Positions 1-64,000 of a stretch of DNA of 64,000 nucleotides are shown piece after piece. Within the stretch, counting starts at the first letter, position 1. Each line of letters starts with the position of its first letter. Under the pieces are notes generated by a model. It did no database searches. It saw only the letters and a program-made list of their open reading frames with translations, and was not told where the DNA came from. This DNA is from a virus. The DNA lies in the IMG/VR virus record IMGVR_UViG_3300045988_180880, positions 64,001 to 128,000 of that record, one strand, 5' to 3'. Made by a program: the position numbers and the translations under genes.

Positions 1-354
1 ACAAAGGAGCTTCCCTTATATTACACCCCTTTTCGCTACCGCTAGGGGTGTCTAAGGAAGAAACTTTGAATAGATATATAGAAAATAAACCCAGAAAATG
101 AAGATGTTATAAAGATTTTATATTATTGATTTTCGCCTCTCCAAGGAGGCGAATCTAATCTAAATATTACAACTTTTTTTTAGGATAACATATTCTTTCA
201 TTATTTGTATTTTTACTCCAATCTAAGTTGTTATTTTGCTCTTCTAATAACTTTAAACTCTAATTAATGAAAAAGGGAGACTCCTATGTCTTCATTTTTA
301 TGTAACTGGATTCTGTATTGAATTAAAAAATAACAATTAAAATATTAAATATTT
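1..354 (+). promoter_or_regulatory. Conserved structured leader, copy 1, upstream of helicase-like paralog 1
   Basis: Shares order and sequence blocks with 52863-53232. Blocks include TTGAATA-N-TATATAG, the hairpin TTCGCCTC..GAGGCGAA and TTTTATGTAACTGGATTCTGTATT. Locally GC-rich hairpins ACACCCCT..AGGGGTGT. Confidence 0.5.
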
Positions 355-2397
355 ATGATCAATAAATTACCTGATATCATAGTACCTAGAGGTATTAGAT
401 ATATTTCAGAAATGGATAGTTTATTTAGATTTTATAAACTACCTGTAAAGTGTATAATTAATAAACAATTACCTGGATGTGGATTTACAGAATATTGTTT
501 AAGAGGACCTGAAAATGTAATACTTTGTTCTCCTAGAAAGATGTTACTTAAAAATAAAAAGGATCAACATGGTAGAGACGTTTATTTAGTTATAAACGAG
601 TTGGAAAAAGAAGTACCAATTGATAAAGATCTTTCTAAAATTGATAAATCTATTAATAGAGGAGATCAATTTATGGAGAAATTAGATGAGATGGTTAATG
701 GGAAAAATACTGTCTATAACCGATTAATGAATGAAATTAAAGATTACCTAAATGAGAGAAAATACTTAGGAGATAAACCGTGTAAAATTCTAGTTACTTA
801 CGATTCATATAGAATAGTAAAAGATATATTAACATCTTTAGGTATATTTCAAAGTTTTTACACTATAATAGATGAATTTCAAACTATCTTACATGATGCT
901 AAATTTAAATCAGATACTGAATTAGATTTCTTATATCACTTACATCAATCCCATTCAGCTCTATTTGTTAGTGCAACTCCAATGTTAGAGGAATATTTAA
1001 ACATGCTGGATGAATTTGATGGTTTACCTTATATAGATATGAATTGGGGGAAAGAGGACCCATCTAGAATTCTTAAACCTGCTTTAAAAGTGTTATCTAT
1101 GATGAGTGTAGGAACTAAATTACCAGAAATTATTCAATCCTATAAATCTGGTAACTTTGAAAGTGCTATAAGGATGATTAACGGTTATCCTACTAAAATA
1201 ATTAGCGATGAAGCTGTATTTTATGTAAACTCTGTTAATCATATAGTCAGTATTATAAAGAAATGTGATCTTCAATCAGAGGAGGTTAATATATTATGTA
1301 GTAATACACCAGATAATCTCAAAAAAATTCAAAAAAGATTAGGGAAGAAATTTGTGATAGGAGAGGTACCATTGAAAGGGGTTAAACCTAAGATGTTTAC
1401 ATTTTGTACTAGGACAGTTTACCTAGGGGCAGACTTTTATAGTTTATGCGCTAGATCGTTTATCTTTAGTGATAGTAATATAGACTCTTTAGCTGTTGAT
1501 ATTTCTGAAGATTTACCTCAAATTCTGGGAAGGCAAAGATTGTTTGAAAATCCATGGAAAAACGAAGCTACTTTTTATTATAGATCTACCTGTGATTATA
1601 GAAAGGTTAGTCAGGAGGAGTTTAATAAGGAAATAGAAAGAAAAAAGAAAGCTACTAGTGACTTATTATCTGCATTTAGTACAGCTTTAGATGATGTTAA
1701 GTATAATTTAGCTAAGAAGTATCAAAGTGATGTAAAAAGTAATAATTATAAGAATGATTATATAGCTGTAAACGAACATCAGGGTGGAACTTTAGTACCT
1801 GCTCTTAATAATTTAGTATTGGTTAACGAGATTAGAGCTTTTAAGATACAGCAAATAGATTATAAAGATAGATTTACTGTATTCTCAACAGTTCATAATA
1901 CTTTATCTCCGGATGATATAGTTAATAGAAAGATATCAGATTTTTTAAAGGAATATCAAGAATTAGGTACTTTTAAAGCCAAACTTAAACTTCTTTGTGA
2001 ATATAGTTTTAATGATCAAATTATAGGAGTAGTATTAGATCAGATTGGAGAACATGATAATATTAAGTCTTACTATTTAGCACTCGGACCTCAAAAACTC
2101 AGAGCTTTAGGATATGATAAATATAAGATTGAGAAAGAACTTGGAGTAGTAACATTTAGTCAAGAACTTTTAGTTAATACTATTTATTCAGAATTTAAAG
2201 TTGGAGATAAATTGACATTAGCTAATATAAAATCTAGACTAGAGTATCTTTATCCATCAATTTCCTATACAGCTACTCCTAAGGCAAAAGATTTAGAAAA
2301 TTATTTTGAAGTTAAATTGATATATGTTACAATTTTAGATGAAACTACAGGAAAGAAGAAACAAACAAAGGGTTATGAATTATTAAAAAGAAAATAA
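355..2397 (+). CDS. SF2 helicase-like protein, paralog 1
   Basis: Has DEFQ (DExx box), FVSATP (motif III) and QILGRQR (motif VI). Motif I reads PGCGFTE, so it lacks the Walker-A lysine. Paralogous to 53233-55260 over its full length. Confidence 0.6.
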   Translation: MINKLPDIIVPRGIRYISEMDSLFRFYKLPVKCIINKQLPGCGFTEYCLRGPENVILCSPRKMLLKNKKDQHGRDVYLVINELEKEVPIDKDLSKIDKSINRGDQFMEKLDEMVNGKNTVYNRLMNEIKDYLNERKYLGDKPCKILVTYDSYRIVKDILTSLGIFQSFYTIIDEFQTILHDAKFKSDTELDFLYHLHQSHSALFVSATPMLEEYLNMLDEFDGLPYIDMNWGKEDPSRILKPALKVLSMMSVGTKLPEIIQSYKSGNFESAIRMINGYPTKIISDEAVFYVNSVNHIVSIIKKCDLQSEEVNILCSNTPDNLKKIQKRLGKKFVIGEVPLKGVKPKMFTFCTRTVYLGADFYSLCARSFIFSDSNIDSLAVDISEDLPQILGRQRLFENPWKNEATFYYRSTCDYRKVSQEEFNKEIERKKKATSDLLSAFSTALDDVKYNLAKKYQSDVKSNNYKNDYIAVNEHQGGTLVPALNNLVLVNEIRAFKIQQIDYKDRFTVFSTVHNTLSPDDIVNRKISDFLKEYQELGTFKAKLKLLCEYSFNDQIIGVVLDQIGEHDNIKSYYLALGPQKLRALGYDKYKIEKELGVVTFSQELLVNTIYSEFKVGDKLTLANIKSRLEYLYPSISYTATPKAKDLENYFEVKLIYVTILDETTGKKKQTKGYELLKRK

Positions 2398-2406
2398 ATA
2401 TAGAAA

Positions 2407-2440
2407 AAGAGGGAAATAACAAATCCCTCTTTATTTTTCT
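2407..2440 (+). terminator. Rho-independent terminator
   Basis: Hairpin AAGAGGGA..TCCCTCTT followed by TATTTTTC. Confidence 0.6.
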
Positions 2441-2556
2441 TCCTCTAAACCTCTAAAACACGTATCCCAGAAGGTGTTACCCTAATAATTGAGAGAAAAT
2501 TTCAGGTTCTCTCAAGGTTTATACTAATTAATTAAAAATAATAATGCTAATAAAGA

Positions 2557-3669
2557 ATGGAAGACGATTATTTGTTAGATGAAGAAGAAGAAGACCTAGA
2601 AAATCAAGGATATCTAGGTCCAGACGAAACAGGAGATGATTCTGACGACGATGACTCTGAAGGTTCTGATGAGAGTATTATTGGAGATGACGAGGATGAG
2701 AAGAAAATTAAAGTAGATGAGTCTCAGTATGAAGGTAAGATGACTAAGGACGAACTTTGGTTATCTACAGCATACGATGACATAATAGCAGCAGGAAAAT
2801 TGGATAAAGATAATGCAATTGAAGATGCTGTTACTACTATAGTTTGGGCTAATCCTAAACATACTTCAGTTAATACAGTCGGAAATATTATTAAAGATTT
2901 GTTTCATAAGCAAGGTCACTCTCGTATGGTTAATAGCCTCTATACACCTGATACTCCTTTACGCGGAGAAGATGTTGATATAGACTTTAAAGATGAGGAT
3001 GACTCTGGATTTAATAAGAGATATGCTGAAGAAGCGAGAAACCAAATAGCAAGATTCATAGAATTTTTGGCTACTCGTGATATTAGCAAAGACTCTATTA
3101 TATCAAAGCGAAGAAAACAAAGACAAATTCCAGCTTTTATTATTTTCTTATTCTCTTCTGGTATGTATGACTTAATTGTTGAATGTCCTACTATGCCCGA
3201 AGAATATGCAACTCAGATAAAAGAAGCAATGAGAAAAATCCTAAAAGCTAAGTATGATATCGTCGAAGAATTAGCAAAGAAGTACGAAGAAATGGGTAGA
3301 CAGGCTGTGGCAGATCGAGTTAGAAAGTTACAGTTATCATGGTTTAATAAAGAACCAGCCGAAATTAGATCATCAGCCGAATACTCTGATCTCGAACTTA
3401 CTTATGACGACGTATTGGTTTATCGTGAATATAGATCCAGATTTACTAATACATCAAGAGCTATTACTCAAGATATTATTTCAGATATGATTGAGGTAGT
3501 TATAGATAAAGAAGCAGGAGTTTATGAAAGATTAAAAGACAAGACCAGATCAGATGCAATATCAGATGTAAAACAAGTATATAAAGATTGGTCAAAAAAT
3601 AATCCTGACGATTCTGAACTAGCTACTAAGATAATTTGGAAAGATGTCGAAGGAATGGTTAAACAGTAA
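2557..3669 (+). CDS. Hypothetical protein with poly-acidic N-terminus
   Basis: Long ORF with a D/E/S-rich first ~60 aa. It ends 17 nt upstream of the beta' start. No motif recognised. Confidence 0.6.
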   Translation: MEDDYLLDEEEEDLENQGYLGPDETGDDSDDDDSEGSDESIIGDDEDEKKIKVDESQYEGKMTKDELWLSTAYDDIIAAGKLDKDNAIEDAVTTIVWANPKHTSVNTVGNIIKDLFHKQGHSRMVNSLYTPDTPLRGEDVDIDFKDEDDSGFNKRYAEEARNQIARFIEFLATRDISKDSIISKRRKQRQIPAFIIFLFSSGMYDLIVECPTMPEEYATQIKEAMRKILKAKYDIVEELAKKYEEMGRQAVADRVRKLQLSWFNKEPAEIRSSAEYSDLELTYDDVLVYREYRSRFTNTSRAITQDIISDMIEVVIDKEAGVYERLKDKTRSDAISDVKQVYKDWSKNNPDDSELATKIIWKDVEGMVKQ

Positions 3670-3685
3670 AAAATATTAAAATTTT

Positions 3686-4818
3686 ATGTCAGTATCTCTT
3701 GAGTTACTAACCGATGAAGCTATCATCGATTATACTAAAAGTGATGGAAAAGATCAAGTTCTATTTAATCATAGAGACTTGGACCTGAAGTACAATGGAA
3801 TACAACCTATCGCCGGTGGAGTCTATGATGTCGATATTTTTGGCTCACCCATGGAAGATAGATGTATTTGTGGAAAAATTCGACAACCCTCTGCTGAACC
3901 TTGTCCTCATTGCGGGGCGAGAGTATTTACAAGAGAAGAGGGATTGAGAAGATTTGCTAGAATTGAACTTCCTTTCTATTACTTGAATGATTTACGTTTT
4001 GATATCTTTAAAGAACTTTTCGAAGATATTTTTAAAGATAGTAAAATTGTATTAGATTTCTTTGGAGACGATCTTCGAAGAAATGGTTATAGTGCAAGAG
4101 GAGCGAAGAAATTAGGTATTAAAGTTTTTGATACCTGCCAGTTCGAATATAATCCAACAACAAAAGAACTAAAAATATCAGAATTTATTACTGATGAAGC
4201 TCTATGTTCTTACGAAGGATTAATTAAAATTATTGAAGAACATTTTCCCGCTCGTCTTACAGAATTTAAAAAATTAATTAATCGGTATTACCTAGTACAA
4301 CCTGCTATGATGAGACCTTTTACTCTCGGAATTAAAAACGGGAAAAAAGTAATGGGATCTCATAAACTTAGTATTTGGTACTCTATTATTATCAGACTTT
4401 GTTGCGTAGAAGATAAAAAATCTAATGACTTGAACTATGAGGAAGTTACATCTAAATTTAATACCCCTGGAGAAAGAGTTAGATATACAGCCCTTCTACG
4501 TGCTCTCCTAAATGCTGGAAAAAAAGAAGCTACAGCACTACTTAATACATCTAAAGAAAATCTAGCACGTGACTTGTATTCTGTCCGTACTAAAAATTCT
4601 GCTAGATGCCCAATTATACCTAGTACTACATTAGCTATCGATGAAATCTCTGTTCCAATACATATCGCTTATGAAATGTGTCGGGAAGGTTTCTTAGATT
4701 ACTTAATGAAAGAGCTGAATTTTACCAAAAACGAAGCACTCAAAGCAACAAAAGAAGAATATAATAATCCGGAAACTCTGAAAATGTTTAAAGAGTATGC
4801 GGAAAAACAAATCGTACT
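3686..4818 (+). CDS. rpoC: RNA polymerase beta' homologue, exon 1
   Basis: Zinc motif CICGK..CPHCG and RFARIELPFYY resemble the bacterial beta' N-terminus. The 5' splice site is set by P1 CGTACT/GGTACG with a terminal U.G. Confidence 0.85.
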
Positions 4819-4976
4819 AATGGTTTCCTAATTGGTACGTTAGGTGTGAATCCTAGAATATATAATGTGAATTATGTATTAAATTTTGTGTATTGCTGGG
4901 AGGATCTAAATATCTAATCAGCAGTTGAAGATAATTTATTTATACGAATTTATAATAATTAAAATACTAGAATATT

Positions 4977-5582
4977 ATGAAGGTACTTAGAATTAAACAC
5001 TTCTCTTCTCTAGTATCTACACAACCAATTTTTAATAGATCTGAACATATGAAGCAACTACATGCTCAAGGAAGATATCAAGGTACTTCTAAAATTGGTA
5101 TATGGAATTCTAGTGAAGAGAAGAGACAAAGAATGGCATTACTTGGAGCTAAAAATGCTTTAGATAAAAATTCTAAAGGTTATGGATCTGAGTATGCAAT
5201 GAGAGTAAATAATAGAATATTACTTGGAAATAAATTTCAAGGAGAAACTGGTTATTTATATTTTGTAAGATATCCGAAATCAATAAAAATTGGATTTTCA
5301 AAGAATTGGGAACGTAGAATTAATACCCAATTGATGAATCAATTTCAAATACTTGGTGGAAAAGTTGTAGCAATTATATCAGGACCTACCAATGAACTAG
5401 CTGATCTCGAGTTTGATACTTTTATTAAATTTCAAAAATATACTAAACTGTCTAAAGACGAAACAAGGTATACTGAATTTTTAGATGATAAAATTAGAAA
5501 AGACGTATATAACTTTTTGGATGATAAAGTAAAAAATAATAGTAATTTGAAATTTATTATACAAAATAAAATAAACCTTTGA
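4977..5582 (+). CDS. Intron-encoded T5orf172/GIY-YIG-like protein
   Basis: GYLYFVRYPKSIKIGFS...R pattern. Lies inside the intron between Q and R. Confidence 0.5.
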   Translation: MKVLRIKHFSSLVSTQPIFNRSEHMKQLHAQGRYQGTSKIGIWNSSEEKRQRMALLGAKNALDKNSKGYGSEYAMRVNNRILLGNKFQGETGYLYFVRYPKSIKIGFSKNWERRINTQLMNQFQILGGKVVAIISGPTNELADLEFDTFIKFQKYTKLSKDETRYTEFLDDKIRKDVYNFLDDKVKNNSNLKFIIQNKINL

Positions 5583-6364
5583 AATTTATGACACAAGAAG
5601 AAATTAAATACCATAATCAACTATGGTATTATAAAACATATAATCAACTTATAGATAAATGTATACAATTGGAGTCTGATGGTTATCCAGAAGATATGTA
5701 TACAGAGGTTCACCATATATTACCTAAATGTATGGGTGGAACAAATAAGGAAGATAATTTAGTAAGAATGCCTGTTAGATATCATATAATGGCTCATTTA
5801 TTACTTGTAAAAATATATCCAAATATAGGAAAAATAATATATGCAGCTAATATAATGATTGTCGGAAATAAAAATACAAGAGCTGAACGAAATCTAGCTT
5901 TAAATCAATTCTCTACAAAAACTATTAGTCAATTAAGGGAAACTATGGCAAATTATCAGAAAGGAAAACCTTTATCAGAAGAACATAAGCAGAAAATTTC
6001 TTTTGCATTAAAAGGAAAAGTACATTCTGAGGATCATAATAGAAAAGTTTCTGAATCTAAAAAAGGAAAACATTTATCAAAAGAAACGAAAGATAAGTTA
6101 AAGTTGTCCCATTTAGGTAAAAGTCTTTCTGAAAGTCATAAAAAAGCTATTGGAAACGCTCTTCGTGGAAGAAAAGGAAAACCTCTCTCTGAGGAAGTAA
6201 GAGAGAAAATTTCTAAAAATAATAAAATGTCAAAAGCTGTTCAGGATTATAATGGTGTAATTTATAATAGTATCTCTGATTGTTCTAGAAAATTAAATAT
6301 TCCAGATAGTACTATTAGTTATTGGATCAAAAAACATCCTGAAAAAGGTTTTAAATTCGTATAA
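5579..6364 (+). CDS. Intron-encoded HNH homing endonuclease
   Basis: EVHHILPKCMGGT..N..H HNH motif. Repeated SEEHKxKIS (NUMOD3-like) modules. Likely true start is the ATG at 5588. Close paralog of 13745-14629. Confidence 0.8.
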   Translation: MKFMTQEEIKYHNQLWYYKTYNQLIDKCIQLESDGYPEDMYTEVHHILPKCMGGTNKEDNLVRMPVRYHIMAHLLLVKIYPNIGKIIYAANIMIVGNKNTRAERNLALNQFSTKTISQLRETMANYQKGKPLSEEHKQKISFALKGKVHSEDHNRKVSESKKGKHLSKETKDKLKLSHLGKSLSESHKKAIGNALRGRKGKPLSEEVREKISKNNKMSKAVQDYNGVIYNSISDCSRKLNIPDSTISYWIKKHPEKGFKFV

Positions 6365-6511
6365 ATAAATTAATCACAATTCAACGACTATGGACAAAAC
6401 CAGGCTAGTGTTGTGATAACCTAGTTTTAACCATGGAAAATATAGTCTTTGCAAGATAGAATTATATCTTGGGTAATCAATATAAGTTGGCTAAAGTATT
6501 GATTATCACAG

Positions 6512-7163
6512 AGTTAATCGCCAACCCTCTTTGCACGAGTACAGTATGTTTAGCATGAAGCTCAAGCTTAATGATTCATATGCAATTGAATTTCCCATCG
6601 CTGTTTGTGAGCCTTTAAATGCTGACTTCGATGGCGATACGTGCTCCATACAACTCGTCCCTCCAGAGGCAGCAGAAGAAACATATCTTAGGATGTCGCC
6701 AAGATATGTGAATGTTTATAAGAAAAATAATGAACCTATATTTAAATTTAACCACGAAACTTTGAATGGTCTTGCAGTTGCATCAGAATACGTATTTGAT
6801 GATCAGGATGAATTAGAAAATCCTAGACACTTTTATACGGATTATGTGCAACTTCTTAAAGATGTTGAAGTAGAGAAAAAAATTAAAGTAGGTACTCCAA
6901 TTACATTCACTGGAAAAATTGGAAATGTTGAATATACCGCTAAAACAACAAGTTATGGTAGACTTCGAATTTCTAAGATTCTAGACGCAGATATGGATGA
7001 AATTGGGATTTTATCTAATAAATATGAACGTATCAGTGCTAAAGCTGCTTCGAAATTATCTTTATATCTTAATCAATTTCCTGATGGAGTTGAGAAAAGA
7101 AAAGCATTACAGAAGCTTGCCCTCAGAATTGTTACATTAGCAGGAGTAGTTACGTTTGACTAT
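6512..7163 (+). CDS. rpoC: RNA polymerase beta' exon 2 (catalytic loop)
   Basis: Contains NADFDGD. Begins NRQPSLH. Confidence 0.85.
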
Positions 7164-7350
7164 AAAATTGTAGCTTAAGAAATAAATTATCTTGAGAAAA
7201 TTCTATTAAAATGCTAGAACTATTAGAATAAAGTAGAATTAGCATCTCTATCTCTTAGATAAAATAGAGTTCAACGACTAAATATAGAACTGTATGAAGT
7301 TATATACAGATGATATAGTCTATCTAAATTAAGAAGATTTAGAATTAATG
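7164..7350 (+). mobile_element. Group I intron, type A, ORF-less
   Basis: AAATGCTAGAAC / TTAGCATC / GTTCAACGACTAA / GATATAGTCTA, then a P9 hairpin and 3' G. P1 is only 4 bp (CTAT/GTAG). Confidence 0.7.
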
Positions 7351-7464
7351 AAAACGTTATATGCTGATTGTGATACTGAGACGTATAAAAGAATATGTAA
7401 TGTTGCAGATTCAAAAGATCTTACTGATAAACAAAAACTTCTTATAATGACTGAAGAATTTCGT
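7351..7464 (+). CDS. rpoC: RNA polymerase beta' exon 3
   Basis: Open frame KTLYADCDTETYKR..TEEFR, bounded by intron cores on both sides. Confidence 0.65.
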
Positions 7465-7637
7465 TAATTATTTTTAGCGACTTAATAATTTTAATTATTA
7501 AGAAAAATAAGAGAATTGCTAGAACTATATATAAAATACTGAACTAGCATCAAGTAGTATTAACTATTTGTTCAACGACTATGTACTTATTATAAAATGA
7601 TATAGTCTACCTTTATTGATTGAATAAAGAGTTAGTG
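7465..7637 (+). mobile_element. Group I intron, type A, ORF-less
   Basis: GAATTGCTAGAAC / CTAGCATC / GTTCAACGACTAT / GATATAGTCTA. P1 TCGT/GCGA. Confidence 0.7.
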
Positions 7638-7766
7638 AAATATGAAAAAGAAGTTTCTGAAAGTTTTAGTACAGATCTTAAAAATGAATTAGCACGTGCA
7701 AATCGTGTAAAACTAAACTCGATTGTAGCAATGTCAATGCCTAAAGAAAAAATTGGGCAATATAAT
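7638..7766 (+). CDS. rpoC: RNA polymerase beta' exon 4
   Basis: Open frame KYEKEV..ANRVKLNSIVAMSMPKEKIGQYN. Confidence 0.65.
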
Positions 7767-7923
7767 GAAAATTAACTCATTATATTAAAATTATGTTAAT
7801 TGCTGGAACTGTAAGAATTATAGAATTAGCATCAAGTAAAAGCTTAAATTATTTGTTCAACGACTATATACATAATATTAAAGATATAGTCTAAACTTAT
7901 ATAAAGTAATATAAGTATCATTG
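7767..7923 (+). mobile_element. Group I intron, type A, ORF-less (about 157 nt)
   Basis: TAATTGCTGGAAC / TTAGCATC / GTTCAACGACTAT / AGATATAGTCTAA, P9 hairpin, tail ATCATTG. Confidence 0.7.
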
Positions 7924-8042
7924 CAATTTATTGTTAGTGGAGTTGATGAAAAACCTGTTATTACACGAGGAACACTTTTGTCAGGATATACAGAAAAAGA
8001 CTATCAGCTTCATTCAATCGAGAATAGATCACTACAGTCAAT
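7924..8042 (+). CDS. rpoC: RNA polymerase beta' exon 5
   Basis: QFIVSGVDEKPVITRGTLLSGYTEKDYQLHSIENRSLQS aligns with the bacterial segment ahead of the bridge helix. The 5' splice site is set by P1 AGTCAAT/GTTGACT with U.G. Confidence 0.75.
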
Positions 8043-9332
8043 TTTAGTTTACCTTTAGTTGACTATAAATTCTACTAAATGCTGGAATTCTGTGAAGAGA
8101 ATCAGCAGTTAATACAAAACTAAGTCATAAAGTTGTGAAATTATTATGGCAGGGAAATTGGAAAAATTTATATTAACAGATAAAGAAGAAATAGATTCTT
8201 TTAATAAATTAATTAGTTTAAATCCGCAACCTGGAAAATCTTTTGATAATTATTTAAAAGTTATCAATCGCGGTCATTATAAAATATGTTTATATAAATG
8301 GTTTACTGGATTAGATGAAGATATTTATGTAACTCAATCTCATTTATATAAACATTTGAATGATAATAGCAAATTTGTTAAAATAACACCTCAAATTTAT
8401 TATGATGTTATAGTATTAGGTTTGACTAATATTAATGATCGTCCTAAATGTGAAATATGTGGAAAAATATCTAGATGGGATGGATTTAAAAGAGGTTATT
8501 TAAAAACATGTTCAGAAAAGTGTTCTGAACTATTAAGAGATAGTAGAATGTCTGAACAAGGATTAAAAAATTTTCACAAATTACAGACAAAAGAGTCTAG
8601 AGAAAAGCAGAGGGAATCACATAAAGGATGGAGTCCTTCAGAAAAACAAAGAAAACAAATTTCTCAACGAATGAAAGATTTCTATAAGACACCAAAAGGA
8701 TTAGAAATGAGAAAGAATTCTAGTAGGTTATTATCTGAAAGAAATATTGAAATGATGAAAGATAAGTCTTATTATAACAAACGAACAGGAGGTAAATATA
8801 AAACAGGTATATATCATTCTAAAGTTTGGAATAAAGATTTTAATTATGATTCATCTTGGGAAATTAATTTTATAAAATTTTTTGAAAAGCAGAAATGGCA
8901 AAGTGAGATAAAAATATTTGATAGGTGTTTAGATTCTATTATTTATAAATGGGATGATGGAACTGAACATAGATATCTACCTGATTTTTACATCAAATTT
9001 AAATCAGGTCTTCAAGTTGTTATTGAGTTAAAACCAGCAAATCTAATAGAAAAAGATCCGGTGATTTTAGCCAAAAGAATAGCAGCGAAGAAATACTTTG
9101 CAAAAAGAAATATAAAATATATTATATTATCTGAAAATGAACTATTCACAACTAGATATATAAAGTATACTAAATTATCTGAAAGTTTAGGAATAGTTAA
9201 TTCATTTAATATTTATGATTACATAGTTTAATTAAGATTTAGTTTTGTATTAATTCAACGACTATATGTAGAAACTTATGTGAATAAGAAAGGTATAGTC
9301 TAAGTCTTTATGAATAAATAAAGATATCACTG
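8043..9332 (+). mobile_element. Group I intron core (type A) with endonuclease ORF; first half of a tandem insertion
   Basis: AAATGCTGGAAT (8081) / AATCAGCAG (8104) / ATTCAACGACTAT (9253) / GGTATAGTCTAA (9292), P9 hairpin, tail ATCACTG. Confidence 0.65.
8146..9231 (+). CDS. Intron-encoded PD-(D/E)xK-type endonuclease
   Basis: C-terminal PDFY..VIELKP (D..ExK). Cys-rich CEICGK..CSEKC. NUMOD-like SxxxKxKIS repeats. Confidence 0.55.
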   Translation: MAGKLEKFILTDKEEIDSFNKLISLNPQPGKSFDNYLKVINRGHYKICLYKWFTGLDEDIYVTQSHLYKHLNDNSKFVKITPQIYYDVIVLGLTNINDRPKCEICGKISRWDGFKRGYLKTCSEKCSELLRDSRMSEQGLKNFHKLQTKESREKQRESHKGWSPSEKQRKQISQRMKDFYKTPKGLEMRKNSSRLLSERNIEMMKDKSYYNKRTGGKYKTGIYHSKVWNKDFNYDSSWEINFIKFFEKQKWQSEIKIFDRCLDSIIYKWDDGTEHRYLPDFYIKFKSGLQVVIELKPANLIEKDPVILAKRIAAKKYFAKRNIKYIILSENELFTTRYIKYTKLSESLGIVNSFNIYDYIV

Positions 9333-9388
9333 AAAAGTTAGTGGAGTTAGAAATAAAACCTGAACTTTATGGTAGCCCACTATAAATA
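9333..9388 (+). pseudogene. Decayed duplicate of the 5' end of beta' exon 5 (pseudo-exon)
   Basis: AAAGTTAGTGGAGTTAGAAATAAAACCTG resembles TTGTTAGTGGAGTTGATGAAAAACCTG at 7931, with a 1-nt indel. A stop is met in the frame set by exon 5. Confidence 0.5.
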
Positions 9389-9780
9389 ACAAAGAAATGC
9401 TGGAAATAATAATAGACAGACGAAGTCAAAGTTTTTTAAAATCAGCAACTTATCAACGAGAAAAAGATGAATTATTAGTACTTTTTAAAACTTAATGTGT
9501 AGATTTGAAAAATTCTTAGAAACTCTAAGGCTTGTTGGAAGTATAGCAAGAACTATACTCTCTGGAATTGAAGAATATAGAAAAATTCAAGAAACAAAAG
9601 CTTATCGAGAGAATAAGAAAAATAATGTAAAATATCTACCAAGACCAAAAAGGTATAATAGTAGAAGAAAACAAAGATAAGATCAACGACTATGTATTGT
9701 TAGATTAAGGAAACTCTTTAATCATGATATAGTCTAATCTTACGTGAATAAGCGTAAGCAGGATAAGAGATTAGAAGACG
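9389..9780 (+). mobile_element. Group I intron core (type A); second half of the tandem insertion
   Basis: AAATGCTGGAAAT (9395) / AAATCAGCAAC (9439) / GATCAACGACTAT (9681) / GATATAGTCTAA (9726), P9 hairpin. No convincing P1 of its own. Confidence 0.55.
9495..9680 (+). CDS. Small basic ORF inside intron core
   Basis: 61-aa ORF with a K/R-rich C-terminus. No endonuclease motif. Confidence 0.3.
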   Translation: MCRFEKFLETLRLVGSIARTILSGIEEYRKIQETKAYRENKKNNVKYLPRPKRYNSRRKQR

Positions 9781-10106
9781 TCTTTTAAAAATTATAATAT
9801 CTAATCTCTTTGAATGGCCTAGTTCAGGATATTTAACACGACAAATTTCATTCCTTTTAAATAGTTTTATATATCATGAAGGAGAAGATCCAGAAAACAC
9901 AGGATTACTCATTCCACGATATAAAGCATTAGGAAGAACAGCACCGAACGGAAAGGTATACCCAGACAAACCAATAGTAAATGGTTCTGAGGATGATCTT
10001 GTTCCAGTACGTTCGATTGTTACAAAAAGAACTGGAGATTTAAGCACAATTACACCAGACCTGATTGGAAAGAAATTTAGTTTTACTGATGGAGCAGCAA
10101 TAGGAT
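9781..10106 (+). CDS. rpoC: RNA polymerase beta' exon 6 (bridge helix region)
   Basis: SSGYLTRQ matches bacterial NSGYLTRR. The frame is open only from 9767. The track lists no ORF here because there is no start codon. Confidence 0.75.
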
Positions 10107-10353
10107 AAGTTTAGAATTGTCCATAAAAGTTTGTTATAGACTTTTATTAAACTTCAAGAATTGCTGGGAGTATTATCGCTATTTATTCTTCGCCTTGTAA
10201 AATAAAAAACTTAAGGCGAAAATTATATAGCGAGAGATAATCAGCAAAAGATATAGAAAATATATCTTCTTAACGACTATGTGTGAAGGAGAGATTAAAA
10301 CACTCTTAAGATATAGTCTAGTAATCTATATAAAGTTTGTATAGGTTTAATCG
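10107..10353 (+). mobile_element. Group I intron, type A, ORF-less
   Basis: GAATTGCTGGGAG / TAATCAGCA / CTTAACGACTAT / AGATATAGTCTA. The junction gives GAAIG-L-SFATS. Confidence 0.7.
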
Positions 10354-10400
10354 TATCATTTGCTACATCATTAACTGAAGGTACTACTCAATTAAAATTG
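10354..10400 (+). CDS. rpoC: RNA polymerase beta' exon 7 (trigger-loop base); 3' end approximate
   Basis: SFATSLTEGTTQLK matches bacterial AAQSIGEPGTQLT. The 3' boundary is uncertain by about 10 nt. Confidence 0.6.
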
Positions 10401-10573
10401 GTTGCTATATAAAATAGTATTATATAGAAAATCTTTGTAAAATGCTGGAAATTAAAAAAAAATAATCAGCATCAAGGAATATATTAATAACTTGTTCAAC
10501 GACTATAAAAAAAGATCTTATTAATTTAAGAATGGTATAGTCTAAATTCATTCTAAAAGGATGAATAATCTTG
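10401..10573 (+). mobile_element. Group I intron, type A, ORF-less (boundaries approximate)
   Basis: AAATGCTGGAAAT / TAATCAGCATC / GTTCAACGACTAT / GGTATAGTCTAA, then a P9 hairpin. Confidence 0.65.
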
Positions 10574-10602
10574 CAGCATTAGGTCTGAAACATGGTGGCC
10601 AT
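10574..10602 (+). CDS. rpoC: RNA polymerase beta' exon 8 (about 29 nt)
   Basis: Encodes ALGLKHGGH (bacterial RTFHIGG). The 3' end is set by P1 GCCAT/GTGGC with U.G. Confidence 0.65.
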
Positions 10603-10762
10603 AGATTATATTTGTGGCGTATAATTTCAATAATTGCTGGAAATATTTGTAATAAAATAAATCAGCAGGGGAAAATAAAATCCCTTCAACGACTATAAAT
10701 GAAACTAGATGAATTTCTGGATGATATAGTCTAACTTATAAATTATATTATAAGAGTAATTG
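10603..10762 (+). mobile_element. Group I intron, type A, ORF-less (about 160 nt)
   Basis: TAATTGCTGGAAAT / AAATCAGCAGG / CTTCAACGACTAT / GATATAGTCTAA, 3' G at 10762. Confidence 0.75.
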
Positions 10763-11002
10763 GAACGTGTGCTTAATACAGAAGGAAATCTTAAAGCACC
10801 AAAACAATGTGAGTTTAGAGAGGAAGGCAGATGGATTTACCTAAAAGTTAGAGGAGGAGAATTAAAATATCCGAGACCTAATAATTGGGTAGGAGTAGGT
10901 AAGACAAAATTTGAGAAAGGTGACTTAATAGGGTCAGCTTATAATACTACCTCGCCTATTTACAAGTTGAACGCTCTCATAAAACTTATGCGTGCCAAAG
11001 GT
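10763..11002 (+). CDS. rpoC: RNA polymerase beta' exon 9
   Basis: Open frame ERVLNTEGN..MRAKG. Ends in AAAGGT, the type B insertion site. Confidence 0.7.
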
Positions 11003-11195
11003 GAATATAAAATTGCCGTCTAAGGAAGTAATTCTCTAGATAATTAGTAAGTAAATTTGGTGAAGCTAGTAACTAGTAATACCAAGCCTTGGATTAATAA
11101 TTAGAATCTTAAGGTATAACGAATAAAGACTTACCAACTTTTTTATAAGTTGAATTTATATTCTAAACTATAATAAGAAAATTATAGATAAATTG
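11003..11195 (+). mobile_element. Group I intron, type B, ORF-less
   Basis: GCCG guide, P2 hairpin, AGTAAGTAAATTTGGTGAAG / AATACCAAG / TATAACGAATAAAGACTTACC / AATTTATATTCT, terminal hairpin, tail ATAAATTG. Confidence 0.7.
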
Positions 11196-11804
11196 AGTGA
11201 TGGCACAAGATATTTTGAGAAGGATAATGTTATTGTATCTGATTGTTATGCTTTGAATGATGGGGTTATTCATTACAAAGAGACCAAGGAAGGTGATACT
11301 GAAGTTTGGATTGGTGATACTCAGTATGACTATAATCCAGAGTGTATGTATTATTTTCCTGATGGTACAGAGATTAAGAAATTTCAAAGAATTTCCAGCG
11401 GAGTTTGCAATATGAATCATGTTATTGCAGAGTTGGGTTCTAATATTAATGATATTTACTTAATCTTTAGAAAACAATTTTATACTTTAACAGATGGAGG
11501 ATTTGTATCAACTGGTTTATCAGATCTTCATGCTACACAGGAAGAACTTATTGAACTTTTATTCACAGGTTTAACTGATGTAGGTGTAGATCCAGAAACA
11601 CAGAAGATTGAAGACATCCAATATCTAGGTACTCAAAGTGGTGTTTTAAATAAGAAGTCATTCTATACTGTTTTGTCTTACGGTTATAGCTCTAGAGTTG
11701 TGTCTAAAGCTCTCAAAGGGGAATTAAATCTTTCTGGTGACGTAATGACAGAAACTATATTAGGATTACTTTTAAATAATAAACTTGACGAAAAACAAAA
11801 GTAA
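11196..11804 (+). CDS. rpoC: RNA polymerase beta' exon 10 (C-terminal)
   Basis: Open frame SDGTRYFEKDN.. running to the stop at 11804. Confidence 0.7.
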   Translation, partial: SDGTRYFEKDNVIVSDCYALNDGVIHYKETKEGDTEVWIGDTQYDYNPECMYYFPDGTEIKKFQRISSGVCNMNHVIAELGSNINDIYLIFRKQFYTLTDGGFVSTGLSDLHATQEELIELLFTGLTDVGVDPETQKIEDIQYLGTQSGVLNKKSFYTVLSYGYSSRVVSKALKGELNLSGDVMTETILGLLLNNKLDEKQK

Positions 11805-11813
11805 AAACAAATT

Positions 11814-12092
11814 ATGGGAACTATTAAATTTGAAATAGATCTTCCAGAATTTGAAAAAGAGTTGAGTATTAATGTAACTATTCATAGAGACGGTGAGGTG
11901 GTTTATACTACTACTACCTCATCTTCCTCTGTGGATAAATCTAATAATACTAATCTTTTATCGAGCCTTGGAAGTAAACCCGAGCAAGAAAAATGTATCT
12001 CTGTGGATGGAGATAAACAAAAAGAAGAAAAACCCAAGAAAGCATCAACTACATCTCGAAGGGGAGGAAATTTGATGAACTTGGATATATGA
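11814..12092 (+). CDS. Hypothetical protein
   Basis: ORF between beta' and beta. S/T-rich and K/E-rich low complexity. Confidence 0.45.
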   Translation: MGTIKFEIDLPEFEKELSINVTIHRDGEVVYTTTTSSSSVDKSNNTNLLSSLGSKPEQEKCISVDGDKQKEEKPKKASTTSRRGGNLMNLDI

Positions 12093-12123
12093 TGATTAAA
12101 ACCAGAGAAGAGAATTTTTTGTT

Positions 12124-12474
12124 ATGAACGATAATTATTATAAAATTATACTATCATATGAAATTCCATATAACATTTTAGACAGTCAAGATCCGAATAT
12201 TATACAGGCGAGAGAAATATTATATGAAAAACTTAGAGATGATATTTTTCCGAAGTATGAAAGATTTTCGGTAAAGCTTACATTACATCAACTTAAAGAT
12301 AACTTCAATTATCTTGTTACTTATGAAGCTTTTTTTAGATCTCTTGATGGTAAACCTATGGGAGAATATGTAGAGGCTCGTAGCTTAAAAGATAGTATTA
12401 AATCAGAATTAGAAACATTTTTTAATTCAGTAGATTGCGAATATAAGCAATTAAATATAAAACCATTAGTATAA
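12124..12474 (+). CDS. Hypothetical protein
   Basis: ORF whose stop overlaps the beta start (TAATG). Confidence 0.55.
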   Translation: MNDNYYKIILSYEIPYNILDSQDPNIIQAREILYEKLRDDIFPKYERFSVKLTLHQLKDNFNYLVTYEAFFRSLDGKPMGEYVEARSLKDSIKSELETFFNSVDCEYKQLNIKPLV

Positions 12475-13336
12475 TGAGTAATTTTAATCAATATTTCAGA
12501 AACACTGGAGCAAAAATTATAGTAGATCGATTTTTTAATAAAGTTGATGCATATAATCCTAAAGTAAAAGTTGGAAAAATTGGATATTCATTTATAGAAG
12601 AACCTCCTCAACCAGCTTCTTACTATATTGAAAATGGATTAACTGCTACACATAAAGTAAGAATTGAATATACAACTATAACGGATGGGAAAGAAGATCC
12701 TGAAATGAAGTATGCAGAGTTCGAAGTTCCTAAAGAAATTGATGGTGCATTTATTATAGAAGGCGCTTATCGTATTTCAACTAATCGAATGGGATCTGAT
12801 TATGACTGTCGTATTAAAATGTCTGGTACAGGAGATTATAAAGTTAATTTCGACTATGATAGAGTTTACGATATTCAAAAACAGATTCTGAAGATAAAAA
12901 GAATTAATCCGGAACTTGGAATTGCAGATAAACCAATTGATATAAAGTTTGAAGACATTGATAAATACTTGGAAACTGATAAAAAGGAGATCTTGAAGTT
13001 AACTGAAAGACAAACCAAGAAATTAATGATCAAACTTGACTTGGATTATAAACCTGAATATATTACACAAAAACTAATACAGGAATGTTTGGCCTTTGGA
13101 GATGATAGACTAAAAGACTTAATCATTGATAAAACATTAGAATCAGTTCCTAACAGTTTTATGCAATATATTTTTAGGAATAATAATGGACGTAACTATT
13201 TTGCAGCTAGACGAAGAATTACATCATATTTTACAAAGTATGGTAAAATTCAAGATCAAGTTACTGCAATTAGTACTTTGTGTTTTAGATTTTTTAAAGG
13301 AAGTAGCGATAACAAAGGAGATTCAGGAGTACAGGT
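12474..13336 (+). CDS. rpoB: RNA polymerase beta homologue, exon 1
   Basis: DGAFIIEGAYRISTNRM resembles bacterial GTFVINGTERVIVSQL. Ends in CAGGT ahead of the type B guide GCCG. Confidence 0.8.
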
Positions 13337-13557
13337 ACAAAATATAAAGGTGCCGTTTTATGGAGAAATCTATAAAATTATTAGTAAGTAAATTCGGTGA
13401 AGGGTAAAACCTAATACCGAACTAAGGATAATGAAAATTTTTAGTGTAACGAATAAAGACTTACTAACTTATAATTAAAATATAAGTTAAATTTATATTC
13501 TGTTCTATATAAGTAGAACTTTATTTATATAGTTAACAATAAAGCCCCCCTGGAGTA
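13337..13557 (+). mobile_element. Group I intron, type B (3' boundary unresolved)
   Basis: GCCG, P2 hairpin, AGTAAGTAAATTCGGTGAAG / AATACCGAAC / GTGTAACGAATAAAGACTTACT / AAATTTATATTCT, terminal hairpin ending at 13531. Confidence 0.6.
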
Positions 13558-13641
13558 AATTCCATTAACTTAGAGGCAATCTCCCAAAAAATTGTTATTC
13601 CTGCGAGTGTAGCCTTTAATTCGACTTTTACAGATTTAGAT
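13558..13641 (+). CDS. rpoB: RNA polymerase beta exon 2 (5' end approximate)
   Basis: The only open frame is ISINLEAISQKIVIPASVAFNSTFTDLD. The 3' end is set by P1 TTAGAT/GTCTGA. Confidence 0.5.
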
Positions 13642-14763
13642 TAAGTCTGATTATAGAATATTTTTTATAATAAAAACTTTGAGAATTGCTAGAAAACTAG
13701 TGATAGTTAATTAGCAGTATAAAATAAGTATAATTATTTATGCGTTGAGAGGAAAAATTTTTGAAAGGAATTTAAGAATGACGCATGTAAAAGAAATTAA
13801 ATACCACAATCAATTATGGTATTATAAAACGTACAATCAGTTAATAGATAAGTGTATACAGATGGAGTCTGAAGGTTATCCTGAAGATATGTATACAGAG
13901 GTTCACCACATACTACCTAAATGTATGGGTGGGACAAATGATGAGTCTAACTTAGTAAGAATGCCAGTTAGGTATCATATAATGGCACATTTATTGTTAG
14001 CACAAGTATATCCAGAAATAAATGGATTAGTTTATGCAGCACATGTTCTAGTCTCAGTGAATAATTCAGTTGTATCTACGAATACAGCTGCATTAATTAG
14101 AGAAGATTTTAAAAAGTCTAGAATAGGATCTCATCATTCAGAAGAGACAAGGAGAAAAATTTCTGAATCTAACAAAGGAAAAGTTATCCCTAGAGAACTA
14201 GTAGAGAAGTTAAGATCTATTAATTTAGGGAAGAAACATTCACTTGAAACGAGAAAGAAGATGTCAGAAGCTAGAAAAAGAGAGAATTTATCCGAGGAAA
14301 CACTAAGAAAAAGATCTCTAGCGTCCTCTGGAAGAAAACATTCTGAAGAAGTCAAGAAGAAGATTTCTATAGCTAATACTGGAAAAATTTTTAGCGAAGA
14401 ACACAGACAAAACATATCTAAAAGTAAGATGGGAAAAGGACATCCACATACTGAAAAAACAAAGAAAATGATGTCTGATACTAGCGTTAAGAGAAAAAGA
14501 GTTCAAGGCCCTGATGGAATAATTTACGAATCTATGAAACTTTGTTGTGAGAAATTTAATATTCATAGAGATACCCTTCGAAGCTGGATTAAAAATCACC
14601 CAGAAAAAGGCTTTAAATTTATTGATTAAAAAATTTATCATTACTATAAATTCCTTTCAATGTAATGAAATTTAATACTTATTTTATATTCAACGACTAT
14701 GTACAAAGAGGGAAATTCCTTAAGATATAGTCTAGTGATAAAGTAAAAAACTTTATCTATTCG
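13642..14763 (+). mobile_element. Group I intron, type A, with HNH ORF
   Basis: GAATTGCTAGAAA / TTAGCAG / ATTCAACGACTAT (14690) / AGATATAGTCTA, P9 hairpin, tail TATTCG. Confidence 0.8.
13745..14629 (+). CDS. Intron-encoded HNH homing endonuclease
   Basis: EVHHILPKCMGGTN and repeated SEETRxKIS modules. C-terminal WIKNHPEKGFKF. Likely start is the ATG at 13778. Confidence 0.8.
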   Translation: MRGKIFERNLRMTHVKEIKYHNQLWYYKTYNQLIDKCIQMESEGYPEDMYTEVHHILPKCMGGTNDESNLVRMPVRYHIMAHLLLAQVYPEINGLVYAAHVLVSVNNSVVSTNTAALIREDFKKSRIGSHHSEETRRKISESNKGKVIPRELVEKLRSINLGKKHSLETRKKMSEARKRENLSEETLRKRSLASSGRKHSEEVKKKISIANTGKIFSEEHRQNISKSKMGKGHPHTEKTKKMMSDTSVKRKRVQGPDGIIYESMKLCCEKFNIHRDTLRSWIKNHPEKGFKFID

Positions 14764-15132
14764 TTAGTCGATATTGCCGACACTCCTATAAATAATAATA
14801 CTAACCTCCAGAACTCACTTACAGTTTCATGTCATATTACAGACGATGATGTACTATTTGATGTATATGATACAAATTTCGTAAAAATAACAATAAAATA
14901 TATAGACTATCTTAATAAAAAAGTAGCTGCCAGTGAGTATGTAGATTATGAAACTAACACTTTAAAGCCAGATAAAGATGGTCAAGTGGAGGTTAAGTAT
15001 AGGATGAAAAGAAAGATGGTTCCAGTCGAAGAAGTGGAATTGATCGATTTACATCCTGATTACAGATTGTCTAGCACAACTCGAAGAATCCCATTTGTGA
15101 ATTATACAGATAGTGTCAGAATAAGCATGGGT
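14764..15132 (+). CDS. rpoB: RNA polymerase beta exon 3
   Basis: LVDIADTPINNNTNLQNSL resembles bacterial RVCPIETPEGPNIGLINSL. IPFVNYTDSVRISMG resembles IPFLEHDDANRALMG. Confidence 0.8.
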
Positions 15133-15326
15133 ACTAATTTATGTGCCGCTTAAAGTAGTAATATTTTAAGTAACCAGTAAGTAAATTCGGTGAAAGAGTG
15201 ACTGAGCTTTAATACCGAGCTAAAGATAATAGATTTCTTTAGTGTAACGAATAAAGACTTACTAACCAAAATAAAGGTTAAATTTATATTCTAAACTATA
15301 ATTAAAAGTATATTATAGAAGATTTG
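15133..15326 (+). mobile_element. Group I intron, type B, ORF-less
   Basis: Follows ATGGGT. Same conserved core as 11003-11195. The junction restores MG-TSMLKQSIPL (bacterial MGSNMQRQAVPL). Confidence 0.8.
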
Positions 15327-16266
15327 ACATCAATGCTTAAACAGAGTATACCTCTGATTAATGCGGAGCGTGCACTTGTTGACACTGGAAGGAATGAAGA
15401 GTTGAAAGATAATATATTAAATGAAAAGTTCAGTTATCCAGAGGGTAAGGTAAAGGATATAACAGAGGATGAAGTTATAATTGAATTGCCTGATGGAACT
15501 GAGACAAATATTTTACGAAGAACAGCGATTCAGAGTATAAATGACGTGGCGGTATTTACAGAGCCTAAAGTAAAAATCGGCCAAAAAGTAAAACAGGGAG
15601 ATATTATAACTGGTGCAGTTGGACATACTCCTGAAACATATAAGGCCGGCGTTAATGCTCTGGTACTTTTCCACGCCTATTATGGTTTAGTAAATGAGGA
15701 TGCTTTGGTGATATCAGAATCATTTGCAAATCGTATAGCATCTTATAGTATAATTGACTTAATGATTAATGTTAAGAGTACTAGTGCTATTAAGTGGATC
15801 GCCCCTATTGGAACAAAGGTTAAATCAAAAGATGCAGTAGTGACATTATATAAAGCTGTTCGTCTTGATGCTATAAATCAGGCACTACAAGAAAAACTCG
15901 GAGGACTTTTCGGAGAAGGACATGATCTCTCCGAATATACTATCGAGGATCATTTAGTTGTGCCTAATAATATAGACGAGGCAATAGTTTCTGATGTAAT
16001 GATACAGGAAATGAAGAAACCTAAAATTCCTAAATCAGTAAAATCACCTGACTATTCATTTACACATACCTCTCAGGATGTTATAGATGAATATGAAAAA
16101 ACAAAATCTCGAAAAATTATCTACGAGAAATACCCAGAGTATATTGCAGCTGATACATTAGATCCTATTAATATGGATCCAGAAGCGTATAAGATTGTGT
16201 ATACTGTTCGCGTGAGACTCATCAAAAGAACTGTGGGAATGATCGGAAGTAAAATTACCTCTAGAT
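15327..16266 (+). CDS. rpoB: RNA polymerase beta exon 4
   Basis: NALVLFHAYYGLVNEDALVISE resembles bacterial [22 protein letters not shown]. P1 CTAGAT/GTCTAG. Confidence 0.85.
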
Positions 16267-17666
16267 TTAATATAAGTCTAGTTAATTTTCAATAAAAGTT
16301 AACTAAATTTTGTGAATTGCTGGAAAAATCTAAATAAAATAGATGGATAGATAAATCAGCAGTATATTTATGTTTAATTATGAGTAAAATATGAGCGATA
16401 TTAATTTTTAATAATAAATTGAACAATGAGCGAAGAAGAAATATTAATACATAATCAAAATTGGTATCGCAAAGTATATTTCCAAATAATTGATCGCGCT
16501 AGATTAAGAGGTTTGGATAAAAATAAAATTGATTTTTATGTAGAAATTCATCATATACTACCTAAATGCCTAGGAGGAACTGATGAAAATGATAACTTAG
16601 TTGCATTAACTTATAGAGAACATATAGTTTGTCATAAATTATTGTGTAAATTATACCCAGATAATTACTACTTACATTCTTCTATATATTTAATGCTACA
16701 TATTAAAATAGAAAATGGGAAGAAGGTAAAAACATTTTCTAATTCTAAAGAGGCAGAAGAATATAAGCTTTTCTTGAAAACTCATAAAAAGCCTCTTTCT
16801 GAGGAATCTAGAAAAAAGATGTCAGAATCGCATAAAGGTTGGAGTCCATCTGAGGAACATAGAAGAAGAGTTTCAGAAGTACATACTGGAAAAATCGTTT
16901 CAAAAGAAACCAGAGAAAAATTAAGAAAGGTTAATCTGGGAAGACATCATACAGAAGAATCCAAAAGAAAGATATCAGAGTCACGTAGAGGAAAGAAATT
17001 ATCTTCAGAACAAAAAGAAAAAATTTCAAAATCACTAAAAGGAAAAAGATTAGGAATCTCTCCAACTAAGGAACAAGTAGAAAAAGCAAAACAAACTCGG
17101 ATACTCCATGGAGGGTGGGTACATACAGATGAAAGTAAAAGAAAAATTTCAGAATCTTTAAAGAAGACGAATTCTGTCTCTGAACATATATCAGAAGATA
17201 TAAGAAATTCTTTAAGGAAAAAGTTTGGGTTCGCTGTAAGATATACTGATATTAATACTGGTGAAATTTACGAATTTGATTCAATTACAAAAGCTGTTAG
17301 TGAACTTAAAGAGTTAAGTATTATGAATAAAAGCTTTCATTTTATAAAGCGTTCTTGTACATTAAATATTAATGGATTTGAATTTATCAATGAAACAAAT
17401 GAAATGATTCAAAAGAAAGTTCAGGGGCCTGATGGAATTATTTACAATAGTATATCTGAATGTGCTAGACAATTGAATACAGTTAGATCTGTAATTATTG
17501 ATTGGATTACTAATCATCCAGAAAAAGGATTTAAATACATTTAAAAAATCAATCGCTCATTGATATAAAAATAATTAAATAAAATATATTCAACGACTAT
17601 GTACAAAGAAGGAGTATTTCCTTAAGATATAGTCTAGACTTTACTTAATTAAGTAAAGTATTATCG
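16267..17666 (+). mobile_element. Group I intron, type A, with HNH ORF
   Basis: GAATTGCTGGAAAA / AAATCAGCAG / ATTCAACGACTAT (17589) / AGATATAGTCTA, P9 hairpin, tail ATTATCG. Confidence 0.8.
16426..17544 (+). CDS. Intron-encoded HNH homing endonuclease
   Basis: EIHHILPKCLGGTDENDN..H and repeated SEExRxKxS modules. C-terminal WITNHPEKGFKY. Confidence 0.8.
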   Translation: MSEEEILIHNQNWYRKVYFQIIDRARLRGLDKNKIDFYVEIHHILPKCLGGTDENDNLVALTYREHIVCHKLLCKLYPDNYYLHSSIYLMLHIKIENGKKVKTFSNSKEAEEYKLFLKTHKKPLSEESRKKMSESHKGWSPSEEHRRRVSEVHTGKIVSKETREKLRKVNLGRHHTEESKRKISESRRGKKLSSEQKEKISKSLKGKRLGISPTKEQVEKAKQTRILHGGWVHTDESKRKISESLKKTNSVSEHISEDIRNSLRKKFGFAVRYTDINTGEIYEFDSITKAVSELKELSIMNKSFHFIKRSCTLNINGFEFINETNEMIQKKVQGPDGIIYNSISECARQLNTVRSVIIDWITNHPEKGFKYI

Positions 17667-17680
17667 ATGGAGGCAAAGGT
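17667..17680 (+). CDS. rpoB: RNA polymerase beta exon 5, a 14-nt micro-exon
   Basis: ATGGAGGCAAAGGT. Joined to its neighbours it gives SR-Y-GGKG-VVS, matching bacterial GRHGNKGVIS with identical spacing. Confidence 0.7.
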
Positions 17681-17871
17681 CAAATTACAAGGCCGTTTAA
17701 GGTAGTAATATCTTAAATAATCAGTAAGTAAATTTGGTGAAGGAAGTAAAATTCTAATACCAAGCTAATAAAATATAATAATTTATTAGTATAACGAATA
17801 AAGACTTACTAGGTTGAAATAATACCTAAATTTATATTCTAATTTACTAGGATAATCTAGTAATAGTAATG
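17681..17871 (+). mobile_element. Group I intron, type B, ORF-less
   Basis: Follows AAAGGT. Has GGCCG, a P2 hairpin and the conserved type B core. Tail TAGTAATG. Confidence 0.75.
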
Positions 17872-18645
17872 GTTGTAAGTGCTGTGAAACCCGACGATAT
17901 GATGCCAATAATGGTAGATAAGGATGGGAAACAAAGACGTTGCGAAGTAGTGATGAATCCATACAGCACAATAAATCGTAAAATTCCGAGTGTCCTTATG
18001 GAATTACAACTCGGAAATATCGCTCACAAATTACACGATCTTGTAGATAATTATAAGAAAACAAAAACAGGGCAAAAGAAGATTAAGCCCCTTCTTGAAA
18101 CATATTACCCCGGACGTTTTACTAGTATGGATGTAGAAGAAATTATAGAACGTCATAATACTAGTAAAATCGAGGATATGTATTATTTCAATGTTGGCTG
18201 CTTCTCTACTAAATTTACTCCAGAACTTGTAAATCAATGGGCTGAAGATTTAGGTGTAGAAAGTCAGAGTAAAATTCTTATGCCTGAGACTGAATTAACA
18301 GATCTCGATGAATTAAAAGAAAATCTAGAACCAGAAGAATATGATAAATTAGTTTCTGGAATGTCTGGTAAGTTTAGAGAAGTAGATAAACCTTTGCAGG
18401 CGGGATTCATGACCCTTGAAGAGTTATACCATATACCATCATATAGTAATAAGGTTACATCAAGTCTATATGGCGTAGATATTAATGCTAAACGAGATGA
18501 ACCTATACTTGGAAAGGGACGCTATAGACAGACAGGACAGAAAATTGGTGAGATGGAATTGGCCGTATTACTTTCTAGAAATGCGGATCAATTTATCAGC
18601 GGTGCTAGAAAAGACACTGCGAAGGAAGATAATCAAATGTTCCTT
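17872..18645 (+). CDS. rpoB: RNA polymerase beta exon 6
   Basis: VVMNPYSTINRKIPS resembles IVLNPLGVPSRMNIGQ. GQKIGEMELAVL resembles GGQRFGEMEVWAL. Confidence 0.85.
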
Positions 18646-18833
18646 AAATTATTGAGGCTAGTATCAATACAAACTGATACTAGAAAATATCTTAAATTGC
18701 TGGAACAAAGTAGAAAATCAGCATCAAGCTGTTGTTTTATAATTAACAGCTTGTTCAACGACTATAGTAGATACTAAAGAATACTTATTTTAGATAATAT
18801 AGTCTTACTTTAAATAAAATTAAAGATGAATAG
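18646..18833 (+). mobile_element. Group I intron, type A, ORF-less
   Basis: AAATTGCTGGAAC / AAATCAGCATC / GTTCAACGACTAT / TAATATAGTCTTA, P9 hairpin, tail ATGAATAG. P1 CCTT/GAGG. Confidence 0.7.
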
Positions 18834-18862
18834 AATAACTTATTAGGTCTAGGATTAACCGT
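18834..18862 (+). CDS. rpoB: RNA polymerase beta exon 7 (29 nt)
   Basis: Encodes NNLLGLGLT(V). P1 AACCGT/GCGGTT with U.G. Confidence 0.6.
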
Positions 18863-19046
18863 AAACTATTTGCGGTTTTAAATTATATTAAAATGCTAGA
18901 ATATTTATAATAAATATATTAGCAAAATATCTTACCTTAGATTATATCTAAGAAAAAGATATTCTCAACGACTAAATATATAACTAAGTTTGAAATATAA
19001 TTTAGATGATATAGTCTGAACATAGATTAATAATAATCTAGTAACG
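18863..19046 (+). mobile_element. Group I intron, type A, ORF-less
   Basis: AAATGCTAGAAT / TTAGCAA / CTCAACGACTAA / GATATAGTCTGA, P9 hairpin, tail GTAACG. Confidence 0.7.
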
Positions 19047-19053
19047 TAATTGA
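19047..19053 (+). CDS. rpoB: RNA polymerase beta terminal exon (7 nt: 4 coding nt plus stop)
   Basis: GT + T AAT TGA gives ..TVN-stop. All three frames close within a few codons after the intron. Confidence 0.5.
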
Positions 19054-19165
19054 GTAGATGATAAAGGATTTAACCAAGGTGGATCAAGTCTGAAAAAGGA
19101 ATTGAATGACTTAAAGATTAAATTCCGTCGTAAAAATAACCTATTAAACATGGGAGGTAATTGAT

Positions 19166-19795
19166 ATGGAAAATAATAGCTGTTTAATGCTAAATTGCTC
19201 GCTTTATCTTCCAGTATCCTTATCTGCTATATTTAGTAGAGAAGATCTTAAAGATACTGGAATTGAAAATGAATCGCATATAACATTATTATATGCTCAA
19301 GGAAAAGAAATCCCTAAGATGAATATTCTTGGAGATATTGAAACTATTTTAGGGGAATCTGAATTTGATGATTTTATTGAATATATAAAATCTGAGAATA
19401 CTGAAAGAATCTTAGATAATTTTGAGATCGGATCTTTTGAGAATGATAGTGACTATATAGTGTTGAAAATGAAACAAACCAGTGAATTATACAAAACACT
19501 TGGATTAATTAATAAAGGATTAAGAACAAAATATGAAGTTGTTTCTGAGTATTCCTATACGCCTCATATATCCCTCGCTGAACTTCAACCAGGAACAGCA
19601 AGGAAATATCTCGAGGATCCTAAGATTAAATTAATTCTAGAAGAAAGTTTTGTATCATTCGAAGATCTTGTTATTTCCTATGGACCTAGTAATACGCCTG
19701 TAGATAGATTGAGATATAATCTAACTACATTTAATGCAATTGATTACTTCTTTCATACAGAAAATATGAGAAAAGAAAATTCAGAATTAGATTAA
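19166..19795 (+). CDS. 2H phosphoesterase superfamily protein (LigT / cyclic phosphodiesterase-like)
   Basis: Two H-x-T/S motifs: SHITLLY and TPHISLA. Confidence 0.65.
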   Translation: MENNSCLMLNCSLYLPVSLSAIFSREDLKDTGIENESHITLLYAQGKEIPKMNILGDIETILGESEFDDFIEYIKSENTERILDNFEIGSFENDSDYIVLKMKQTSELYKTLGLINKGLRTKYEVVSEYSYTPHISLAELQPGTARKYLEDPKIKLILEESFVSFEDLVISYGPSNTPVDRLRYNLTTFNAIDYFFHTENMRKENSELD

Positions 19796-19800
19796 ATTAA

Positions 19801-19866
19801 AATTCCTCAGTAAATAAATATTTTCTTCTACTTGGAGAATAATTTTGCTGAGGAATTGTTTTTATA
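19801..19866 (+). terminator. Long hairpin plus T-run (terminator-like)
   Basis: AATTCCTCAG..CTGAGGAATT followed by GTTTTTAT. Confidence 0.45.
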
Positions 19867-19875
19867 AAATTAACT

Positions 19876-20883
19876 ATGTCAAAAAAGTCAAAATGGTCAG
19901 AGTATAGTAGTATTGAAAAAGTTCAAGAATTCATAAATTCCAATAATATTAGCAGTAAAATAGATTTTAAAAATAAATATCAATCTTTATATACTAGAGC
20001 TAGACTAAATAATTGGTTAGATAATTTAAAATTTAAGATAATAAAAAGAAATGATCTATCTAAATTTGATAATATAGATTCAATAAGAGTATTTATAAAT
20101 AATAATATAAAAAGTAGAACAGAGTTTAAGAAAAAATATAATGGATTATATTGGAAATCTGTAAGAAGTGGTTGGATACATGATATAAAATTTGAAAAAG
20201 ATATGAAAGATTGGAGTTACTATGATAGTATAGTTAAGGTTCAAAATTTTATCTATTCAAATAATATTTTAAATCATGATCAATTTTCAAAAGAATATCC
20301 AGGATTATTAAGTAAATGTGATAGAAATAGATGGAGTATTTACTTAAATTATATAAATGGTAAGATTAATAACTGGAATAATATTAATTCTATTATAGAT
20401 GCACAAAATTTTATAAATATTAATAATATAAATAATAGAGAATTATTTACAAAAAACTTTAGTGGTTTATCTGATAAATGTTATAGAAATAATTGGATGA
20501 AGGATTTAATTTTCAAAGAAGATGGAATTAAATCTTGTTGGGAAATTAATCTTAAGATATTTCTAAAAAAGAATAATTATACTATAGAATCTGAAATAGT
20601 ATCATATTCAAATTATTCTAAGATTGATATTTTTATACCAGATCTAAACATAGCTATTGAAATTCAGGGTCCATACCATTTCCCAGTAATGGGAAAATTA
20701 GAGCAATATCTATTTCAAAGAAAATCTGATATAAAGAAAAATAGATGGTGTAGAGAGCAAGGAATTACTTTGTTATACTTTAGCTATGATAAACTATTAG
20801 TAGAAAAATATGGATATCCCTGGTATATTTACACATCAGAGAAAGAATTGTTGGCAGAAATAGAACGAATCAAATCCTTATAA
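19876..20883 (+). CDS. Free-standing endonuclease-like protein with four N-terminal tandem repeats
   Basis: Four ~47-aa repeats (W..Y.SI..vQ.FI..NNI....F...Y.GL......W). C-terminal IDIFIPDLNIAIEIQGPYH matches the Vsr/DUF559-type nuclease pattern. Confidence 0.55.
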   Translation: MSKKSKWSEYSSIEKVQEFINSNNISSKIDFKNKYQSLYTRARLNNWLDNLKFKIIKRNDLSKFDNIDSIRVFINNNIKSRTEFKKKYNGLYWKSVRSGWIHDIKFEKDMKDWSYYDSIVKVQNFIYSNNILNHDQFSKEYPGLLSKCDRNRWSIYLNYINGKINNWNNINSIIDAQNFININNINNRELFTKNFSGLSDKCYRNNWMKDLIFKEDGIKSCWEINLKIFLKKNNYTIESEIVSYSNYSKIDIFIPDLNIAIEIQGPYHFPVMGKLEQYLFQRKSDIKKNRWCREQGITLLYFSYDKLLVEKYGYPWYIYTSEKELLAEIERIKSL

Positions 20884-20911
20884 GTGTAGTAATAAACAAA
20901 ATATTAATATT

Positions 20912-21205
20912 ATGGAATCAGAAATTAAATTACCAAAGAAAGGAATTGTTGTTGGAGTTGAGTTAGAAAATCTTAATGAGTTTTTTAACCGAACTCAGCA
21001 TTCGATAGGAACTACAGGAAAGTTTGAGATTTTGAGTGAACTTGAAAAGAAAGTAAAGGGAGAAAAAATACGACACTTAACTGAATATGTTCTTATGAAA
21101 TATAAACCATTAGAAAGTATTGTATTTAGAATTTCTCGCTATATAAAAGGAGAAAATCAAGAGGAATACATAGTTTATTACAAATTCGAGGGATTTATTT
21201 CTTGA
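20912..21205 (+). CDS. Hypothetical protein
   Basis: ORF preceded by the CCTTATAAGTGTAG promoter-like motif. Confidence 0.5.
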   Translation: MESEIKLPKKGIVVGVELENLNEFFNRTQHSIGTTGKFEILSELEKKVKGEKIRHLTEYVLMKYKPLESIVFRISRYIKGENQEEYIVYYKFEGFIS

Positions 21206-21215
21206 AAATAAAATT

Positions 21216-21250
21216 AGAAGAAGGGATAATAATTAAATCCCTTCTTTTTT
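21216..21250 (+). terminator. Rho-independent terminator
   Basis: AGAAGAAGGGA..TCCCTTCTT followed by TTTTC. Confidence 0.65.
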
Positions 21251-21268
21251 CATGTCAAAGCCTTATAT

Positions 21269-21616
21269 GTGAATAAAAAACTTAAATATAGAAAATTTAT
21301 GAAAGCAGGAGGAGTAATAGCAACTATGATTGCTAGTTATTTAGCTGGAAAAGTTCTTTATGGAACAGGAAAAGCTATAAGTAGAGCTTTAGGTGGTTAT
21401 CCTAGTAAAGAAGTAGAAAAGAAAATTGATGCTCTTCAACCAAAACTAAATGTAATGTTTAAATTCTATGAATCAAAAAATAATACTTCTAAAGTATCAG
21501 ATCTTGAGAATCTTAATAAAAGACTCTCTAATGTTATTACTGAAGAGGATTATTTAGAAGTAGAGATTGAAGTGGAAAAGTTTTGGAATATTTATAAAAA
21601 AGAGCAGAAAAATTAA
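21269..21616 (+). CDS. Hypothetical membrane protein
   Basis: Hydrophobic segment GGVIATMIASYLAG. Probable start is the ATG at 21299, 26 nt after the CCTTATATGTGAA motif. Confidence 0.5.
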   Translation: MNKKLKYRKFMKAGGVIATMIASYLAGKVLYGTGKAISRALGGYPSKEVEKKIDALQPKLNVMFKFYESKNNTSKVSDLENLNKRLSNVITEEDYLEVEIEVEKFWNIYKKEQKN

Positions 21617-21652
21617 AAAAGAGAGGATTAATTTCCTCTCTTAATTTTTTAT
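21617..21652. terminator. Bidirectional terminator between convergent genes
   Basis: AAGAGAGGA..TCCTCTCTT flanked by an A-run and a T-run. Confidence 0.65.
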
Positions 21653-22776
21653 TTGTTTTCTATTAATTCTTTTGTTGCCTTTCTATGATAACCTTTCTTC
21701 TCAAATGCTTCAATAAAAATTCTTTTATGTATTGGATTTCCGGCCGCATCTTTTCCGTAGTATTGATTTCTCCAATGACCTCTTACACCAAAGGGACAAT
21801 CTATATTTATTTCAGTATCGTATAGTTTATCTACTATAATTACTCCTTGATTTCTTCGGCCAGTATTAGGATCTTCAAATTGTGTAGGTGGATTTTTTAC
21901 TTTTCCAGATAACACAGATTCAAATGTTTCAGTTTTTATTTCAGAAGTCATCAAAAATATAAAACTTTTAAATGATTCATAGATAAATCTGTATTTTATG
22001 CTAAATGATTCCTTAGCTTCAACCGAATATAAAGTTTGATTATAATTATTTTTAAAATATTTAATAAGATCATCTATAGTTTTATTATTTGATAATAAAT
22101 CTTCTTGACTATCTATTACCTCTTTATAGTAATCTTCTAATGTATCTGACCATCCTAATGAAGTAAACTCATTCATCATTTTTGAAGGAATACTTTTAAA
22201 AAATTTATCCAAACAATTAAACTGTTTACAAAGTTTGTATGAGTTAACAAATTCATCCATGCTATATAAACAACCTTCTAAGTTTAATTCAGAAAAATTT
22301 AATAAATCACTCTTTTTTATTACTACACTTCCTAATGAATTAAATGTTTTTTTATCATTGCCCATAATACACTTTCCAATAAATGCATATAGTATAATAT
22401 ATTCATTTGTTATACAAAAAATAGAGTGGGCATTATAGTCTGTTTCCTGTTTATCTTTCGTACTAGAATTATATATCAATCCAAATTTAGCTTTCTTTTC
22501 TGAATTTCTAAATAAGTCTTCTAAGTTCTTTTTACTGACTATATCTCTTAATTTGCTAGAAAATAGCCGTTCTTTATTAAGTGAATAAAATCGAATATAG
22601 TTTTGTATATTACTTGAAATTTTATATTTTCTTATAGGTCTGGGTTCTTTACTTACAACTTCAAAAAATACATTTTCAAATTCAGTAATATGTTTACGGT
22701 TCCTTCTAAAATTTTCTAAGCCTTCTTTTTGTAAAACATATTTTACTGCAAATAATTTCTCGTAATCTTTTTCCAT
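21649..22776 (-). CDS. Hypothetical protein
   Basis: 375-aa ORF with no motif recognised. Preceded by CCTTATTAATGTAA 25 nt upstream. Confidence 0.6.
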   Translation of the reverse strand: MEKDYEKLFAVKYVLQKEGLENFRRNRKHITEFENVFFEVVSKEPRPIRKYKISSNIQNYIRFYSLNKERLFSSKLRDIVSKKNLEDLFRNSEKKAKFGLIYNSSTKDKQETDYNAHSIFCITNEYIILYAFIGKCIMGNDKKTFNSLGSVVIKKSDLLNFSELNLEGCLYSMDEFVNSYKLCKQFNCLDKFFKSIPSKMMNEFTSLGWSDTLEDYYKEVIDSQEDLLSNNKTIDDLIKYFKNNYNQTLYSVEAKESFSIKYRFIYESFKSFIFLMTSEIKTETFESVLSGKVKNPPTQFEDPNTGRRNQGVIIVDKLYDTEINIDCPFGVRGHWRNQYYGKDAAGNPIHKRIFIEAFEKKGYHRKATKELIENK

Positions 22777-22823
22777 AATTTTTCTTTCTTTTAGTTTTTA
22801 TTACATTAATAAGGATTTTGGGG

Positions 22824-22860
22824 AAATAAAAAAAGAATATCCAAATTAATGAATATTCTT
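22824..22860 (-). terminator. Rho-independent terminator after the tRNA pair
   Basis: On the - strand: AAGAATAT..ATATTCTT followed by TTTTTTATTT. Confidence 0.6.
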
Positions 22861-22867
22861 TAAATAG

Positions 22868-22941
22868 TGGGCCCAGCCAGGCTTGAACTGACGACCTTCT
22901 GATTATGAGTCAGCTTCTCTAACCAACTGAGATATGGGCCC
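22868..22941 (-). tRNA. tRNA with CAU anticodon (Met, or Ile if lysidine-modified)
   Basis: Reverse complement GGGCCCATATCTCAGTTGGTTAGAGAAGCTGACTCATAATCAGAAGGTCGTCAGTTCAAGCCTGGCTGGGCCCA folds as a cloverleaf. The TPsiC arm is GGTCGTCAGTTCAAGCC. Confidence 0.9.
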
Positions 22942-22959
22942 TGTTATAATTATGTCTAG

Positions 22960-23050
22960 TATCGGGAGGGGAGCTCGAATCCCCACGGGTCTTATTTTTC
23001 TGCCCAAAACATTTTAAGTGTTTCTTGTCTACCTATTCCAACATCCCGAC
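22960..23050 (-). tRNA. tRNA-Leu (UAA) with long variable arm
   Basis: Reverse complement GTCGGGATGTTGGAATAGGTAGACA..CTTAAAA..GGGGATTCGAGCTCCCCTCCCGATA. Anticodon loop CTTAAAA. Extended variable arm. Confidence 0.85.
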
Positions 23051-23177
23051 ATCCTTTTTAGTTGTTATTGTGTCTTGATAGATTTTTTATTTTATTTCAG
23101 AATTTCTTCCTCCATAAAATTGATTTCCAGATTCTATAAATAATATCTTTCAATCTTTTCTATCATATATAAGAATT

Positions 23178-24566
23178 TCAGGGTTTCTGAGATTCCTCTT
23201 TTTCCTCAAGTTTAAAATTTCCTGCAGTACCATGTCCTAACGATAGTACTAACTTTACTGCCTCAGGACCTCTCATGTAGTAATATCCGTCTGGCGCAGG
23301 TTTTTCAGAATTTAAATTTTTACTAATACTTTTAGTAGAAATAACTGATTCCTTCTTTGCAGATGTAATTGAATTATATGCTCCAAGAACTCTTAATTTA
23401 TCTTTAGAAAATTTATATATTATATTCTCCATCTTTTTATGTAATTTCTCTTTGTCTCCAAGTTTAATACAAATATATTTTGTAGAAATTACATTACTAC
23501 TTAATAACCTATCTACTCTGGATCTTTTAATATTGTCTTTTCCAACTAGTTTCTGGATATCTCTCGAAAAACCAAAATTTAAAAAGTCTCCATATAGATC
23601 TGCTAATACTATTTTTTCTGATAATTTTTCCAGAGTATTTACATTATTCATATTTCCTTTTTGATCAGTAACTCTAAGATTAGAAAAACTATTATCTGTT
23701 TTTATTGTATTAATGTGATCAATTATTTCTCCCTTTTTTAAATTTCTTCTTAAGAGATATTCCATAATAACTGTATGCGCTTTAGTACTATTACTATCAA
23801 CTATAATATATCCTTTATTATTAAGTGTTCCTATTAATTTATTAAATCTATTTGATTTAATAAATCCTTCACTACACACAGACCATTGAGGATATTTCCA
23901 GTGTTCATACCAAGTATAGTCATCTAAGTTTCCAGAAAATCCTATAAGATCAAAAAACTTTTGATTATTTAATGATTCTTGTCGTTTCCAATAATATCCT
24001 TTATAGCTATATTGACTTTTTTTAGCAATCGAAGAAATGTAACGTATATCATATCCTTTACTATCTAAAGAATCTATTGTAAATAATTCATTTCCCTTTT
24101 TATCCATTGCAGTATATTTAATTCGTTTATCTTTATGAACTGGTAAGCGTCTATCTGGACTATTATTTTCACTTTTAGTAACCCATTCTAAGTTAGATAG
24201 GTTATTATTTCTTGGATTATGATCTATATGATTAACTATATTATATATTTTTGGTTCTGAATTATTATAGAAAATGGTAGCCATTATTATATGAATAGAT
24301 TTTGCTTTTCTTTTATGCTTTTCTATATATTGTGGAGAGATTGTAGTATATCCAAATTCATCTTGTTGTTGTTTTAATAGTTGTTTAGTGTATTTATTTC
24401 TAACTTCAGATTTTTTATTAATCTCATATATATCCTTAATACCTGGATATACTAATGGAATAAATTCATAGTCAGGGAGATCTGGATATTTTTGATCTTG
24501 GCGATTAAATGGTTTTTCTTTACACATAACAAAAATAGTTTCTAAATTAAACATCTTTTTCATCAC
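23178..24566 (-). CDS. Free-standing HNH endonuclease with two HNH_3-type domains
   Basis: NHIDHNPRNNNLSNLEWVT and IIDHINTIKTDNSFSNLRVT. Confidence 0.7.
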   Translation of the reverse strand: MMKKMFNLETIFVMCKEKPFNRQDQKYPDLPDYEFIPLVYPGIKDIYEINKKSEVRNKYTKQLLKQQQDEFGYTTISPQYIEKHKRKAKSIHIIMATIFYNNSEPKIYNIVNHIDHNPRNNNLSNLEWVTKSENNSPDRRLPVHKDKRIKYTAMDKKGNELFTIDSLDSKGYDIRYISSIAKKSQYSYKGYYWKRQESLNNQKFFDLIGFSGNLDDYTWYEHWKYPQWSVCSEGFIKSNRFNKLIGTLNNKGYIIVDSNSTKAHTVIMEYLLRRNLKKGEIIDHINTIKTDNSFSNLRVTDQKGNMNNVNTLEKLSEKIVLADLYGDFLNFGFSRDIQKLVGKDNIKRSRVDRLLSSNVISTKYICIKLGDKEKLHKKMENIIYKFSKDKLRVLGAYNSITSAKKESVISTKSISKNLNSEKPAPDGYYYMRGPEAVKLVLSLGHGTAGNFKLEEKEESQKP

Positions 24567-24637
24567 ACATATAAGAGAAAAAACTTAAATTTTACGTGTT
24601 TTGTAAGTTTCAAGTTTTAATAATATAAAATTCAAGT

Positions 24638-24678
24638 ATATAAAAATAAGAGAGGTAGAAAATGTATCTAACCTCTCT
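24638..24678 (-). terminator. Rho-independent terminator
   Basis: On the - strand: AGAGAGGT..ACCTCTCT followed by TATTTTTAT. Confidence 0.6.
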
Positions 24679-24686
24679 ATGTTATT

Positions 24687-24866
24687 TTACATAAAAATAT
24701 CTTGACCATTGATCTGTATTCTTATGTTTCCGAAGGGATTGCCTCCGATTATGCCGCTAGTTCCAGGGATTTCTTCAGGGATCACCTCTTCTATGACATT
24801 TTCATCATTAGTAATGATAGTTGGTAATTTTTCTTCGTCGACTGATTCTATTATTTCCTCTTCCAT
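24687..24866 (-). CDS. Small acidic protein (59 aa), missing from the ORF track
   Basis: ATG at 24866 and TAA at 24687-24689: MEEEIIESVDEEKLPTIITNDENVIEEVIPEEIPGTSGIIGGNPFGNIRIQINGQDIFM. Same strand as its neighbours, with a terminator directly after. Confidence 0.5.
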   Translation of the reverse strand: MEEEIIESVDEEKLPTIITNDENVIEEVIPEEIPGTSGIIGGNPFGNIRIQINGQDIFM

Positions 24867-24879
24867 AATTTATTCTCTA

Positions 24880-25383
24880 TTAAAACAATCCAAGTAAGTT
24901 AGTAATATCTCCTATATCTGTATTACTAATTTTTGTTCCTTCTACTTCTACTACTTCACCTTCTTGATTTACATATCTAGTGCCAGGGAAGACTATTTCT
25001 TTTTTCTGAATAGCTGCCTTGTACTCATAATTTTCAGTAGATTCTTTAAGTTTTTTTACCCAGTATTTAGCATAATCACCTTCTACTGCATCAGGATCAT
25101 ATGGTTCTTCAAATAATCCTTCTTTTGGTTGAGGGCATTCCATTTTTACTTTAATAACTGAGTCTTCATTTTCAGTATCAGTCATTTCATATTCCCAATA
25201 AAAGTAGTTTTTCTTTTTATTACTTTTATATGTACCTTCTGTCTTAAGGTCATCCCATATATTTTTAATAAGCTCCACAATATTAGTAGTACTTGCTTGT
25301 CCTGGAGTTAATAAAATCTGTTCTTGAACTAAAGCATTTTCAATAATAAATGCTTGTCCTTTAATTATTTTTGATTTACTCAT
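24880..25383 (-). CDS. Hypothetical protein
   Basis: 167-aa ORF with no motif recognised. Confidence 0.55.
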   Translation of the reverse strand: MSKSKIIKGQAFIIENALVQEQILLTPGQASTTNIVELIKNIWDDLKTEGTYKSNKKKNYFYWEYEMTDTENEDSVIKVKMECPQPKEGLFEEPYDPDAVEGDYAKYWVKKLKESTENYEYKAAIQKKEIVFPGTRYVNQEGEVVEVEGTKISNTDIGDITNLLGLF

Positions 25384-25401
25384 TGTTTATCAATTTTTTA
25401 T

Positions 25402-25497
25402 TTATTTATTTTCAGGTTCAAATTCCCAAGCTCTTCCATGACCTTGAGATAATATTAATTCAACTGCTTTATCTCCCCTATAACTTTTATGAAACAA
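25402..25497 (-). pseudogene. Remnant of an HNH endonuclease C-terminus
   Basis: The - strand reads ..HKSYRGDKAVELILSQGHGRAWEFEPENK-stop. It resembles the C-terminus of 23178-24566 (YMRGPEAVKLVLSLGHGTAGNFKLEEKE). No ATG. Confidence 0.45.
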
Positions 25498-25575
25498 TAA
25501 AAGAACACTAGATCGATCTATAAATATTTCTTTTATAAATTTTTCTAATGTTCTTTCATATATTAGGTTTTAACC
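25497..25575 (-). repeat. Promoter-like motif plus conserved hairpin element, copy 1
   Basis: The - strand reads CTAATATATGAAAGAACATTAG..loop..CTAGTGTTCTTTTATT. Copies at 36507 and 63131. Confidence 0.55.
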
Positions 25576-25595
25576 TTTCTCTAAGTGCATTTTTA

Positions 25596-26633
25596 TCATT
25601 TCATATTATCACTAGCTACTTTTTCAGCTAATCTTAAGTATGATATGCAATTATAGTATTCCGAGTCTTCCTCTGGATATACTATTTCAGATACACTAAA
25701 TATTTTATCTACTTCTTTTTCTACTTCAGGATCATGGAGATATTTTTTCATAAAATAACTTAATCCTCCTAAAACAATAATACCATCATCTAAAGCATCA
25801 AGTACCTCTCCATAATTTTTATCTAAATATTGAAAAACTTCGATAATATATTTTTTTGAAAACTCTTCAACTTGTCTAGATAAATCTATTGTTTTTCCTC
25901 TGCGTTTTAAAACTCCAGTATCTAAAATTACTTGGCCTTCTTTAATTGAAATTGATATCGAATAATTTTTATATAGATAATCAACGAGATCGTAAACTAT
26001 TCTAATTACGCCAGAATCTTTTACTCCTACAGCAGCACCTGCTGAAGAAGTACCGTTGATAATACTACAGAAATCTAAAGTTTCAAATCCTCCATCAAGT
26101 ATTAATGCATTTCTTAACTTAACATCATTACGTCTAGAAGCTTCACGAACATTTAACCCATATTCATTATAGGTATATTTACATGATAAGCCTTGGCAAA
26201 AACAATATATATAATCTTCTTTATTTATATTTAATGTTTCATATAAATAATCTAATAATTCATCTACGTTATCATTGGTATTAAAAGCCATTGATAAACC
26301 AATAGCTAATTTATCAAATGCATTTATTCCTTCATCTCCGCCATATTTTTTTATTAAATATGACAACCATGGGGCATAAACTGCTTTTAAATCTTCAAAA
26401 GTTTCGAGTTTAAGTAAATAAGATCTAGGTACTTTTAATGCTGCAGGTCCTAATACATAATAATCCCCTCCTAATGGAAATACCATATCATCATCACTTT
26501 CAAGTGGTTTTTCAGGGAGTTTTGCTGTTGCACTAATAAACTTTTCAAATTTTATTAAACCGTTGGAATCCTTAAAAGAACACTTAATAGCAGAGAAACC
26601 AACATCAACACTTAAAATTCTCAAATTGCTCAT
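25596..26633 (-). CDS. Actin-like ATPase (ParM/ASKHA family)
   Basis: LSVDVGFSAIK (phosphate 1), LILDGGFETLDF (phosphate 2, DxGxxT), IIVLGGLSYFM (adenosine). Confidence 0.65.
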   Translation of the reverse strand: MSNLRILSVDVGFSAIKCSFKDSNGLIKFEKFISATAKLPEKPLESDDDMVFPLGGDYYVLGPAALKVPRSYLLKLETFEDLKAVYAPWLSYLIKKYGGDEGINAFDKLAIGLSMAFNTNDNVDELLDYLYETLNINKEDYIYCFCQGLSCKYTYNEYGLNVREASRRNDVKLRNALILDGGFETLDFCSIINGTSSAGAAVGVKDSGVIRIVYDLVDYLYKNYSISISIKEGQVILDTGVLKRRGKTIDLSRQVEEFSKKYIIEVFQYLDKNYGEVLDALDDGIIVLGGLSYFMKKYLHDPEVEKEVDKIFSVSEIVYPEEDSEYYNCISYLRLAEKVASDNMK

Positions 26634-27037
26634 CTTTTATAATTTTCTAAAATTTGTTCGTAAGCCTTTATTATATTCTTATCAACTTTATACTTTTTAA
26701 GATCTCCTAGAACAGTATTAGTTAGGTAATCAAATGGTACATGTGGGAGAAGTGCAGTATATCCAGATGTAACCATACCAACTGAAAAGTGTTCTGTTGG
26801 TTGATTAAGTGCTACTATAACAATCTGAGTTAATCCTGACTCTCCCGTAGTATCTTTATAAGCAAATACTAAATCTCCAGCGAGTAATGAACTATGAATA
26901 CTAGCCCATAAATCATTTGCTACAGACATTGCATTATCCCATCCCCATACTCTTCTTTTCTCTAGAAATTCATAATCTTTTTCCGACATTTTTTCACTCT
27001 CCATCGGATTCGAGTTTTTCTTTGTCTTTTCCATCAC
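26630..27037 (-). CDS. Hypothetical protein
   Basis: ORF whose stop overlaps the ParM-like start. Confidence 0.5.
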   Translation of the reverse strand: MMEKTKKNSNPMESEKMSEKDYEFLEKRRVWGWDNAMSVANDLWASIHSSLLAGDLVFAYKDTTGESGLTQIVIVALNQPTEHFSVGMVTSGYTALLPHVPFDYLTNTVLGDLKKYKVDKNIIKAYEQILENYKR

Positions 27038-27437
27038 TTAAAATATAAATTAGTATATAATAATAATCTGCTTCTTCACAATCAACTTCTTGAATTCCAA
27101 CTACATCAATATTAGAATAATCTCCCCAGATCTTTACTACTTTTGACAATGACCCTAGAATATGTGCTAAATATTCAGGAGTATCTTGATATTTTCTGGC
27201 TTCGAATAGAATATTATAATAAATCCATTCACCAGCTTCTCGATTTCTTTTCTTTGTTTCTAAAAATCTCAATCCTATTCCTGGAGTTTTATCTATATAA
27301 TCATATTCTAAGATTCGTTGGGTTAATTGATTTTGAATTTCTAATCTAGTATTTCCTTTTAATCCAAGAAGTCGTTTTATATCGTTATTGTATTCCGGAA
27401 CTGCCATAACCTGATCCTCCTCGTTCTGTTTCATCAA
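26994..27437 (-). CDS. Hypothetical protein
   Basis: ORF whose 5' end overlaps the dUTPase 3' end, so its start may be internal. Confidence 0.5.
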   Translation of the reverse strand: MMKQNEEDQVMAVPEYNNDIKRLLGLKGNTRLEIQNQLTQRILEYDYIDKTPGIGLRFLETKKRNREAGEWIYYNILFEARKYQDTPEYLAHILGSLSKVVKIWGDYSNIDVVGIQEVDCEEADYYYILIYILSDGKDKEKLESDGE

Positions 27438-27816
27438 GTTTACTAACTTCCTCTAATTCCATATGAGTTACTTCTGCACAAACCATCTGAGCAATTCTTT
27501 CTCCATGTTCTACAGTTACCTCTACAGGACTAAGATTAACTAAAATTACTCCAATTTCTCCTCTATAGTTTGAATCTATAGTGGCTGGTCCATTTAAAAC
27601 TCCTAATCCTTTTTTTAAGGCTTCTCCAGATCTAGCTCTAACTTGGATTTCAGTTCTAGGGGGAAGTTGAACATATATGCCTGTAGGAACTAATTTTCTT
27701 TCTAACGGTTTTAATGTAAATTCTTCACCGATATTTCTAAGGTCCATTCCAGAATCTCCAGGCTTTGCATAACTTGGAAGTGGAAATTTTGATTTATTAA
27801 TAATTTTTACAACCAT
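27385..27816 (-). CDS. dut: dUTP diphosphatase (trimeric dUTPase)
   Basis: PGDSGMDLR, RSGEALKKG, IDSNYRGEIGVILVN, ERIAQMV, RGGSGYGSSG. Confidence 0.9.
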   Translation of the reverse strand: MVVKIINKSKFPLPSYAKPGDSGMDLRNIGEEFTLKPLERKLVPTGIYVQLPPRTEIQVRARSGEALKKGLGVLNGPATIDSNYRGEIGVILVNLSPVEVTVEHGERIAQMVCAEVTHMELEEVSKLDETERGGSGYGSSGIQ

Positions 27817-28337
27817 GATACTGTATTACTATAAAATGTTTTATTACCTATACCTAAAAAATGTTTTTGTTCACGAGAATCAGTATATACATTTACATCC
27901 CCAATAAAGTCTTTAATAATTGTATAACACCAATCTCCATGTTCTACTAAAAAATCTGGCTTATATTTTAAAACTTCGTCAAGATAAAATACTCCAAAAG
28001 TCCCAGAATCTACACAATATCTTCCAATAGTTTCCCTCTGATTAACTAATTTTTCAAGATTAATCTGATTTTCAATTGAAGGATTATCGTAAAGATTATA
28101 GTAAGCTTCTTCAATATCATCTATGAATTTTTCAAGCTCAAGTAAGCCAAGAATATTTTTTAGTTTTGATACTTTCCATCTTCCATCTCCAACTCCAGTA
28201 TCTTCCCAAATATAATTATCAGAGAATCCTACTTCTTCCGAGATAGTCATATTATTATAATTAAATCCGTTTCCCCAATCCTTATTTTCTGCAATATAGC
28301 AGGGATCTGTGATAATAATCGTTCCGTTAAAATTCAT
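27807..28337 (-). CDS. Hypothetical protein
   Basis: ORF in an operon-like overlap chain. Confidence 0.5.
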   Translation of the reverse strand: MNFNGTIIITDPCYIAENKDWGNGFNYNNMTISEEVGFSDNYIWEDTGVGDGRWKVSKLKNILGLLELEKFIDDIEEAYYNLYDNPSIENQINLEKLVNQRETIGRYCVDSGTFGVFYLDEVLKYKPDFLVEHGDWCYTIIKDFIGDVNVYTDSREQKHFLGIGNKTFYSNTVSWL

Positions 28338-28777
28338 AATTTATACTTTTTTCTTGTTCTAAACTTAAATAACCAAGATGTTCCAGAAATAAACTTTACT
28401 TGTCCAATTACATCAGGTCCTTTATACATTTCATTAATATTAGTTGAATAAACATTAAATCCATAGTTTTCAGGGCCAAGACAAGTTCTAGGTTTTATCA
28501 ATTCTCCAGATGCTATTAAAGATTGAAGAGTTGACATTAGATAATCATAATCTTCTGGTAATAGATAAGTCGGTTTTTCTAAGTCCTCCAGTGCTAAACA
28601 ATAATAAACTGGGAGACCTAGATATACCGTTTTTCCTTTCTGTTCAAATATAAGTAATCTAGTTTCTTTTTCATATCTTACTTTAATTGGAATCGGAAAG
28701 TTTGTTTTTACTGTATTATCAGAAAACTCTACTAAGGAATTATATATTTCTAGAATATCATTTTGTAGAGTAGTCAT
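28334..28777 (-). CDS. Hypothetical protein
   Basis: ORF in an operon-like overlap chain. Confidence 0.5.
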   Translation of the reverse strand: MTTLQNDILEIYNSLVEFSDNTVKTNFPIPIKVRYEKETRLLIFEQKGKTVYLGLPVYYCLALEDLEKPTYLLPEDYDYLMSTLQSLIASGELIKPRTCLGPENYGFNVYSTNINEMYKGPDVIGQVKFISGTSWLFKFRTRKKYKL

Positions 28778-28782
28778 TGTAA

Positions 28783-29406
28783 TTAATCTTCAGAAGTTGC
28801 ACAAAATACTTTAATACCCATCTGATCTAAAAGATTATAGATCTGAGTAGTAATAGCTGGTGATACAGATCCAGTAGTATTCTTAATTTTATCCATATTA
28901 TTTAACAATAATGTAAATGGATTTTTAACACCACTTAATTTATTAGGATCAAACAAACCAGACTGTTCTACAATCTGCCTAAGGATAGCTGGAATTTCAA
29001 GACCTTCACCAGGAATAATTTTAGTTGCAGTTGGGTAATCATATTGCATAAAGTTGTAATCGATTACATTCCACTCTACTACATCACCTGTCGGGATACC
29101 GGTTGCATTTTCTTCATCATCAGCTACATTTTGAATCTGAACAAGATAACCAACTTGAGCTAACCAATAATTAATGCAAGAAAAATCCTTAGTACTCATT
29201 GTAGTTTCTGAATTAATAAAGCTTACTAATTCAGCGTTACCAATACTATTTTCGAAATTTGCTAAATTATTCTTTAAAAAACCCTTAACAAATTCCATAA
29301 CACTTACGCCCATACCTTCTTTATCAAAACGGCTACGAGCAACACAACGGCCTACCATAGAATTCATTTCTTGGGCCGGAATAGAATACAAATTTACTTC
29401 AATCAT
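28783..29406 (-). CDS. Hypothetical protein
   Basis: 207-aa ORF with no motif recognised. Confidence 0.5.
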   Translation of the reverse strand: MIEVNLYSIPAQEMNSMVGRCVARSRFDKEGMGVSVMEFVKGFLKNNLANFENSIGNAELVSFINSETTMSTKDFSCINYWLAQVGYLVQIQNVADDEENATGIPTGDVVEWNVIDYNFMQYDYPTATKIIPGEGLEIPAILRQIVEQSGLFDPNKLSGVKNPFTLLLNNMDKIKNTTGSVSPAITTQIYNLLDQMGIKVFCATSED

Positions 29407-29418
29407 TTTAATGTTATT

Positions 29419-29820
29419 TTATATAATATTTAATTCGGGGCTATCAACTAATAAGAAAATAGCCCATAAACGCTCTTCAATCAGACCTGACTCAAACAAT
29501 TCTTTTTCAGATGTAGTAAAATCTCCAACAGTTAAGATAGCTTTATATATTTCTATAAAATCTATCTCCTTACCATTTTTCCAAGATATATACTGATCAA
29601 CTAACCAAGATTCGAAGGGTGCATTATTCATTTGCTGATAATCAAGAATAATAAATTCATTAATTCCAAATGCATCCTTAAGGAGTTGAAAAATATCTGA
29701 AATTCTTGCTCGGTAGGAATATTTAGATACTAAGATTTTATATACTGCTTTCACTGTATCAGTATAATCTGTATCATTTCTTGTTTTTATATAATTTTTT
29801 CTTTGCTCTAAATCAAACAT
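29419..29820 (-). CDS. Hypothetical protein
   Basis: ORF. Confidence 0.5.
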   Translation of the reverse strand: MFDLEQRKNYIKTRNDTDYTDTVKAVYKILVSKYSYRARISDIFQLLKDAFGINEFIILDYQQMNNAPFESWLVDQYISWKNGKEIDFIEIYKAILTVGDFTTSEKELFESGLIEERLWAIFLLVDSPELNII

Positions 29821-30310
29821 TTTCTATCTCTACTTCTAATGGAAATAATCTCTTAATTTCAAACAGTTTTAAATATTTATCATTATATTGATCCATAAAA
29901 TCTTTCACTTCTTTATAATGATCAAATACCCAATTTCCATTAAGACTATTTAATACCTTTGATTTATCTTCAAGTTGAAATAGGTAAGTTTCAATAGTAA
30001 TATCATTTCCTGAACCGTGATAGGATTTAGGAGTACTACTTATCCTTTCAATATCAAATATATCTCCCCAAATTGGATCTCTCCAATCTATATCGAGTAC
30101 GTAAAATATTAATTCTCGAAGAAAAGATAATTCGAATAATTTATTAAATGAGTTTCCTGATCCTTTCCATTCATACTTAAAAGAGTTAACTTTATCTTCC
30201 AAGCCCCAAGATTTTATTAAGTCTAAGAGTTCAAGATAAAGTCTATTCCATTCTTCTTTTGGTTTTTCTACAATTATTGCTTCTTGTTTAAATTCCAATA
30301 GACTTTTCAT
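29813..30310 (-). CDS. Hypothetical protein
   Basis: ORF. Confidence 0.5.
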   Translation of the reverse strand: MKSLLEFKQEAIIVEKPKEEWNRLYLELLDLIKSWGLEDKVNSFKYEWKGSGNSFNKLFELSFLRELIFYVLDIDWRDPIWGDIFDIERISSTPKSYHGSGNDITIETYLFQLEDKSKVLNSLNGNWVFDHYKEVKDFMDQYNDKYLKLFEIKRLFPLEVEIENV

Positions 30311-31811
30311 AATAACTTCTTAAGATTGTATAACTTGCTTTCCAAACTAAATCTAAATTTCTCACTTGTAAATCTGTTTTAAGGTAAGATCTTAATTGAT
30401 TATAGTAACTATTAGGATCATTTCTTTCAACACTTCCCAACAATTGATCTATATTAATCCCAGTACTTTCCCACTTAAATCGATCTATAACAAGTAATTT
30501 ATTAAGATCTAGTTGTTGTTTAATATTACTAAGAGATCCTATATAATTATTCATTCGATCTAGTCTTTCAGTACACATAGGATTTCCACATTTCAAAAGA
30601 CTTCCATAAACATCTTTTTCTGACAAATTATAACCACAGCTACAAGTTGGCCACATAAAATCTCCATTACCTTCAGTAAAAGAATCCCCTACCATTGGAA
30701 TAGTTGAATTAGCCATAATAATACTTACTATTGCTCCAGGGGTAATTTTCTTTTTTACCATTTTTCCCACACTTCCAGCACTTGGTTTTCTTACTGTACA
30801 TCCTTTTACTTGAATTGGATCGATTAGAATATTAGCTGACCAAGAATCTTTTCCTTTAGCTACTTGAGAATTCCATTGTATACCTCTTACTGTAGTTTTT
30901 AAAGCTTCAGTTCCTGATCCAGCACCAGCAAATTTTAAGGCGCCGAGACATATTCCAAATTCATCATATACTACCCAACCATCATTTAAGAAGTAACCAG
31001 TTGAAGTAACTGTTTTATCTGTTTCTGTATATTCTTTATTTCCGGCGCTCATAAGTTCTTCTATAGTCCATACATCGGCAGGGGAAAATAAGATATGTCC
31101 ATCAGTTTTTGAACATACAGTTTCAAACATTTTTAAAACTTCACGATAGTCTGTTTTTCTTAGTATTTGTCCTTCTATTGAATCATCAGTATAATATCTA
31201 TAAGCTCTAAGAGTTAATAAATTATTTACCTCAGATTCACAATACTTAGAATTTATTAGTCCATTGGCTCTTTGTCTAGCAGTTTCAGGATCAGTATCAG
31301 AAAGTCGATTAATGTCAACTAATGCCTCTGCCTGAATTGCTACTATACCTTTCGGAAATCTTTTTGGAAGGAAGTTTATTAATTTCCAAGTTTGATCTAC
31401 CCCATAGTTATCCAAATTTAAATTTCCGACTGTAACTATTCTTTTTGGAATACCAGTTGAAGAATCTAAATAAATTGCTATACTAGATCCATCATACTTT
31501 AGATCACAGTATTTTCCAGAGTTTTCATTCATAAACTCTGAAAGAGCACTTAACATAGTTTTTTCTTCAACTTTTTTCTTTTTAATTTTTTCTATATAAG
31601 AATTTTTTGTCTTAGTTCCTTTTAAGTATGTTTGATAAACATAATCTCTGACAAAAAATCCATCTTCTTGCGCTGCTCTAGCTTCTAACATATCATATAC
31701 AGCATCATCCATTCCGGTAGGTACTGAATCAATATAATAGTTTTTACATGCAAGAATAAGGTCTTTCCATTTTTCTAATGATTTTTCTGTAATATTATTT
31801 GTAACGCACAT
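30288..31811 (-). CDS. ligA: NAD-dependent DNA ligase-like protein
   Basis: N-terminal YYIDSVPTGMDDAVYDML (LigA Ia-like). Adenylation motif CDLKYDGSS (KxDG). Cys4 cluster CSCG..CGNPMC. Confidence 0.7.
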   Translation of the reverse strand: MCVTNNITEKSLEKWKDLILACKNYYIDSVPTGMDDAVYDMLEARAAQEDGFFVRDYVYQTYLKGTKTKNSYIEKIKKKKVEEKTMLSALSEFMNENSGKYCDLKYDGSSIAIYLDSSTGIPKRIVTVGNLNLDNYGVDQTWKLINFLPKRFPKGIVAIQAEALVDINRLSDTDPETARQRANGLINSKYCESEVNNLLTLRAYRYYTDDSIEGQILRKTDYREVLKMFETVCSKTDGHILFSPADVWTIEELMSAGNKEYTETDKTVTSTGYFLNDGWVVYDEFGICLGALKFAGAGSGTEALKTTVRGIQWNSQVAKGKDSWSANILIDPIQVKGCTVRKPSAGSVGKMVKKKITPGAIVSIIMANSTIPMVGDSFTEGNGDFMWPTCSCGYNLSEKDVYGSLLKCGNPMCTERLDRMNNYIGSLSNIKQQLDLNKLLVIDRFKWESTGINIDQLLGSVERNDPNSYYNQLRSYLKTDLQVRNLDLVWKASYTILRSYYEKSIGI

Positions 31812-31815
31812 AAGT

Positions 31816-32193
31816 TTATTTATTTTTTAATAGCCATCCAATCATTATATCTTGGACTTCTGAGTCAAACATTTCTTTAATATTACTAAAGTCATCTTCT
31901 GGTATAAAAGATGAATTAGGTTTTATTGCAACTTCATATTCAACTTCTCGACGATCAGAATATCTAGTAATTATCTTATATCCAAGTTTTACTAAAAATT
32001 CTTTCATTTTATCATAATCCCAGTGTATTCCGAAAGGTTTAGACATCATCATATTACTAATAACTAAATCAGTAAGAGGACAATCTGGTAAATCTTCCGG
32101 TTCAAAATCGAAATCATCTTCTTGTTCGTCAAAATTAATATTTCCTTCCTCCCCATCATAGAGAGGAAAGTCATTATCATCTTCTTTTTTCAT
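31816..32193 (-). CDS. Hypothetical protein with strongly acidic N-terminal half
   Basis: DDNDFPLYDGEEGNINFDEQEDDFDFEPEDLPD. Confidence 0.5.
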   Translation of the reverse strand: MKKEDDNDFPLYDGEEGNINFDEQEDDFDFEPEDLPDCPLTDLVISNMMMSKPFGIHWDYDKMKEFLVKLGYKIITRYSDRREVEYEVAIKPNSSFIPEDDFSNIKEMFDSEVQDIMIGWLLKNK

Positions 32194-32205
32194 AATTTTT
32201 TTATT

Positions 32206-32790
32206 TTATTTAACCTCATTAATTAGAAAATCAAGCTTTCTCGGCTGCGTATTAAGCATATAATTTATAATATAACTCACTCCAAAACGATCGATCATAT
32301 CATCTTTTGTTTTTGATAATATATTTTCTATAAAATCAGGAAAACTTATAGAAATTTTATCGGTTAATTCATAAGCTCCTTGAATTGTTCTATAGTAATA
32401 TATCTCAGATTCAGAAGAAATTCCATTAAAGTTGTATAAATCACTTTTTAAAAATTTATTAACAAATTCCACTCCAATTCTTTTATAATTATCTCCATGA
32501 GTAATTGTATAAAATAATTTCTCTCTTTTAGCTTCAAACCTATAACCTCTTAGGGAATCTTGAGAATTAATTAATTTTAGAATTTTCTCAAAATTTGGAA
32601 GTTTTGAAGTATTTGATCTATATTTTTCTCGATAAAGATATGCTAATCTAGATATATAACCTTGATATCTACCATCTGCTAAAGACATATATAACCATTC
32701 GTCACTAAATCCAATTGAAACTGAATGGGTATCACTAATTATTATCTTTGTCATAAAATAATGAAACCCCACCCTGGAAATGAAAATCAA
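32206..32790 (-). CDS. Hypothetical protein
   Basis: ORF. Confidence 0.5.
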   Translation of the reverse strand: MIFISRVGFHYFMTKIIISDTHSVSIGFSDEWLYMSLADGRYQGYISRLAYLYREKYRSNTSKLPNFEKILKLINSQDSLRGYRFEAKREKLFYTITHGDNYKRIGVEFVNKFLKSDLYNFNGISSESEIYYYRTIQGAYELTDKISISFPDFIENILSKTKDDMIDRFGVSYIINYMLNTQPRKLDFLINEVK

Positions 32791-32821
32791 AACCAGGATG
32801 AGGTGTAGTATATTATGTTTA

Positions 32822-34441
32822 TTAACCTTCTACTTTAGTTTCGGAAATATTATCATCAATGATTGTACAATCAATTAAGAGAATCATTGACGCTGCTGAA
32901 ATAGAATTTTCAAGAGCTACTCGAAGAGATTTAGAACTATCTAAGATCCCCTCCTCAAGTAAATTACCATACTTTCGAGTCTTAGCATTATATCCAATTC
33001 CTGGTTTAGATGATTTAACCTTTTCTAGAACTACTTCTCCAGAAACTCCTGAATTGTCTGCAATTGTTTTAAGAATTACTGGAAGACTTGAGAATACAAT
33101 TTCTGCACCCTCTACTTCATCTCCAACTAAAGATTTCCAGAATGTCTTATCTTTCTTCACTTCTAATGATCCTTTGTAATAGATATAACCACTTCCTAAA
33201 GAACATCCTTCAGCAATAGCACTTTTAGATGCTAGAATAGAATCTTCAATAGTTTGTTTAAGGTTCTGTTTTTCAGTTTCAGAAGCTCCTCCAGCTCTCA
33301 CTACTGCAATACCTCCACTAAGATTTGCTACTCGTTTCGCAAATTTAGTTTTATCATAATCTGATATTCCAGGATCTGTAAGTTTGGTGCTAAGAATTTC
33401 TACCCTTTCAGCAATCTCTTTAGAATCACCACCACCTTCATAGATAATACATGAATCTCTAGAAATTACAACTTTCTTAGCTACTCCAAGATCCTCTTTT
33501 GTTGCTTGTGTGACTGATAATCCGTTCTCAGGAGAAATATATTTACCGCCAGTTAAAATTGAAATATCTGCCATAATATTTTTCCTTGAATCTCCGAAAT
33601 CAATACCTTTTACAACACAACATCTAATTGCACCTTGAAGAGTATTCATAACAAGAGTTGTATTTACTACTTCATCAATATCATCTACTATAAATAAGAA
33701 TGGGCGTCCAGTAGGTACAAGCTGTTCCATTAACGGAAGAATTTGCTGTACACTAGATAATCTTTCTCCTACTACAATTACATAAGGATCTTCCATTACA
33801 CAAGTTCCATCAGTAGGATTTGTAACATACTGTGGAGAAGCCCAACCACGATCGAGTTTCATTCCAGTAGTTACATCAATAGTAGTTTCAAGACCACTAG
33901 AAAAATCAGCTGTAATAATACCAAGCATTCCAACTTTCTCCATACATTCAACTACCAGATTTCCAATGGCCGGATCATTATTGGCTGAAATAGTTGCCAC
34001 TTTTCTGATCTTTTCCATATCATCATTTACTGGAATTGAATTATTTTTGATATACTCAGCCATCCATTTTCCGGCCTTAAGCATACCAGATTTCACCTCA
34101 TTTACATTAGCTCCAGTTCGTAATGCTTTTTGTCCTTTTTCACACATTTCTTTGATTAATAGTGAAGTTGAACTTGTACCGTCACCTGCTAATCTTTCTG
34201 TTTGAGCGGCAGCATTTTTTACAAAGATAGCTCCTGTATTCTGAAGTTGATTCTTAAATGAAATCGACTTAGCAACAGTAGCTCCATCTCTTGACACCTC
34301 TGGACCTGTAAATCCTGAAATACATACGGCTTTACCTGACGGGCCGAGTGTTTTCTTAATTGCCTCTACTGATTTTTTTACACCTTCAATAATTTCGGCC
34401 TGAGTTTCAAAGCCGTGATTAATAATTTTTCCTTCTGACAT
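32822..34441 (-). CDS. groEL: Chaperonin GroEL (Cpn60) homologue
   Basis: TLGPSGK, DGATVAKSI, AGDGTSST, VVRAGGASE. About 539 aa. Confidence 0.9.
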   Translation of the reverse strand: MSEGKIINHGFETQAEIIEGVKKSVEAIKKTLGPSGKAVCISGFTGPEVSRDGATVAKSISFKNQLQNTGAIFVKNAAAQTERLAGDGTSSTSLLIKEMCEKGQKALRTGANVNEVKSGMLKAGKWMAEYIKNNSIPVNDDMEKIRKVATISANNDPAIGNLVVECMEKVGMLGIITADFSSGLETTIDVTTGMKLDRGWASPQYVTNPTDGTCVMEDPYVIVVGERLSSVQQILPLMEQLVPTGRPFLFIVDDIDEVVNTTLVMNTLQGAIRCCVVKGIDFGDSRKNIMADISILTGGKYISPENGLSVTQATKEDLGVAKKVVISRDSCIIYEGGGDSKEIAERVEILSTKLTDPGISDYDKTKFAKRVANLSGGIAVVRAGGASETEKQNLKQTIEDSILASKSAIAEGCSLGSGYIYYKGSLEVKKDKTFWKSLVGDEVEGAEIVFSSLPVILKTIADNSGVSGEVVLEKVKSSKPGIGYNAKTRKYGNLLEEGILDSSKSLRVALENSISAASMILLIDCTIIDDNISETKVEG

Positions 34442-34453
34442 GTTTCGTTTTAA

Positions 34454-34708
34454 TTAAAGTACTACAATAATTTCATTTAAAGTTATAACACGATATTCTG
34501 TTCCATCTTGAGTAAATGATTTTCCTGTGTTTGGATAAATCAAGATAGTATCACCAGGTTTTAATACTCCCTCGCTAACTTCTTCACCTACTCCAATAAC
34601 CTCAGCTTTTTCACATTCACTCGCAGGAACAACAAAATTTCCTATCTTTTGAGTCATAGTATCTTTTTTATCTACTATGACTAATACTTTAGATTGAATT
34701 ACTTTCAT
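34454..34708 (-). CDS. groES: Co-chaperonin GroES-like
   Basis: 84 aa, directly upstream of groEL. Has the VLVxxD..G..VP and GD.I.Y pattern. Confidence 0.7.
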   Translation of the reverse strand: MKVIQSKVLVIVDKKDTMTQKIGNFVVPASECEKAEVIGVGEEVSEGVLKPGDTILIYPNTGKSFTQDGTEYRVITLNEIIVVL

Positions 34709-34737
34709 TTTTATTAATTTTATTTTAAATTTTTACT

Positions 34738-34775
34738 CATATATAAGAAAATCACCCTTAGAAATCACCCTTTTT
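34738..34775 (-). promoter_or_regulatory. Promoter-like motif with adjacent tandem direct repeat upstream of groES
   Basis: The - strand reads AAGGGTGATTT-CT-AAGGGTGATTT-TCTTATATATGAG, about 30 nt before the ATG. Confidence 0.45.
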
Positions 34776-34785
34776 ATTGATTTGG

Positions 34786-34833
34786 AGAAGAAAAAAGAGC
34801 CCAACCCACTATAATCACTACAGGAGGTTGGGA
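34786..34833 (-). terminator. Rho-independent terminator
   Basis: On the - strand: CCCAACC..GGTTGGG followed by CTCTTTTTTC. Confidence 0.6.
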
Positions 34834-34902
34834 TTAATTTTATTATGAATTTATTAAATTTATTGCCTATTAACCAATTGGAGTTAATAGAAGAAATGAA
34901 AT

Positions 34903-36384
34903 TTATTTTTGCTCTTGTTGTTTGTAATATTCTTCAAGTTTATCAGGATATTTTTCTTTAAAGTCTGAAAATTTAAACCAATATGAATTATTATATAAGG
35001 ATTCAGTATTTAATTTTTTATCTTTATTTAAGATTCTCCATACATTCTGGTGAAATAACCCATCTTCTCTAACATTTCCAATACTTTTATATATTTTTAT
35101 AATCTCATGATTCCGATTAGTTCTTATTATTTCATTTCTAAATAACTTAACAACTAACTTTGGTAAATTATTTGTTTCTTTATTAAGATAGTATTCATCT
35201 AATTTATCTGGATATTCCCATTCATCTAGGCTAGTCCAATAATAATCAAAGTATTTACCTATAGCAGAATAAGATGTCCTTGTTTTATTACGATTTACTG
35301 CAGCAGATACTGAAGATTCAGAAAATCCATCTTTTATAACATCTTTTACTGAATCATAGATTTTATATATTAAATAGTCTTTATCATGACAAATAATCTT
35401 TTTACTTCTCTTAGTTTCTCTAGGAATATATTTTATTATATTAGAAATTGCTCCTTTTTCATAAAATTTTTGAATACTATTCGAATATAAATTAATAGCA
35501 TCGTTGTAATACATCCAGTAATATTCTCCATATAATGTTTTATTCTCTATACTCCTTCTAAGATACTCTGGATTAAATCCATCTATTTTAATAGAGGATA
35601 TTGTATTATATATTTTACAAACATTGAAGTTTTTATCAAAACATACTATCTTTGTTCCGGAATCATTATATTCTAATACAGTATTTCTTTCTAAAGGTGT
35701 TAAATTTAATTTTGGTAGATCTTTTAATGAATAAAATTCATTTAATTTTTCTGGATAATTAATTTTAAAATCTTCTAATAAAGAAAATTTATATCCTCTA
35801 GAAGTATTGTAATCTCCTTTTACAGTACTACTAACAGAAGTGTGATTAAAACCATCCATTTCAGTTTCTGAAATACTACTATATACTCTATAAACTTTAT
35901 TATTTAAATCATGACAAACAACAGGATATGAGATAGAACGTATATATTTTTCTCTTAACTCAGCAGAAAGGGTAATATTATATTTCTCTATTACTAATTT
36001 TCGCTCGGATGTATATACTGAATTTACATTAATCATACAAAATAGAGCAGATAATATTTTATTATTATCTGATTGAATTCTATATAATAAAACGTGTGCT
36101 ATTATATGTTCTAAAGCAGAAAGAAGTACGTAATTATAGTTCTCATCTTCACCTGACATACACCTAGGTAAAATATGATGTTTCTCTGTATAAAATTCGA
36201 TTTTTCCTCGTTTTAATCCTCTCTGAAGGGCTTGATCTATTAATTTACAGTAATCTTCTAGATATTCCTCTTCAGTTCTCCCATCTAGAATCATCTCATT
36301 AAAATCTTTTTCATCTAGGTAACTACTATACTTCATCCCTGGATTTTCGATAGATTTTATACCTTCTATTGGTTTAGATTTCAT
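34903..36384 (-). CDS. Free-standing HNH homing endonuclease with four C-terminal repeats
   Basis: TEKHHILPRCMSGEDENYN..H. Four ~60-aa repeats (I.CHD.....YKIY.S....DGF). Confidence 0.75.
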   Translation of the reverse strand: MKSKPIEGIKSIENPGMKYSSYLDEKDFNEMILDGRTEEEYLEDYCKLIDQALQRGLKRGKIEFYTEKHHILPRCMSGEDENYNYVLLSALEHIIAHVLLYRIQSDNNKILSALFCMINVNSVYTSERKLVIEKYNITLSAELREKYIRSISYPVVCHDLNNKVYRVYSSISETEMDGFNHTSVSSTVKGDYNTSRGYKFSLLEDFKINYPEKLNEFYSLKDLPKLNLTPLERNTVLEYNDSGTKIVCFDKNFNVCKIYNTISSIKIDGFNPEYLRRSIENKTLYGEYYWMYYNDAINLYSNSIQKFYEKGAISNIIKYIPRETKRSKKIICHDKDYLIYKIYDSVKDVIKDGFSESSVSAAVNRNKTRTSYSAIGKYFDYYWTSLDEWEYPDKLDEYYLNKETNNLPKLVVKLFRNEIIRTNRNHEIIKIYKSIGNVREDGLFHQNVWRILNKDKKLNTESLYNNSYWFKFSDFKEKYPDKLEEYYKQQEQK

Positions 36385-36506
36385 AATTAAAAAATATTTA
36401 AAATAATTATAAACCTCATAAGAATTTTACTAAAGGGAAATTTCAGGTCAATAAAGTTTGCAACCTTTACTAATCTTACTTTTTCCCTATTCTTATGAAA
36501 TCTAAA

Positions 36507-36580
36507 TAAAAAGAACACTAGATTAATTTATAATTTTATTTATAAATTTTTCTAATGTTCTTCATATATTAGGTTTTAAT
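36507..36580 (-). repeat. Promoter-like motif plus conserved hairpin element, copy 2
   Basis: Near-identical to 25497-25575: AACCTAATATATGAAGAACATTAGAAAAATTTATAAA..CTAGTGTTCTTTTT. Confidence 0.55.
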
Positions 36581-36605
36581 CTTCCTTAAAACGCAAAAAT
36601 TCACT

Positions 36606-37163
36606 TTAAGGTCTATTAAATGGAGTTGGTCCAGAAACAGTCTGTCGTATATTAATATTGTTTCCTTGTTGTAGCCCACTTCCATGTTTGTATATACTCT
36701 GTTGAGCTTGATTATATTGAATATTATAGTTATTAATCATTAAATCTATATCTGCCTCAGAAAAACATCTTTTCTCTTGAATCATTCTTATATCGTCATA
36801 TACTTTCTTTGGTAAACTTCTAAATCTACCATTCTGAAGTCTTATATTATAATCAATTATATTTGTTTCTCCACGTCGATTTTTCGTAATTGTTGATATT
36901 CCTAGGTTGTTAGGGTTGGGTTTCTCACCACCCTTAGAGCGTGTTATAATAAAATCTACCACATCAACCTTATGGCTAGACCCAGCTATATAAGACATAT
37001 CTAATACTTCTTGACTATATGCTCCAATTTTTAACTGAGACAATATAAATACTAACTTTCCCATTGCAGTTAACTCTGTAAGCTTATCATAAATATCTCC
37101 GAAAGATTTATACATAGATCCATCCTCTCCACCGTGAGCGTTTTTAAATCCCGCATCATACAT
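36606..37163 (-). CDS. DnaB-like replicative helicase, exon 3
   Basis: YDAGFKNAHGGEDGS..KLVFILSQL. The junction LFID-YDAG resembles DnaB MIDYLQLM. Confidence 0.7.
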   Translation of the reverse strand: MYDAGFKNAHGGEDGSMYKSFGDIYDKLTELTAMGKLVFILSQLKIGAYSQEVLDMSYIAGSSHKVDVVDFIITRSKGGEKPNPNNLGISTITKNRRGETNIIDYNIRLQNGRFRSLPKKVYDDIRMIQEKRCFSEADIDLMINNYNIQYNQAQQSIYKHGSGLQQGNNINIRQTVSGPTPFNRP

Positions 37164-37336
37164 TACTAAATTTAATATGGTATTAAATTATTAGACTATA
37201 TCATCTATTTTTCATAGTTATACATTTAGTCGTTGAACAAGTAACTAATATTCCTTGATGCTGATTTATGTCTTACATTTTCCAGCATTTTAGTATAATT
37301 TTCTTAAATTTTATTATTTAAGCGACTAAGCAATTA
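37164..37336 (-). mobile_element. Group I intron, type A, ORF-less
   Basis: The - strand reads AAATGCTGGAAAA / AAATCAGCATC / GTTCAACGACTAA / GATATAGTCTAA. P1 CGAT/GTCG. Coordinates may be off by 1-2 nt. Confidence 0.7.
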
Positions 37337-37549
37337 ATCGATAAACAGGATTTTATAATCTTTGGTTTTCATGAATTCTATATATTTATCTACTGAAATT
37401 TTTCCAGCTGGTAGTATAGTTATACTAAGATTATCTCCAATCATTTGACACATACTATTGTATATAGGTCCTATGTTTTGAGATACTTCATTAAATGACA
37501 ATCCTGTAAATTGAGCTCCTAATCTGATAATCATTATAAATTTAATTTT
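37337..37549 (-). CDS. DnaB-like helicase, exon 2
   Basis: KIKFIMIIRLGAQFTGLS..KILFID. Confidence 0.65.
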
Positions 37550-37714
37550 CATTAAACTATTAGACTATATCATCTATATTTTTATAGTTCTATATTTAGT
37601 CGTTGAACTCTATCTCTTAGATAAAAGATAGAGATGCTAATTCTATTTTATTCTAATAGTTCTAGCATTTTAATAGAATTTTCATAGATTCTTATATCTA
37701 TGCTTCATTCGTTT
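37550..37714 (-). mobile_element. Group I intron, type A, ORF-less
   Basis: The - strand reads AAATGCTAGAAC / TTAGCATC / GTTCAACGACTAA / GATATAGTCTAA. P1 CTTT/GAAG. P2 CATAGAT/ATCTATG. Confidence 0.7.
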
Positions 37715-38404
37715 AAAGTCTTTCATTTTAAGATCTCCAAGAGCTAAATAATGTACTTTATAACCTTGTAAACTCATGTTCAATGCCTCCTGCATGGATA
37801 AAAGAGACTTTCCAACTCCTGGAGGCATTGCGATAAGTCCGAGTTGTCCAAATTCATAAGCTCCGCATGAAAAGCAATTATTTATCCATTCAAATTTACT
37901 AGGTACACCACCTTCTGCCTGTTCAGCGATGATTGAATTAATATCTATTTGTGTAAATCCAATCTCACTAAAATTATCTAGATCAGCAGTAGTTTTAACA
38001 TTTATATTTTTCACAAACTTAACATATTCTTCTGGATTTTGAGAATAGAGTCTGTTTGCTTTTTGAAGATTAACTGAATATATTACATCAGTTAAAATCT
38101 TTCTGGCTGGTTCAATTTGACTTTTTGTATATTTTTTCCATTTTATAATTTCATTCATCACCTCTTGAGTCTCTTGTGGAGTTTTCTGAGATCTAAATAA
38201 GATACTCCTAAATAAAGGCTCATCTATATTTTCTAGAGGATAAGTCTTTATAGCATCCACGAGTTGAGAGACCATACCATTTCCGGCTGTTTGTGGATTA
38301 GTCTGAAAATAATATTGAAGATCTAATATATTATTTTTAGCATCCTGAAATAAATATTGATTAAAACAGCTAAAAATCAAATCAAATACACTACCATTAT
38401 CCAT
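37715..38404 (-). CDS. DnaB-like helicase, exon 1 (Walker A)
   Basis: GLIAMPPGVGKSLLSMQ. Confidence 0.75.
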
Positions 38405-38413
38405 ACTATATTT

Positions 38414-39511
38414 TTAAAGATTTTCTTCATTAATAACTATATCTTGAATATCACAATACTTATAGTAGTTATGTAATAGTTCATCTCTTTGTTCGAATCC
38501 TTTTGTATATACCGGGATTCTTTTCGGTATTTTAGGTTTTAGTGCAAGAACGTTCATATTAGTTCCTCTTGCTGTTCGTCCTAGTTGTTGAAGAACCGAT
38601 CCAGCGTTGATATTAGAAACTAGTAATATATTTTCTAATCCAGGAAGGTCTAGTGCTCTAAATCCTGCGGCGGTACTAGGAATTATATCTACCATTCCAT
38701 TTTTAATATATTCGCATGATTGTTGAAGATCTAGGTTTGTTTTATTTCCAGACAAGTCATAATAAATATATCCTTCGCCGCAAATTAAGAGCACTCTAAA
38801 TACTCCAATAAAAAAGTTATCTATCCAAGTTGAAATAATATTATTTAAATTATTTATTGGGATATATAATTTAGGATATTTTTTTGCTATCTTTACAATC
38901 AATTCACATACTCCAGGATCAACCCAAATTTTTGACATTATTGTATTATAGACATTATTATCCTCATTAAAATCCTCTTCTGTAAATTTAATATTATTTA
39001 AAGCGATAGTATTTATGTGGATACTATTTATTTTCAGACTAGTAGGCATTCTATAAACTAATGCTGGTCCGAAATATTTAATTAAGTCCTTGTTTCTTAC
39101 TACTGTTTCCGTAATTCCCTGTGCAAATGTGATCATAACTCCTGAATCTCGATCTGCAGTTCCAGAAAATCCGTACATAACTTCAGCATTCACTAGTCTA
39201 TCATATATCCATTCACCAGAAGGATTAATAGTATATTCTACTTCATCTACTAGAACCCAATCGAATTTCTTAAGTTTCTCTTCCTCTAAAATACATAGGT
39301 CTGGATCTTTTATTTTCTTTTGATTTAGAAATCCTGAAGTAATTATACATCCAAGATCTCCATCTATTGATGTAGGTAATTTACCACCAAATCTAGACTC
39401 GTATCTTTTTACAATTTCATCTTTCGCTTTTTTTCCTGGAGTTATAACTAATACTTTTTTTCCAAGTTCATTATGTGCATAGTTTATAAGAGTTGCTATA
39501 GTTTCAGTTTT
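38414..39511 (-). CDS. SF2 (DExH-type) helicase, exon 2
   Basis: KTETIATL.., VLVDEVEY (motif II), GFSGTA (III), QQLGRTARG (VI). Confidence 0.8.
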   Translation of the reverse strand, partial: KTETIATLINYAHNELGKKVLVITPGKKAKDEIVKRYESRFGGKLPTSIDGDLGCIITSGFLNQKKIKDPDLCILEEEKLKKFDWVLVDEVEYTINPSGEWIYDRLVNAEVMYGFSGTADRDSGVMITFAQGITETVVRNKDLIKYFGPALVYRMPTSLKINSIHINTIALNNIKFTEEDFNEDNNVYNTIMSKIWVDPGVCELIVKIAKKYPKLYIPINNLNNIISTWIDNFFIGVFRVLLICGEGYIYYDLSGNKTNLDLQQSCEYIKNGMVDIIPSTAAGFRALDLPGLENILLVSNINAGSVLQQLGRTARGTNMNVLALKPKIPKRIPVYTKGFEQRDELLHNYYKYCDIQDIVINEENL

Positions 39512-40539
39512 CATTTTGTTATCTCATAAGTTTTTTATCTTATAATTCTTATTTTATTTAAATAAGATCGGCATATATATTCTTCTAATTAATAGAAGTA
39601 GGACACTCATGGGAAGATTATCTCACCTCCTATGCTCTACACTACAAAATTTATATTTGTAGATCGGTATTAGATTTAACCCATCCTTCACCGAATTTGT
39701 CCTATAATAAAATTAAGTATTTTTACTTAACTCGGCAAATTTTTTATATTTTCTCTCTAAATAAACAGTTGCATTTTTATATAATAAATTTCCTACACCA
39801 ACGGCTTTACTACATTCACTAACTATTTGATAATTATTAATTCCTTTCTTAGATGATCTCGTTGATAATAATTTTCCAAACTTATTTTTAAAAATATCCT
39901 GAATTTTAGATAGAAATTCTTTTGTTCCTAAAATATCTATCCTTAATTTATTTCTACTAGTATTCGTAATACTTCCGTCTCCATCTATATATCCCCTAAT
40001 AAATGAATATACTAAATCATTATTAGAAAATATTTTTAATGATGGGAATACTAATATTAACGACTTATTAGGTACACAACCTAATTCAATTAATCTATCG
40101 TGAAAATGTTTGTCGGTTATTATACATCTACATCTAAAATACTCTTTATTATTTATAGAAGCCGCTTTACTTACCGTTATAGATCTTTTATTTTTAAGGA
40201 ATTTATTAAATTTCTCTAAATGTTCTTTATCACTAGCTTTTAATGATAACTCTACTGAATTATTATATTTACTATTAACAAATCCATCTGCATATAAAAA
40301 TCCTAACCAATAGGCTTTTTCATCAGAATCTATATTATCAAATACTGTATTATCAAAATATAATTCTTCTTTTGGAATTGTTAATTTATATTTTTTTAAA
40401 TAATTATATAAAGTACTTTTAGAAACATTTAATTCTTTAAGAAGATCTTTACATCTATAACCTTTTTCAATCAAAGAAGTAAGATCTTCTATTTTTAACT
40501 GTTTTGATTTTGTCATGTTATTTAGATTTAAAATTATTT
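39512..40539 (-). mobile_element. Group I intron, type B-like, with LAGLIDADG ORF in the P1 loop
   Basis: Follows TATGGT. The guide GCCG and P2 hairpin overlap the last ORF codons. Core ACAAATTCGGTGAAGG / AATACCGATC. The covariant stem TAGGAC..GTCCTA replaces AGTAAGT..ACTTACT. Confidence 0.7.
39713..40516 (-). CDS. LAGLIDADG homing endonuclease
   Basis: Two motifs: YWLGFLYADGFV and FIRGYIDGDGSI. N-terminal HTH-like segment. Confidence 0.85.
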   Translation of the reverse strand: MTKSKQLKIEDLTSLIEKGYRCKDLLKELNVSKSTLYNYLKKYKLTIPKEELYFDNTVFDNIDSDEKAYWLGFLYADGFVNSKYNNSVELSLKASDKEHLEKFNKFLKNKRSITVSKAASINNKEYFRCRCIITDKHFHDRLIELGCVPNKSLILVFPSLKIFSNNDLVYSFIRGYIDGDGSITNTSRNKLRIDILGTKEFLSKIQDIFKNKFGKLLSTRSSKKGINNYQIVSECSKAVGVGNLLYKNATVYLERKYKKFAELSKNT

Positions 40540-40947
40540 ACCATATCCTGTATTAGTTTGAATAATCGCTCTCTTATATTTTAACACATGCAACATATCT
40601 TCATTTTGATAATCTCTGAGATTTGGAAATGGATAGGTTCGATAATAATCTGCAAATATTGTTCTAAGAATTGTATTATAATCTGTATCACTTAAGATAG
40701 GTTTAAATACATTAGCAATATAAGCTGCCCATCCCATTCCTAAGATAAAAGTATATATTCCTTTCTTAGGTCCGCATGATCTAGGGTTATCATAAAGTTT
40801 TGCTATTTCTTCAGTTGTATTCCAAGATTTCAACCAAGGGGAATACTTAGTTACTTTTCTTTTAAATTCTAAAAGACATTTTACACTAGGGTCATCAGTT
40901 TTTATTACTATTTTATTTATAGTATTATCTATCGATGCTGTTATCAT
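40540..40947 (-). CDS. SF2 helicase, exon 1
   Basis: LRDYQNEDMLHVL...IQTNTGYG. The Walker A is completed by KT of exon 2. Confidence 0.8.
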
Positions 40948-40948
40948 T

Positions 40949-41875
40949 TTATTTAATCCATTGTAAATTATTTCCAGCCCTAAGTTTTCGTTTCATACAT
41001 TCTTCTGGATCTTCTCCATTAGATTTTATGATATTAATAGGGCAATAATCTATTCTTTTTCTTATTTTTTTAGCTACACCCATAGATTTTTCAGTATCAT
41101 CTAAGTAACATAAGATTTTTTCTGGAACGTACTCACTAAGAAAATCTAATTGATAATCTGATATAGAACTTCCCAAAACTGCAAAAGGTATATAATCAGG
41201 TGCCATAATTAAAGCAGCTATAGCATCATATACCCCTTCCACTACTATTATTTTTCTTAGACCTTGACCATGATCTATTACATAAGGAGGCTTTGCTGAT
41301 ATTTGTGGGAAAAGATATCTAATTTTTGTCTTTCCAGAAAATCTAATCTGGTAATAAAATACTTCCCCATGATATTTAAATGGCATTACTACATTTCCAT
41401 CAACAAATTTAAAGTCTAGGAGTTTATAGATGTCGTTCATAAAAGGATGTCTACTCATTAGATAATCATAGCCTCTTTGATCAAAATTATCAAATTCATT
41501 CCAGTATTTATCTAATGTCCATATAGGATCTTCTGTAAGTTTAACTACATTTGGATGACCTGAATATCCATAATACAATGACATAAAATCAGGTACTTTA
41601 AATGATGTATCAACTTCATCAGACACATGTATATAGGCTCGATTACATACAAAACAAGTACCAACAGTTAAGTCAGTTTTTATATATAATTTATGTTTTG
41701 TATGTCCAGAATCTCTACAAAATGGACAATGAATAATATAGTGTCCTGTTGAATTTGCATGAGGTTCTACTTCTTCCATACTAGATACTCCATAAAAATC
41801 TTTAAGAAGTTCTTCGAAGTTACAAAACACTAATACACGTCCATCTTTTAATTTTACTTCTTTATAGTCTACCAT
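40949..41875 (-). CDS. DNA primase (zinc finger plus TOPRIM)
   Basis: CPFCRDSGHTKHKL..CFVCNRA, VVEGVYDAIA (TOPRIM E), YLDDTEKS (DxD). Confidence 0.75.
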   Translation of the reverse strand: MVDYKEVKLKDGRVLVFCNFEELLKDFYGVSSMEEVEPHANSTGHYIIHCPFCRDSGHTKHKLYIKTDLTVGTCFVCNRAYIHVSDEVDTSFKVPDFMSLYYGYSGHPNVVKLTEDPIWTLDKYWNEFDNFDQRGYDYLMSRHPFMNDIYKLLDFKFVDGNVVMPFKYHGEVFYYQIRFSGKTKIRYLFPQISAKPPYVIDHGQGLRKIIVVEGVYDAIAALIMAPDYIPFAVLGSSISDYQLDFLSEYVPEKILCYLDDTEKSMGVAKKIRKRIDYCPINIIKSNGEDPEECMKRKLRAGNNLQWIK

Positions 41876-41880
41876 AATTT

Positions 41881-42693
41881 TTATAATGAAACTGACATGA
41901 TAAAATACTTTCCTTTCTCAGTCCATCTTCTTTGATTGTGAGGTTTTCCATCCTTCCCAACAATCATTACATCTTTTGTTAATCCAAGAGTATCGTAAGG
42001 AGATCTTAGGAACCATTTATTACCTTGATGATATATAATATTCTTTGCTTCTAGAATACTATAAATATCTTTGCTAGACTTACATAAATTTAATCCTTTC
42101 GTAATTTCAGTCATAGTATATAGACTTTCTGAGGTAGAAAGAACCAGATTTGCAAAGGTTACTAAATCCTTTTGGGAATCTAATATATTCTTAAGGTAAA
42201 TATTTTCGTTATTAGATTCAATTAATTTTTGTTGAATATCCATATAAGCTCTTTCAAACGATTCTCTAGATTGATCAATAATAGAATATCCATTAATCAT
42301 TATTTCCTTTATTCTATCATTACACCAAATAGAGAACATAGGATTTAACCATCTAGCGAATTCTAGGGCTACGTTTTCATGTAGCCAAGTTCCCTGAAAT
42401 TTTGGCACACCTCCTTGAATTTTTACAATTAAATCCGTTATGGGAATTCCCATAACGCTTTCTAATGCTTTCAGAAATTCTTTTGTAGATTTCTGTCTAT
42501 ACCAATCAGCAAATAGCTTCCCAAAAGGTTTAGCCATTTCAGTTGCATTAATCATTGTTCCCTTACCATCTCCTCTTAATGAAAAATTAATTTCATTGTT
42601 ATCAAATTTAAAGATAAAACTTCTATCTTCCATGATATTTATACTCTTGAAATAAAAATGGAATCCCTTAGATAAAATTCTATGAGATTCCAA
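41881..42693 (-). CDS. KilA-N domain DNA-binding protein
   Basis: INATEMAKPFGK...FLK...QGTWLHENVALEFARWL. Confidence 0.65.
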   Translation of the reverse strand: MESHRILSKGFHFYFKSINIMEDRSFIFKFDNNEINFSLRGDGKGTMINATEMAKPFGKLFADWYRQKSTKEFLKALESVMGIPITDLIVKIQGGVPKFQGTWLHENVALEFARWLNPMFSIWCNDRIKEIMINGYSIIDQSRESFERAYMDIQQKLIESNNENIYLKNILDSQKDLVTFANLVLSTSESLYTMTEITKGLNLCKSSKDIYSILEAKNIIYHQGNKWFLRSPYDTLGLTKDVMIVGKDGKPHNQRRWTEKGKYFIMSVSL

Positions 42694-42711
42694 TAGTTTA
42701 TAATACTTTAT

Positions 42712-43131
42712 TTATTTTTTTTCCTCTTTAGTTTCAGGTACTGATTTTTCTTTCTCTTTTTCAGCCGGTTTTGTTGGAGTTGCTGCCGGTTTTTTATCTA
42801 CTGGCTGCGGTTCTTTTTCTTTTTCCTTATTACAAACACAAGGATCTTGATTACACTTCGGACATTCTTTTGGTGCAAAACGTTCAATAGCTTCATCAAG
42901 GGATTGAACTACAAAACCTACTGATCCTGATACTCCTGCACACATATTTATTTCAAATGGTCCTGATACAATTAATGCTAGTTCATTGTAATCATAAGAA
43001 CTTACTAGTAAACTTAGAAATTCATTACTAGGCATAATATCACCAGAAACAGAATGTGCTGGGATAGTAATTCGTTGAGTACCTGATAAAGGTAAATTAA
43101 TTTGTGATTTTGTTCCGTTATAAACTCTCAT
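42712..43131 (-). CDS. Hypothetical protein with KE/P-rich tail
   Basis: ORF with a low-complexity C-terminus. Confidence 0.5.
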   Translation of the reverse strand: MRVYNGTKSQINLPLSGTQRITIPAHSVSGDIMPSNEFLSLLVSSYDYNELALIVSGPFEINMCAGVSGSVGFVVQSLDEAIERFAPKECPKCNQDPCVCNKEKEKEPQPVDKKPAATPTKPAEKEKEKSVPETKEEKK

Positions 43132-43194
43132 AATTTTTATTTATTAATGTTTTCTATTTTATTTTCCGGGGTACACAACTAACTCCGGATTTTC

Positions 43195-44439
43195 TCAATT
43201 ATTAGGGTTTGAGTTCTCAAGGACTGTGTTTTTATCATCGGGCTCTTCTATAAATACTGGAAGATCAATTTTAGGAAGTGCACAAAGAAAATGTTTAGAT
43301 TCAGTTTTTTGAGAATTTTTCTTTTTAAAGAATCTTTTCTTTTTTTCTTCGATTACTCTATGCACTAAAATTCCAGAGATTAGTTTTCCCGTATTTACTA
43401 TATGAATATTCCATCCATCAGTTTCCGGAAATTTCATTCGAAGAGCTGATAAAACTTGATACCTTACTATAGCATATTTAGATTGAAGAGTAGCATCTTT
43501 CGGAAATTCTGTAACCTCCAAAAGATCATCCACAAACATTTCTAATTCCGTTCTTAATTTCGGATCAACTCCATCAACAATATTTACTGGAGAACCTAGA
43601 TTTATATTAATATCTTCTAAAGGAAATAAATACTCAGGAGAATCTACACTTAAAACTAGATTCTTATTAAATATTAATGAAGTATCCACAACTTTCTTAA
43701 GTGGTTTATGAAGTCTAGACACATTCTTTTTAAGGGAAAATTTACTAGAACATTCAGATCCAATTATATTATCCTTTATATACAACATTGATTCTTTAGA
43801 TAAAATCAAATCACGTCCAGATAAAAATATAACAGAACAATAGTTTCCAGCAAAACCAAGAAGATAAGGAATGGTAAAGCTAGATATTACAGATGCTGAG
43901 TTAATATATCCGCCGAAAGGATTAAAGCCAAGTAAATCTATTGCATTTTCCTTACAGTAATTAACAATATCATAATTAAAATTCAAAGGACATAAATCAA
44001 GAGAGACGAATTTAATTTTCTCTTCAATAGCTTTTTCTATGGCTTTGAGATCTTCGGCGGTCTTTGGATTCTTTACCCCAAACTCTCCAATTATTTTATA
44101 TTCCCTAAGTTGTTTAATAGTTTCTTTAATAGTTTCCAGATTTTTAAGAACTACTTCAGAATCTATCAATAACAAGTCGACTTTCTTTCTTCCAAGTTCA
44201 AGAAGATGCCCAAGGAGTGCTCTTTCAGGATTATCTAAAAAATCAATAGAAGTGATTAAGCTACTTTCTGAAAAACTCTTTATAAATTCAGAAATCAAAA
44301 AATCATTATTAGCTGAGATAGATGTATGAAAATAATCAAAAGAGTATTCATCTTCAGGATCTACCCACGGTTTAATGGTCATATTCGAAGTATCTAACCC
44401 TACCCCTTGTACTTTAAATTTTGTTGATGTTGTTGTCAT
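43195..44439 (-). CDS. Hypothetical protein, possibly aldo/keto-reductase-like TIM barrel (tentative)
   Basis: VDLLLIDS..ET..L..YKIIGEFGVKN...CPLNFNYDIVNYCKENAIDLLGFNPFGG resembles the AKR layout. The catalytic tetrad is not evident. Confidence 0.3.
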   Translation of the reverse strand: MTTTSTKFKVQGVGLDTSNMTIKPWVDPEDEYSFDYFHTSISANNDFLISEFIKSFSESSLITSIDFLDNPERALLGHLLELGRKKVDLLLIDSEVVLKNLETIKETIKQLREYKIIGEFGVKNPKTAEDLKAIEKAIEEKIKFVSLDLCPLNFNYDIVNYCKENAIDLLGFNPFGGYINSASVISSFTIPYLLGFAGNYCSVIFLSGRDLILSKESMLYIKDNIIGSECSSKFSLKKNVSRLHKPLKKVVDTSLIFNKNLVLSVDSPEYLFPLEDININLGSPVNIVDGVDPKLRTELEMFVDDLLEVTEFPKDATLQSKYAIVRYQVLSALRMKFPETDGWNIHIVNTGKLISGILVHRVIEEKKKRFFKKKNSQKTESKHFLCALPKIDLPVFIEEPDDKNTVLENSNPNN

Positions 44440-45440
44440 AAAATAGATATATTAATTATGTTATTAGATAATGTTTCATTTTTCTCAGGGAGCCAAGAGA
44501 TATTAATTATTGGTTCTTTTTCAGAATTTAAATTAATACTGTTCTTAAGAAATACTGAATCCTTAAATACTTTACAAGCTCCAAGTAATTCTAAGAAAAT
44601 AGAAAATACAAATCTCATATAATTCTTATTTCTTAGAAGAATTAATTTTATTATAGTATAATCTTGATAACTTATTTCTTTTAGATTTACTGGCTCTTCT
44701 GTTTTAGTATCAATAACTTTAAATATTGATTTTGTATCATAACCTTGAGTATTGAAAAACTTAACACAATTAGGAGAATTATCTAATTTTAATCTTTTTG
44801 TTTTTCTATTTGAATTAAGATTAAGAATATTATATCTACTAAAATGTTGTTTATCGTAAGGAACGATTTCAGGGAAAAGAATTTTATAATTATTAATCTC
44901 TATATTATTCTTTCCTGATACTATTCTATATTTCTCTGATAGATTTACTATTTTTATACCAGTCAAATTCGGAATAGATATAATTTTTGGATATCCTGGT
45001 ACCCAATCTAAAAACCATATATCATTTCGATTCGGGAGATCTAGTTTACTTAGGACTTTCTTGAATTCTAAGTAATCATGAGAATAGGTAGCTAAATGGT
45101 AAATACTATCAATCAAAAATAGTTGTAAATATCTATCACTAAGAATATAATCATAAAAAGATTTTATATTCTTTATAATAGTTTTAATTAATTCTTGTTT
45201 TTCTGTCTTCTTTGTAATAGAGTTACTACATATTCTACAAGGAAGATAATAAAAATCTTTAATTAATGTAGATAATGGACCTCTATATTTATTACATCTG
45301 AAGCAAAAATTATCAAGATCTTTTTGATGTGTTAACTCAATTTCACAATACTCTTGATAACTTAAAAAATGCTCTTCGGATAGATGTTTTTCAAATTCTA
45401 TTGGATCATTACTTTTGAATCCACACCAAATACATTCCAT
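44436..45440 (-). CDS. Hypothetical protein with N-terminal C2H2-like zinc finger
   Basis: CIWCGFKSNDPIEFEKHLSEEH. Confidence 0.5.
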   Translation of the reverse strand: MECIWCGFKSNDPIEFEKHLSEEHFLSYQEYCEIELTHQKDLDNFCFRCNKYRGPLSTLIKDFYYLPCRICSNSITKKTEKQELIKTIIKNIKSFYDYILSDRYLQLFLIDSIYHLATYSHDYLEFKKVLSKLDLPNRNDIWFLDWVPGYPKIISIPNLTGIKIVNLSEKYRIVSGKNNIEINNYKILFPEIVPYDKQHFSRYNILNLNSNRKTKRLKLDNSPNCVKFFNTQGYDTKSIFKVIDTKTEEPVNLKEISYQDYTIIKLILLRNKNYMRFVFSIFLELLGACKVFKDSVFLKNSINLNSEKEPIINISWLPEKNETLSNNIINISIL

Positions 45441-45959
45441 TTATTTTAAATTATATAATCCTGTATCAATAAATTGTTGCTTTAAATCATTTGCTAAAAT
45501 TTGCATATCTGGATGAGCATCTTTAGCACACCTTAATGAAAAGAATCCAGCTTTTTCAGGAGTATCTTCAGAAGGAATATATGTAAAATCCTCAATGTAA
45601 CCAGTCATACATAGTTCGGTTTTTATATCATTTGGAAGTAATCCTCTAGCTTCTTCTGGTTTTAGTTTTTCTCCTTCGTCAGTAGAAGTTGCATATAAAT
45701 AATCGATCTCTGTATTCCTCCATGATCTATCAAAAGTTGCAATAGTTCTATCCCATACTGTAAGATCTTCCCATAATTCCTGCCCATCTATGTCATGAAT
45801 ATAACTTCGAGATAATCCTGTTTGAGAATCTATAGTTGATGCAATATCTTCTCTAACTCTATATATCCACTGAGGAAGAATAAAGGTAAGTTCCCCTCCA
45901 AATCTATCTTTTGAATAATTTACATAACGTTGAGATTCTTGAAGAAATGAAAACGCTCT
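45441..45959 (-). CDS. thyX: Flavin-dependent thymidylate synthase ThyX, exon 2
   Basis: Begins RAFSFLQESQRYV, the second half of the ThyX signature. Confidence 0.85.
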   Translation of the reverse strand, partial: RAFSFLQESQRYVNYSKDRFGGELTFILPQWIYRVREDIASTIDSQTGLSRSYIHDIDGQELWEDLTVWDRTIATFDRSWRNTEIDYLYATSTDEGEKLKPEEARGLLPNDIKTELCMTGYIEDFTYIPSEDTPEKAGFFSLRCAKDAHPDMQILANDLKQQFIDTGLYNLK

Positions 45960-46156
45960 CATTACTTATTTCTTTTTCAAGAAAAATTGGACTATATCAT
46001 CATCTTTTATTATCAATAAGATGTCTAGTACTTATTAGTCTCTGAACCATTCAATTCTATTGATTGATTTGGATGCTGGTTAGTATAATCTAATACTTTT
46101 CAGCAATTCTCTAGATTATTCTTGTAGTGTCTCCACTACTTGGCACAAAACGTTCT
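45960..46156 (-). mobile_element. Group I intron (canonical core), ORF-less
   Basis: The - strand reads GAATTGCTGAAAAG / AACCAGCATC / GGTTCAGAGACTAATA / GATATAGTCC. P1 GGCAT/GTGCC with U.G. Confidence 0.8.
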
Positions 46157-46597
46157 ATGCCGAACAAGTTCATGAGATATGCCTCTACTACAGATCCATC
46201 TAGTTGTGACTCTGTGATAATGGTTTTCAGTAGGTTCACACCAATATTTTTTCATAACTCCTTCTAGATTATGTTGATAAATAATTCTTAGATCTGTAGT
46301 AATCTCATAAGTTCCAGTTACTGAGTTATGATACCATCTAGTGTAAGGAGCAGTTTTGAAAAAGATCTCCAAGTAGTATCTATCCTCTTCTGGGATACTG
46401 AGATATACAGTTCCTGAGTTAAAAACCGCCCAATGACCTCTAGAAAAAAGCATATTGTCAAACCTTTCCCATGAATCTTCTGTGATTTTATCTTCAGATT
46501 TATAAGCCAATCTTCCAATTTTCTCTACATGTTTCATTAATCCATCCACCCCAGGTTGTTGAGGGAGAATGGATACACTTGATTTTACGATTTTCAT
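46157..46597 (-). CDS. thyX: ThyX, exon 1
   Basis: Ends ..SHELVRH. The junction gives RH-R AFSFLQESQRY. Confidence 0.85.
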
Positions 46598-46702
46598 ATT
46601 GTTTTTTATTGTTTAATGATTACATCTATAAGTTCTTCAAGGTTCTAGAAGAGCAAAAAGAAGACCTAACACCTATTTCTAAGTGCTAAGTCTTCTGAGT
46701 TT

Positions 46703-46930
46703 TTAACCTTGGTTATTACTCAATTCTGTTGTTACTTTTTGAATTTTCTCCTTAATAATTTTCTTGTAATGATAGTCAGGGAATCTCATACTTGTAATCT
46801 GAGTACCTCCCTTTTTTGTAGTGGATATAACAGCAACTGGTTCCATATATCTTGTCATTACATCGATACATTGTTTGTAAACACCAATTAATTTCTTCTT
46901 TGCCTGTTTTTCTTTTCTACTCAATTTCAT
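46703..46930 (-). CDS. Hypothetical small basic protein
   Basis: ORF with the TCTTATAAATGTAA motif 26 nt upstream. Confidence 0.5.
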   Translation of the reverse strand: MKLSRKEKQAKKKLIGVYKQCIDVMTRYMEPVAVISTTKKGGTQITSMRFPDYHYKKIIKEKIQKVTTELSNNQG

Positions 46931-47008
46931 TTTTACAAATTTTTTAAGTTATTATTACATTTATAAGATTTTTAAAGGTTTTTGAAGGAAAGAAAAAGAG
47001 AGGGAATT

Positions 47009-47719
47009 TTATTTTCCCTCCCTAGTGTCCATAATTCGCTTTCTAAGATCTTCTGTTAATTTAGAATACCCAAGTTTTTCTTCTAATTCAGTTACTTCTT
47101 TTTCTATTTCATTTAACATTTCATCTGTCCTTTCTTTATTTTCAAAAAGTAATATAAGTTTTCTCACCTCTCGTATTTCATCTACAATTTTACGATACAC
47201 ATTAAAAACAAGTCCTTGAAAAATTTTATCTCTCAATAAATTTAATCTATGATAAGCTCTTGCTCTTGACAATGTTTCTTTTTTATTGGCATTCATAAAA
47301 TCCTCAACCTGTTTTATTTCATCCAAATAAGATAATAATTGTTCTTTAGATTTTGTTTTATATTTATCTTTTTTCCCAATTTTTTGCTCTATAGAAGTAA
47401 TCTGTTTATTTAATTTTCTTCTATTAATATCTTCTATTTCTTTTTGATTTTCAATATCTTTTGAATAGCTTTGAATCATTTTATTTATCACTTTTTCTTG
47501 CTCTTCAATATCTTTTTCTTCACTAATATGAATGTTATCTTTAGAAGTAATATGCCAACCTCCACAGCATGTACAATAATAAGCTCTAGTAGGTTTCTTA
47601 TTTCCTGTAAAATCCTCTGAGTTGAATTCTATAAATCTATCAGCTTCATCTTTACTTTCAAATAACATCTTAGCTCTATTAGCTAATGGACAATAAATTC
47701 TATTCTTTTTTGGTTTCAT
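47009..47719 (-). CDS. Hypothetical zinc-ribbon plus coiled-coil protein
   Basis: CPL..(N)..YYCTCCGGWHITS, then heptad-rich K/E sequence. Confidence 0.5.
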   Translation of the reverse strand: MKPKKNRIYCPLANRAKMLFESKDEADRFIEFNSEDFTGNKKPTRAYYCTCCGGWHITSKDNIHISEEKDIEEQEKVINKMIQSYSKDIENQKEIEDINRRKLNKQITSIEQKIGKKDKYKTKSKEQLLSYLDEIKQVEDFMNANKKETLSRARAYHRLNLLRDKIFQGLVFNVYRKIVDEIREVRKLILLFENKERTDEMLNEIEKEVTELEEKLGYSKLTEDLRKRIMDTREGK

Positions 47720-47740
47720 AATATTTTAATTTATATGTTT

Positions 47741-47788
47741 TCATCATTAATAAGGCTTTTAGATTTTCCTTGAGATTCTTATATATGA
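47741..47788. promoter_or_regulatory. Divergent promoter-like motifs
   Basis: The - strand has CCTTATTAATGATGA (47741-47755). The + strand has CTTATATATGA (47778-47788). Confidence 0.45.
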
Positions 47789-47835
47789 TATAAAAATAAT
47801 AATAAAATAAAATAAATTTAAAACAAGAAAAAATT

Positions 47836-48882
47836 ATGGATCCTTTATTTGGAATGATTTTTTATTTTAGTATAGCTATAACAATTAGCTTTATTTGTAG
47901 TGTTCTTGAAGCAACATTATTAAGCACACCGACTTCATTTATTCAGTCTAAAATCGATTCTGGTTCTAAGGCAGCAATAAAATTTATGAAGCTGAAGAAT
48001 GAAAGGGTAGATGATGCTATTTCTGCTATTCTAACACTAAATACTGCTGCTCATGCAGTAGGTACGAGTTTAGCTAGTATAGAGGCAGTTGAGATTTTTG
48101 GGATGAAAAATTTTGCAATTATTTCTGGAATAATGACTTTTTTGATATTAGTACTTAGTGAATTAATACCAAAATCACTCGGAGCACATTATTGGAAAAG
48201 AATGACCTCAATTACAGCTAATATATTAACTTGGATGATTTATATAACATATCCTATAGTTTGGATGTCAAGATATATAATGGCTATATTCTCACCAAAA
48301 ACAGAAGAAGCTACTATATCTCGAGAAGAAATATCTAGTATGGCAACAATCGGAGAGCGAGAGAAGATATTTACAGGAAGAGAAAGTAAAATAATTAAAA
48401 ATCTACTTGCTCTTGATAAATTAACTGTTGGAAATATAATGACTCCTAGAACTGTTGTAAAATCTTTTGATGCTAATACTTTTCTTAAGGATTTTCCAGA
48501 TGAATTTGAATTTTCTAGAATACCAATATGGGAAGATACTGAAGATAATATAGTCGGAATAGCATATAAGTCAGATATATATCAAAATTATGATGTTTAT
48601 CAACCAGGATTAACAATAAAACATACAGATTATGATTCTGATATTATATTTATTCCAGATTCATCTAGTGTTAATGTATTGTTCGAAAAATTTCTTAAAA
48701 CTAAACAACACTTAGCAATAGTAGTAGATGAGTATGGAACATTTGTTGGAGTAGCTAGTTTCGAAGATGTTATAGAAAATTTACTCGGAATAGAAATAGT
48801 AGATGAGACTGATACTGTAGAAGATTTACAAAAATTAGCAAAAGAAAAATGGGAAGAACGAAAAAGATCTATGAATGGTTAA
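47836..48882 (+). CDS. CNNM/CorC-type membrane protein (DUF21 plus CBS pair)
   Basis: N-terminal TM helices, LIPKSLG, GNIMTPRT, FSRIPIW, HLAIVVDEYGTFVGVASFEDVIENLLG.EIVDE. Confidence 0.7.
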   Translation: MDPLFGMIFYFSIAITISFICSVLEATLLSTPTSFIQSKIDSGSKAAIKFMKLKNERVDDAISAILTLNTAAHAVGTSLASIEAVEIFGMKNFAIISGIMTFLILVLSELIPKSLGAHYWKRMTSITANILTWMIYITYPIVWMSRYIMAIFSPKTEEATISREEISSMATIGEREKIFTGRESKIIKNLLALDKLTVGNIMTPRTVVKSFDANTFLKDFPDEFEFSRIPIWEDTEDNIVGIAYKSDIYQNYDVYQPGLTIKHTDYDSDIIFIPDSSSVNVLFEKFLKTKQHLAIVVDEYGTFVGVASFEDVIENLLGIEIVDETDTVEDLQKLAKEKWEERKRSMNG

Positions 48883-49403
48883 AGGATATATTATGGATAA
48901 TAAATCGCCAGAAAGATAAGGATTATATTAAAATCAATGAAAAGATTAATATCATCAAGAAAAATATATCAACTGGAGAGATTGATTTTTATCCACAAAT
49001 AACCTATAGGATTGGTACTAAAGTTAAAGTATATATTCCTATAAATGATGCTTGGATGTTTGATTGTGCTGAATTTATTGGGACAGTACTTGGATCTTAT
49101 ATTTCTAGTAAGAAAGAAGCAATGTCTGATAACGATATAACGTACTTAATTTATGCAGAGTATTATGAAGTTGCTGGACGTCGTAAATACTTGAATAAAG
49201 TTTTTCAGATTAGTTCTCAAGATTGTACAATTTGTGGAATCAATGAAGAAAAGAAGAAAAAAGGAATATATACAATAAAAGATATGTATAATGATATAAA
49301 AACATTTTGTAATAATAGTTGCATTTTATCTGATGAATGTAGCGAAGATTGTCCATTCTACCATTATGAAGCAAATAAAACTAGGAAGAAACATTTATCC
49401 TGA
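48849..49403 (+). CDS. Hypothetical Cys-rich protein
   Basis: ORF with a C-terminal cysteine cluster. Confidence 0.45.
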   Translation: MGRTKKIYEWLKDILWIINRQKDKDYIKINEKINIIKKNISTGEIDFYPQITYRIGTKVKVYIPINDAWMFDCAEFIGTVLGSYISSKKEAMSDNDITYLIYAEYYEVAGRRKYLNKVFQISSQDCTICGINEEKKKKGIYTIKDMYNDIKTFCNNSCILSDECSEDCPFYHYEANKTRKKHLS

Positions 49404-49650
49404 TATTGAGTTATCTGAAGTTGATAAGTTCTTATTTCAGTATGGAATAAAAATGGGATTCTTATTTGATGATGGAGTAGAATTCTTTATTCCAGATCAT
49501 ATAATGACCAAAAATTATCCAGGGGACTTATCATTTTATCGGGAAGGTTTTAATAATCCAGATCTAATATTTGTAATATCTTTTGGAGAATTATTATTTC
49601 TGGATGGGGTTACAGAAAAAGAATTATTTAAAATACCAATATATGATTAG
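49366..49650 (+). CDS. Hypothetical protein
   Basis: Start trimmed to the internal ATG of track ORF 49333-49650. Confidence 0.4.
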   Translation: MKQIKLGRNIYPDIELSEVDKFLFQYGIKMGFLFDDGVEFFIPDHIMTKNYPGDLSFYREGFNNPDLIFVISFGELLFLDGVTEKELFKIPIYD

Positions 49651-50269
49651 TAAATGGTTTGAAGTTAGTGTTGATTTATTTAATATAATTTTTGATACTT
49701 ACTGGAAAAATAAAAAATCTTGGACATATGATAATATTATAGAAATTCAAAATCCAAGATCTATCCTAAGTGATCAACCATCTGAAAGATTATACTTAGG
49801 ATATAAAATAAATATAGAAGATTACAAAAATGTTTTCACTAATTTTCTTAAGATACATACTATAGAAGCTCTTAAGGAATCAGGTTGTACAGTTCCTAAT
49901 ACTTACATGTCTATATGTATGATAACTAGTTTAGGACCTGATATTATACCTCTTCAACATGTGGATAAGCACTATAAGATTGTACTAGATACATGTTATG
50001 GAGAAGATCCACATCATCAACTTGAGAGTTTTTTACAAAGACCATTAACATCTTGGTATGTAAAAGAGAATGATAAATATATAATTGGAGGAGAGTATCC
50101 AGTAGAAGATAGGTTTATAAGATTTAGGTTAATTGATTATACATCATGGAAAGAAATGATTGAAAAATATCAAAAAGAAGATGTATTATCCTATCTTTAT
50201 CCAGAAGATGATATTCCTAAAAAATTATTAATGTTATCAGATCAGAATCCCTCAAAGCCTTATATGTGA
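49643..50269 (+). CDS. Hypothetical protein
   Basis: Start trimmed to the ATG overlapping the upstream stop (ATGATTAG). Confidence 0.5.
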   Translation: MISKWFEVSVDLFNIIFDTYWKNKKSWTYDNIIEIQNPRSILSDQPSERLYLGYKINIEDYKNVFTNFLKIHTIEALKESGCTVPNTYMSICMITSLGPDIIPLQHVDKHYKIVLDTCYGEDPHHQLESFLQRPLTSWYVKENDKYIIGGEYPVEDRFIRFRLIDYTSWKEMIEKYQKEDVLSYLYPEDDIPKKLLMLSDQNPSKPYM

Positions 50270-50294
50270 AAAGATAATAGATCATAAGTGAAAT

Positions 50295-50330
50295 GTCTAC
50301 TCGAAGAAAAACTCGGGTAGACTTTTTATT
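50295..50330 (+). terminator. Rho-independent terminator
   Basis: GTCTACTCG..CGGGTAGAC followed by TTTTTATT. Confidence 0.65.
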
Positions 50331-50345
50331 TAAAAAAATAAGAAT

Positions 50346-50828
50346 ATGGAAAAAATTATTAGAAAAATTAAATTACAATTAAAGGCAACAATAACTAGGT
50401 TTATTTGTTGGTTAAGTTATGGAATGGGGTGTTATAGAAGTGTATCAAATACCCTAGAGATTTATAGAAGTTATACATTCGACAACTTAAAAAAAGAATT
50501 AAATATATTACTGGAGATATATAGCCTTACCGAACTTGATTGTGAATATCTTAAGAAAATAGTATCTGTTAGGGCGTCTTCTGGAATTCTTAGATTATTG
50601 GAAATGCATGAAAATAAGAAAATGCAAATAACCTATAATCATCTAGAATTAAAGAAGATGATTGAAGACACTTTGGGTATAAAAATTGAAGAGATGGATT
50701 GGGGTGAATATAGATATCAACAGAAACTAAGACCATTGTTTTTATGGAATATAGGAAATGGTGAGAACGAAATAAAAAGAAAGCTTGAATTGTATAACAT
50801 AGTATTATTAGTAATGGAGGAAGACTAA
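50346..50828 (+). CDS. Hypothetical protein
   Basis: ORF. Confidence 0.5.
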   Translation: MEKIIRKIKLQLKATITRFICWLSYGMGCYRSVSNTLEIYRSYTFDNLKKELNILLEIYSLTELDCEYLKKIVSVRASSGILRLLEMHENKKMQITYNHLELKKMIEDTLGIKIEEMDWGEYRYQQKLRPLFLWNIGNGENEIKRKLELYNIVLLVMEED

Positions 50829-50887
50829 GGTTTTCCTCTTCATTTTTCTCCTTGAAATTCTTATATATGAAATTTAAATTAAAAAAT

Positions 50888-51142
50888 ATGAAAAAGAAAT
50901 TATTAACATTATTAGCGTTAACAACATTATTGTTAGTAAGTTGTGAATCCGTTGAAAAGGTCGAAGATGTTAGTTCTTCAACAACAGTAACAATTAATCT
51001 TCCTAAAGGCGAAAAGTTTATAGATCTTAAACCAAATAACAACTCTTTAATAACTTCTGATACTTTAGGAAATATTAATGTATATTTATATTCCCCTACC
51101 AATAAAAATTTAATATTAATTTATAAAATAAAACAACAATGA
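50888..51142 (+). CDS. Putative lipoprotein
   Basis: MKKKLLTLLALTTLLLVSC signal peptide with a lipobox. Start trimmed from track ORF 50852. Confidence 0.6.
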   Translation: MKKKLLTLLALTTLLLVSCESVEKVEDVSSSTTVTINLPKGEKFIDLKPNNNSLITSDTLGNINVYLYSPTNKNLILIYKIKQQ

Positions 51143-51426
51143 AAAAGAGAACATTAATCTTCTGGGGAATTATAATTGTAGCTATAGCATATATAACGTT
51201 TGTATTTATTTTCCCAGAAAACAAAAGAACTATATTATTTGGAGGAACTATGGAAATTAAAGTAGAACCTGGCCAAAAAGTAATGATAGCTACGTTTAAA
51301 GGAAATAATTTATTTTATATGACTGAACCTATGGACTCTGGATATATACCTAAAACTAAAATCCTCCATGAAAAATCCGGCCGTGGTATAATCGAGTCTA
51401 AAGTTAAATTTGTAGAAAGAAGATGA
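51139..51426 (+). CDS. Hypothetical single-pass membrane protein
   Basis: N-terminal TM segment LIFWGIIIVAIAYITFVFIF. Confidence 0.5.
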   Translation: MKKRTLIFWGIIIVAIAYITFVFIFPENKRTILFGGTMEIKVEPGQKVMIATFKGNNLFYMTEPMDSGYIPKTKILHEKSGRGIIESKVKFVERR

Positions 51427-51827
51427 TGACGAGGTATAATAGTAGAAATCGAGTATTTAGTATAACTCTCTCCCAAGAAATAATGGAAAATTACTTAGAG
51501 AAACGTGGATATCAAATTTCTACGTTATCACAAATAGCTAAGGATTTTGGATATTCGGCCGGAAAACTTATGGAGGAGTTAAACCTATTTTCTAGTACGT
51601 TTGATTATAAAGTAGCATACCTCCAAGAAGAAAAAGAAAAAGTATATCAGAAGTTTATAAAAATTATAGAAGAACGAAGAGACAAAGAAGATACTAAATA
51701 TTCTTCTGGAGGAAAATGGTTTTGGTATAATTGTGCAGAACTTGATCTCCTTAGTTATATAGTAGACCTCAAAGCAAGAGCAATTATGAAGTCTGAATTT
51801 ATAGAACGTATTATAAATCATGATTGA
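51423..51827 (+). CDS. Hypothetical protein
   Basis: ORF. Confidence 0.45.
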   Translation: MMTRYNSRNRVFSITLSQEIMENYLEKRGYQISTLSQIAKDFGYSAGKLMEELNLFSSTFDYKVAYLQEEKEKVYQKFIKIIEERRDKEDTKYSSGGKWFWYNCAELDLLSYIVDLKARAIMKSEFIERIINHD

Positions 51828-51889
51828 AATTATAGAATTACTAACAAAACTAGAGTGTGAAATTGATTTATTAATTAAATTATTAGGAT

Positions 51890-52816
51890 ATGAACAGAAA
51901 TAAAAAAGCGTTAGTTATCTTTCATAGGGTAGATTTTGATGGAACATCCAGTATGTGTATAGCAGTAAAATCACTATACGATGAAGGGTACCAAGTAGAT
52001 AAAACCGGATATAATTATGGAGATGAAATTCCAGAAATGTATGTAGATAAGAATGGAAGACCCTATGACCTGATCTGTATGGTTGATATAAGTTTCCCTC
52101 CTGAAATTATGTTACAGGTTTGGGAACACTATGGAGATAACTTTATATTCATAGATCATCATGTATCATCCATCGAAAGTTCTATACAAAATAACTACAC
52201 CGGAATTAAAGGTATTCGTGAGATTGGACCAGCTGCTTGTGAATTAACTTGGAGATTTTTCTGTCCAGGTCAAGATATTCCAGAATTTATTCGACTTCTT
52301 GGAGTATATGATACTTGGAGAAAAGATGAAGTTGGAGAGGATGATTGGCAAGATGTAATACTTCCTTTACAGAGTGGTTTGAAATTTAAATATGGCTTAA
52401 ATCCTGATACGTGGCTCTATGAATTTCCTAATCTATGTTTCTGGGAAGATAGATTGACAGAAGTAATAGAACTTGGAACTATTCTTAAACAAAATCAGGA
52501 TAAAATTAATAAAGGAGTAGTTAAATCATTCTCATTTCCCGTTACTGTTGCTGGAAAATATAGAGGAGTTTGTGTAATAGGAACTGCATTTTCAAGTACA
52601 GTCTTTAATTCTGTCTTAAATGATTATGATATTTATATAGTATGTAATCGAAGAGATAAAGGAGTATATAGTATATCAATGTATAAAGAACCTGATCGAA
52701 TTCCAGAATTTAGTTGTGCTGGATATAGAGGCATTATTTTTGGACATAAAAGTGCTGGAGGTGGTACTTTAAACTTTGAACAATTCAAGACTTTAATAGA
52801 GGATTGTGAAATTTAA
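51890..52816 (+). CDS. DHH/DHHA1 family phosphoesterase (NrnA-like)
   Basis: HRVDFDG, MVD, FIDHH (DHH), and C-terminal GHKSAGGG (GGGH-type DHHA1 motif). Confidence 0.7.
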   Translation: MNRNKKALVIFHRVDFDGTSSMCIAVKSLYDEGYQVDKTGYNYGDEIPEMYVDKNGRPYDLICMVDISFPPEIMLQVWEHYGDNFIFIDHHVSSIESSIQNNYTGIKGIREIGPAACELTWRFFCPGQDIPEFIRLLGVYDTWRKDEVGEDDWQDVILPLQSGLKFKYGLNPDTWLYEFPNLCFWEDRLTEVIELGTILKQNQDKINKGVVKSFSFPVTVAGKYRGVCVIGTAFSSTVFNSVLNDYDIYIVCNRRDKGVYSISMYKEPDRIPEFSCAGYRGIIFGHKSAGGGTLNFEQFKTLIEDCEI

Positions 52817-52824
52817 AACTTATA

Positions 52825-52860
52825 AGAACCAAGGATTTTATTTCCTTGGTTTCTTTTTTC
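52825..52860 (+). terminator. Rho-independent terminator
   Basis: AAGAACCAAGGA..TCCTTGGTTTCTT followed by TTTTC. Confidence 0.7.
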
Positions 52861-52862
52861 TT

Positions 52863-53232
52863 GATACATTTTTATGAGGACTAAGGAACCCTTTATCATA
52901 CCTTCCGTTCACCACTAAAGGGTTCACTCCAGGGCCCTACGGGCTCTAGATTGAATAAACTATATAGGGAATAAATAGATTATAAGAATTCGATCTCCTC
53001 CCAAAGGGAGATCGAATATATTAAGTGGAACTTTTTTAATCGAAAATAGATTTACTTTATATATGGTCAAATATGTCCTATTTAAATGACAATTTTGCGC
53101 TTCTACTAACTTTAAATCCTTACAATTGAATGAAGATTATAAAGGGTATCCCTAGTCTTCGATTTTATGTAACTGGATTCTGTATTAAAAAGAATCTATA
53201 AATAATAAATTAATTAAAAACTTTATAAAATT
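52863..53232 (+). promoter_or_regulatory. Conserved structured leader, copy 2
   Basis: Same block order as 1-354. Hairpins GAACCCTTT..AAAGGGTTC and TTCGATCTCC..GGAGATCGAA. Identical TTTTATGTAACTGGATTCTGTATT. Confidence 0.5.
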
Positions 53233-55260
53233 ATGACTAAAGATAAAATTATTGTACCTAGAGGAATTAGGTATATAGGAGAGTGGAAAGATTTCTGCTT
53301 TTCTAATTTTCTAAGTAAATGTATTATTAATAAACAATTACCTGGATGTGGTTTTACTGAATACTGTATTAATGGTCCTGAGAATGTAATACTTTGTTCT
53401 CCTAGAAAAATGCTTTTAAAGAATAAATATGATCAACATAAAAATGATATTTATTTAGTAATTAATGAGATGGATAAAGATCCAGATGTGGATAAGGATA
53501 TTAGTAAGGATATTAAAAATCCTAATTTAGATGAAGATTATCAAGAAAAGAAAGATAATTCTGAGATCTATGAAAGATTATATAGAGAAATTGATACTTA
53601 TACCTATCAAAGATATCTAAATAATCAACCAGCTAAGATTCTAGTAACATATGATTCATATAGAATCGTTAAAGATATTCTTGAAAAAATTAGAATATTT
53701 GATAGGTTTATGACTATAGTAGATGAGTTTCAGAGTATTTTACACGATTCTAGATTTAAAAGCAATACTGAAATGGGATTTTTGGAATATCTTAAACAAT
53801 CCCCAACAGCATACTTTGTATCAGCTACTCCTATGATGGATGAATATCTAGAAATGTTAGATGAATTTAAGGATCTCCCATATTATGAATTAGATTGGTA
53901 TAGTTCAGATTCTAGTAGAGTAATCAAACCTTCATTAAAAGTACTTACAATGAAATCAGTAGGTACAAAAGCAGAAGAAGTAATTCAATCCTATCTATCA
54001 GGAGATTTTGAAGAAGTTGTTGTTCTTAGAGATAGTGTACCTACTAGAGTAATATCAGACGAAGCAGTATTTTATGTAAACAGTGTTAATCATATTATAT
54101 CTATCATCAAGAAAAATGAATTAACTCCAGAACAATGTAATATATTATGTAGCAATACTCCAGAAAATCTAAAGAGAATACAAAAGAAATTAGGAAAAGG
54201 TTTTACTATAGGAGAAGTACCTCTTAAAGGAGTTAAACCTAGGATGTTTACCTTTTGTACTAGAACGGTTTACTTAGGAGCAGATTTTTATAGTTTATGT
54301 GCACGTAGTTTTATATTCTCAGATTCTAATTCAGACTGTTTAGCAGTTGATATTGCAGAAGATCTTCCACAGATACTAGGTAGACAAAGGTTGTTTAGTA
54401 ATCCTTGGAACAATTCAGCAACTTTTTATTATCGTACTACAGCAGATTATAGAGAAATGAAAGAGTCTGATTTTCAGAAAATTTTAAATAAGAAAACAGA
54501 AACTACAGAAAACTTATTATCAGTATATAATAAAGGAACTGATGAAGAAAGATATGATTTAGCGAAAAATTATTTATATGTAGCTAAGTCAGCAAGTTAT
54601 AAAGATAATTATGTAGCAGTAAATAAAATAATTACCAGTACAGGTAATATTATTTTAAAACCTGTTATTAATCAGCTTGTAAAAGTTAATGAGATTCGAG
54701 CATTTAAAATTCAGCAAATTGATTATAAAGATAGATTTAGTGTATTTAGTAGTGTACACTCTAAACTTACTCCTGATGATATAGTAAATAGGGATGTAAC
54801 TAGATTTTTCTGTATTTATGATACTTATACTACAATTCATGATAAACTTAAAATGTTATGTGAATATCCTGTTTCTAGAGAAGTGATAGATATAGTTCTT
54901 GGACAAATAGCAGATTCTGATGAAGTTAAGTCTTATTATCTGTCATTAGGTCCTACTAAACTTAAAGCGTTATCATACAATTCTCATAAAATAAAGAAAG
55001 AGCTTGGAATAGTAACATTTAGTCCAGAATTACTTAATAATACAATTCATCAAAACTTTAATCCAGGAGAGAAATATACACTATCTAATCTTAAAGCAAA
55101 ACTAGGAGATTTATATTCTAGTATTTCTTATACTGCAGTGCCAAAAGCTAATGATATTTTAAATTACTTTGAGGTAAAAGAATATAAATCTACTGAGGTT
55201 GTAGATGGGGAAAAGAAAAGAGTAAGAGGATATGAACTATTAAAAAGAAAGGATAATTAA
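53233..55260 (+). CDS. SF2 helicase-like protein, paralog 2
   Basis: Same motifs as 355-2397: PGCGFTE, DEFQ, SATP, QILGRQR. Confidence 0.6.
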   Translation: MTKDKIIVPRGIRYIGEWKDFCFSNFLSKCIINKQLPGCGFTEYCINGPENVILCSPRKMLLKNKYDQHKNDIYLVINEMDKDPDVDKDISKDIKNPNLDEDYQEKKDNSEIYERLYREIDTYTYQRYLNNQPAKILVTYDSYRIVKDILEKIRIFDRFMTIVDEFQSILHDSRFKSNTEMGFLEYLKQSPTAYFVSATPMMDEYLEMLDEFKDLPYYELDWYSSDSSRVIKPSLKVLTMKSVGTKAEEVIQSYLSGDFEEVVVLRDSVPTRVISDEAVFYVNSVNHIISIIKKNELTPEQCNILCSNTPENLKRIQKKLGKGFTIGEVPLKGVKPRMFTFCTRTVYLGADFYSLCARSFIFSDSNSDCLAVDIAEDLPQILGRQRLFSNPWNNSATFYYRTTADYREMKESDFQKILNKKTETTENLLSVYNKGTDEERYDLAKNYLYVAKSASYKDNYVAVNKIITSTGNIILKPVINQLVKVNEIRAFKIQQIDYKDRFSVFSSVHSKLTPDDIVNRDVTRFFCIYDTYTTIHDKLKMLCEYPVSREVIDIVLGQIADSDEVKSYYLSLGPTKLKALSYNSHKIKKELGIVTFSPELLNNTIHQNFNPGEKYTLSNLKAKLGDLYSSISYTAVPKANDILNYFEVKEYKSTEVVDGEKKRVRGYELLKRKDN

Positions 55261-55262
55261 TT

Positions 55263-56294
55263 ATGATATATTTGATTAAGAGTGCAGGTTATGATGAGAA
55301 TGAAAATTTAATTCATCTTCTCAAAATAGGTTATACAGAGGATAATAATAGAGATAGAAGATTTATGTCTTACAAACTTCATAATCCTACTTGTAAAATT
55401 TTATATGAAATTCCCAGTCTTTCAGAAGATATAGAAAAGAGAATTCAATATAAGTTTAGAGATTATAAGTATAAAGAATATGGAAATGAGTGGTTTTATT
55501 ATAATGATGATGTAATAAATTTCTTTAGGGATATAGATAAAGTAGATTTGGAATCTCTTCCAAAGTCTCCTATGAGTGAAAAGAGGGATTATAAGAGATT
55601 TAGAAAAATGGTTAAAGAATTTGTTCCTTGGATTATTGCTGATATAAAGGATAGAAATGAATATGTAAAGAAGATAATAGATGAATTAGGTAGTAATTTA
55701 AATTCTATTCAGGATATATTAGATTATGTGATAAAGGATTACGGAGAGGATTCTATCTCTAAGTATCTTGAAGTTACTAAGAAAAAAGAGATGAAAGTGT
55801 ATAGTGAAGATTCAAAGATTAATAGTGAAATAATAAAGTTTATTAATACTTATGAAACTCTTACTACTATCTATGATAAACTTAAAATGTTATGTGAATA
55901 TCCAGTCTCTAAGGAAGTTATTCAGATAGTATTAGATCAAATAGCAGATAGTGATGAGATTAAGTCTTATTATTTGCTTTTAGGTCCTGATAGGTTGAAA
56001 AAATTACATTATAATATTACAAATATTAGAAGAGAATTAGGTATTGTAACCTTTAGTCCTGAATTATTAAATAATACTATTCATCAAAATTTTAATCCAG
56101 GTGAGAAGTATACATTAGCTAATTTAAAGGCTAAACTTGGAGATCTATACTCTTCTATTTCTTATACTGCAGTTCCTAAGGCCAATGATATTTTAGAGTA
56201 TTTCGAAGTAAAAGAGGTTCAAAATACTATGTTAGTAGATGGAGTAAAGAAGCGAATTCGTAGTTATGAATTATTAAAAAGAAAGGATAATTAA
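55263..56294 (+). CDS. T5orf172-like domain fused to the C-terminal domain of the helicase-like paralogs
   Basis: N-terminal IYLIKSAG....LLKIGYTED..R. The last ~150 aa are near-identical to the C-terminus of 53233-55260. Confidence 0.6.
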   Translation: MIYLIKSAGYDENENLIHLLKIGYTEDNNRDRRFMSYKLHNPTCKILYEIPSLSEDIEKRIQYKFRDYKYKEYGNEWFYYNDDVINFFRDIDKVDLESLPKSPMSEKRDYKRFRKMVKEFVPWIIADIKDRNEYVKKIIDELGSNLNSIQDILDYVIKDYGEDSISKYLEVTKKKEMKVYSEDSKINSEIIKFINTYETLTTIYDKLKMLCEYPVSKEVIQIVLDQIADSDEIKSYYLLLGPDRLKKLHYNITNIRRELGIVTFSPELLNNTIHQNFNPGEKYTLANLKAKLGDLYSSISYTAVPKANDILEYFEVKEVQNTMLVDGVKKRIRSYELLKRKDN

Positions 56295-56296
56295 TT

Positions 56297-56767
56297 ATGA
56301 AGTTAGGTAAATTAATTTCTAAAGCAATATCTTGTATAGATTCTTATATTAATCCACCAACAGAAAAAGAATTAAAAGATAAGCATAAGACTGAGTTTTA
56401 TGTCTATATATCCCAATTTCCTGGATTTATGGCAATGAATATATTAGATGAAATTGAGGAACTCGAAATGGATATTTTATCAGAGGATTATTATAATATA
56501 AGAGCTGGAAAAACGTGGAAGGTTCTTATATTATATCAAGGAACTTCAGATTGTTTGGGAAATATAAATAAAGTTCTAAAAGAAGATTTGGAATATTTTA
56601 GGAAACGAGTGATAAAATTAAATGAAACGTACTTAAATGGGGAAGTTTCAAGTATGGAAAATTATGATAGAAAAATACTTAGATGGTGTTTTCAATCAGA
56701 AGATCCAGAATTTAGTAGTAAATTTTTTAAATATTTAAATAAGTTGTTAAATGGTAATAAAACGTAA
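56297..56767 (+). CDS. Hypothetical protein
   Basis: ORF. Confidence 0.5.
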   Translation: MKLGKLISKAISCIDSYINPPTEKELKDKHKTEFYVYISQFPGFMAMNILDEIEELEMDILSEDYYNIRAGKTWKVLILYQGTSDCLGNINKVLKEDLEYFRKRVIKLNETYLNGEVSSMENYDRKILRWCFQSEDPEFSSKFFKYLNKLLNGNKT

Positions 56768-57254
56768 ATTATTCTCTAAAGAAGTAGAGAGAAAGAAATC
56801 TGATAAAGGATGGGATGCTGCTTTAGGAGCTGGTATTGGTGCTACAGCTGGAGTTGCTGGTAAAATGAAGCTTGAGAAGATTAATTCAATTAAGAAATTA
56901 AAAAATGCTACTAATGCTAGAATAAATAAAGTTCATGACTATCGAACTGAGAAAGTAGAAACAGAGATGCAAAGGAGAATTAATGCTTCTGTTGATCCTT
57001 TTGAAAAATCTGTAATAGATGAGGTTAGAAGAGGTAAACATGATATAATTAATAATAGCCGTAAAAATATGATAGAAACAGTTGGAAAGAAGAAACGAAA
57101 GCTAAAAATTGCGACAGCTGCTATCCCAATTGCTGGAGCTATTATTGGTGCAGTTTATGGTCGTGATAATAATCTCAAGAAACAAAGAGATAAAATAGAA
57201 GATGCTGCAGGAGATAGAGTTGCAGATATTGTTAGAGGAAAGAAAGAAAAATAA
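56751..57254 (+). CDS. Hypothetical protein with glycine-zipper segments
   Basis: GAGIGATAGVAG and AIPIAGAIIGAVYG. Confidence 0.45.
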   Translation: MVIKRKLFSKEVERKKSDKGWDAALGAGIGATAGVAGKMKLEKINSIKKLKNATNARINKVHDYRTEKVETEMQRRINASVDPFEKSVIDEVRRGKHDIINNSRKNMIETVGKKKRKLKIATAAIPIAGAIIGAVYGRDNNLKKQRDKIEDAAGDRVADIVRGKKEK

Positions 57255-57273
57255 ATATAAAAATTAAATTATT

Positions 57274-57831
57274 ATGTCAACAAGAAGTACTATTTCAGTT
57301 AAGATACCTACTGAAATGATTGGAAAGGTATACGAGAACATTCATGGACATCAAGTTTATCTAGGAGGAGAGTATATGGTTATTTACTGTCACTTTGACG
57401 GTTATTTAGATGGTGTTGGAGAGATTTTGCAGTGTTATTATGATTCATTTGAGAAAGCTTTTGAGTTAATTCTAGGTGGTGATATCAGTTCCATCGCAGA
57501 GTCTCTTGAGGGTTGTGACTATTATGTTCGAAGAGGTGAGAGTTGGGAGAATAGCAAACCAGCTTTTTCAGATAAACCACCTAAGAGAGTTGAAGAGTAT
57601 TTATATATCTTCGAATCAGGAAAGTGGTATGTTTATAATGGGTATAATTGTAATGGACCGCTGGAGGATTATCTCAGCCCGGAAATCTCTTCAAAAGATG
57701 ACATGATTTCGTTACCTAAGAATTTTTGTTATTATTTACATGGTTATTTATCTGGGCTGTCATCTACCCAGCGAGAAGATAAAGGACTTGATTCTATAAT
57801 TAAAACATTGGAGGGTTATTTAGATGTTTAG
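57274..57831 (+). CDS. Hypothetical protein
   Basis: ORF. Confidence 0.5.
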   Translation: MSTRSTISVKIPTEMIGKVYENIHGHQVYLGGEYMVIYCHFDGYLDGVGEILQCYYDSFEKAFELILGGDISSIAESLEGCDYYVRRGESWENSKPAFSDKPPKRVEEYLYIFESGKWYVYNGYNCNGPLEDYLSPEISSKDDMISLPKNFCYYLHGYLSGLSSTQREDKGLDSIIKTLEGYLDV

Positions 57832-58201
57832 AGTAATTATTTGTGGTTCTAGAGAATTTGATGATTACGATCTTCTTAAGGAGAAGTGTGATCTTATTTT
57901 ATCAAGAAAAGCAGCAGACCCAACGGAAAAGATTGTGATTGTTAGTGGATGTGCTAGAGGTGCTGATAGACTTGGAGAAAAATATGCTGAAGAAAAAGGT
58001 TATGAAGTTTTGCGTTATCCAGCTGATTGGGATAGATATGGAAAAAGTGCTGGGTATAGGAGAAATAAACAAATGGCAGAAGTGGCTAATGCATGTATAG
58101 CTTTCTTTAGTTCGGTTGCAGAGAATAAAGGAACTAAGAATATGGTATCTCTTGCAAGGAATATGAATCTTCTTGTAAGGGAGGTAAAAGAAGAGGATTA
58201 A
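57824..58201 (+). CDS. SLOG-superfamily / DUF2493-like protein
   Basis: VIICGSREF.D, VSGCARGADRLGE.YA, YPADWDRYGKSAGYRRNKQM. Confidence 0.6.
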   Translation: MFRVIICGSREFDDYDLLKEKCDLILSRKAADPTEKIVIVSGCARGADRLGEKYAEEKGYEVLRYPADWDRYGKSAGYRRNKQMAEVANACIAFFSSVAENKGTKNMVSLARNMNLLVREVKEED

Positions 58202-58229
58202 AAGCCTTATATATGTAATAAAAATAAAT

Positions 58230-58478
58230 GTGAGAAATAATATGAAAACAGTAAAAGTAATTGTAGGTACCTCTGTAATTATTGGAGGTATATATTTAAT
58301 ATATAAAGCAGTTAAGAAGACGAATAGTGTAATAGATGGTGTTTCAGAAGTAAAAAATAAGATGAACACTTTTATACAAGATCAAGCAATTAACTGGATG
58401 AAAGATATTAATAAGAACTTAGAAACAAAAATAAAGGAAAAAGAAGACAAGTTACTAAACGATAAAGAAAAGAATTAA
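58230..58478 (+). CDS. Small membrane protein
   Basis: TM segment VIVGTSVIIGGIYLIY. Probable start is the ATG at 58242, 24 nt after CCTTATATATGTAA. Confidence 0.5.
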   Translation: MRNNMKTVKVIVGTSVIIGGIYLIYKAVKKTNSVIDGVSEVKNKMNTFIQDQAINWMKDINKNLETKIKEKEDKLLNDKEKN

Positions 58479-58520
58479 CGGGTTCTTTTAAGTTTGTAAT
58501 ATTGTTGTACCCTATTTAGT

Positions 58521-58556
58521 CCATCGGTCTGTGAAGATAGATGGATTTTATTTTTC
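58521..58556 (+). terminator. Rho-independent terminator
   Basis: CCATCGGTCT..AGATAGATGG followed by ATTTTATTTTTC. Confidence 0.5.
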
Positions 58557-58574
58557 TTCCTTTTTGAGTCCTTT

Positions 58575-58644
58575 AAAGCCTTATTAATGTAGAGAAAGAA
58601 ACTCCTTAAGCTAACAATGAAATAGCTTAGGGAGATTTTTTATT
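58575..58644 (+). ncRNA. Candidate short transcript (promoter-like motif plus terminator)
   Basis: AAAGCCTTATTAATGTAG, then the hairpin CTCCTTAAGCT..AGCTTAGGGAG and ATTTTTTATT. No ORF between them. Confidence 0.3.
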
Positions 58645-58667
58645 AATAAACTTAAAAGAGAATAAAA

Positions 58668-59080
58668 ATGGAAACAGGAGAAATTACAAGACAAGCAAAA
58701 CAAAGCTTAACTATCTTTAAAAAAAACAACTTCATGAATGTCAGTGTAGAGAGAATCGATTAAAAGAATATTATGAAAAGAAGTGGCTGACAAAGAAAGA
58801 GTTTTTAAAGAAAATAAGAAAGCAGAGAAAGAAAAGAGCAGAATTTGCAGAAAAGTATCTCACTAAATATAATGAATTTAAGAATCTTGGAGAAAAGATG
58901 TCACTAGAGCAAGAAAATTATGCTAGGGATGCAGATATAATAGTAAGTAGTTGGTTTATAATAACTCACCAATCATTACCTAAATTATTTATCTTAGCTG
59001 GAATGGTATCTGTTATAATGAAGAAAATAACTAAAGATTTTTGGTTATTGAGTGAGAAGAAAAAAGAGAGGGAAATTTAA
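58668..59080 (+). CDS. Small membrane protein gene split by an A8 run (frameshift site or error)
   Basis: The frame starting at ATG 58668 stops at 58763. The -1 frame is open from 58721 to 59080. The frames overlap on T TTA AAA AAA at 58716-58726. Confidence 0.4.
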
Positions 59081-59100
59081 TCCCTCTCCATTTATTTTTT
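59063..59100. terminator. Bidirectional terminator between convergent genes
   Basis: AGAGAGGGA..TCCCTCTC flanked by an A-run and a T-run. Confidence 0.6.
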
Positions 59101-62100
59101 TATTTAAAGCTTACAACTGGGAACTTAGCCGCGTCATAAGATAAACAGTAATCACCTTCTGGACCAGCTACAGCATCTTGACATACCATAACTACTTGAC
59201 TTTCATTTTTAGTGCCACAAACTGAAGCAGGATCAGCTGGATTAATCTTTACTCCAGCATGAACTAAATTATTAAAGTTAACAGTAATCTTACCGTCACC
59301 AAACAAGTTATTAGCATTAACCTCTTCTTCAGTCTTATTAGTATAATCTTCGCAAATCAAGAAACCTTGCCATGGAGCTCTAGTTTCCCATTGATCTACA
59401 GTACAGTTATTAATATTAACAACTACACCAGAAGCATTAGACTTATTACTTAATCTAAGAGTATTACTGATCTTTTCGAAATAACAGTTATTCAATGTAA
59501 TAATAGCATTGTCTTGAGTACCGAATACTAAGATAGCATTATTACTGAATTCACCTTGGAATTTACAATTATCGAACAAGATATTTTTCGGAAGTACAGA
59601 ATTGCTTGCTAGACCAATCTCAATACCGTTATAAACTTCAGATGCATCAAATACCATATCTTTGAATACGATAAATTCAGCATTATTTACGCTTATTACA
59701 GTATTTCCATTAGCTTTCGGGAATGAACCTGAAATATTTAGATCTTTGGCTTCTACATCACCAGCATTCAATTTAAGTCTAGCATTATCACTTACTTTAA
59801 TTGATTTTAATGAGATAGACTTACCAACGATTTCAGCATTTTCATTAATAGATCCTGATACGATATAATCCTTAGAAGAATCTTTCAATTCACCAGCAGA
59901 ACCGTCAACACTTACAACTTCAGTATTTGTTTTAGTAAGAACATCAACTTTACTTTGAAGAATTTGAACTGTTGCATTCAAAGCTTCAAGAGTATTGCTA
60001 AGACCAGCTACATCTTCTAAGTATGCAATTTTATGAGCTTCTTCTCCTAATTGACCAGCTTCTTGTACAGTTGGACGTACATCTTTCGGAGTATTGATAT
60101 TAATCGGAGAAACAGGAGTACCAAGATCTACTATTCCCCAACGATTAAGTTGAACAAGATTATTTCCTCCGCCCAATAACATATCACCCTTAGCTAACTC
60201 AACAGCTTTACGATTAGGTAATTGTTCAGAAGGAATATCTTTATATTTTACCTGTCCTTCAATCTCCTCTTTTGTTGCATATGGGGTTAAATCTACGGGA
60301 GGAATAGCAGCAATAGCTTCTTTAATCTTACCATCTACTTGAGCTTCATTTTGGAAACCTAGATCGTTTTCAAGTTCAGATACTTTAGTAGGAACATTAC
60401 CGATCTTTTCTTCAAGTTCAGAAACTTTAGTATCAGTAGCACTCATATAAGCTTCAAGATCAGATTGAGATGCCTTAAGATTAATATTATCTTGAAGTTC
60501 GGCTGCTTTAGTTTCTAAATCTTCTGAAAGAGCAATTCCTTTAGAACCATTAAATAGAGGACGAGGTTCAGATCCAACTAAGTTAAGATCCATACCAGCA
60601 GAACCAACCTCTACTTTATCATCAGCACTTACTTTTGCCAGGTTAAATCCAGCAACACCTTCTGCATTAACACCACTCAAAGAATCACCATTAGCAAGTT
60701 CGATAGTCTTAGAACCATCTTCGAGAACTTTATAAGAAATCAATCCTTCTTTTGCAGCTTCAATATCTTCGGTAAGAGCAATTTCCTTAGTATCATTATA
60801 AGTAGGACGATCTGCAGAACCATTAAGATTCAATTCAACCCCAGGAGCACCAAAATCAGCTTTATCCCATTTAGACAACATTACTAGATTATGACCTTCT
60901 CCCTTAGTATCGATACCAGAAATATTGTCATAATTAGAAAGTTGAATTGTTTTACGACCTTCACCAAATTCTTGATACTTAACAACACCTTCAAGATCAG
61001 CAGAAATACCATCAACCTTTTCAGTAATAGCATCAACAGCAATCTTATCAGCCTTAGAATCAAGACCTTCGTTAACTGTAGCAAAACGATTATCAACACT
61101 TTCTGCATCAGCCTTAGTAGCTAATTGTTCAGTAATCGCATCAACTGCTATCTTATCCGCTTTTTGATCAAGTGCTGAATTTATATTTTCTACTGCACTA
61201 TCAACATCTGCCTTATCAGCTTTAGTTTCAAGAGCAGCCTTAACTTCTTCTATCTGTGCCGAACTAGATTCAACATCACTCAGGTACGCAATCTTATGAG
61301 CTTCTTCACCAGACTGACCTGCTTCTTGTACAGTTGGACGTACATCTTTCGGAGTATTGATATTAAATGGGACGCTAGAAGAACCAAAATCAGCTACACC
61401 CCAACGATTAAGCTGAACGAGACTAGATGTACCACCTTCTAAGTTACCACCTAAAATAACATCACCATTCTTAAGAACAATAGCTTTACGTTCTGGGAGA
61501 TTAGAGTCAGCTACATCTTCATATTTAACAGCTTTCTTATTAATAGCATCGATAGAAGAAGCAAGATTTTCATTAACTGTTACTAGGTTAGCAGCAACTT
61601 CTTGAACATTCTTCTTAATTTCATTGATACCTTCTACTTTAATACCTGCTTCAGATACACTCAAGTAAGATTCACTGGAAGGATCTAATTTAATAGAGAA
61701 TCCATTTTCAATCAATTCAATACCATTACCAGCTACGTAAGTATCAACCAAAGAGCTAAGATCAACTACTGAAGTTTGTTCTCCTTCAGAAGTGTTAAAT
61801 ACAAAGGTCAATGATTTATCTTCTGCAGAGTACTCAACAGATTTCAAGAATTGGTCTGCAGGAATATTAATAGTACCAGCAATTTTATCACCTACTTGAA
61901 GTTCATAAGTTAAGTCATCTTTCTTAACTAATGCAATAGTTTCCATATTGCCATGAACATCTTCAAGAAGGGCAATTTGTTTGGAATCGTTATAAGTAGG
62001 TCTTTCAGCAGAACCGTTTAAGTTGATTTCTACTGAACTAGAACCTAGATCTACTTTATTCCACTTAGAAACCATAGCAATATTCACAGCACTACCATCA

Positions 62101-62741
62101 GTAGTTTTTCCGCAAATATTATCATGATTGTTTAGGAAAATAGTCTTACGTCCAGGATTTTGTTCAGTTGCTGTATCTTCATATTTAACAGCTTTTTCAA
62201 GTTCTGGACGTATCTCATTATTGAGTCCTCCGTTTATGGTGCTGAAACCGTCTGCAACATTCTTATTGATATTATTAACAGCTTCAACAAGATTATTGTT
62301 TACAGTTGCAATATCAGCTGCATTTTTTTCAATTTTTCCTTCAAGTTCAGTGAGATCAGCACCTTCACCGTTTACTTTTTCAGCTAATTCATCAATAGCT
62401 GCTTGAAGTTTAGCATCGCCTTCTTCACGATTAGTTACTTCAGCTGCAATACCATTATTAATAGTTTCGATAGCCTGAACAAGATTATTATTCAGAGTTT
62501 CGATAGAAGAAGCTACATTTTCGTTGATTTGATTTACCATTCCATCAACACGAGAAGCTTCTGATTCAATTTTTTCAGATAACTTAGCGTCACCTTCTTC
62601 ACGGGCACTAGCTTCTTCAGTTACCTTATTTTCTAGAGCAGAGAGTTGTTCTTGGATATCACCTGGAACTTCTCCACCACCTGTAGACGCGATATCGTAT
62701 ACAACTCCGTCAACACTAATCTTAGAGATTTTTTCGCTCAT
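59100..62741 (-). CDS. Large repeat-containing structural protein (tail fibre / receptor-binding candidate)
   Basis: 1213 aa. Coiled-coil-like N-terminal segments, five ~75-85-aa repeats, and a C-terminal region with beta-helix-like N/V-rich periodicity. Confidence 0.6.
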   Translation of the reverse strand: MSEKISKISVDGVVYDIASTGGGEVPGDIQEQLSALENKVTEEASAREEGDAKLSEKIESEASRVDGMVNQINENVASSIETLNNNLVQAIETINNGIAAEVTNREEGDAKLQAAIDELAEKVNGEGADLTELEGKIEKNAADIATVNNNLVEAVNNINKNVADGFSTINGGLNNEIRPELEKAVKYEDTATEQNPGRKTIFLNNHDNICGKTTDGSAVNIAMVSKWNKVDLGSSSVEINLNGSAERPTYNDSKQIALLEDVHGNMETIALVKKDDLTYELQVGDKIAGTINIPADQFLKSVEYSAEDKSLTFVFNTSEGEQTSVVDLSSLVDTYVAGNGIELIENGFSIKLDPSSESYLSVSEAGIKVEGINEIKKNVQEVAANLVTVNENLASSIDAINKKAVKYEDVADSNLPERKAIVLKNGDVILGGNLEGGTSSLVQLNRWGVADFGSSSVPFNINTPKDVRPTVQEAGQSGEEAHKIAYLSDVESSSAQIEEVKAALETKADKADVDSAVENINSALDQKADKIAVDAITEQLATKADAESVDNRFATVNEGLDSKADKIAVDAITEKVDGISADLEGVVKYQEFGEGRKTIQLSNYDNISGIDTKGEGHNLVMLSKWDKADFGAPGVELNLNGSADRPTYNDTKEIALTEDIEAAKEGLISYKVLEDGSKTIELANGDSLSGVNAEGVAGFNLAKVSADDKVEVGSAGMDLNLVGSEPRPLFNGSKGIALSEDLETKAAELQDNINLKASQSDLEAYMSATDTKVSELEEKIGNVPTKVSELENDLGFQNEAQVDGKIKEAIAAIPPVDLTPYATKEEIEGQVKYKDIPSEQLPNRKAVELAKGDMLLGGGNNLVQLNRWGIVDLGTPVSPININTPKDVRPTVQEAGQLGEEAHKIAYLEDVAGLSNTLEALNATVQILQSKVDVLTKTNTEVVSVDGSAGELKDSSKDYIVSGSINENAEIVGKSISLKSIKVSDNARLKLNAGDVEAKDLNISGSFPKANGNTVISVNNAEFIVFKDMVFDASEVYNGIEIGLASNSVLPKNILFDNCKFQGEFSNNAILVFGTQDNAIITLNNCYFEKISNTLRLSNKSNASGVVVNINNCTVDQWETRAPWQGFLICEDYTNKTEEEVNANNLFGDGKITVNFNNLVHAGVKINPADPASVCGTKNESQVVMVCQDAVAGPEGDYCLSYDAAKFPVVSFK

Positions 62742-62782
62742 AATTTATTCTTTCTTTTAATTAAACGTTTAATAAAATTTTC

Positions 62783-63076
62783 TTAATCATTTACAAGACC
62801 TAGGGTAGAATCTTTGTAAGTTACTGTTTCATCGTAGATCATCAATGTATCTGGGGATTTGAAACTTGCATGATAACTATTAGGAAGGTATAATACTCCA
62901 TTCTTGACATAAATTTTATTATTTTTGTCTTGAGTATCTGGATCTGTACCATTTACTTCCTGAATAGTTTTGCAATAGATTTCATAAATCAGCGGAAGAT
63001 TGTAACCTATATCCCCGAACGCATTGTAATCACTTCCAGGGTTGAATCCACAACCACAGTTGCAAAAATCATTCAT
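62783..63076 (-). CDS. Hypothetical protein
   Basis: ORF starting MNDFCNCGCGFNPG. Confidence 0.5.
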   Translation of the reverse strand: MNDFCNCGCGFNPGSDYNAFGDIGYNLPLIYEIYCKTIQEVNGTDPDTQDKNNKIYVKNGVLYLPNSYHASFKSPDTLMIYDETVTYKDSTLGLVND

Positions 63077-63130
63077 AATATTTTAATAATTATTATATAT
63101 TAAATAAACACTACACACTTCTTAGGAAAA

Positions 63131-63200
63131 ACAAAAGAACAACTACAAAATTTCTTTTATAATTGTTCTATGTCATGTATTAGGGTTTAGGTTTCCTAGG
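63131..63200 (-). repeat. Promoter-like motif plus conserved hairpin element, copy 3
   Basis: The - strand reads CCTAATACATGACATAGAACAATT..loop..AGTTGTTCTTTTG. Confidence 0.5.
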
Positions 63201-63221
63201 AGCGCAAAAACATCATTTGGA

Positions 63222-63252
63222 GAAAGAAAAAAGAAGGGAATTAACCCTCCTT
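63222..63252 (-). terminator. Rho-independent terminator overlapping the stop codon
   Basis: On the - strand: AAGGAGGG..CCCTTCTT followed by TTTTCT. Confidence 0.55.
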
Positions 63253-63957
63253 TATTTTTACATTTACGTTTCCAGTTAAAATGAAATAATCTATATCTAT
63301 ATTCCAACAAAGACCATAATGTTCTATTACATCACTTAATTCAATATAAGTATGATAACCAAGATTATATATAGACCTTATTTCTTTTACTGTACGAGTT
63401 GCAATATCACCTAATGTTTTCATATTCTTATGTTGAATATCATAATCTACTAAAGTATTAAGTGCTCTACGAGAAAGATTTAAGTCTCTTATACTAGTTT
63501 TTAATAATCTCATTCTCTTTTCTTGCTCTTCACTTAAAGTAACATCAATATTTTCTACATTTTTGATTCTCTTAAGTTCAGCTAATTCTATGTCTTTGGT
63601 CATGTTCTCTTTTGTTAACTTTTCAAGTTTTTCGAGAACTAGTTTATTGTTATCATATAAAAATTTTATATTATCATTAATATATTTAGTAAAATCACTT
63701 TTTGTCAAACCATAAGAATCTGCTAATTTCTTAATTTCATCAACATTCTTTTCTCCTTTTCCTTTATTAATAGAGTTAAGAAAAGTTAAGTATTTCCATA
63801 AAATTTCATTGATGCGGTGAAAATCTGAGTTATCATTATAGTAATGAATATTGTCTATTAAAGATGCAATAATTAATTCTTTGCAGTGTGAGTATCTTCT
63901 ATATCCAATTCTTATAATTCTTGTAACATCTTCTACTTCTTTGATCTCTTTTTTCAT
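63241..63957 (-). CDS. Protein with RNAP alpha-CTD-like helix-hairpin-helix C-terminus
   Basis: IRDLNLSRRALNTLVDY....TLGDIATRTVKEIRSIYNLGYHTYIELSDVIEHYGL. The frame stays open upstream to the window edge, so the N-terminus may lie beyond 64000. Confidence 0.5.
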   Translation of the reverse strand: MKKEIKEVEDVTRIIRIGYRRYSHCKELIIASLIDNIHYYNDNSDFHRINEILWKYLTFLNSINKGKGEKNVDEIKKLADSYGLTKSDFTKYINDNIKFLYDNNKLVLEKLEKLTKENMTKDIELAELKRIKNVENIDVTLSEEQEKRMRLLKTSIRDLNLSRRALNTLVDYDIQHKNMKTLGDIATRTVKEIRSIYNLGYHTYIELSDVIEHYGLCWNIDIDYFILTGNVNVKIKEG

Positions 63958-64000
63958 TTTTTCGATCTTTTCATCTAGCTGGCGTTCTAATTCTCCTAAA

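Follow-up and report, generated by a model that had tools for sequence, protein, structure and literature searches.

A second, divergent family of predicted group I introns with a fixed GCC guide follows GGT in phage genes

The window, by which is meant the whole stretch of 64,000 nucleotides of viral DNA that was analysed, is phage-like with a GC content of about 29%, and it has genes for a GroEL-like chaperonin and a ligase besides numerous endonuclease genes. The genes for the beta' and beta subunits of RNA polymerase are found at approximately 6.3-19.1 kb on the plus strand, where they are split into many small open reading frames (ORFs) by inserts of two kinds, termed type A and type B here. 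Counting both types, about 21 group I introns are present in the 64 kb. Approximately 16 of these are type A introns, which carry the classical P, Q, R and S boxes (aattgctggaa, atcagca, ttcaacgacta and gatatagtcta, respectively). The five type B introns, B1 to B5, are the subject of this analysis.

B1 extends exactly from position 11003 to position 11195 on the plus strand (193 nt) and interrupts the beta'-like RNA polymerase gene between ...MRAKG and SDGTRYFEKDN, with both exons in frame. Its 5' exon ends in ...AAAGGT, the GGT being at 11000-11002, and its final base is the G at 11195. B2 (13337-13544, plus strand, 208 nt) is located in the beta-like N-terminal gene, where it splits the codons ...CAG GT|C CCC (Gln-Val-Pro). 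B3 (15133-15326, plus strand, 194 nt) separates RISMG from TSMLKQSIPL in a beta-like gene, and B4 (17681-17871, plus strand, 191 nt) separates ...YGGKG from VVSAVKPDDMMP, also in a beta-like gene. The 3' ends of B2-B4 were placed by reading frame, terminal G and homology. B4 is preceded by a type A intron that ends with a terminal G at 17666, and the two are separated by a mini-exon of 14 nt, ATGGAGGCAAAGGT (17667-17680, plus strand), which ends at the 5' splice site of B4. This mini-exon was deduced from the intron-free allele of a related contig, L015, which reads ...agaTATGGTGGTAAGGGTgtt; the same allele led to rejection of the spliced reading SRIIDGGKG for B4 in favour of SRYGGKG. The fifth intron, B5 (39512-40539, minus strand, 1028 nt), splits the Walker A motif TGYG|KTET in a gene for an SF2 helicase.

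The type B set was delimited by a covariance model, R1, which was built from B1-B4 and runs from the guide through the 3' strand of P7. B5 was not included since a MAFFT alignment with B5 misplaced P1 and P3'. A scan of the 64-kb window with R1 yielded exactly five type B introns, with scores of 150, 138, 157 and 137 bits for B1-B4, respectively (E 1e-26 to 1e-30), and of 64 bits for B5 on a core at 39736-39597. The next-best matches in the window were type A introns at no more than 34 bits. A preliminary description of this DNA had proposed that five introns have a distinct core in common and that a covariance model should be built from them; the model built from B1-B4 finds exactly those five in the window. 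The core reads AGTAAGT-AAATTYGGTGAA...TAATACCRA...GTRTAACGAATAAAGACTTAC...AAATTTATATTCT. Rfam reported no intron when the whole window was searched, neither at the gathering cut-off nor at E<=10, and thus missed all of the about 21 introns. On a short sub-window weak Intron_gpI matches appeared, at 29 bits for type A and 10.9 bits for B1, the gathering score being 50. Since standard annotation misses introns of both types, abundant human-gut huge phages seem to have rows of small orphan ORFs in place of essential genes. With a model made for the family, the type B introns and their exact splice junctions are recovered.

Excision is predicted to be exact at all five junctions and to restore conserved proteins, and for three of them this is backed by intron-free alleles. 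The protein spliced across B3, RISMG|TSMLKQSIPL, aligns without gaps to the Thermus beta sequence RALMGSNMQTQAVPL, and that spliced across B4, ...GGKG|VVSAVKPDDMMP, aligns equally without gaps to Thermus HGNKGVVAKILPVEDMP. Removal of B5 rebuilds the Walker A motif, and the Pfam matches to ResIII, DEAD and AAA_11 span the junction. The empty B2 site in contig L015, acaGGTcccccctggagt, is nucleotide-identical to the ligated exons; B2 is present in the window and in contig L116, and absent in six relatives (L015 and five more). L015 also lacks B4 and has an uninterrupted tatGGTGGTaagGGTgttgta at that site, while B1 is absent in L004 and L072, in which AKGSDGTR is unbroken. In L015 a further type B intron splits NADFDG|D, and at this site it is the window that has the empty allele. 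The predicted spliced junctions include ...GCCAAAGGT|AGTGATGG... and GCCAAAGGT|AGTGATGGC.

The elements of type B follow the order P1 (GGU|...GCC), P2, P3, P4, P5, P5', P4', P6, P7, P3', P8, P7', P9 and terminal G, which, as read from the sequence, is the topology of a group I intron including the P3/P7 pseudoknot. In B1, with all elements on the plus strand, the exon strand of P1 (GGT, 11000-11002) pairs with the guide GCC at 11015-11017, and its final U forms a U.G wobble. The GCC is invariant in every type B copy. The bases 5' of the guide, AUU at 11012-11014, are able to pair with either the start of the intron (P1 extension) or the AGU of the 3' exon (P10). The P2 hairpin (11020-11039) has a GUAA loop of the GNRA type and 8 pairs, 4 of which are compensatory among B1-B4. 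P3 is formed by GTAAGT (11047-11052) and ACTTAC (11129-11134), which are invariant in B1-B4 and covary in B5. The P4-P5-P6 region (11056-11114) contains P4 as TTTGGT/ACCAAG, with a covariation from U-A to C-G, and P5 as GCTAG/CTAGT, and compensatory changes are present in P5 and P6. P7 consists of GAATA (11121-11125) and TATTC (11159-11163), with a G-C pair at the position of the guanosine-binding site. The P8 hairpin (11135-11152) displays compensatory changes among copies, and the P9 hairpin (11168-11187) is followed by the tail ATAAATTG and the terminal G at 11195. At the P9 position a hairpin is found in every copy with a sequence that differs each time, and the terminal base is G in all five introns.

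Among B1-B4, 97.5% of the proposed pairs form and 13 pairs display compensatory changes, which was matched by 0 of 500 shuffles, and sliding of the partner strand cuts the pairing to 52% or less. In a set of 72 distinct relatives 92.5% of the pairs form, with compensatory changes at 38 of 40 pairs. P3 is 99.5% paired in these relatives and all 6 of its pairs are compensatory, and P7, which is outside the structure of R1, is 97% paired. The first P7 pair is G-C in 66 of 69 distinct sequences and, judging from its position, probably binds guanosine. The third P7 pair is changed from C-G in the canonical GACUA/UAGUC to A-U in the GAAUA/UAUUC of type B. The minimum-energy folds of B1 (z = -3.3) and B3 (z = -4.0) recover P2-P6, P8 and P9, and that of B3 recovers P1 in addition. 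Both J8/7 and P7 are more AU-rich in type B than in characterised ribozymes, and some copies may for this reason need protein help or splice poorly. R1 also matches GC-richer phage introns at 40-64 bits, and Rfam scores those as Intron_gpI at 51-87 bits. The group I membership of type B is hence transitive, in that relatives linked through R1 pass the 50 bits of Rfam and B1 itself reaches 10.9. The covarying P2-P9 fold with its P3/P7 pseudoknot and the low R1 scores of type A sustain the earlier suggestion that type B, with a fixed GCC guide predicted to pair with GGU, is a second and divergent family of group I introns distinct from type A.

The type B fold is closest to the compact IC3 class, and the label IC3-like is used for this tentative placement, which is based on the compact architecture, the sequence match in P4-J4/5 and cross-matches of R1 to tRNA-Leu(UAA) introns. 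In common with IC3 introns, B1-B4 are short (191-208 nt) and comprise P1-P9 only, with a single P2 and without P5abc, P2.1 and P7.1/P7.2; IC3 is known to lack P5a-d (PMC11835236). The P4/J4-5/P5 sequence of type B, AAAUUCGG(U/C)GAA, is like that of IC3 tRNA introns, and nearly all copies have an IC3-like GNRA loop (GUAA, GAAA or GCAA) on P2. This P2 is the hairpin that had been noticed after GCCG, and it is present with its GNRA loop in B1-B4. R1 matches phage introns in the anticodon loop of tRNA-Leu(UAA) over the full model length at 42-60 bits, at loci that were preselected by the shared P4-P5 motif. The anticodon loop of tRNA-Leu(UAA) (CTT|AA) is the archetypal IC3 position. ARAGORN called no intron-containing tRNAs, and brute-force in-silico splicing gave a canonical tRNA-Leu(UAA) for L012 and L002, among many spurious tRNAs. 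In contrast to IC3 tRNA introns, type B introns have protein-coding genes as hosts, a GC content of about 25%, the P3 sequence AGUAAGU and the P7 sequence GAAUA/UAUUC in place of GACUA/UAGUC, and unlike that of the Azoarcus IC3 intron their L9 is not GNRA. Furthermore, each tRNA intron stays at one site, whereas type B employs one invariant guide at many sites. The Azoarcus tRNA-Ile IC3 ribozyme likewise reads only three exon bases (CAU with GUG).

All five 5' exons in the window end in GGT, as was described initially, and the rule extends to every type B site found. Two pattern scans of IMG/VR, with guide and exon left out of the patterns, recovered further type B copies, and in related contigs of human-gut huge phages type B introns occupy 16 distinct sites, all of which are directly after GGT. 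The share of GGT among T-ending triplets in this genome is 3.1% (P(GGT | xxT) = 0.031). The sites include NADFDG|D and MRAKG|S in beta', and the Gln-Val site of B2, RISMG|T, RYGG|KG and GGKG|VV in beta; further examples are RRPG|MYIG in a GyrB-like gene, GYG|KT in the helicase, KGPAG|, GPRG|A and GSKW|. One tandem pair of type B introns is separated by an exon of 12 nt. Outside this clade, the rule is also followed by GC-richer phage introns with a GCC(U/C) guide, 16 of 17 of which are found after GGT, at at least 8 different sites and some of them out of frame. The guides of type A introns are 4-6 nt and site-specific (CUAGAU/GUCUAG, UUAGAU/GUCUGA, GGAU/GUCC and UGCGU/GCGCA), and since they vary by site it is type B that is set apart by a constant guide. 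Near-identical type B introns were found only in contigs of human-gut huge phages in IMG/VR, up to about 378 kb and with about 30% GC, the full-length ones being about 212-378 kb. The type B core was absent from 185,579 bacterial and archaeal genomes that were scanned for it, and neither megablast of 10700-13700 nor tblastn of a beta fragment revealed a deposited relative among the GenBank phages of INPHARED.

In the preliminary description P1 was regarded as a generic stem of 3 bp. The GGU/GCC pairing itself stands, but recognition is not that short, as P1 is extended by 1-4 bp through the first bases of the intron and the bases 5' of GCC, and a site-specific P10 adds approximately 3-4 bp. 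The fourth pair of P1 covaries between two contigs at the GPRG site, with GGGU/GCCC in L023 and AGGU/GCCU in L125. Over nine sites 29 of 45 P10 positions pair, compared to 18.8 ± 2.9 for permuted combinations of intron and exon (p=0.0003). Examples are AGU/AUU in B1, ACAU/AUGU in B3, UUGU/ACAA in B4, AAAG/CUUU in L018 and UGUAU/AUACA in L037, and a convincing P10 is missing at one of the nine tested sites (L023:2024). Site recognition therefore exceeds 3 bp, since pairing of the guide includes the 3' exon as well, over its first 3-4 nt. B4 and L018:8545 are sister introns with 75% identity whose insertion sites in alleles of the same gene, GGKG|VV and YGG|KG, are only 6 nt from each other, and the guide extension of each fits its own 3' exon. 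The short P1 had further been suggested to explain a spread to glycine codons, an idea that has to be qualified. In the coding sequence of this genome 65% of the GGT triplets are in-frame Gly codons, and the 13 of 16 type B sites that are in frame do not represent an enrichment over this background (p=0.14). The GGT of B2 spans the boundary between a Gln and a Val codon (CAG|GT.C), and a special link to glycine codons was rejected on these two grounds.

The splicing chemistry would be that of the standard group I pathway, as judged from the anatomy. The last exon bases, GGU, would form P1 with the invariant 5'-GCC located 11-15 nt into the intron, and the U.G wobble would mark the 5' splice site. 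The copy-specific bases 5' of GCC may initially pair with the intron's own 5' end over 1-4 bp, which would complete P1, and subsequently with the 3' exon, at its first 3-4 nt, to form P10. This P10 would align the exons for ligation after the terminal G, with P3-P8 and P4-P6 as the usual core around the conserved P7 G-C pair. Engineers of ribozymes and circular RNA may take an interest in a naturally occurring ribozyme this small (about 190 nt, about 25% GC) whose guide is minimal.

B5 is the outlier of type B and the only one of the five with an endonuclease ORF inside the intron, B1-B4 being without any ORF. The ORF (39713-40516, minus strand, 267 aa) is located in the P1 loop and encodes a LAGLIDADG homing endonuclease (Pfam LAGLIDADG_3, E=2e-10) with an N-terminal helix-turn-helix (HTH_7, E=6e-6), and its 3' end runs over the guide and P2. 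A conserved GCCG had been reported 10-15 nt downstream of the 5' splice site in all five copies. This is correct for B1-B4, in which the distance is 11-15 nt, but not for B5, in which the GCCG (39736-39733) is found about 800 nt past the splice site because the LAGLIDADG ORF occupies the P1 loop. The reported covariation in P3 was borne out, as TAGGAC (39704-39699) and GTCCTA (39604-39599) on the minus strand of B5 replace AGTAAGT/ACTTAC of B1-B4 with compensatory changes at 6 of 6 positions. In addition, the P7 of B5 is GCAUA/UAUGC, and an additional hairpin is found between P7 and P3'.

Phage genomes rich in group I introns have been described in a 2026 study of Jug (jumbo gut) phages in Sci Adv, which according to its accessible text used subtype models and identified 2513 such introns in 136 genomes, with a mean length of about 206 nt (PMC12880540; preprint PMC12363816). 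According to that text Jug phages are 360-400 kb with about 30% GC, and have many fragmented genes and many HNH and LAGLIDADG genes (PMC12880540). The phages with type B resemble the Jug phages in being huge phages of the human gut with about 30% GC, and their introns in being close to 206 nt, but the window itself is not assigned to the Jug phages, and one named Jug genome was absent from the exact matches to B3. Contigs with near-identical type B introns (e.g. IMGVR_UViG_3300045988_180488) belong to the huge-phage collection of the same paper. The about 21 introns in this 64-kb window exceed the mean of 18.5 per genome given there for Jug phages, and the accessible text describes no intron families, guides, insertion-site rules or empty alleles (PMC12880540).

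Type B is notable because its site rule is general, its P10 co-varies and filled, empty and alternative sites exist side by side. In orf142 of Staphylococcus phage Twort, too, a single gene contains several related small introns. The introns of Twort orf142 and of T4 td, nrdB and nrdD are IA-type with P7.1/P7.2 and site-specific guides, and they are present in far fewer copies than type B; we know of no shared 3-nt target described for the introns of Twort or T4. The group I introns of rDNA for which movement by reverse splicing has been inferred (cited in PMC3984707, PMC2504315) resemble type B in being ORF-less copies at different sites with guide complementarity as the only common feature. 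Their targets are rRNAs and their guides are 4-6 nt, whereas type B has phage mRNAs or genes as targets and a fixed 3-nt guide with a variable P10, and unlike rDNA introns it has filled and empty alleles within one phage population. The jumbo phage PhiPA3 has an HNH-bearing group I intron in its RNA polymerase gene that is used in phage-phage competition (PMC11620839). Both cases concern the multisubunit RNA polymerase of a huge phage, but the PhiPA3 intron is single and has its own endonuclease, whereas B1-B4 have no ORF.

The best joint explanation, which we consider very probable, is that type B elements are self-splicing, compact, IC3-like group I introns that splice by means of GGU/GCC and may have spread by recombination and reverse splicing. 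That they are not introns at all, and represent either a dispersed repeat between genes, for instance a terminator or regulatory RNA, or lariat-capping ribozymes of the GIR1 type, is hardly credible. The gene caller does see the flanking ORFs as separate small genes, and a length of about 200 nt resembles GIR1, lariat capping having been suggested from the short length of introns in the Jug-phage paper (PMC12880540). However, the exons join in frame into proteins that align to cellular RNA polymerase without gaps, exons of 12-14 nt are too short to be genes, and collinear intron-free alleles contradict such a reading. Lariat capping is also opposed by the presence of P10, of a terminal G and of a P1 in which a U.G pair marks the splice site, and by a position directly between exons and not nested in another intron. 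Intergenic repeats and lariat-capping ribozymes were rejected on account of the collinear empty alleles and of P1, P10 and the terminal G; intein and group II intron readings were also rejected. It is improbable, too, that the elements are degenerate relics of group I introns without self-splicing, being either dependent on phage or host factors or leaving their genes as non-functional fragments. This would agree with the very AU-rich cores, the L9 without a GNRA loop, the Rfam score of B1 far under the threshold and the metatranscriptome support for splicing of only 37 of 76 predicted introns that the accessible text of the related Jug-phage study reports (PMC12880540). What is interrupted, on the other hand, are invariant catalytic motifs in essential genes (NADFDG|D, MG|xNMQ, GxKG|V and Walker A), and the phage would not survive a failure of splicing there. 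Compensatory changes moreover preserve every helix, and at least 70 copies retain the guide, the terminal G and the G-C pair of P7, which is indicative of purifying selection on ribozyme function.

To our knowledge, it is a long-standing question how group I introns reach new sites, and support for reverse splicing has been only circumstantial and from rRNA. From allele to allele, type B introns may spread by homologous recombination, probably carried along with neighbouring type A introns that encode endonucleases. B4 is accompanied by an adjacent type A intron in 5 of 5 relatives that have B4, and in the window this type A intron carries an I-HmuI-like HNH ORF. This co-occurrence and a 5-nt flanking patch shared by the intron-bearing B2 alleles fit recombination or co-conversion with neighbouring endonuclease-bearing introns. 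At new sites, the intron would reverse splice into the target after a GGU, and the part of the guide that forms P10 would then be adjusted. We regard colonisation by reverse splicing as plausible, if somewhat short of probable. Exact intron ends, a target that matches the guide and closely placed sister sites are its classical signature (PMC3984707, PMC2504315), and type B displays this signature in the exact ends at 16 sites, the use of GGU irrespective of frame and the sisters 6 nt apart. Introns at different sites are only 53-83% identical, indicating that the transpositions are not recent and that the route is not directly readable.

A doubtful yet possible alternative is that type B consists of group I introns in which GGU/GCC is merely inherited, and that homing endonucleases, free-standing or encoded in neighbouring introns, cut the DNA at ectopic sites while selection keeps the insertions after GGT that can be spliced. 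I-HmuI-like HNH/NUMOD ORFs in type A introns 140-500 nt from B2, B3 and B4, a TnsA-like nuclease gene in the region, the LAGLIDADG protein encoded by B5 itself, the constant pairing of B4 with a type A intron and the resemblance of the B2 flanking patch to co-conversion are all in favour of such homing, and relaxed endonuclease specificity is named in reviews as a route to ectopic insertion (PMC3984707). Yet each of 16 independent insertions would need exact intron ends at GGT, which reverse splicing yields free, and this is also the case for the two sister introns, each of which is placed exactly after GGT. The use of GGT in any frame, as in B2, the GSKW site and a 'TSSDFNTV' site in other phages, points to pairing at the nucleotide level and not to targeting of a protein motif. 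Returning to reverse splicing, it is plausible, though less than probable, that type B and the GC-richer relatives with a GCC guide form an endonuclease-free lineage that reverse splices into phage genes, in which GCC targets the site and P10 is re-tuned per jump. If true, no natural case so far would show RNA-guided group I transposition outside rRNA more clearly.

How sites are colonised can be tested directly in this family, given that its 3-nt guide is invariant, that it occupies at least 16 GGU sites, that its P10 co-varies and that sisters are found 6 nt apart, and reverse splicing in particular can be tested since filled, empty and alternative neighbouring sites coexist in one phage population. 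The empty alleles are useful in this respect as they either keep or lack GGU. Pairing bases are missing in some of the intron-free alleles, in which GGC is found at NADFDG (the window) and AGT at the B2 site (L018-type alleles). After the B1 junction, the first codon is Ser AGT in the filled alleles and Ser TCC in the empty L004 allele.

The sites used by type B introns, the divergent compact group I introns inserted after GGT with a GCC guide, differ in occupancy between the window and its relatives. In the window no intron breaks the beta' catalytic motif NADFDGD (6618-6640), whose Gly codon there is GGC; in a related phage (L015:240-440) a type B intron splits the same motif after GGT. Relatives that lack B1, the type B intron at 11003-11195, carry a type A intron, a member of the canonical group I family, 9 nt upstream of the B1 site (L004:11010-11157; L072, reverse strand, 12795-12610), inserted after ATGCGT with GCGCA as its guide. 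In both of them no intron occupies the B1 site, where Ser is encoded by TCC in place of AGT. Taken together, the empty B1 site and the type A intron beside it indicate alternative introns at neighbouring positions of one conserved stretch. The beta gene of relatives also contains an additional insert of about 185 nt (L018:8821-9006 and L048:6622-6437), following a sequence that ends in GAGGTTGTGAT, and this insert is absent from the window at the compared position, about 17950.

A GCC guide is also common to group I introns of unrelated viral contigs, about 32-53% GC (loci L062, L098, L022, L036, L075, L080, L093, L070, L052, L065, L067, L044 and L063). These introns too are preceded by GGT, at no fewer than eight different sites, and those tested were accepted by Rfam. 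A variant is seen in L063, where the exon ends in GGGT and the guide is GCCC.

Within the window about 16 type A copies with canonical P/Q/R/S boxes (6380-19020, +; 37190-37710, -; and about 45986-46144, -) add to the five type B copies to give approximately 21 introns in 64 kb. Rfam scans of the whole window reported none of these, and type A scored only 29 bits even with a short sub-window as query. Several type A introns (13645, 16290, 10107 and about 8040) are preceded by (A/G)GAT and have a guide beginning GUC. Some conservation of P1 may therefore exist within type A as well, although in L004 a type A intron pairs UGCGU with GCGCA.

Four ORFs on the + strand in or beside type A introns (13745-14629, 16426-17544, 8146-9231 and 5579-6364) look, by their predicted domains, like homing endonucleases. 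NUMOD3 modules occur in three of the four, one of these three having I-HmuI-like and one I-TevI-like DNA-binding modules, and a TnsA-like PD-(D/E)xK domain occurs in one of the four. Distances of 140-500 nt separate the endonuclease-like ORFs from the type B introns at 13337-13544, 15133-15326 and 17681-17871, which have no ORF themselves.

Some introns are separated by very short exons. At 17667-17680 a 14-nt exon, ATGGAGGCAAAGGT, has a type A intron on one side and a type B intron on the other, and in L106 a probable 12-nt exon, ACTGAAGATGGT, separates two type B introns (hits 7893-8043 and 8105-8256). In both exons the same few bases must serve P10 and P1 of the two adjoining ribozymes.

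Classical group I introns in the anticodon loop of tRNA-Leu(UAA), located between CTT and AA, are common (L002, L006, L012, L026, L049 and many other loci), and several of those checked sit in or next to arrays of tRNA genes on viral contigs. In the window itself, tRNA-Leu(UAA) (22959-23050, -) is intron-free. Other genes of the window, a GroEL-like chaperonin (32822-34441, -; PHROG E=9e-120) and a relative of NAD-dependent DNA ligase (30288-31811, -), are consistent with a huge-phage genome.

Follow-up and report, generated by a model that had tools for sequence, protein, structure and literature searches.

The question raised by this locus is how the coding sequence for an RNA polymerase β subunit can lie in eight pieces, one of them 14 nt long, and nevertheless specify a single protein. 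We analyzed a stretch of viral DNA of 64,000 nt (the window), for which an earlier note had placed the β gene at positions 12474–19053 and proposed seven introns from two families, two of them with HNH genes, in the order B, A (HNH), B, A (HNH), B, A, A. The seven-intron reading was borne out by colinearity with intron-free homologues, by splice-site rules and by RNA cores supported by covariation, and was further backed by near-identical relatives that lack individual introns; the two families, their HNH-bearing members and their order stand as well. At a probability of roughly 0.9, we suggest that group I introns from two lineages, seven in all, have colonized the β gene, with a precursor RNA that would be spliced and with HNH-driven homing.

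Removal of the seven insertions from positions 12474–19164 (plus strand, as are all features below) left eight exons in a single open frame of 1063 codons, colinear over its full length with unsplit homologues from phage contigs of 240–400 kb. The closest of these was P0001 (82.7% identity), followed by P0002 (74.6%), P0003 (74.1%) and another at 68.6%. The earlier note had named the frame across the junctions as a point on which its reading could fail; the frame is restored at all seven (17 of 17 when the introns of the neighboring β′ gene are added), and at none of the β junctions is a residue lost or gained relative to the homologues. Taken together with the uniform splice-site bases (below) and the strongly over-represented intron repeat families, this agreement lies far beyond chance.

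Exon 1 (12474–13336; amino acids 1–288) ends in GDSGVQ plus the GT of a Val codon and is colinear with homologues P0001–P0105 (alignment A1). It is followed by I1 (13337–13544; 208 nt), an ORF-less family B intron (nhmmer E = 2.5e-34) that lies directly after an exon end GGT and has G as its last base, and by the 91-nt exon 2 (13545–13635; PPGVNSINLEAISQKIVIPASVAFNSTFTD), placed by homologue alignment. I2 (13636–14763; family A, 1128 nt, P1 CAGAU/GUCUG) carries an endonuclease gene in its P6 loop. Exon 3 (14764–15132), running from LVDIADTPINNNTNLQNSL through RISMG, is supported by both homologue and Thermus alignments and is separated by I3 (15133–15326; family B, 194 nt) from exon 4 (15327–16266), which covers TSMLKQSIPL through GSKITSR plus a T and has a Pfam Rpb2_6 match. 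I4 (16267–17666; family A, 1400 nt, P1 CUAGAU/GUCUAG) again holds an endonuclease gene in P6; behind it, the 14-nt micro-exon 5 (17667–17680; ATGGAGGCAAAGGT) finishes the Y and then encodes GGKG, within SKITSRYGGKGV, which is invariant among the homologues. Beyond I5 (17681–17871; family B, 191 nt), exon 6 (17872–18645) extends from VVSAVKPDDMMP through EDNQMFL, and I6 (18646–18833; family A, 188 nt, no ORF, P1 CCUU/GAGG) precedes the 29-nt exon 7 (18834–18862; NNLLGLGLT plus GT), both exons again being placed by homologue alignment. The last intron is I7 (18863–19052; family A, 190 nt, P1 AACCGU/GCGGUU).

The 3′ end of I7 was set by homologue colinearity, and here the proposed gene model had to be revised. 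The start at 12474 stood, while the intron end had been put at 19046, leading to TVN and a stop at 19053. The homologues continue with LGLTVVDDKGFNQGGSSLKKELNDLKVKFRRKNN, which is encoded in the window only if I7 ends at 19052, 6 nt further on. The stop is therefore the TGA at 19162–19164 and the gene ends at 19164 instead of 19053, a shift of 111 nt. The resulting exon 8 (19053–19164; VDDKGFNQGGSSLKKELNDLKIKFRRKNNLLNMGGN) matched β of the relative L001 (amino acids 1025–1059) at positions 19054–19161 in tblastn.

The spliced product aligned with Thermus β (E = 2.4e-24), and the conserved motifs that had been predicted to be rebuilt at the junctions, MG-TSMLKQSIPL across I3 and SR-Y-GGKG-VVS across I4 and I5, ran without gaps in the contexts RISMG/TSMLKQSIPL and GSKITSR/YGGKG/VVS. 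The gapless alignment covers RISMGTSMLKQSIPL and SRYGGKGVVS, with bacterial motif order and spacing kept. Moreover, the Pfam Rpb2_6 (PF00562) score rose from 21.6 bits for a single fragment to 53.7 bits for spliced β (cut-off 23.4). These similarities identify the gene, as judged from its predicted product, as coding for the β subunit of a multisubunit RNA polymerase that the phage encodes itself. With roughly 375 kb and 29% G+C, this phage is a huge, gut-type one; near-identical IMG/VR contigs measure 375–378 kb. Searches against GenBank phages detected no similarity to the window in DNA comparisons, nor to two β fragments in protein comparisons.

The splice sites follow simple rules. A T occupies position −1 of the 5′ splice site in 7/7 β introns (17/17 with β′), and the last intron base is G in the same 7/7 and 17/17, at the positions that colinearity with intron-free homologues demands. 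Every β insertion contains an in-frame stop within 6–132 nt after the 5′ junction. In family A (n = 13), P1 is a U·G-anchored helix between the exon end and intron sequence 6–24 nt downstream, with a mean of 4.9 bp compared to 2.4 bp for non-cognate exon/intron pairs (p = 6e-8); the anchored helix comprises 4–7 bp in 12 of the 13 introns, J6 of β′ being the exception. Family B introns, ORF-less and about 190 nt long, always lie directly after GGT, and their P1 is GGU/GCC, 3 bp only, in 16/16 distinct insertion contexts.

All seven insertions contain a group I core with the P3-P8, P4-P6 and P7 pseudoknot elements, laid out as P3 around P4-P5-P6, the P7 5′ strand, the P3 3′ strand, P8 and the P7 3′ strand. 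In family B, 90.9% of the alignment cells in the core were paired, compared to 31–47% with the partners slid, compensatory changes occurred at 20 pairs, and RNAalifold, unaided, folded P3 around P4-P5-P6, then P8. None of 500 shuffles did as well, but shuffle controls inflate significance because the aligned sequences are related; sliding the partners is the fairer control. In family A, 82.1% were paired compared to 36–44% with partners slid, covariation was 0.44 compared to 0.10–0.16, and P3 strands paired better with cognate than with non-cognate partners (p = 2e-13). No sequence variation occurs in P3 of family B or in P7 of either family, so these helices are compatible with the model but lend it no covariation support. 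Based on these conserved structures, the β insertions are classed as group I introns, and we infer that they are spliced.

General RNA models recovered these elements poorly. No intron reached the RF00028 gathering score (50 bits), and an Rfam scan across 7.5 kb, group II families included, returned nothing at E ≤ 10. Below threshold, RF00028 gave the best full-length match in single-intron searches of J9 of β′ (29 bits, E = 5.8e-6), I3 (21.4 bits, E = 0.0012, full model) and I6 (18.6 bits, E = 0.018), while I5 and I7, searched nearly alone, gave no RF00028 match and I5 gave no Rfam match at all at E ≤ 1. Phage introns have been reported to be missed by general models (PMC11878797). A family A profile matched both halves of the annotated T4 nrdB group IA intron in the correct orientation (E = 1.6e-4 and 0.014) and the T4 td intron weakly (E = 0.79), with P7 motifs in common; the core motif (T)AACGACTA...GATATAGTCTG is shared by family A, td and nrdB. 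Group II introns were rejected as an identity for the insertions, five of which measure 188–208 nt as against more than about 600 nt for group II introns, the ORFs resembling HNH endonucleases and not reverse transcriptases.

The ORFs in the P6 loops of I2 (13780–14629) and I4 (16426–17544; 372 amino acids) encode predicted HNH/NUMOD3 homing endonucleases, the I4 enzyme being also I-HmuI-NUMOD-like. Pfam NUMOD3 scored 63.9 bits for I2 and 56.6 bits for I4 (cut-off 20.4), and the I-HmuI_NUMOD-like model 27.5 bits (cut-off 27); HNH scores of 18.0 and 16.8 bits were under the curated cut-off of 21.4, with the HHILPKC..GG..NL motif visible in the ORFs. In tblastn, the I4 ORF matched genes of T4-like phages annotated as homing endonucleases, with E down to 9e-28. 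At the I2 site, the relative L007 carries a 185-nt ORF-less intron that is 91–98% identical to both ends of I2; I2 amounts to this version with about 930 nt inserted into P6. A program-made ORF list starts the I2 ORF at TTG 13745; the ATG at 13780 agrees with paralogues. Free-standing HNH genes are also present in the window.

Relatives with 92–100% identical exons lack I1, I4, I5, I6 or I7 and have introns at other sites: I1 is missing in L007, L005 and L009, I4 in L007, I6 in L009, L014 and L053, and I7 in L053 and L030. Since near-identical relatives thus differ in their intron sets, the introns are mobile. The β genes of more distant relatives have no intron.

The scope of the earlier note proved too narrow, as the adjacent β′ gene (3686–11804; NADFDGD motif) adds ten introns and the window contains about 21. 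Without its introns, β′ comprises 1114 amino acids and is 70.7% identical to β′ of L002 across 1100 amino acids. Colinearity with homologues places nine family A introns, J1–J5 (4819–6511, 7164–7350, 7465–7637, 7743–7923 and 8043–9332) and J6–J9 (9349–9817, 10107–10353, 10393–10573 and 10603–10762), followed by one family B intron, J10 (11003–11195). The description of the β introns as alternating between families carries no statistical weight, 10 of the 35 possible orders of three B and four A introns keeping the B introns apart. Across β′ and β, introns make up 53% of 15.5 kb.

Could the pieces instead be separate genes of a split polymerase of the phiKZ/AR9 type, in which β and β′ are divided into N- and C-terminal polypeptides, with spacers that are intergenic or selfish endonuclease genes and with no splicing at all? 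Split RNAP subunits are known in jumbo phages, AR9 nvRNAP chain 7S00_C is among the matches to spliced β, and free-standing HNH genes would fit such an arrangement. Nevertheless, we consider it very improbable: the exons of 14, 29 and 91 nt have neither start codon nor ribosome-binding site, neighboring pieces join without gap or overlap, some of them mid-codon, at invariant motifs, the spacers bear conserved group I structure with guides fitted to each upstream exon, and the β sequence is unbroken in close relatives. Equally improbable is the reading that β has become a degenerating pseudogene, invaded by mobile elements, in a phage that uses another polymerase. An intron share of 53% might suggest decay, but the 1063 + 1114 spliced codons contain no frameshift or stop, the catalytic motifs are intact, the exons match relatives that carry different intron sets at 92–100% identity, and no second β copy was seen within the 64-kb window, the sole region examined. 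Inteins, which are found together with introns in related gut phages (PMC12880540, PMC7886860), and translational bypass, as in T4 gene 60, are effectively refuted by the in-frame stops in 7/7 insertions. Five insertions are non-coding, a Pfam scan of six ORFs from the region revealed no intein domain, lengths of 188–1400 nt far exceed known bypass gaps, and RNA covariation indicates a ribozyme, making either mechanism extremely improbable.

In the intron reading that we favor, the whole β gene would be transcribed into one precursor RNA, in which each intron may fold into a group I core and bind guanosine. Cleavage would occur after the last U of the exon, paired with a G of the guide sequence in P1, and exon joining behind the terminal G of the intron would restore the 1063-codon frame. 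Splicing might proceed autonomously. The alternative that the introns are derived from group I ribozymes but are not self-splicing, either needing phage or host protein cofactors or splicing inefficiently and so regulating polymerase dosage, is possible but rather doubtful. Candidates for such behavior are family B with its 3-bp P1 and I7, 37 codons before the stop. The minimal size (about 190 nt) and very short P1 of family B and the low Rfam scores speak for it, and many natural group I introns depend on protein helpers in vivo; against it stand the intact, conserved core helices and a sequence that holds nothing against autonomy. It would refine the main explanation, not contradict it.

Family A is probably related to the group IA introns of T4 nrdB and td, and the I2 and I4 enzymes presumably cut or nick intron-free alleles of co-infecting relatives, so that repair copies the intron in. 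With exons this short, adjacent ORF-less introns could be co-converted in a single event. Family B is a minimal form of about 190 nt that lacks an ORF, keeps its GCC guide fixed and always sits behind GGU. GCC is invariant in family B, whereas the guide differs at every site in family A, and GGT is the sole target feature common to the 16 family B contexts, which are spread over several genes in related phages. We raise, as an unlikely option, that family B multiplies within these phage genomes without an endonuclease of its own, by reverse splicing at accessible GGU in RNA that is then copied to DNA. If true, family B would provide the first trace, in nature and at population scale, of a group I intron transposing by reverse splicing in a virus, and its mode of spread would explain the 17 introns in two polymerase genes.

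Many group I introns and short exons within one essential gene are familiar from fungal mitochondrial cox1, and the bacterial tRNA group I intron of Azoarcus resembles family B as a compact ribozyme (about 200 nt) with a 3-bp P1; those systems are organellar or cellular, whereas the present one is viral. The T4 group IA introns in td, nrdB and nrdD/sunY likewise reside in essential enzyme genes at sites inside conserved motifs, and with I-TevI, I-TevII and I-TevIII they likewise hold an endonuclease ORF in a peripheral loop. However, the three introns of T4 are spread over three genes of nucleotide metabolism, one in each, whereas here seven and ten, most of them ORF-less, occupy adjacent genes for RNA polymerase subunits. 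PhiPA3 gp210 also combines, in a multisubunit RNAP gene of a jumbo phage, a group I intron and an HNH endonuclease whose target is the uninterrupted gene of a relative infecting the same cell (PMC11620839); in this nucleus-forming Pseudomonas phage there is a single intron, compared to seven in β. Several group I introns per ORF, some with HNH genes and differing in presence between relatives, have been described for orf142 of Staphylococcus phage Twort and for DNA polymerase and terminase genes of Bastillevirinae; the maximum described there is three per gene, and the exons are not as short as the 14–16 nt reached here (PMC11878797, with its reference to Landthaler & Shub 1999).

Jug (jumbo gut) phages and crAss-like Zeta/Delta phages offer the same or a closely related setting. 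Genomes of Jug phages measure 360–402 kb with 27–30% G+C, carry on average 18.5 group I introns per genome, about 206 nt long, and encode many HNH and PD-(D/E)XK endonucleases (PMC12880540); in crAss-like Zeta phages, a genome can hold as many as 14 introns, and a capsid gene is split into five pieces (PMC7886860). Near-identical contigs of 375–378 kb, 29% G+C and intron richness provide circumstantial evidence for a possible kinship of the window with Jug phages. The genes described in these reports as lying in two to five pieces are terL, nrdD, DNA polymerase and capsid genes, RNAP genes with seven and ten introns not being among them (PMC12880540, PMC7886860). With about 21 introns, the 64-kb window alone exceeds the Jug genome mean of 18.5 (PMC12880540), and the numbers per gene (seven and ten) are far above those described in the phage literature compared. 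The introns are thus elements of a known kind, present at exceptional density.

On the plus strand of the window, four large RNA polymerase β-like ORFs lie between position 12474 and ~19200, with two HNH/NUMOD3 ORFs interleaved. When splice sites are set from repeated sequence families and from the rule that exons end in T and introns in G, eight exons (12474–13336, 13545–13635, 14764–15132, 15327–16266, 17667–17680, 17872–18645, 18834–18862 and 19053–19164, all +) join into one open frame, giving a spliced protein of 1063 aa. The seven intervening elements, likewise on the plus strand, fall into two families: I1 (13337–13544, 208 nt), I3 (15133–15326, 194 nt) and I5 (17681–17871, 191 nt) belong to family B, and I2 (13636–14763, 1128 nt), I4 (16267–17666, 1400 nt), I6 (18646–18833, 188 nt) and I7 (18863–19052, 190 nt) to family A. 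In the predicted spliced RNA, the exon–exon junctions (slashes) read ...GTACAGGT/CCCCCCTGG at I1, ...ACAGAT/TTAGTCGAT at I2, ...ATGGGT/ACATCAATG at I3, ...TCTAGAT/ATGGAGGCAAAGGT/GTTGTAAGT at I4 and I5, ...TGTTCCTT/AATAACTTA at I6 and ...TTAACCGT/AGTAGATGA at I7; predicted junction peptides are ISMGTSMLK, YGGKGVVSAVKPDDMMPIMVDK and EDNQMFLNNLLGLGLTVVDDK.

Judged by sequence, colinearity with intron-free homologues is the decisive test of this reconstruction. A large protein collection yielded 390 β homologues, most of them uninterrupted, 1040–1065 aa in length and encoded on contigs of up to 404 kb. Spliced β aligned from first to last residue with homologues P0001 (82.7% identity), P0002 (74.6%), P0003 (74.1%) and P0014 (68.6%), with zero gaps at any junction relative to intron-free homologues and several junction motifs invariant. 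The six larger exons were recovered independently when the uninterrupted β of a related phage locus, L001, was placed on the window by tblastn, and Pfam Rpb2 domain 6 scored 53.7 bits on spliced β vs 21.6 bits on the largest fragment alone. The end-to-end alignment and gapless junctions confirm the seven-intron β gene described in an earlier note. Its proposal that splicing restores β motifs in frame is supported by the open 1063-aa frame and by the alignment with Thermus β (E=2.4e-24), which is gapless through RISMG/TSMLKQSIPL and GSKITSR/YGGKG/VVS. One boundary had to be moved: the note placed the 3' end of I7 at 19046, so that the protein would end ...LGLTVN at a stop at 19053. We reject this end because the homologues all continue past that stop (...LGLTVVDDKGFNQGGSSLKKELNDLKVKFRRKNN...), a sequence that the window encodes once the end of I7 is moved by six bases to 19052 (...GTAATTG/AGTAGATGAT...). 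The β stop is then the TGA at 19162–19164, directly before the ATG of the next gene at 19166.

The β' gene lies upstream (3686–11804, +; NADFDGD near 6622) and carries ten introns, all on the plus strand: J1 (4819–6511), J2 (7164–7350), J3 (7465–7637), J4 (7743–7923), J5 (8043–9332), J6 (9349–9817), J7 (10107–10353), J8 (10393–10573) and J9 (10603–10762) of family A, and J10 (11003–11195) of family B. The 3' end of J1 was placed by eye against the β' sequence of a relative, and that of J9 was fixed by the frame of the spliced translation. Spliced β' comprises 1114 aa and is 70.7% identical over 1100 residues to β' of locus L002, whose only intron sits at the J6 site, a position also occupied by an intron in L003. 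J6 is the sole A-type intron that lacks a clear U·G-anchored P1 (best helix 3 bp), and a one-base shift of its splice site leaves the protein unchanged. From the β' start to the β stop, 8273 of 15,479 nt, more than half of the locus, are intron; the shortest exons measure 14 nt (in β) and 16 nt (9333–9348, in β'), followed in β' by exons of 29 and 39 nt. Between the two genes lie two small ORFs (11814–12092 and 12124–12474, +; 92 and 116 aa), conserved in position and sequence in L001–L003; neither has a Pfam match, and they may encode extra polymerase subunits or assembly factors.

Family A, comprising I2, I4, I6, I7 and the nine β' introns, follows a common layout: a P1 loop and guide, a P2 hairpin, the P3 5' strand, AAU-UGCUGG-AA (P4), P5, AUCAGCA and P6 are followed by UUCAACGACUAU (J6/7-P7), the P3 3' strand, P8, GAUAUAGUCU (J8/7-P7), P9, a few bases and the terminal G. 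In 12 of the 13 copies, the last 4–7 exon bases pair 6–24 nt into the intron with the splice-site U opposite G, a pairing that amounts to covariation because the exon sequences all differ. MAFFT misaligns P1, P9 and the P3 register; P1 and P3 were tested alignment-free, by comparing cognate with non-cognate partners. The P1 helix averaged 4.9 bp in cognate vs 2.4 bp in non-cognate combinations (p=6e-8), and the long-range P3 pairing 5.9 vs 4.3 bp (p=2e-13). In a 46-sequence alignment, 82.1% of cells were paired vs 36–44% with partners slid, and covariation was 0.44 vs 0.10–0.16; P3, P6 and P8 hold numerous compensatory changes, and P4 switches between GC and AU. A family A profile matched, in the correct orientation, both halves of the group IA intron annotated in T4 nrdB (E=1.6e-4 and 0.014), and the P7 motifs of the T4 td and nrdB introns are the same as those of family A, which is a group I intron family.

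Family B (I1, I3, I5 and J10; ~190 nt, no ORF) makes up a second group I family, a minimal one. RNAalifold, unaided, returned P3 enclosing P4-P5-P6, then P8. Once P2, P9 and P7, the last as a pseudoknot, were included, pairing reached 90.9% of cells vs 31–47% when slid, 20 pairs showed compensatory changes, and none of 500 shuffles equalled the result. The 5' exon ends in GGT in 16 of 16 distinct contexts from the window and loci L005–L059, and an invariant GCC guide lies 7–18 nt downstream; by chance, GGT would be expected in an interval of this kind with a probability of 0.13 per site. Family B sites include the RNAP motifs DFDG/D, MG/T, GGKG/V and YGG/KG.

At the gathering threshold, Rfam reported the tRNA alone in the whole window, and at E<=10 no group I match between 12000 and 19500. 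In single-intron searches, RF00028 was the top, full-length, correct-strand match for J9 (29 bits), I3 (21.4 bits) and I6 (18.6 bits), and its alignment assigned the same helices; no intron reached its 50-bit threshold, and I5 and I7 gave nothing. The classification therefore rests on the junctions, the splice rules, covariation and the T4 link. We put the probability that these elements are group I introns excised from the RNA at about 90%.

A split β gene might alternatively be a decayed one. However, in IMG/VR contigs of 212–378 kb the exons are 92–100% identical at the amino acid level while the intron sets differ: I1 is absent from L007, L005 and L009, I4 and I5 from L007, I6 from L009, L014 and L053, and I7 from L053 and L030, further copies occur near β residues 432, 746, 757, 787–793, 800 and 984, and the distant relatives L001, L002 and L003 have β without any intron. 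Such variable sets are the pattern expected of mobile introns, and their combination with near-identical exons argues against decay. Two IMG/VR records, UViG_3300045988_180488 and 3300029127_000001, are near-identical to that of this phage. Several of the relatives' introns occupy β sites that are empty in the window: in L007 (9149–9362) an A-type intron follows ...RIPFVN, only 30 nt short of the I3 site; in L009 (8501–8764) a B-type intron follows YGG and precedes the I5 site by 6 nt; and in L004 (~8400–9310) an A-type intron with an ORF follows NPYSTI. The last, at ~aa 793 of the truncated protein P0036, had been a candidate for the I4 site and was rejected as such.

Putative homing endonucleases are encoded within I2 (13780–14629, +) and I4 (16426–17544, +). 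Both combine an HNH motif with four NUMOD3 repeats and, at the C-terminus, a NUMOD1/HTH-like domain, and both are similar to T4-like phage genes annotated as homing endonucleases. A phmmer search of the PDB with the I4 endonuclease gave no match and hence no direct connection with the I-HmuI structure. At the I2 site, L007 carries an intron of 185 nt that lacks an ORF; its ends are 91.5% and 97.8% identical to those of I2, which is thus this ribozyme with a ~930-nt insert in the P6 loop. The two families had been described as alternating along β, but 10 of the 35 possible orders of three B and four A introns have no adjacent B, the order in β' is A nine times and then B, and the order along β has no evident meaning. 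Proximity to HNH introns, rather than alternation, may be what matters: 91 nt separate I1 from I2 and 14 nt separate I5 from I4, both I2 and I4 bearing HNH genes, and, as this spacing suggests, repair triggered by a neighbour's endonuclease could co-convert nearby ORF-less introns. Two free-standing homing-endonuclease-like genes outside recognised introns (19876–20883, +; 23178–24566, −, the latter with a tandem double HNH/AP2-like architecture by PHROG matches) are candidates for mobilising ORF-less introns in trans. J1 contains two consecutive ORFs, 4977–5582 (201 aa, weak homing-endonuclease PHROG match) and 5579–6364 (HNH/NUMOD3/I-TevI DNA-binding-like); at this site, L001 has a homologue of the first ORF alone. 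J1 is possibly composite, or may have been invaded twice. The J5 ORF (8146–9231, +) has a TnsA-like/PD-(D/E)XK endonuclease N-terminal domain (PF08722, 37.9 bits), not HNH, and its predicted product is a nuclease of a different class within the same intron family.

A census by nhmmer profiles gave ~21 introns in the window, and related loci hold 224 family A cores in 600 kb. The DnaB-like helicase gene (36606–38404, −) is split by two family A introns (cores 37191–37300 and 37560–37680, −), near an HNH ORF (34903–36384, −). Divergent cores, one B-like (39638–39737, −; nhmmer E=6.7e-7; between ORFs 38414–39514 and 39713–40516) and one A-like (45989–46117, −; E=1.6e-5; between ORFs 45441–45962 and 46136–46597), point to further split genes and to a third variant of the intron; a motif match at 38582 (−) was rejected as a chance match inside an ORF. 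The window (~29% G+C) carries phage-type genes for a GroEL-like chaperonin (32822–34441, −; PHROG 5725, E=9e-120), the DnaB-like helicase, a ligase and many HNH endonucleases, as well as a tRNA gene (22868–22941, −; Rfam 62.9 bits) whose anticodon loop, CUCAUAA, gives anticodon CAU (Met or lysidine-modified Ile). Neither megablast with the region nor tblastn with two β exon fragments gave a match against 50,697 GenBank phages. A blastn search with I6 and I7 gave a single, meaningless 46-nt match.

The corrected exon map provides full-length β and β' sequences for phylogeny and structure work. A transcription machinery of the phage's own is possible only if 17 ribozymes all fold and splice correctly on two transcripts. 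The locus thus lends itself to four questions: how ribozymes in tandem avoid disturbing one another's folding, how ORF-less introns spread, how far such genomes are under-annotated by Rfam and by standard gene callers, which would return a dozen fragments, and whether intron nucleases serve as weapons between co-infecting huge phages, as in PhiPA3, where an HNH intron in an RNAP gene acts in competition between phages (PMC11620839).

Elements of this kind are already known: that phage genes contain group I introns, usually a single one each, is textbook knowledge. Jug gut phages (360–402 kb, 27–30% G+C) carry on average 18.5 group I introns of ~206 nt per genome, with splicing supported by metatranscriptome reads for 37 of 76 (PMC12880540), a setting that would fit the window. 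Among crAss-like metagenomic genomes, those of Zeta phages have up to 14 introns each and a capsid gene broken by four interruptions into five pieces (PMC7886860); among cultured phages, Twort and Bastillevirinae have up to three introns per gene (PMC11878797). Against the three introns or four interruptions per gene described in these papers, the window has seven in β and ten in β'. New are this number of introns in a single gene, the micro-exons, polymerase genes as the host and a minimal family specific to GGT.

Follow-up and report, generated by a model that had tools for sequence, protein, structure and literature searches.

A predicted 14-nt exon between two different group I introns in the RNA polymerase beta gene of a jumbo phage

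The RNA polymerase beta gene and its 14-nt exon

The window (the whole 64-kb stretch of viral DNA that was analysed) is AT-rich (approximately 29% GC) and contains a predicted RNA polymerase beta gene at positions 12474–19164 of the plus strand, composed of 8 exons and 7 introns. Exons 1–4 are located at 12474–13336, 13545–13635, 14764–15132 and 15327–16266, and exons 5–8 at 17667–17680, 17872–18645, 18834–18862 and 19053–19164, all on the same strand. The spliced ORF of this 8-exon model has 3192 nt and encodes 1063 aa, with one stop codon, at its end. The introns make up 3499 of the 6691 nt of the gene. Four of them, including two with HNH ORFs, belong to a repeat family termed type A, and three to another, termed type B. 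In the whole-gene model, each of the seven introns is preceded by T and ends with G; some of the other junctions, in beta and in beta', were also set against intronless alleles. One further short exon of this gene, 29 nt in length (18834–18862), separates two ORF-less type A introns (18646–18833 and 18863–19052).

Exon 5 (17667–17680, AUGGAGGCAAAGGU) has 14 nt. The 3′ end of exon 4 (...GGAAGTAAAATTACCTCTAGAT) encodes GSKITSR and supplies the first base of a Tyr codon; the 14-nt exon provides the second and third bases of this codon, followed by those for Gly-Gly-Lys-Gly, and exon 6 encodes VVSAVKPDDMMP...KEDNQMFL. In the nucleotide sequence, positions 17667–17680 read ATGGAGGCAAAGGT, with G at 17666, T at 17680 and G at 17871. 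Joining 16266 to 17667–17680 and then to 17872 keeps the reading frame and gives GSKITSR-Y-GGKG-VVSAVKPDDMMP, which aligns with g089 of phage AR9 (GSKITGRYGNKGVISKILPDDQMP) and RpoB of Staphylococcus phage DC4 (GSKITTRYGGKGVVAEIVPDDQMP). The resulting motif, SRYGGKGVV, corresponds to GRYGNKGVI in AR9 and to TRYGGKGVV in Staphylococcus jumbo phages, and the protein around it shares 36–46% identity with the beta subunits of AR9/PBS1-like Bacillus and Staphylococcus jumbo phages. The Pfam domain RNA_pol_Rpb2_6 was recognized in the protein encoded by the spliced C-terminal exons, across the junction of the short exon (3.8e-14). The 64-kb window contains a single occurrence of the degenerate pattern ATGGNGGNAARGGT, compared with 0.01 occurrences expected in shuffled sequences. 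A megablast search of GenBank phages with positions 15000–19500 gave no match.

Scanning of IMG/VR with the spliced protein identified 24 loci (contigs of 30–378 kb, 85–100% identity), among which the intron content of the gene is highly variable; the relatives of the window in this database are contigs of 212–401 kb with approximately 29% GC. In five related contigs that are intronless here (L003 and L005–L008), TCTAGAT, ATGGTGGTAAGGGT and GTTGTA form an uninterrupted sequence, and in L004 there are no introns over residues 1–1014. Since a shift of either junction by one base fails to reproduce the continuous intronless sequence, both junctions are unique, and the predicted fully spliced transcript reads TCTAGAT/ATGGAGGCAAAGGT/GTTGTAAGT.

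An earlier note on this DNA had described the 14 nt as a micro-exon encoding the GGKG of a conserved beta motif, placed between an HNH-bearing type A intron ending at G17666 and a type B intron with its 5′ splice site after GGT. The intronless alleles, the homologous proteins and the single ORF indicate that such an exon is real, and the (Y)GGKG motif is restored in frame and in alignment with AR9 and DC4. The upstream element is recognizable as a group I intron whose 3′ G is fixed by the intronless alleles, the downstream one as a second and different group I intron beginning after GGT, and types A and B proved to be two genuine repeat families in the window.

The gene might instead not be spliced at all, being a split gene translated as fragments or a decaying pseudogene, with the 14 nt as a non-coding spacer. 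The products would then be polypeptides ending with ...SRFNISLVNFQ or starting with MVVSAV, and none would span SRYGGKGVVSAVK. Indeed, an ATG at 17869 begins an ORF (17869–18777), AR9 and phiKZ-like phages have a split beta subunit, and split beta/beta' genes are normal in AR9-like phages. However, this ATG is not preceded by a Shine-Dalgarno sequence, the 14 nt restore both the frame and the exact catalytic motif, the intronless alleles (approximately 96% protein identity) run through the site without a break, the two intervening sequences have ribozyme folds supported by covariation, and the U...G junction rule holds in all seven introns. We regard the absence of splicing as very improbable, and the 14 nt are most readily understood from the sequence as a true exon of the gene for the RNA polymerase beta subunit of a jumbo phage.

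Two other arrangements were considered and rejected: (i) a twintron, because the 14 nt are coding in the intronless alleles and each element has its own complete set of P1–P9, and (ii) a group II intron or an intein, given the small size and the lack of protein continuity.

Several features were observed elsewhere in the window. A tRNA gene lies on the minus strand at 22868–22941 (62.9 bits; loop CUCAUAA, anticodon CAU, of Met or Ile2 type). The regions 448–2223 and 53317–56120 are diverged direct repeats (63–81% identity over several hundred nt), which link a 680-aa ORF (355–2397) to the DNA at 53.3–56.1 kb and suggest paralogous genes.

The two intron families

The intron upstream of the 14-nt exon (intron A; 16267–17666, plus strand, 1400 nt) was folded manually as a group I intron with G17666 as its terminal base, and P2–P9 can be drawn in the canonical group I order. 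P1 (16261–16268 with 16274–16281) pairs CUAGAU/UU, the exon side of which (CUAGAU) is the last 6 nt of exon 4, with AAGUCUAG, and has a U.G pair at the splice site. The remaining helices are P2 (16281–16303), P3 (16308–16313 with 17603–17608), P4 (16317–16323 with 16356–16362), P5 (16328–16344), P6 (16362–16371 with 17579–17589), P6a (16392–16399 with 17552–17559), which closes the loop containing an ORF, P7 (17595–17601 with 17627–17634, GACUAUG with AUAUAGUC), P8 (17609–17623) and P9 (17638–17659). The J8/7–P7 element AAGAUAUAGUC and its partner AACGACUAUG are both present, and the P6 loop with the ORF is closed by UGAGCGAU and AUCGCUCA.

Minimum free energy (MFE) folding gave P7, P8 and P9 of intron A. 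When seven type A copies were analysed with RNAalifold, P4 and P7 were recovered; these were the only helices to emerge from a MAFFT alignment that was poor in the peripheral helices. P3 covaries among the copies (UUUUGU/ACAAAG, CUUCA/UGAAG and UUUCA/UGAAA), and P1 follows the local exon, as in the paralogous intron at 13636, where a covarying CAGAU/GUCUG pairing is found. The window contains 13 type A cores (AACGACUA...AUAGUC) on its plus strand and two on its minus strand, and several of the plus-strand copies are ORF-less introns of 160–250 nt. The Rfam model Intron_gpI (RF00028) matched one of these ORF-less members (10577–10753) over the full model with 29.3 bits (E=1.7e-5), against a gathering score of 50; neither at the gathering score nor at E≤10 did it match the ORF-containing intron A. 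A blastn search of GenBank phages with the ORF-deleted core of intron A returned nothing.

The ORF in the P6 loop (16426–17544, plus strand, 372 aa) encodes a putative HNH-type homing endonuclease. Two Pfam matches pass their cut-offs (NUMOD3, 2.4e-15; I-HmuI NUMOD-like, 2.3e-6), and the HNH domain itself scores 16.8 bits (7.9e-3), below the Pfam cut-off of 21.4. The predicted protein shares 28–40% identity with proteins of T4-like phages that are annotated as homing endonucleases; a sequence search of the PDB found no match.

Further type A introns are apparent in the beta' gene. Between three consecutive ORF-less copies (10107–10353, 10393–10573 and 10603–10762) lie exons of 39 nt (10354–10392) and 29 nt (10574–10602), within the conserved sequence ...GAAIG-LSFATSLTEGTTQ-SALGLKHGGH..., and comparison with L008 and L025, which have no introns here, confirms the junctions. 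Type A cores at 7273–7320, 7574–7607, 7859–7891, 9257–9300 and 9685–9734 indicate at least five more introns in the region of this gene. The first beta' intron, also of type A (4860–6520, with the 5′ site at 4859/4860 being a guess), apparently contains two overlapping ORFs, one of 201 aa with no Pfam match (4977–5582) and one with NUMOD3 and an I-TevI-like DNA-binding domain (5579–6364). Another ORF (8146–9231), between beta' fragments, has NUMOD3-like repeats (...SHKGWSPSEKQRKQIS...). The two minus-strand cores (37194–37234 and 37563–37604) point to two introns of a gene near 37.2–37.6 kb.

The downstream intron (intron B; 17681–17871, plus strand, 191 nt) is a compact ORF-less element with G17871 as its terminal base. 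Its P1 (17678–17681 with 17691–17694) is GGU/C paired with GGCC, with a U.G wobble at the 5′ splice site, and a 6-bp P10 joins UUACAA (17685–17690) to UUGUAA of the 3′ exon (17873–17878). The other helices are P2 (17696–17701 with 17712–17717), P3 (17723–17729 with 17804–17810), P4 (17734–17738 with 17759–17763), P5 (17742–17745 with 17752–17755), P6 (17765–17772 with 17782–17789), P7 (17796–17800 with 17835–17839; GAAUA/UAUUC), which forms a pseudoknot with P3, P8 (17811–17814 with 17824–17827) and P9 (17844–17850 with 17857–17863), a hairpin just 5′ of the terminal G. MFE folding of 17667–17885 recovered P1, P2–P6, P8 and P9 (z = −3.1).

Four type B copies, each of 191–208 nt, are present in the window (at 11003, 13337, 15133 and 17681), and a search of IMG/VR with the conserved core identified many more, at approximately 16 distinct insertion sites. 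Nearly all of these sites follow NGGT, with a GCC guide 8–20 nt downstream. At one site, after CAGT, the guide is GCTG, which constitutes covariation in P1 (CAGU:GCUG); the first intron base also covaries with its partner, and several other copies have P10 analogues of 3–5 bp. RNAalifold analysis of 16 distinct copies produced P2, P3, P4, P5, P6 and P8 in group I order. With the P7 pseudoknot added, 97% of the cells of this fold are paired and 20 of the 38 pairs show compensatory changes, values reached by none of 500 shuffles (slid controls gave 30–47%); P7 itself shows one compensatory change, GUAUA/UAUAC in L079.

RF00028 gave no match to intron B at the gathering score or at E≤10, even when the 231-nt sequence was searched alone, and blastn with intron B against GenBank phages found nothing. 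Since the single Rfam group I model misses many subgroups, this result lowers confidence in intron B without excluding it from group I. The assignment of both introns to this group is supported by comparative structure, not by a match of these two copies to a curated model; each is a probable group I intron. The group I intron of the Azoarcus tRNA-Ile gene has about 205 nt and recognizes 3 nt of its exon (CAU:GUG), and intron B resembles it in very small size and in a P1 with 3 exon bp. However, the two have no detectable sequence relationship, and intron B is multi-copy and located in protein-coding genes.

Base pairing around the exon and the order of splicing

The earlier note held that so short an exon must serve both the P10 of intron A and the P1 of intron B, implying ordered or cooperative splicing. 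P1 of intron B takes only exon bases 12–14 (GGU:GCC) and one intron pair. For the P10 of intron A, at most 2 bp can be formed with exon bases 1–6, at bases 2–3; the paralogue at 13636 has a 6-bp P10 (GAUUAA/UUAGUC). Because the P1 of intron B and the P10 of intron A use different exon bases, these pairings would not compete. In a fold of 301 nt comprising the 3′ core of intron A, the exon and intron B, P7, P8 and P9 of the former appear together with P1–P6 of the latter (z = −3.9), and in the MFE folds the exon is unpaired except for GGU while both cores are kept.

The two families also occur separately. Type B introns are found without a type A neighbour at at least 15 other sites, and in L009 a type B intron lies 6 nt upstream of the position used in the window, after TATGGAGGT, without a type A intron. 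The type B site next to a 9-nt exon in L047 and L055 is likewise occupied without the type A intron in five loci, and the type A introns at 10107–10762 in beta' have no type B neighbour. With non-overlapping pairings, cores that coexist in the predicted folds, and families that occur apart, the proposed dependence of splicing on order or cooperation is not supported.

According to the model that we favour, the 5′ site of intron A would be set by its P1 of 6+2 bp (CUAGAU/UU with AAGUCUAG) and the 3′ site by the terminal G and the core, with P10 almost absent. Intron B would use its GCC guide on the last three exon bases, GGU, and the P10 pairing of UUACAA with UUGUAA of the next exon. Each ribozyme would fold and splice alone, and either order would lead to the same exon-inclusion product, encoding SRYGGKGVV, through an intermediate with intron A removed and intron B retained (TCTAGATATGGAGGCAAAGGTCAAATTAC) or the reverse (TATTATCGATGGAGGCAAAGGTGTTGTAAG). 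Since the guides differ (GUCUAG in intron A, GCC in intron B) and the two introns pair with the exon at opposite ends, independent splicing of the two introns is the most likely course.

The pairing is weak at both sites, however. As P1 of intron B has 3 exon bp and P10 of intron A at most 2 bp, the fidelity of splice-site choice would rest on tertiary contacts, and steric interference or kinetic ordering across the approximately 8 unpaired nt between the cores is possible. A stronger form of this idea is that splicing is obligately ordered or cooperative, the 14-nt spacing barring simultaneous activity so that one intron must leave first or the cores must interact. The short distance between the terminal G of intron A and P1 of intron B (14 nt, about 8 of them unpaired) is in keeping with it, as is the finding that, in the collections searched, neither intron occurs at its exact site without the other, which mutual dependence also predicts. 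Cooperation was demonstrated for engineered pairs of Tetrahymena introns (PMC10136302), and cooperation of tandem group I introns over short exons has been discussed for Twort orf142. Against this stand the separate pairing needs (exon bases 2–3 for intron A, 12–14 for intron B), the lack of any alternative pairing that sequesters the exon, and the apparent functioning of both families apart elsewhere, including the same type B site beside the 9-nt exon; the perfect linkage is more simply explained by co-conversion over 14 bp. Obligate order or cooperation therefore seems unlikely.

Still less likely is alternative splicing in which a sizeable share of the transcripts joins 16266 to 17872 (TCTAGAT/GTTGTAAGT), giving a frameshifted, inactive beta subunit and modulating the level of polymerase. 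Skipping is known for short exons of 23 nt in Twort and 34 nt in Coxiella (PMC10136302), and reaches 47% in a polymerase gene of Bastillevirinae (PMC11878797). Here, by contrast, the introns on either side are members of two families, each with its own guide (GUCUAG and GCC), the GAU at the end of exon 4 does not fit the GCC guide of intron B, and the guide loop of intron A does not pair with exon 6, for which reasons skipping appears disfavoured; it would also introduce a frameshift into an essential catalytic subunit. In engineered tandem Tetrahymena introns, inclusion of the exon is favoured when the splice-site recognition elements are differentiated (PMC10136302).

Taken as a whole, the reading that we prefer is that of a true 14-nt exon between two unrelated, complete introns that were inserted 14 bp apart in the catalytic R-Y-G-G-K-G motif, splice independently and have been co-converted together, to which we assign a probability of roughly three in four from the sequence data. 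Of its components, the junctions, the folds of both introns, the behaviour of the families and the linkage are shown by the sequences, and the self-splicing of both introns, the independence of the two reactions and the co-conversion are deduced.

Linkage of the two introns and comparison with known systems

The block of intron A, the 14 nt and intron B forms one invariant haplotype in seven related contigs (L010–L014, L022 and L023) and in the window, and occurs on two different 5′ exon backgrounds. An allele with intron B alone at the exact site (pattern AGATATGGNGGNAARGGTCAAAT) gave no matches in IMG/VR, and its three matches in metagenome contigs were all in unrelated genes; the same was true of the three IMG/VR matches to the pattern for intron A alone (TCGATGGNGGNAARGGNGTTGT). 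Homing directed by the endonuclease of intron A would be expected to co-convert intron B, situated only 14 bp from the insertion site of intron A, and the linkage of the two introns probably reflects such co-conversion over 14 bp.

Across near-identical phages, at least five alternative intron positions are found within approximately 170 nt of coding sequence: in relatives after codons 746 and 757, at about 787 and between 789 and 802, and in the window at 754/759. The catalytic region of beta is a polymorphic intron hot spot whose configurations are apparently mutually exclusive. In some relatives a small type A intron follows ACCATCGGGAT (codon 746/747). Type A introns are also present after GAGGTTGTGAT and GTGATGAATCCTAT, about 84 nt past intron B in L010–L012, L014 and L023, and slightly further in L005–L008 and L015–L026.

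The type B intron of L009 (6946–7153; IMG/VR 3300045988_181237) interrupts a different Gly codon of the GGKG motif. The third Gly codon of L009 is GGC and not GGT; in the window the situation is reversed, the second being GGC and the third GGT. The insertion of type B tracks a GGT codon. In L030 (approximately 250–450; IMG/VR 3300045988_180488), a type B intron follows GCAGATTTTGATGGT in the catalytic NADFDGD motif of beta'; the corresponding Gly codon in the window (compare 6620–6650) is GGC and the intron is absent.

A comparable cluster was observed in L047 (7640–8330; 3300045988_179979) and L055 (3300007657_000002), in a gene encoding ...QDAPID/ENG/TEDG/TDRADIQVS.... The order is a type A intron, a 9-nt exon (GAAAATGGT), a type B intron, an exon of about 12 nt (ACTGAAGATGGT), a second type B intron, an exon of about 28 nt and a type A intron. 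The boundaries of the 9-nt exon agree with alleles lacking the type A intron. For the first type B intron, the position of the 3′ end is uncertain: P10 favours a 15-nt exon starting with CAG, but this needs an intron that does not end with G.

A more tentative extension, which we consider doubtful, is that type B is a dispersing element that recognizes little beyond GGU and moves by reverse splicing or by hitch-hiking with endonucleases, so that A and B, with the 9–14-nt exon between them, would be a single co-mobilized cassette. By the same account, which we hold equally loosely, type B would have colonized, in this clade of phages, at least 15 glycine codons that belong to conserved motifs and lie in essential genes, including that of NADFDGD in beta' of one relative. 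If this were true, the cassette would spread jointly and destroy the target sites of competing endonucleases, the micro-exon would be a mark of intron–intron hitch-hiking and competition in an RNA polymerase hot spot, and the recognition footprint of the endonuclease could limit how long it is.

Tandem group I introns separated by short exons have been described before, and the beta case alone reveals no new splicing mechanism. A close parallel is orf142 of Staphylococcus phage Twort, which is interrupted by three group I introns, the second and third of which enclose an exon of 23 nt that is subject to skipping (Landthaler & Shub 1999, as summarised in PMC10136302). Both are phage protein-coding genes with several group I introns and a tiny internal exon between complete introns. 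They differ in (i) the length of the exon (14 nt in beta, 23 nt in Twort), (ii) the introns, near-identical IA2 elements in Twort and of different families with different guides in beta, (iii) the HNH ORF, carried by one flanking intron in beta, unlike in Twort, and (iv) skipping, which has been shown in Twort and looks disfavoured in beta on the grounds of its sequence. In the 23S rRNA gene of Coxiella burnetii, a 34-nt exon lies between heterotypic IB2 and IA3 introns and undergoes skipping (cited in PMC10136302). That case concerns a bacterial rRNA gene, whereas here a phage mRNA and the codons of a catalytic motif are involved, and the exon is less than half as long.

Mitochondrial genes offer more extreme examples: a 1-nt exon between two IB introns in placozoan cox1 (PMC5436844), and the Ophiostoma rnl-576/577 introns, which lie one nucleotide apart (PMC12308204). 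As in beta, a minute exon is left between two group I introns that are independent of each other, and the origin proposed for these cases is the insertion of a second intron beside an existing one; however, they are organellar and far shorter than 14 nt. Given that 1-nt mitochondrial exons exist, the length of 14 nt alone needs no special mechanism.

Among phages, a polymerase gene of Bastillevirinae (SIOphi) contains a skipped exon (PMC11878797). The genomes of Jug phages each contain approximately 18 introns, with a length of about 206 nt, together with HNH genes (PMC12880540), and an HNH intron in a multisubunit RNA polymerase gene of the jumbo phage PhiPA3 (gp210) has been shown to act in phage–phage competition (PMC11620839). 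The likeness of these phages to the one studied here lies in AT-rich genomes of 200–400 kb with many group I introns of approximately 200 nt and HNH genes in core genes, and it does not amount to an assignment to the Jug phages. The parts of PMC12880540 and PMC11620839 that were available describe neither micro-exons nor a GGT-targeted family of ORF-less introns.

For annotation, the arrangement means that gene callers will fragment the 1063-aa protein and lose the GGKG motif. The site would also provide a natural system in which to study competition between introns and endonucleases, co-conversion and interference between closely spaced ribozymes. Among the published cases found, the shortest exon flanked by group I introns in a phage has 23 nt (Twort), a length that the exon of 14 nt (9 nt in a relative) would undercut. 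The beta case is further set apart by its heterotypic introns and by the position of the exon in a catalytic Lys-containing motif of a multisubunit RNA polymerase, within an intron hot spot.

Follow-up and report, generated by a model that had tools for sequence, protein, structure and literature searches.

As judged from its sequence and its predicted structure, the product of ORF 25596-26633 is a genuine actin-like ATPase of the ParM/Alp family (here termed ALP), whose polymerization, ATPase activity, and cargo are predicted. The explanation that best accounts for the locus as a whole, with a probability of roughly 55%, is a ParM/Alp-type protein that polymerizes to organize phage DNA or its replication, accompanied by two orphan partner proteins of 135 and 167 residues in an arrangement other than ParMRC. 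The window analyzed is a stretch of viral DNA of 64,000 nucleotides (positions 64,001 to 128,000 of IMG/VR record IMGVR_UViG_3300045988_180880), and the features discussed below are compiled in Table 1. A sequence-only reading of the window had proposed a ParM/actin-like ATPase flanked by ParR-like adaptor candidates; all ORFs that it named were recovered on the (-) strand, with lengths of 345, 135, 167, and 59 residues.

Table 1. Features of the ALP locus and related elements (positions refer to the window)
Feature	Position	Strand	Basis
ALP, actin-like (ParM/Alp-type) ATPase, 345 aa	25596..26633	(-)	ORF, PHROG 691, ASKHA motifs, fold
135-aa orphan protein; stop overlaps ALP start (ATGA, 4 nt)	26630..27037	(-)	ORF and conserved upstream partner
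Accessory 147-aa protein of the array, an acidic orphan	26994..27437	(-)	ORF; kept in close relatives
dUTPase; overlaps next gene, first of overlapping four-gene array	27385..27816	(-)	Pfam dUTPase, E = 3.2e-26; PHROG 135, E = 1.5e-46
Acidic orphan of 167 aa, a conserved partner downstream of ALP	24880..25383	(-)	ORF; conservation; AF2
59-aa acidic ORF (pI 4.05), outside the conserved module	24687..24866	(-)	tblastn
HNH homing endonuclease with two HNH_3 stretches, variable neighbor	23178..24566	(-)	Pfam HNH_3, E = 2.3e-16; PHROG 959/59
Predicted intrinsic terminator after ALP, long hairpin then U-run; core of ~85-nt repeat (about 25495-25580)	25502..25554	(-)	Fold, synteny
Second copy of the hairpin repeat, directly upstream of homing-endonuclease ORF 34903-36384	36512..36561	(-)	Repeat match, z = -6.9
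Second terminator-like hairpin and U-run, ending the 167-aa/59-aa unit	24640..24678	(-)	-18.4 kcal/mol, z = -4.8
Extra spacer of ~115 nt, missing in most relatives	25384..25501	(-)	Lengths of intergenic regions
ALP ORF and downstream spacer, exchanged for a divergent allele in L037/L055	25400..26631	(-)	Sliding identity

A match to PHROG 691 ("partition protein") covers the full length of ALP, residues 4 to 338 aligning with positions 3 to 324 of the 329-position profile (E = 3.5e-18); with the Foldseek result given below (E = 3.5e-17), the family signal is far above chance. In agreement with the sequence-only reading, the ASKHA motifs were found in ParM order, and in an alignment of 39 sequences they proved invariant or at least 90% conserved. 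Specifically, phosphate-1 reads D10-x-G12-x-S14-x-x-K17, phosphate-2 reads D180-G181-G182-x-x-x-x-D187, and the adenosine motif is G289-G290, the latter two pairing with DLGGTTLD and IGGGA of ParM in the profile-to-PDB alignment. The top five PDB profile matches were all Alp12 or ParM, with no other family among the profile matches; note that a profile was required, the single-sequence phmmer search of the PDB returning only noise. The only Pfam signals on ALP were ALP_N and MreB-like_C, both below threshold (one at 20.9 versus 27.8 bits, the other at 16.6 versus 26.3 bits). No NCBIfam model, including those for ParM/StbA, matched ALP, and NCBIfam and PADLOC scans covering ALP and the neighboring genes returned nothing, while precomputed PF21522 and/or PF17989 assignments are present on most ALP homologues at 45 to 55% identity. 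At 345 residues, ALP has the size of ParM, and it lacks a substrate-binding domain.

The AF2 model of ALP (pLDDT, 89.1; pTM, 0.86), which has the two domains of the actin fold, found its best Foldseek match in pCBH ParM (TM-score, 0.71; E = 3.5e-17; probability, 1.00). Ranks 1 to 18 of the 50 matches listed are held by ParM, Ta0583, MamK, CorM, and Alp7A; these proteins, including CorM at a TM-score of 0.67 and the R1 and Bt ParM proteins, are joined by BeeR (TM-score, 0.69) as good structural matches, and sequence identity to the solved actin homologues among the PDB matches listed is 12 to 19%. Hsp70 nucleotide-binding domains start at rank 19 (E of ~1e-12; TM-score of ~0.6), a strong match that is expected because the actin fold is shared, and no sugar kinase occurs among the 50 matches listed. 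The outcome that the sequence-only reading had regarded as adverse, a sugar kinase or an Hsp70-type protein as the best match, was thus not observed, filament-forming actins taking the first places. Overall, ParM-type plasmid actins (R1 ParM, Clostridium botulinum pCBH ParM, Clostridium tetani Alp12, Bacillus thuringiensis pBMB67 ParM, and Alp7A) resemble ALP in fold, size, and motif order and provide both its best structural matches and its only PDB profile matches.

Proteins of this family have been recorded in phages before. ALP homologues were located by tblastn in 36 phage records, where they carry labels such as "MreB-like ATPase," "ParM/StbA family," or "partition protein"; annotated homologues reside in phages of Campylobacter, Rhizobium, Vibrio, Ralstonia, and Acinetobacter, and the top viral structural match is Gp506 of the jumbo Bacillus phage G. 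AlpC and AlpA of a prophage have been characterized by experiment as well (PMC4446434), and an actin-type filament is therefore not a cytoskeletal solution hitherto unseen in phages. The PHROG 691 proteins of Campylobacter phages (CP220 gp066 and CP21_047), Rhizobium phage RHph_TM30 (gp264), Vibrio phage Va1, and Ralstonia phage RP13 belong to the same family as ALP, with 26 to 30% identity over 84 to 100% of the length, and these are also large phages with small unannotated genes flanking the actin gene. However, the 135-aa and 167-aa families were undetectable beside the Rhizobium and Campylobacter genes checked, whereas they are present in the clade studied here; HMMs of the partner families, run on the genes next to the ALP homologue, gave no significant match in Rhizobium TM30, in Campylobacter CP220, or at two distant IMG/VR loci. 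In the searchable literature, no functional study of the named PHROG 691 phage proteins was found.

A gene identical to that of ALP is present on IMG/VR contigs of up to 377.8 kb, which bears out the assumption that the DNA comes from a jumbo phage. The source is a T4-like gut jumbo phage of about 375 kb, which probably belongs to the "Jug" clade. In the preprint describing that clade, Jug phages are T4-like jumbo phages of the gut with genomes of 360 to 402 kb, a GC content of 27 to 30%, many HNH homing endonucleases, and split genes (PMC12363816). The GC content of the window is 25 to 36% per 2-kb bin, mostly 27 to 31%; HNH and LAGLIDADG genes were found in it, and nrdD and the dUTPase gene are split in relatives. 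Megablast of positions 24000 to 28000 against GenBank phages gave no match, and therefore there is no isolated close relative. The main text and two supplementary files of the Jug preprint make no mention of ALP, ParM or actin appearing only in the reference list (PMC12363816). In the window, the ALP gene comes last in an array of four tightly overlapping genes (dUTPase, 147 aa, 135 aa, and ALP), which is closed by a predicted terminator hairpin and sits within a block of replication and nucleotide-metabolism genes. In this block, ThyX, dUTPase, and GroEL are solid matches; weak ones are a Cpn10/GroES gene call, which adjoins the GroEL gene 6 kb upstream of ALP, and sub-threshold helicase-C, Toprim, and ligase-OB signals. 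The HNH gene on the other side is missing or different in the related loci L002, L037, and L005.

In every related locus but L031, a homologue of the 135-aa protein is encoded directly upstream of ALP, and the gene order and the stop/start overlap are kept even where identity between the 135-aa proteins falls to 28%. The family shares an acidic core of about 100 residues (GW...SIHSSLL.G.LVFAYK...), and the true start of the ORF may be an internal Met. The protein has no Pfam or PDB sequence match; an exhaustive profile search of 1.84e9 proteins yielded 117 representatives, the significant matches being all small and standalone, with no remote domain-fused relatives among them. The 147-aa gene, by comparison, is missing in several relatives, and the dUTPase gene directly precedes the 135-aa homologue in L032-L034 and L036. 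For the 167-aa protein, the AF2 model (pLDDT, 83.2) comprises a confident β-rich domain (residues 1 to 123) and a flexible C-terminal region, in whose tail pLDDT drops to about 50. At the extreme C terminus, the tail bears the motif N-x-D-L/I-G-D-I-T/S-N-L-L-x-L/M-F, which is among the most conserved blocks of the family and has low pLDDT in the monomer model; it is a possible docking motif on ALP, comparable to that of ParR.

The confident model of the 167-aa protein matched no fold in the PDB (best E, 0.31; TM-score, ≤0.23) and therefore has no RHH or HTH fold. Homology to ParR is ruled out by fold and by charge, the pI being 4.7 (4.2 to 5.0 in the family), compared with 4.7 to 7.8 in the 135-aa family. 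No DNA-binding fold or family was found in either partner, the 135-aa protein being covered by Pfam and PDB sequence searches, and any link of the two to DNA would thus be hypothetical. The 59-aa ORF gave tblastn matches only in close relatives (L001, L013, and L037, with a partial 17-aa match in L029), a restriction that rules it out as a conserved adaptor. Consequently, the label ParR-like is not borne out for any of the neighbors: an RHH or HTH fold is lacking in the 167-aa protein and the 135-aa protein is an orphan, but both are strictly conserved beside ALP, and for this reason the description "adaptor or regulator candidates" stays reasonable. The pairing of ALP with the same two orphan proteins, which extends over all of the family that could be detected, is, by sequence comparison, a new feature.

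The repeat element that had been noted downstream of ALP (25497-25575) is a real repeat, but what it contains is a predicted terminator tied to homing-endonuclease cassettes and not a centromere. Its hairpin folds with -25.2 kcal/mol (z = -5.1 versus shuffles), the stem is followed by UUUUAUUGUUU, and the predicted structure has the architecture of an intrinsic (Rho-independent) terminator on the gene strand; its AT-rich stem and long loop caused it to escape a consensus terminator scanner. A hairpin and T-run of differing sequence lies at the same position in 11 of the 12 distinct related loci inspected, L031 having no spacer, and in L007 and L032-L037 the arms of the hairpin that follows ALP, again with a U-run, are unrelated to those described here. 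The second copy in the window (chance expectation, 0) and a three-copy alignment place the element in front of homing-endonuclease ORFs elsewhere; in L029, an HNH ORF is inserted in the spacer downstream of ALP, after the same element. A centromere function is ruled out by these observations, namely, a single hairpin with U-run, unrelated sequences in relatives, and the association with homing-endonuclease ORFs. The intergenic region after ALP measures 212 nt, versus 58 to 95 nt in most relatives. The additional ~115 nt, which gave no alignment with the leader in L029, may be the remnant of a homing endonuclease.

Two relatives (L037 and L055) carry a divergent allele in place of ALP and the spacer after it. 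Sliding identity is 95 to 100% outside the segment and about 50 to 70% inside; the left breakpoint lies at the ALP ATG and the other one in the spacer. The encoded ALP is 54% identical, while the partner proteins remain 98% identical, which argues against tight allele-specific coadaptation. A chimeric assembly is unlikely, since two independent contigs of 232 and 282 kb share the swap and since the breakpoints coincide with the ATG and fall in the spacer. Furthermore, the longest contig of a related allele (P0025) and that of a near-backbone 167-aa protein (P0107) both measure 15,686 bp, which suggests that the two lie on one contig and likewise counts against a chimera. Replacement of ALP alone in otherwise near-identical phages is, as far as these sequence comparisons go, a new observation. 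For terL of Jug phages, the preprint describes a similar gene-sized replacement, in which the alleles are 38 to 57% identical, the backbone is >90% identical, and endonuclease genes adjoin the swapped gene (PMC12363816); the ALP swap is alike (54% identity within a backbone of 95 to 100%; in L029, the adjoining spacer holds an HNH gene) and differs in the gene concerned.

In the mechanism we favor, ALP would bind ATP and polymerize into filaments during infection, and the filaments would organize or position replicating phage DNA, or the site of replication or assembly, as do AlpC or PhuZ. The 135-aa and 167-aa proteins would act as regulator and/or cargo adaptor, the tail of the 167-aa protein perhaps docking on the ALP filament as the C terminus of ParR does on ParM. 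A precedent is found in AlpC, AlpA, and alpS of the Corynebacterium prophage CGP3 (PMC4446434, PMC5539076), where the gene of a phage-borne actin is coexpressed with a small partner gene that lies upstream, as does the 135-aa gene at the ALP locus. Filaments of AlpC/AlpA attach to prophage DNA, which does not replicate efficiently without them, and the adaptor gene is the one upstream of the actin gene (PMC4446434); the role proposed for AlpC, positioning and efficient replication of phage DNA as opposed to segregation, is the one to which we liken that of ALP. In contrast, DNA binding has been demonstrated for the adaptor AlpA, whose alpS sites precede the operon, whereas the 135-aa protein is an orphan without repeat sites, and CGP3 is a cryptic prophage, whereas ALP belongs to a T4-like jumbo phage. 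The likeness to the phage tubulins PhuZ and TubZ is one of working principle only, that of a phage-encoded, NTP-driven filament for which a role in positioning phage DNA or a compartment during infection has been proposed (PMC7950403); their tubulin/FtsZ fold is unrelated to the actin/ASKHA fold of ALP.

A more far-reaching version of this mechanism appears doubtful to us. It would make the 135-aa protein, ALP, and the 167-aa protein a new three-component cytoskeletal module of a large clade of gut jumbo phages, with accessories unrelated to known actin regulators or ParR adaptors, one of them translationally coupled and the other equipped with a filament-docking tail. The ALP-only replacement would then reflect selection, e.g., filament incompatibility in coinfection or escape from a filament-sensing host defense, rather than neutral co-conversion with a homing endonuclease.

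Two other filament functions were considered in place of the organization of phage DNA by ALP. One, which we regard as unlikely, is a role unrelated to DNA, be it in scaffolding or moving capsids or other assemblies, or in interference with host MreB or FtsA such that division is blocked or the cell is reshaped. The Pfam signal for the MreB-like C-terminal domain would fit such a role, as would the acidic partners, which look ill-suited to DNA binding, and the presence among the good structural matches of proteins other than those of plasmid partition (MamK, BeeR, and CorM); however, the solved actin homologues listed are only 12 to 19% identical to ALP, there is no sign of membrane binding or host-protein mimicry, and the gene context is one of DNA metabolism and not of morphogenesis.

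The other, improbable in our view, is plasmid-style partition, in which the phage would be a long-lived episome that does not integrate, either in a carrier state or as a phage-plasmid, and the ALP filament would segregate its genomes to daughter cells like ParMRC or the ParM-like systems of Bacillus plasmid-prophages. In its favor, the structures nearest to ALP are those of actins that segregate plasmids, PHROG 691 bears the name "partition protein," and ParM-like genes are common in plasmid-prophages (PMC8026635, PMC6669507). Moreover, the Jug preprint describes virion genes as weakly transcribed in gut samples and reports mother-infant persistence for one and the same phage, and its reference list contains a ParMRC review and a plasmid-prophage paper (PMC12363816). 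Nevertheless, the ALP locus is not a classical ParMRC partition cassette. ParMRC combines an iteron centromere upstream with an RHH ParR, neither of which was found here, and identity is 12 to 19% across the PDB matches listed. TRF and short-seed repeat searches of the module and its surroundings gave only AT-rich low-complexity matches and no iteron or centromere array, nor was an RHH/HTH adaptor detected. Upstream of ALP there is no spacer for a centromere because the genes overlap, and whereas ParM-type plasmid systems are stand-alone three-part cassettes, ALP is embedded in the overlapping replication and nucleotide-metabolism array of a T4-like phage. Finally, ALP homologues occur in Eucampyvirinae and Kleczkowskaviridae phages, which are known as strictly lytic myoviruses.

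That ALP is instead a nonpolymerizing ASKHA ATPase, a chaperone- or kinase-like enzyme merely sharing the actin fold, is very unlikely, the Hsp70 matches and the nearby GroEL gene with its weak Cpn10/GroES neighbor notwithstanding, as filament-forming actins exceed Hsp70 in both E-value and TM-score and as the PDB profile matches, the Pfam signals, the ParM-like size, and the missing substrate-binding domain described above all point away from it.

What is known of phage cytoskeletons comes chiefly from nucleus-forming jumbo phages and their PhuZ tubulin. In the literature searched, direct studies of phage actin-like proteins were limited to AlpC, from a cryptic prophage, and one cited study of B. 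pumilus phage proteins. Among the jumbo-phage clades of the human gut, the one carrying the ALP family appears to be one of the most abundant. With its two alleles, its pair of candidate partners, and the defined motif in the tail of one of them, ALP offers an experimental handle on the role of actin filaments in lytic infection by jumbo phages. If ALP were only a ParM-like relic, the outcome would be a modest one, a refined annotation and caution toward "partition protein" labels, which are putative in lytic phages.

The ALP protein, proposed to be a ParM/actin-like ATPase in the sequence-only reading, contains the three nucleotide-binding actin/ASKHA motifs in ParM order, as had been noted there, and an alignment of 39 homologues (44 to 81% identity) showed that these are invariant or nearly invariant in the family. 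Specifically, phosphate-1 comprises D10, G12, S14, and K17, phosphate-2 comprises D180, G181, G182, and D187, and the adenosine motif comprises G289 and G290. When the profile from this alignment was compared with the PDB, the latter two motifs corresponded to ParM DLGGTTLD and IGGGA, and the top five matches were Alp12 and four ParM sequences (E values of 0.002 to 0.04); a PDB search with the single ALP sequence found nothing. PHROG 691 ("partition protein") matched ALP over its full length (E = 3.5e-18), NCBIfam gave no match, and the Pfam matches to MreB-like_C (20.9 bits) and ALP_N (16.6 bits) were sub-threshold, though to the appropriate families; precomputed domains of these two types are present in most of 102 metagenomic ALP homologues. 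The alignment-based AlphaFold2 model of ALP was confident (pLDDT 89.1, pTM 0.86). In a Foldseek search against the PDB, its top match was ParM of C. botulinum pCBH (E = 3.5e-17, TM 0.71); Ta0583, B. thuringiensis ParM, R1 ParM, MamK, CorM (TM 0.67), and Alp7A were further top matches, with BeeR (TM 0.69) close behind. The best match is thus neither a sugar kinase nor an Hsp70-type protein, the two outcomes that had been set against the ParM proposal, since filament-forming bacterial and archaeal actins rank first, Hsp70 nucleotide-binding domains appear from rank 19 on, and no sugar kinase is among the 50 matches listed. The PHROG match and the ParM-first ranking both bear out the proposed ATPase, and every ORF named in that reading was confirmed in position and on the minus strand.

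The genes for dUTPase, the 147-aa and 135-aa proteins, and ALP form an overlapping array, and the overlaps, including the ATGA common to the 135-aa stop and the ALP start, imply that the array would be co-transcribed and probably translationally coupled. Across related loci the order dUTPase, (147-aa type), 135-aa type, ALP, hairpin, 167-aa type is kept. The 147-aa gene is dispensable, since dUTPase lies directly 5′ of the 135-aa homologue in four loci (L032 to L034 and L036), and members of the 135-aa and 167-aa families are found alongside ALP throughout. Among 1.84 billion proteins, just 117 representatives of the 135-aa family were recovered by exhaustive profile searching, all significant matches being small standalone proteins. 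Two of its most distant members (28 to 29% identity to the window protein) still overlap the start of an approximately 332-aa ALP, with a 167-aa homologue next wherever the contig reaches far enough. This conserved linkage is the strongest support, genomic in nature, for the suggestion that the 135-aa protein, ALP, and the 167-aa protein work together.

Features of the ALP region and further elements of the window
Feature	Position	Strand	Remark
ALP	25596-26633	-	345 aa
135-aa ORF	26630-27037	-	stop overlaps ALP start (ATGA)
147-aa ORF	26994-27437	-	between dUTPase and 135-aa ORF
167-aa ORF	24880-25383	-	past hairpin downstream of ALP
59-aa ORF	24687-24866	-	close relatives only
176-aa protein ORF	27807-28337		just upstream of dUTPase
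Second hairpin and U-run	about 24640-24678	-	closes 167-aa/59-aa unit
Copies of ~58-66-nt repeat families	11015-11179, 13352-13509, 15145-15307, 17692-17838	+	
tRNA-Met (CAT)	22867-22941	-	between ORF 21649-22776 and HNH endonuclease gene
tRNA-Leu (TAA)	22959-23050	-	between ORF 21649-22776 and HNH endonuclease gene

The small neighbours had been regarded as ParR-like adaptor candidates. As a statement of family membership this fails: the 135-aa and 167-aa families, both acidic, have no sequence match in Pfam, NCBIfam, PADLOC, or the PDB, and the 59-aa ORF is confined to close relatives. The confident 167-aa model (pLDDT 83 overall, above 90 for most of residues 1 to 123) features a β-rich domain and a long helix and resembles no PDB structure (best E = 0.31, TM ≤ 0.23), which rules out a ribbon-helix-helix or HTH protein; it may represent a new fold (model m27b4e0ad60f1). 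The motif N-x-D-L/I-G-D-I-T/S-N-L-L-x-L/M-F at the extreme C terminus, one of the family's most strongly conserved stretches and preceded by an indel-prone segment, appears as a short helix of low confidence in the monomer model. As a lead, this is the pattern expected of a peptide that adopts its fold upon binding a partner, and it resembles the C-terminal ParR helix in complex with ParM (4A62), a structure that is itself among the fold matches. In function, the 135-aa and 167-aa proteins are open candidates for an adaptor or regulator.

The repeat element reported directly downstream of ALP is real; a centromere-like role does not hold, as it is a predicted terminator hairpin without iterons, and no tandem iterons were found in or around the ALP module. 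On the gene strand (minus), positions 25502-25554 fold into a long stem-loop (-25.2 kcal/mol, z -5.1), after which comes UUUUAUUGUUU. A hairpin and T-run occupy the spacer 3′ of ALP in 11 of the 12 distinct related loci inspected, with arm sequences that are often unrelated between loci (those of L007 and L032 to L037 all differ). Structure and position are thus kept while sequence varies, which indicates a predicted intrinsic terminator rather than a protein-binding centromere.

The hairpin belongs to an approximately 85-nt repeat with the arms AGAACATTAG and CTAGTGTTCT, present at 25495-25580 and 36500-36575 (minus strand) of the window and at 6040-6130 of the related locus L029. The second window copy (hairpin 36512-36561, minus strand) directly precedes the homing-endonuclease ORF 34903-36384, and in L029 an HNH gene that has inserted between those for ALP and the 167-aa protein follows this element. 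Because a homing-endonuclease ORF thus lies immediately 3′ in two of three contexts, the repeat resembles one end, leader or terminator, of a mobile endonuclease cassette. The spacer between the ALP and 167-aa genes measures 212 nt in the window, versus 58 to 95 nt for the majority of relatives. The additional ~115 nt, which show no alignment with the L029 leader, may be left over from such a cassette, an origin that we infer only.

Other repeats occur in the window. Two adjacent families of approximately 58 to 66 nt (GCCGT.TAAGG..., GTATAACGAATAAAGACTTAC...) recur in four copies, 1.8 to 2.5 kb apart, between plus-strand ORFs; Rfam at the gathering threshold gave no group I intron there, and other short families are located close by (6367, 10672, 14676, 17576; 7881, 9290, 17624). 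Repeated coding units of approximately 42 to 79 nt (5960-6214, 14135-14419, 16804-17028; roughly K-G-K-x-L-S-E-E-H-K-x-K-I-S) sit within ORFs 5579-6364, 13745-14629, and 16426-17544 and presumably resemble NUMOD-type repeats of homing endonucleases. The paralogous ORFs 355-2397, 53233-55260, and 55263-56294 (680, 675, and 343 aa) share 63 to 81% nucleotide identity over several hundred bases and had no PHROG match among those tested. ORF 59100-62741 (minus strand, 1213 aa) contains several internal repeat families and matches PHROG 31410 (E = 2e-72), for which no function is assigned there.

Two IMG/VR contigs, L037 of 232 kb and L055 of 282 kb, encode dUTPase and 147-, 135-, 167-, and 176-aa proteins 98 to 100% identical to those of the window and an ALP only 54% identical. 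Nucleotide identity is 95 to 100% until the ALP start codon, the left breakpoint lying at most a few bases from the ATG, and approximately 50 to 70% within the ORF; the spacer is unalignable, and identity is again ~95% from ~25,400. The swapped segment (25400-26631 in the window, 5001-6091 in both contigs) covers only the ALP ORF plus the spacer downstream. The incoming allele shares 92% identity with the one in L029, a more distant locus, and ~70% with the common type; the window allele groups with a minority type. The swap may result from co-conversion driven by a homing endonuclease of the neighbouring spacer or, alternatively, from selection, e.g., filament incompatibility or defence escape. 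For terL of the Jug phages, a preprint describes the same pattern with adjacent endonuclease genes (PMC12363816). Since the partner proteins are unchanged across the swap, they would either touch conserved ALP surfaces or not be allele-specific partners.

No close DNA-level relative of the window was found among GenBank phages. The longest IMG/VR contig that encodes an identical ALP has 377,817 bp, and metagenomic contigs with ALP homologues measure 240 to 394 kb. The phage is a probable member of the Jug clade, T4-like jumbo gut phages with Bacteroides/Phocaeicola as predicted hosts (PMC12363816); traits compatible with this probable assignment are a genome of ~375 kb, a GC content of mostly 27 to 31% in the window, many HNH and LAGLIDADG endonuclease genes, and dUTPase and nrdD genes split in relatives. 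The dUTPase gene, intact in the window, is divided in several relatives into two ORFs (85 plus 62 or 86 plus 86 aa, ~150 nt apart; L002 to L004, e.g., L002 4594-5190, and L062 1640-2326), which would fit the interruptions by introns or endonucleases reported for Jug phages. ALP lies in a long co-directional minus-strand segment (21.6-47.7 kb) with solid matches to ThyX, dUTPase, and GroEL, a weak GroES-like gene call, and helicase-C, Toprim, and NAD-ligase-OB matches under Pfam thresholds; taken as a whole, the region is one of replication and nucleotide metabolism. The GroEL gene (32822-34441, minus strand; PHROG 5725, E = 9e-120) and an adjoining 84-aa gene with a weak Cpn10/GroES match, called in L001 and upstream in gene order, are both kept in relatives. 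GC skew and AT skew flip sign with gene orientation at about 21-22 kb, 48 kb, and 59-60 kb.

What is established here is the fold of ALP with its motifs, the arrangement of the genes as an array, the terminator architecture, and the conservation of the trio. ALP would form ATP-dependent filaments in the replication phase that organise or position phage DNA or the replication/assembly site, by analogy with AlpC/AlpA as a model (PMC4446434) and PhuZ as a functional analogue (PMC7950403). The two orphan proteins (135 and 167 aa) would regulate the filament or couple cargo. Against true episomal partition by ALP stand the lack of a centromere or RHH adaptor and the homologues in phages that we take to be lytic; the ParM similarity favours such a role, as do hints of non-lytic persistence in the Jug preprint. 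Alternatively, the filament might be non-DNA or host-directed. A non-polymerising ASKHA enzyme is the least likely reading because of the structural ranking of the ALP model.

An actin gene is not a new cytoskeletal solution for a phage: homologues in 36 GenBank phage records bear the names "MreB-like ATPase," "ParM/StbA family protein," or "partition protein," the superfamily annotations of CP220 include "Actin-like ATPase domain," and Gp506 of jumbo phage G is the best viral structural match of ALP. AlpC is an already characterised phage actin-like protein (PMC4446434), and PMC4870245 cites a study on actin-like proteins from B. pumilus phage; in the literature searched, no functional study of an actin-like protein from a lytic or jumbo phage was found. 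Because such genes are already annotated and AlpC characterised, ALP is no first of its sort and represents a divergent addition to the known phage actin-like genes; noteworthy beyond ALP itself are its clade-specific orphan partners and the natural gene-sized allele swap.
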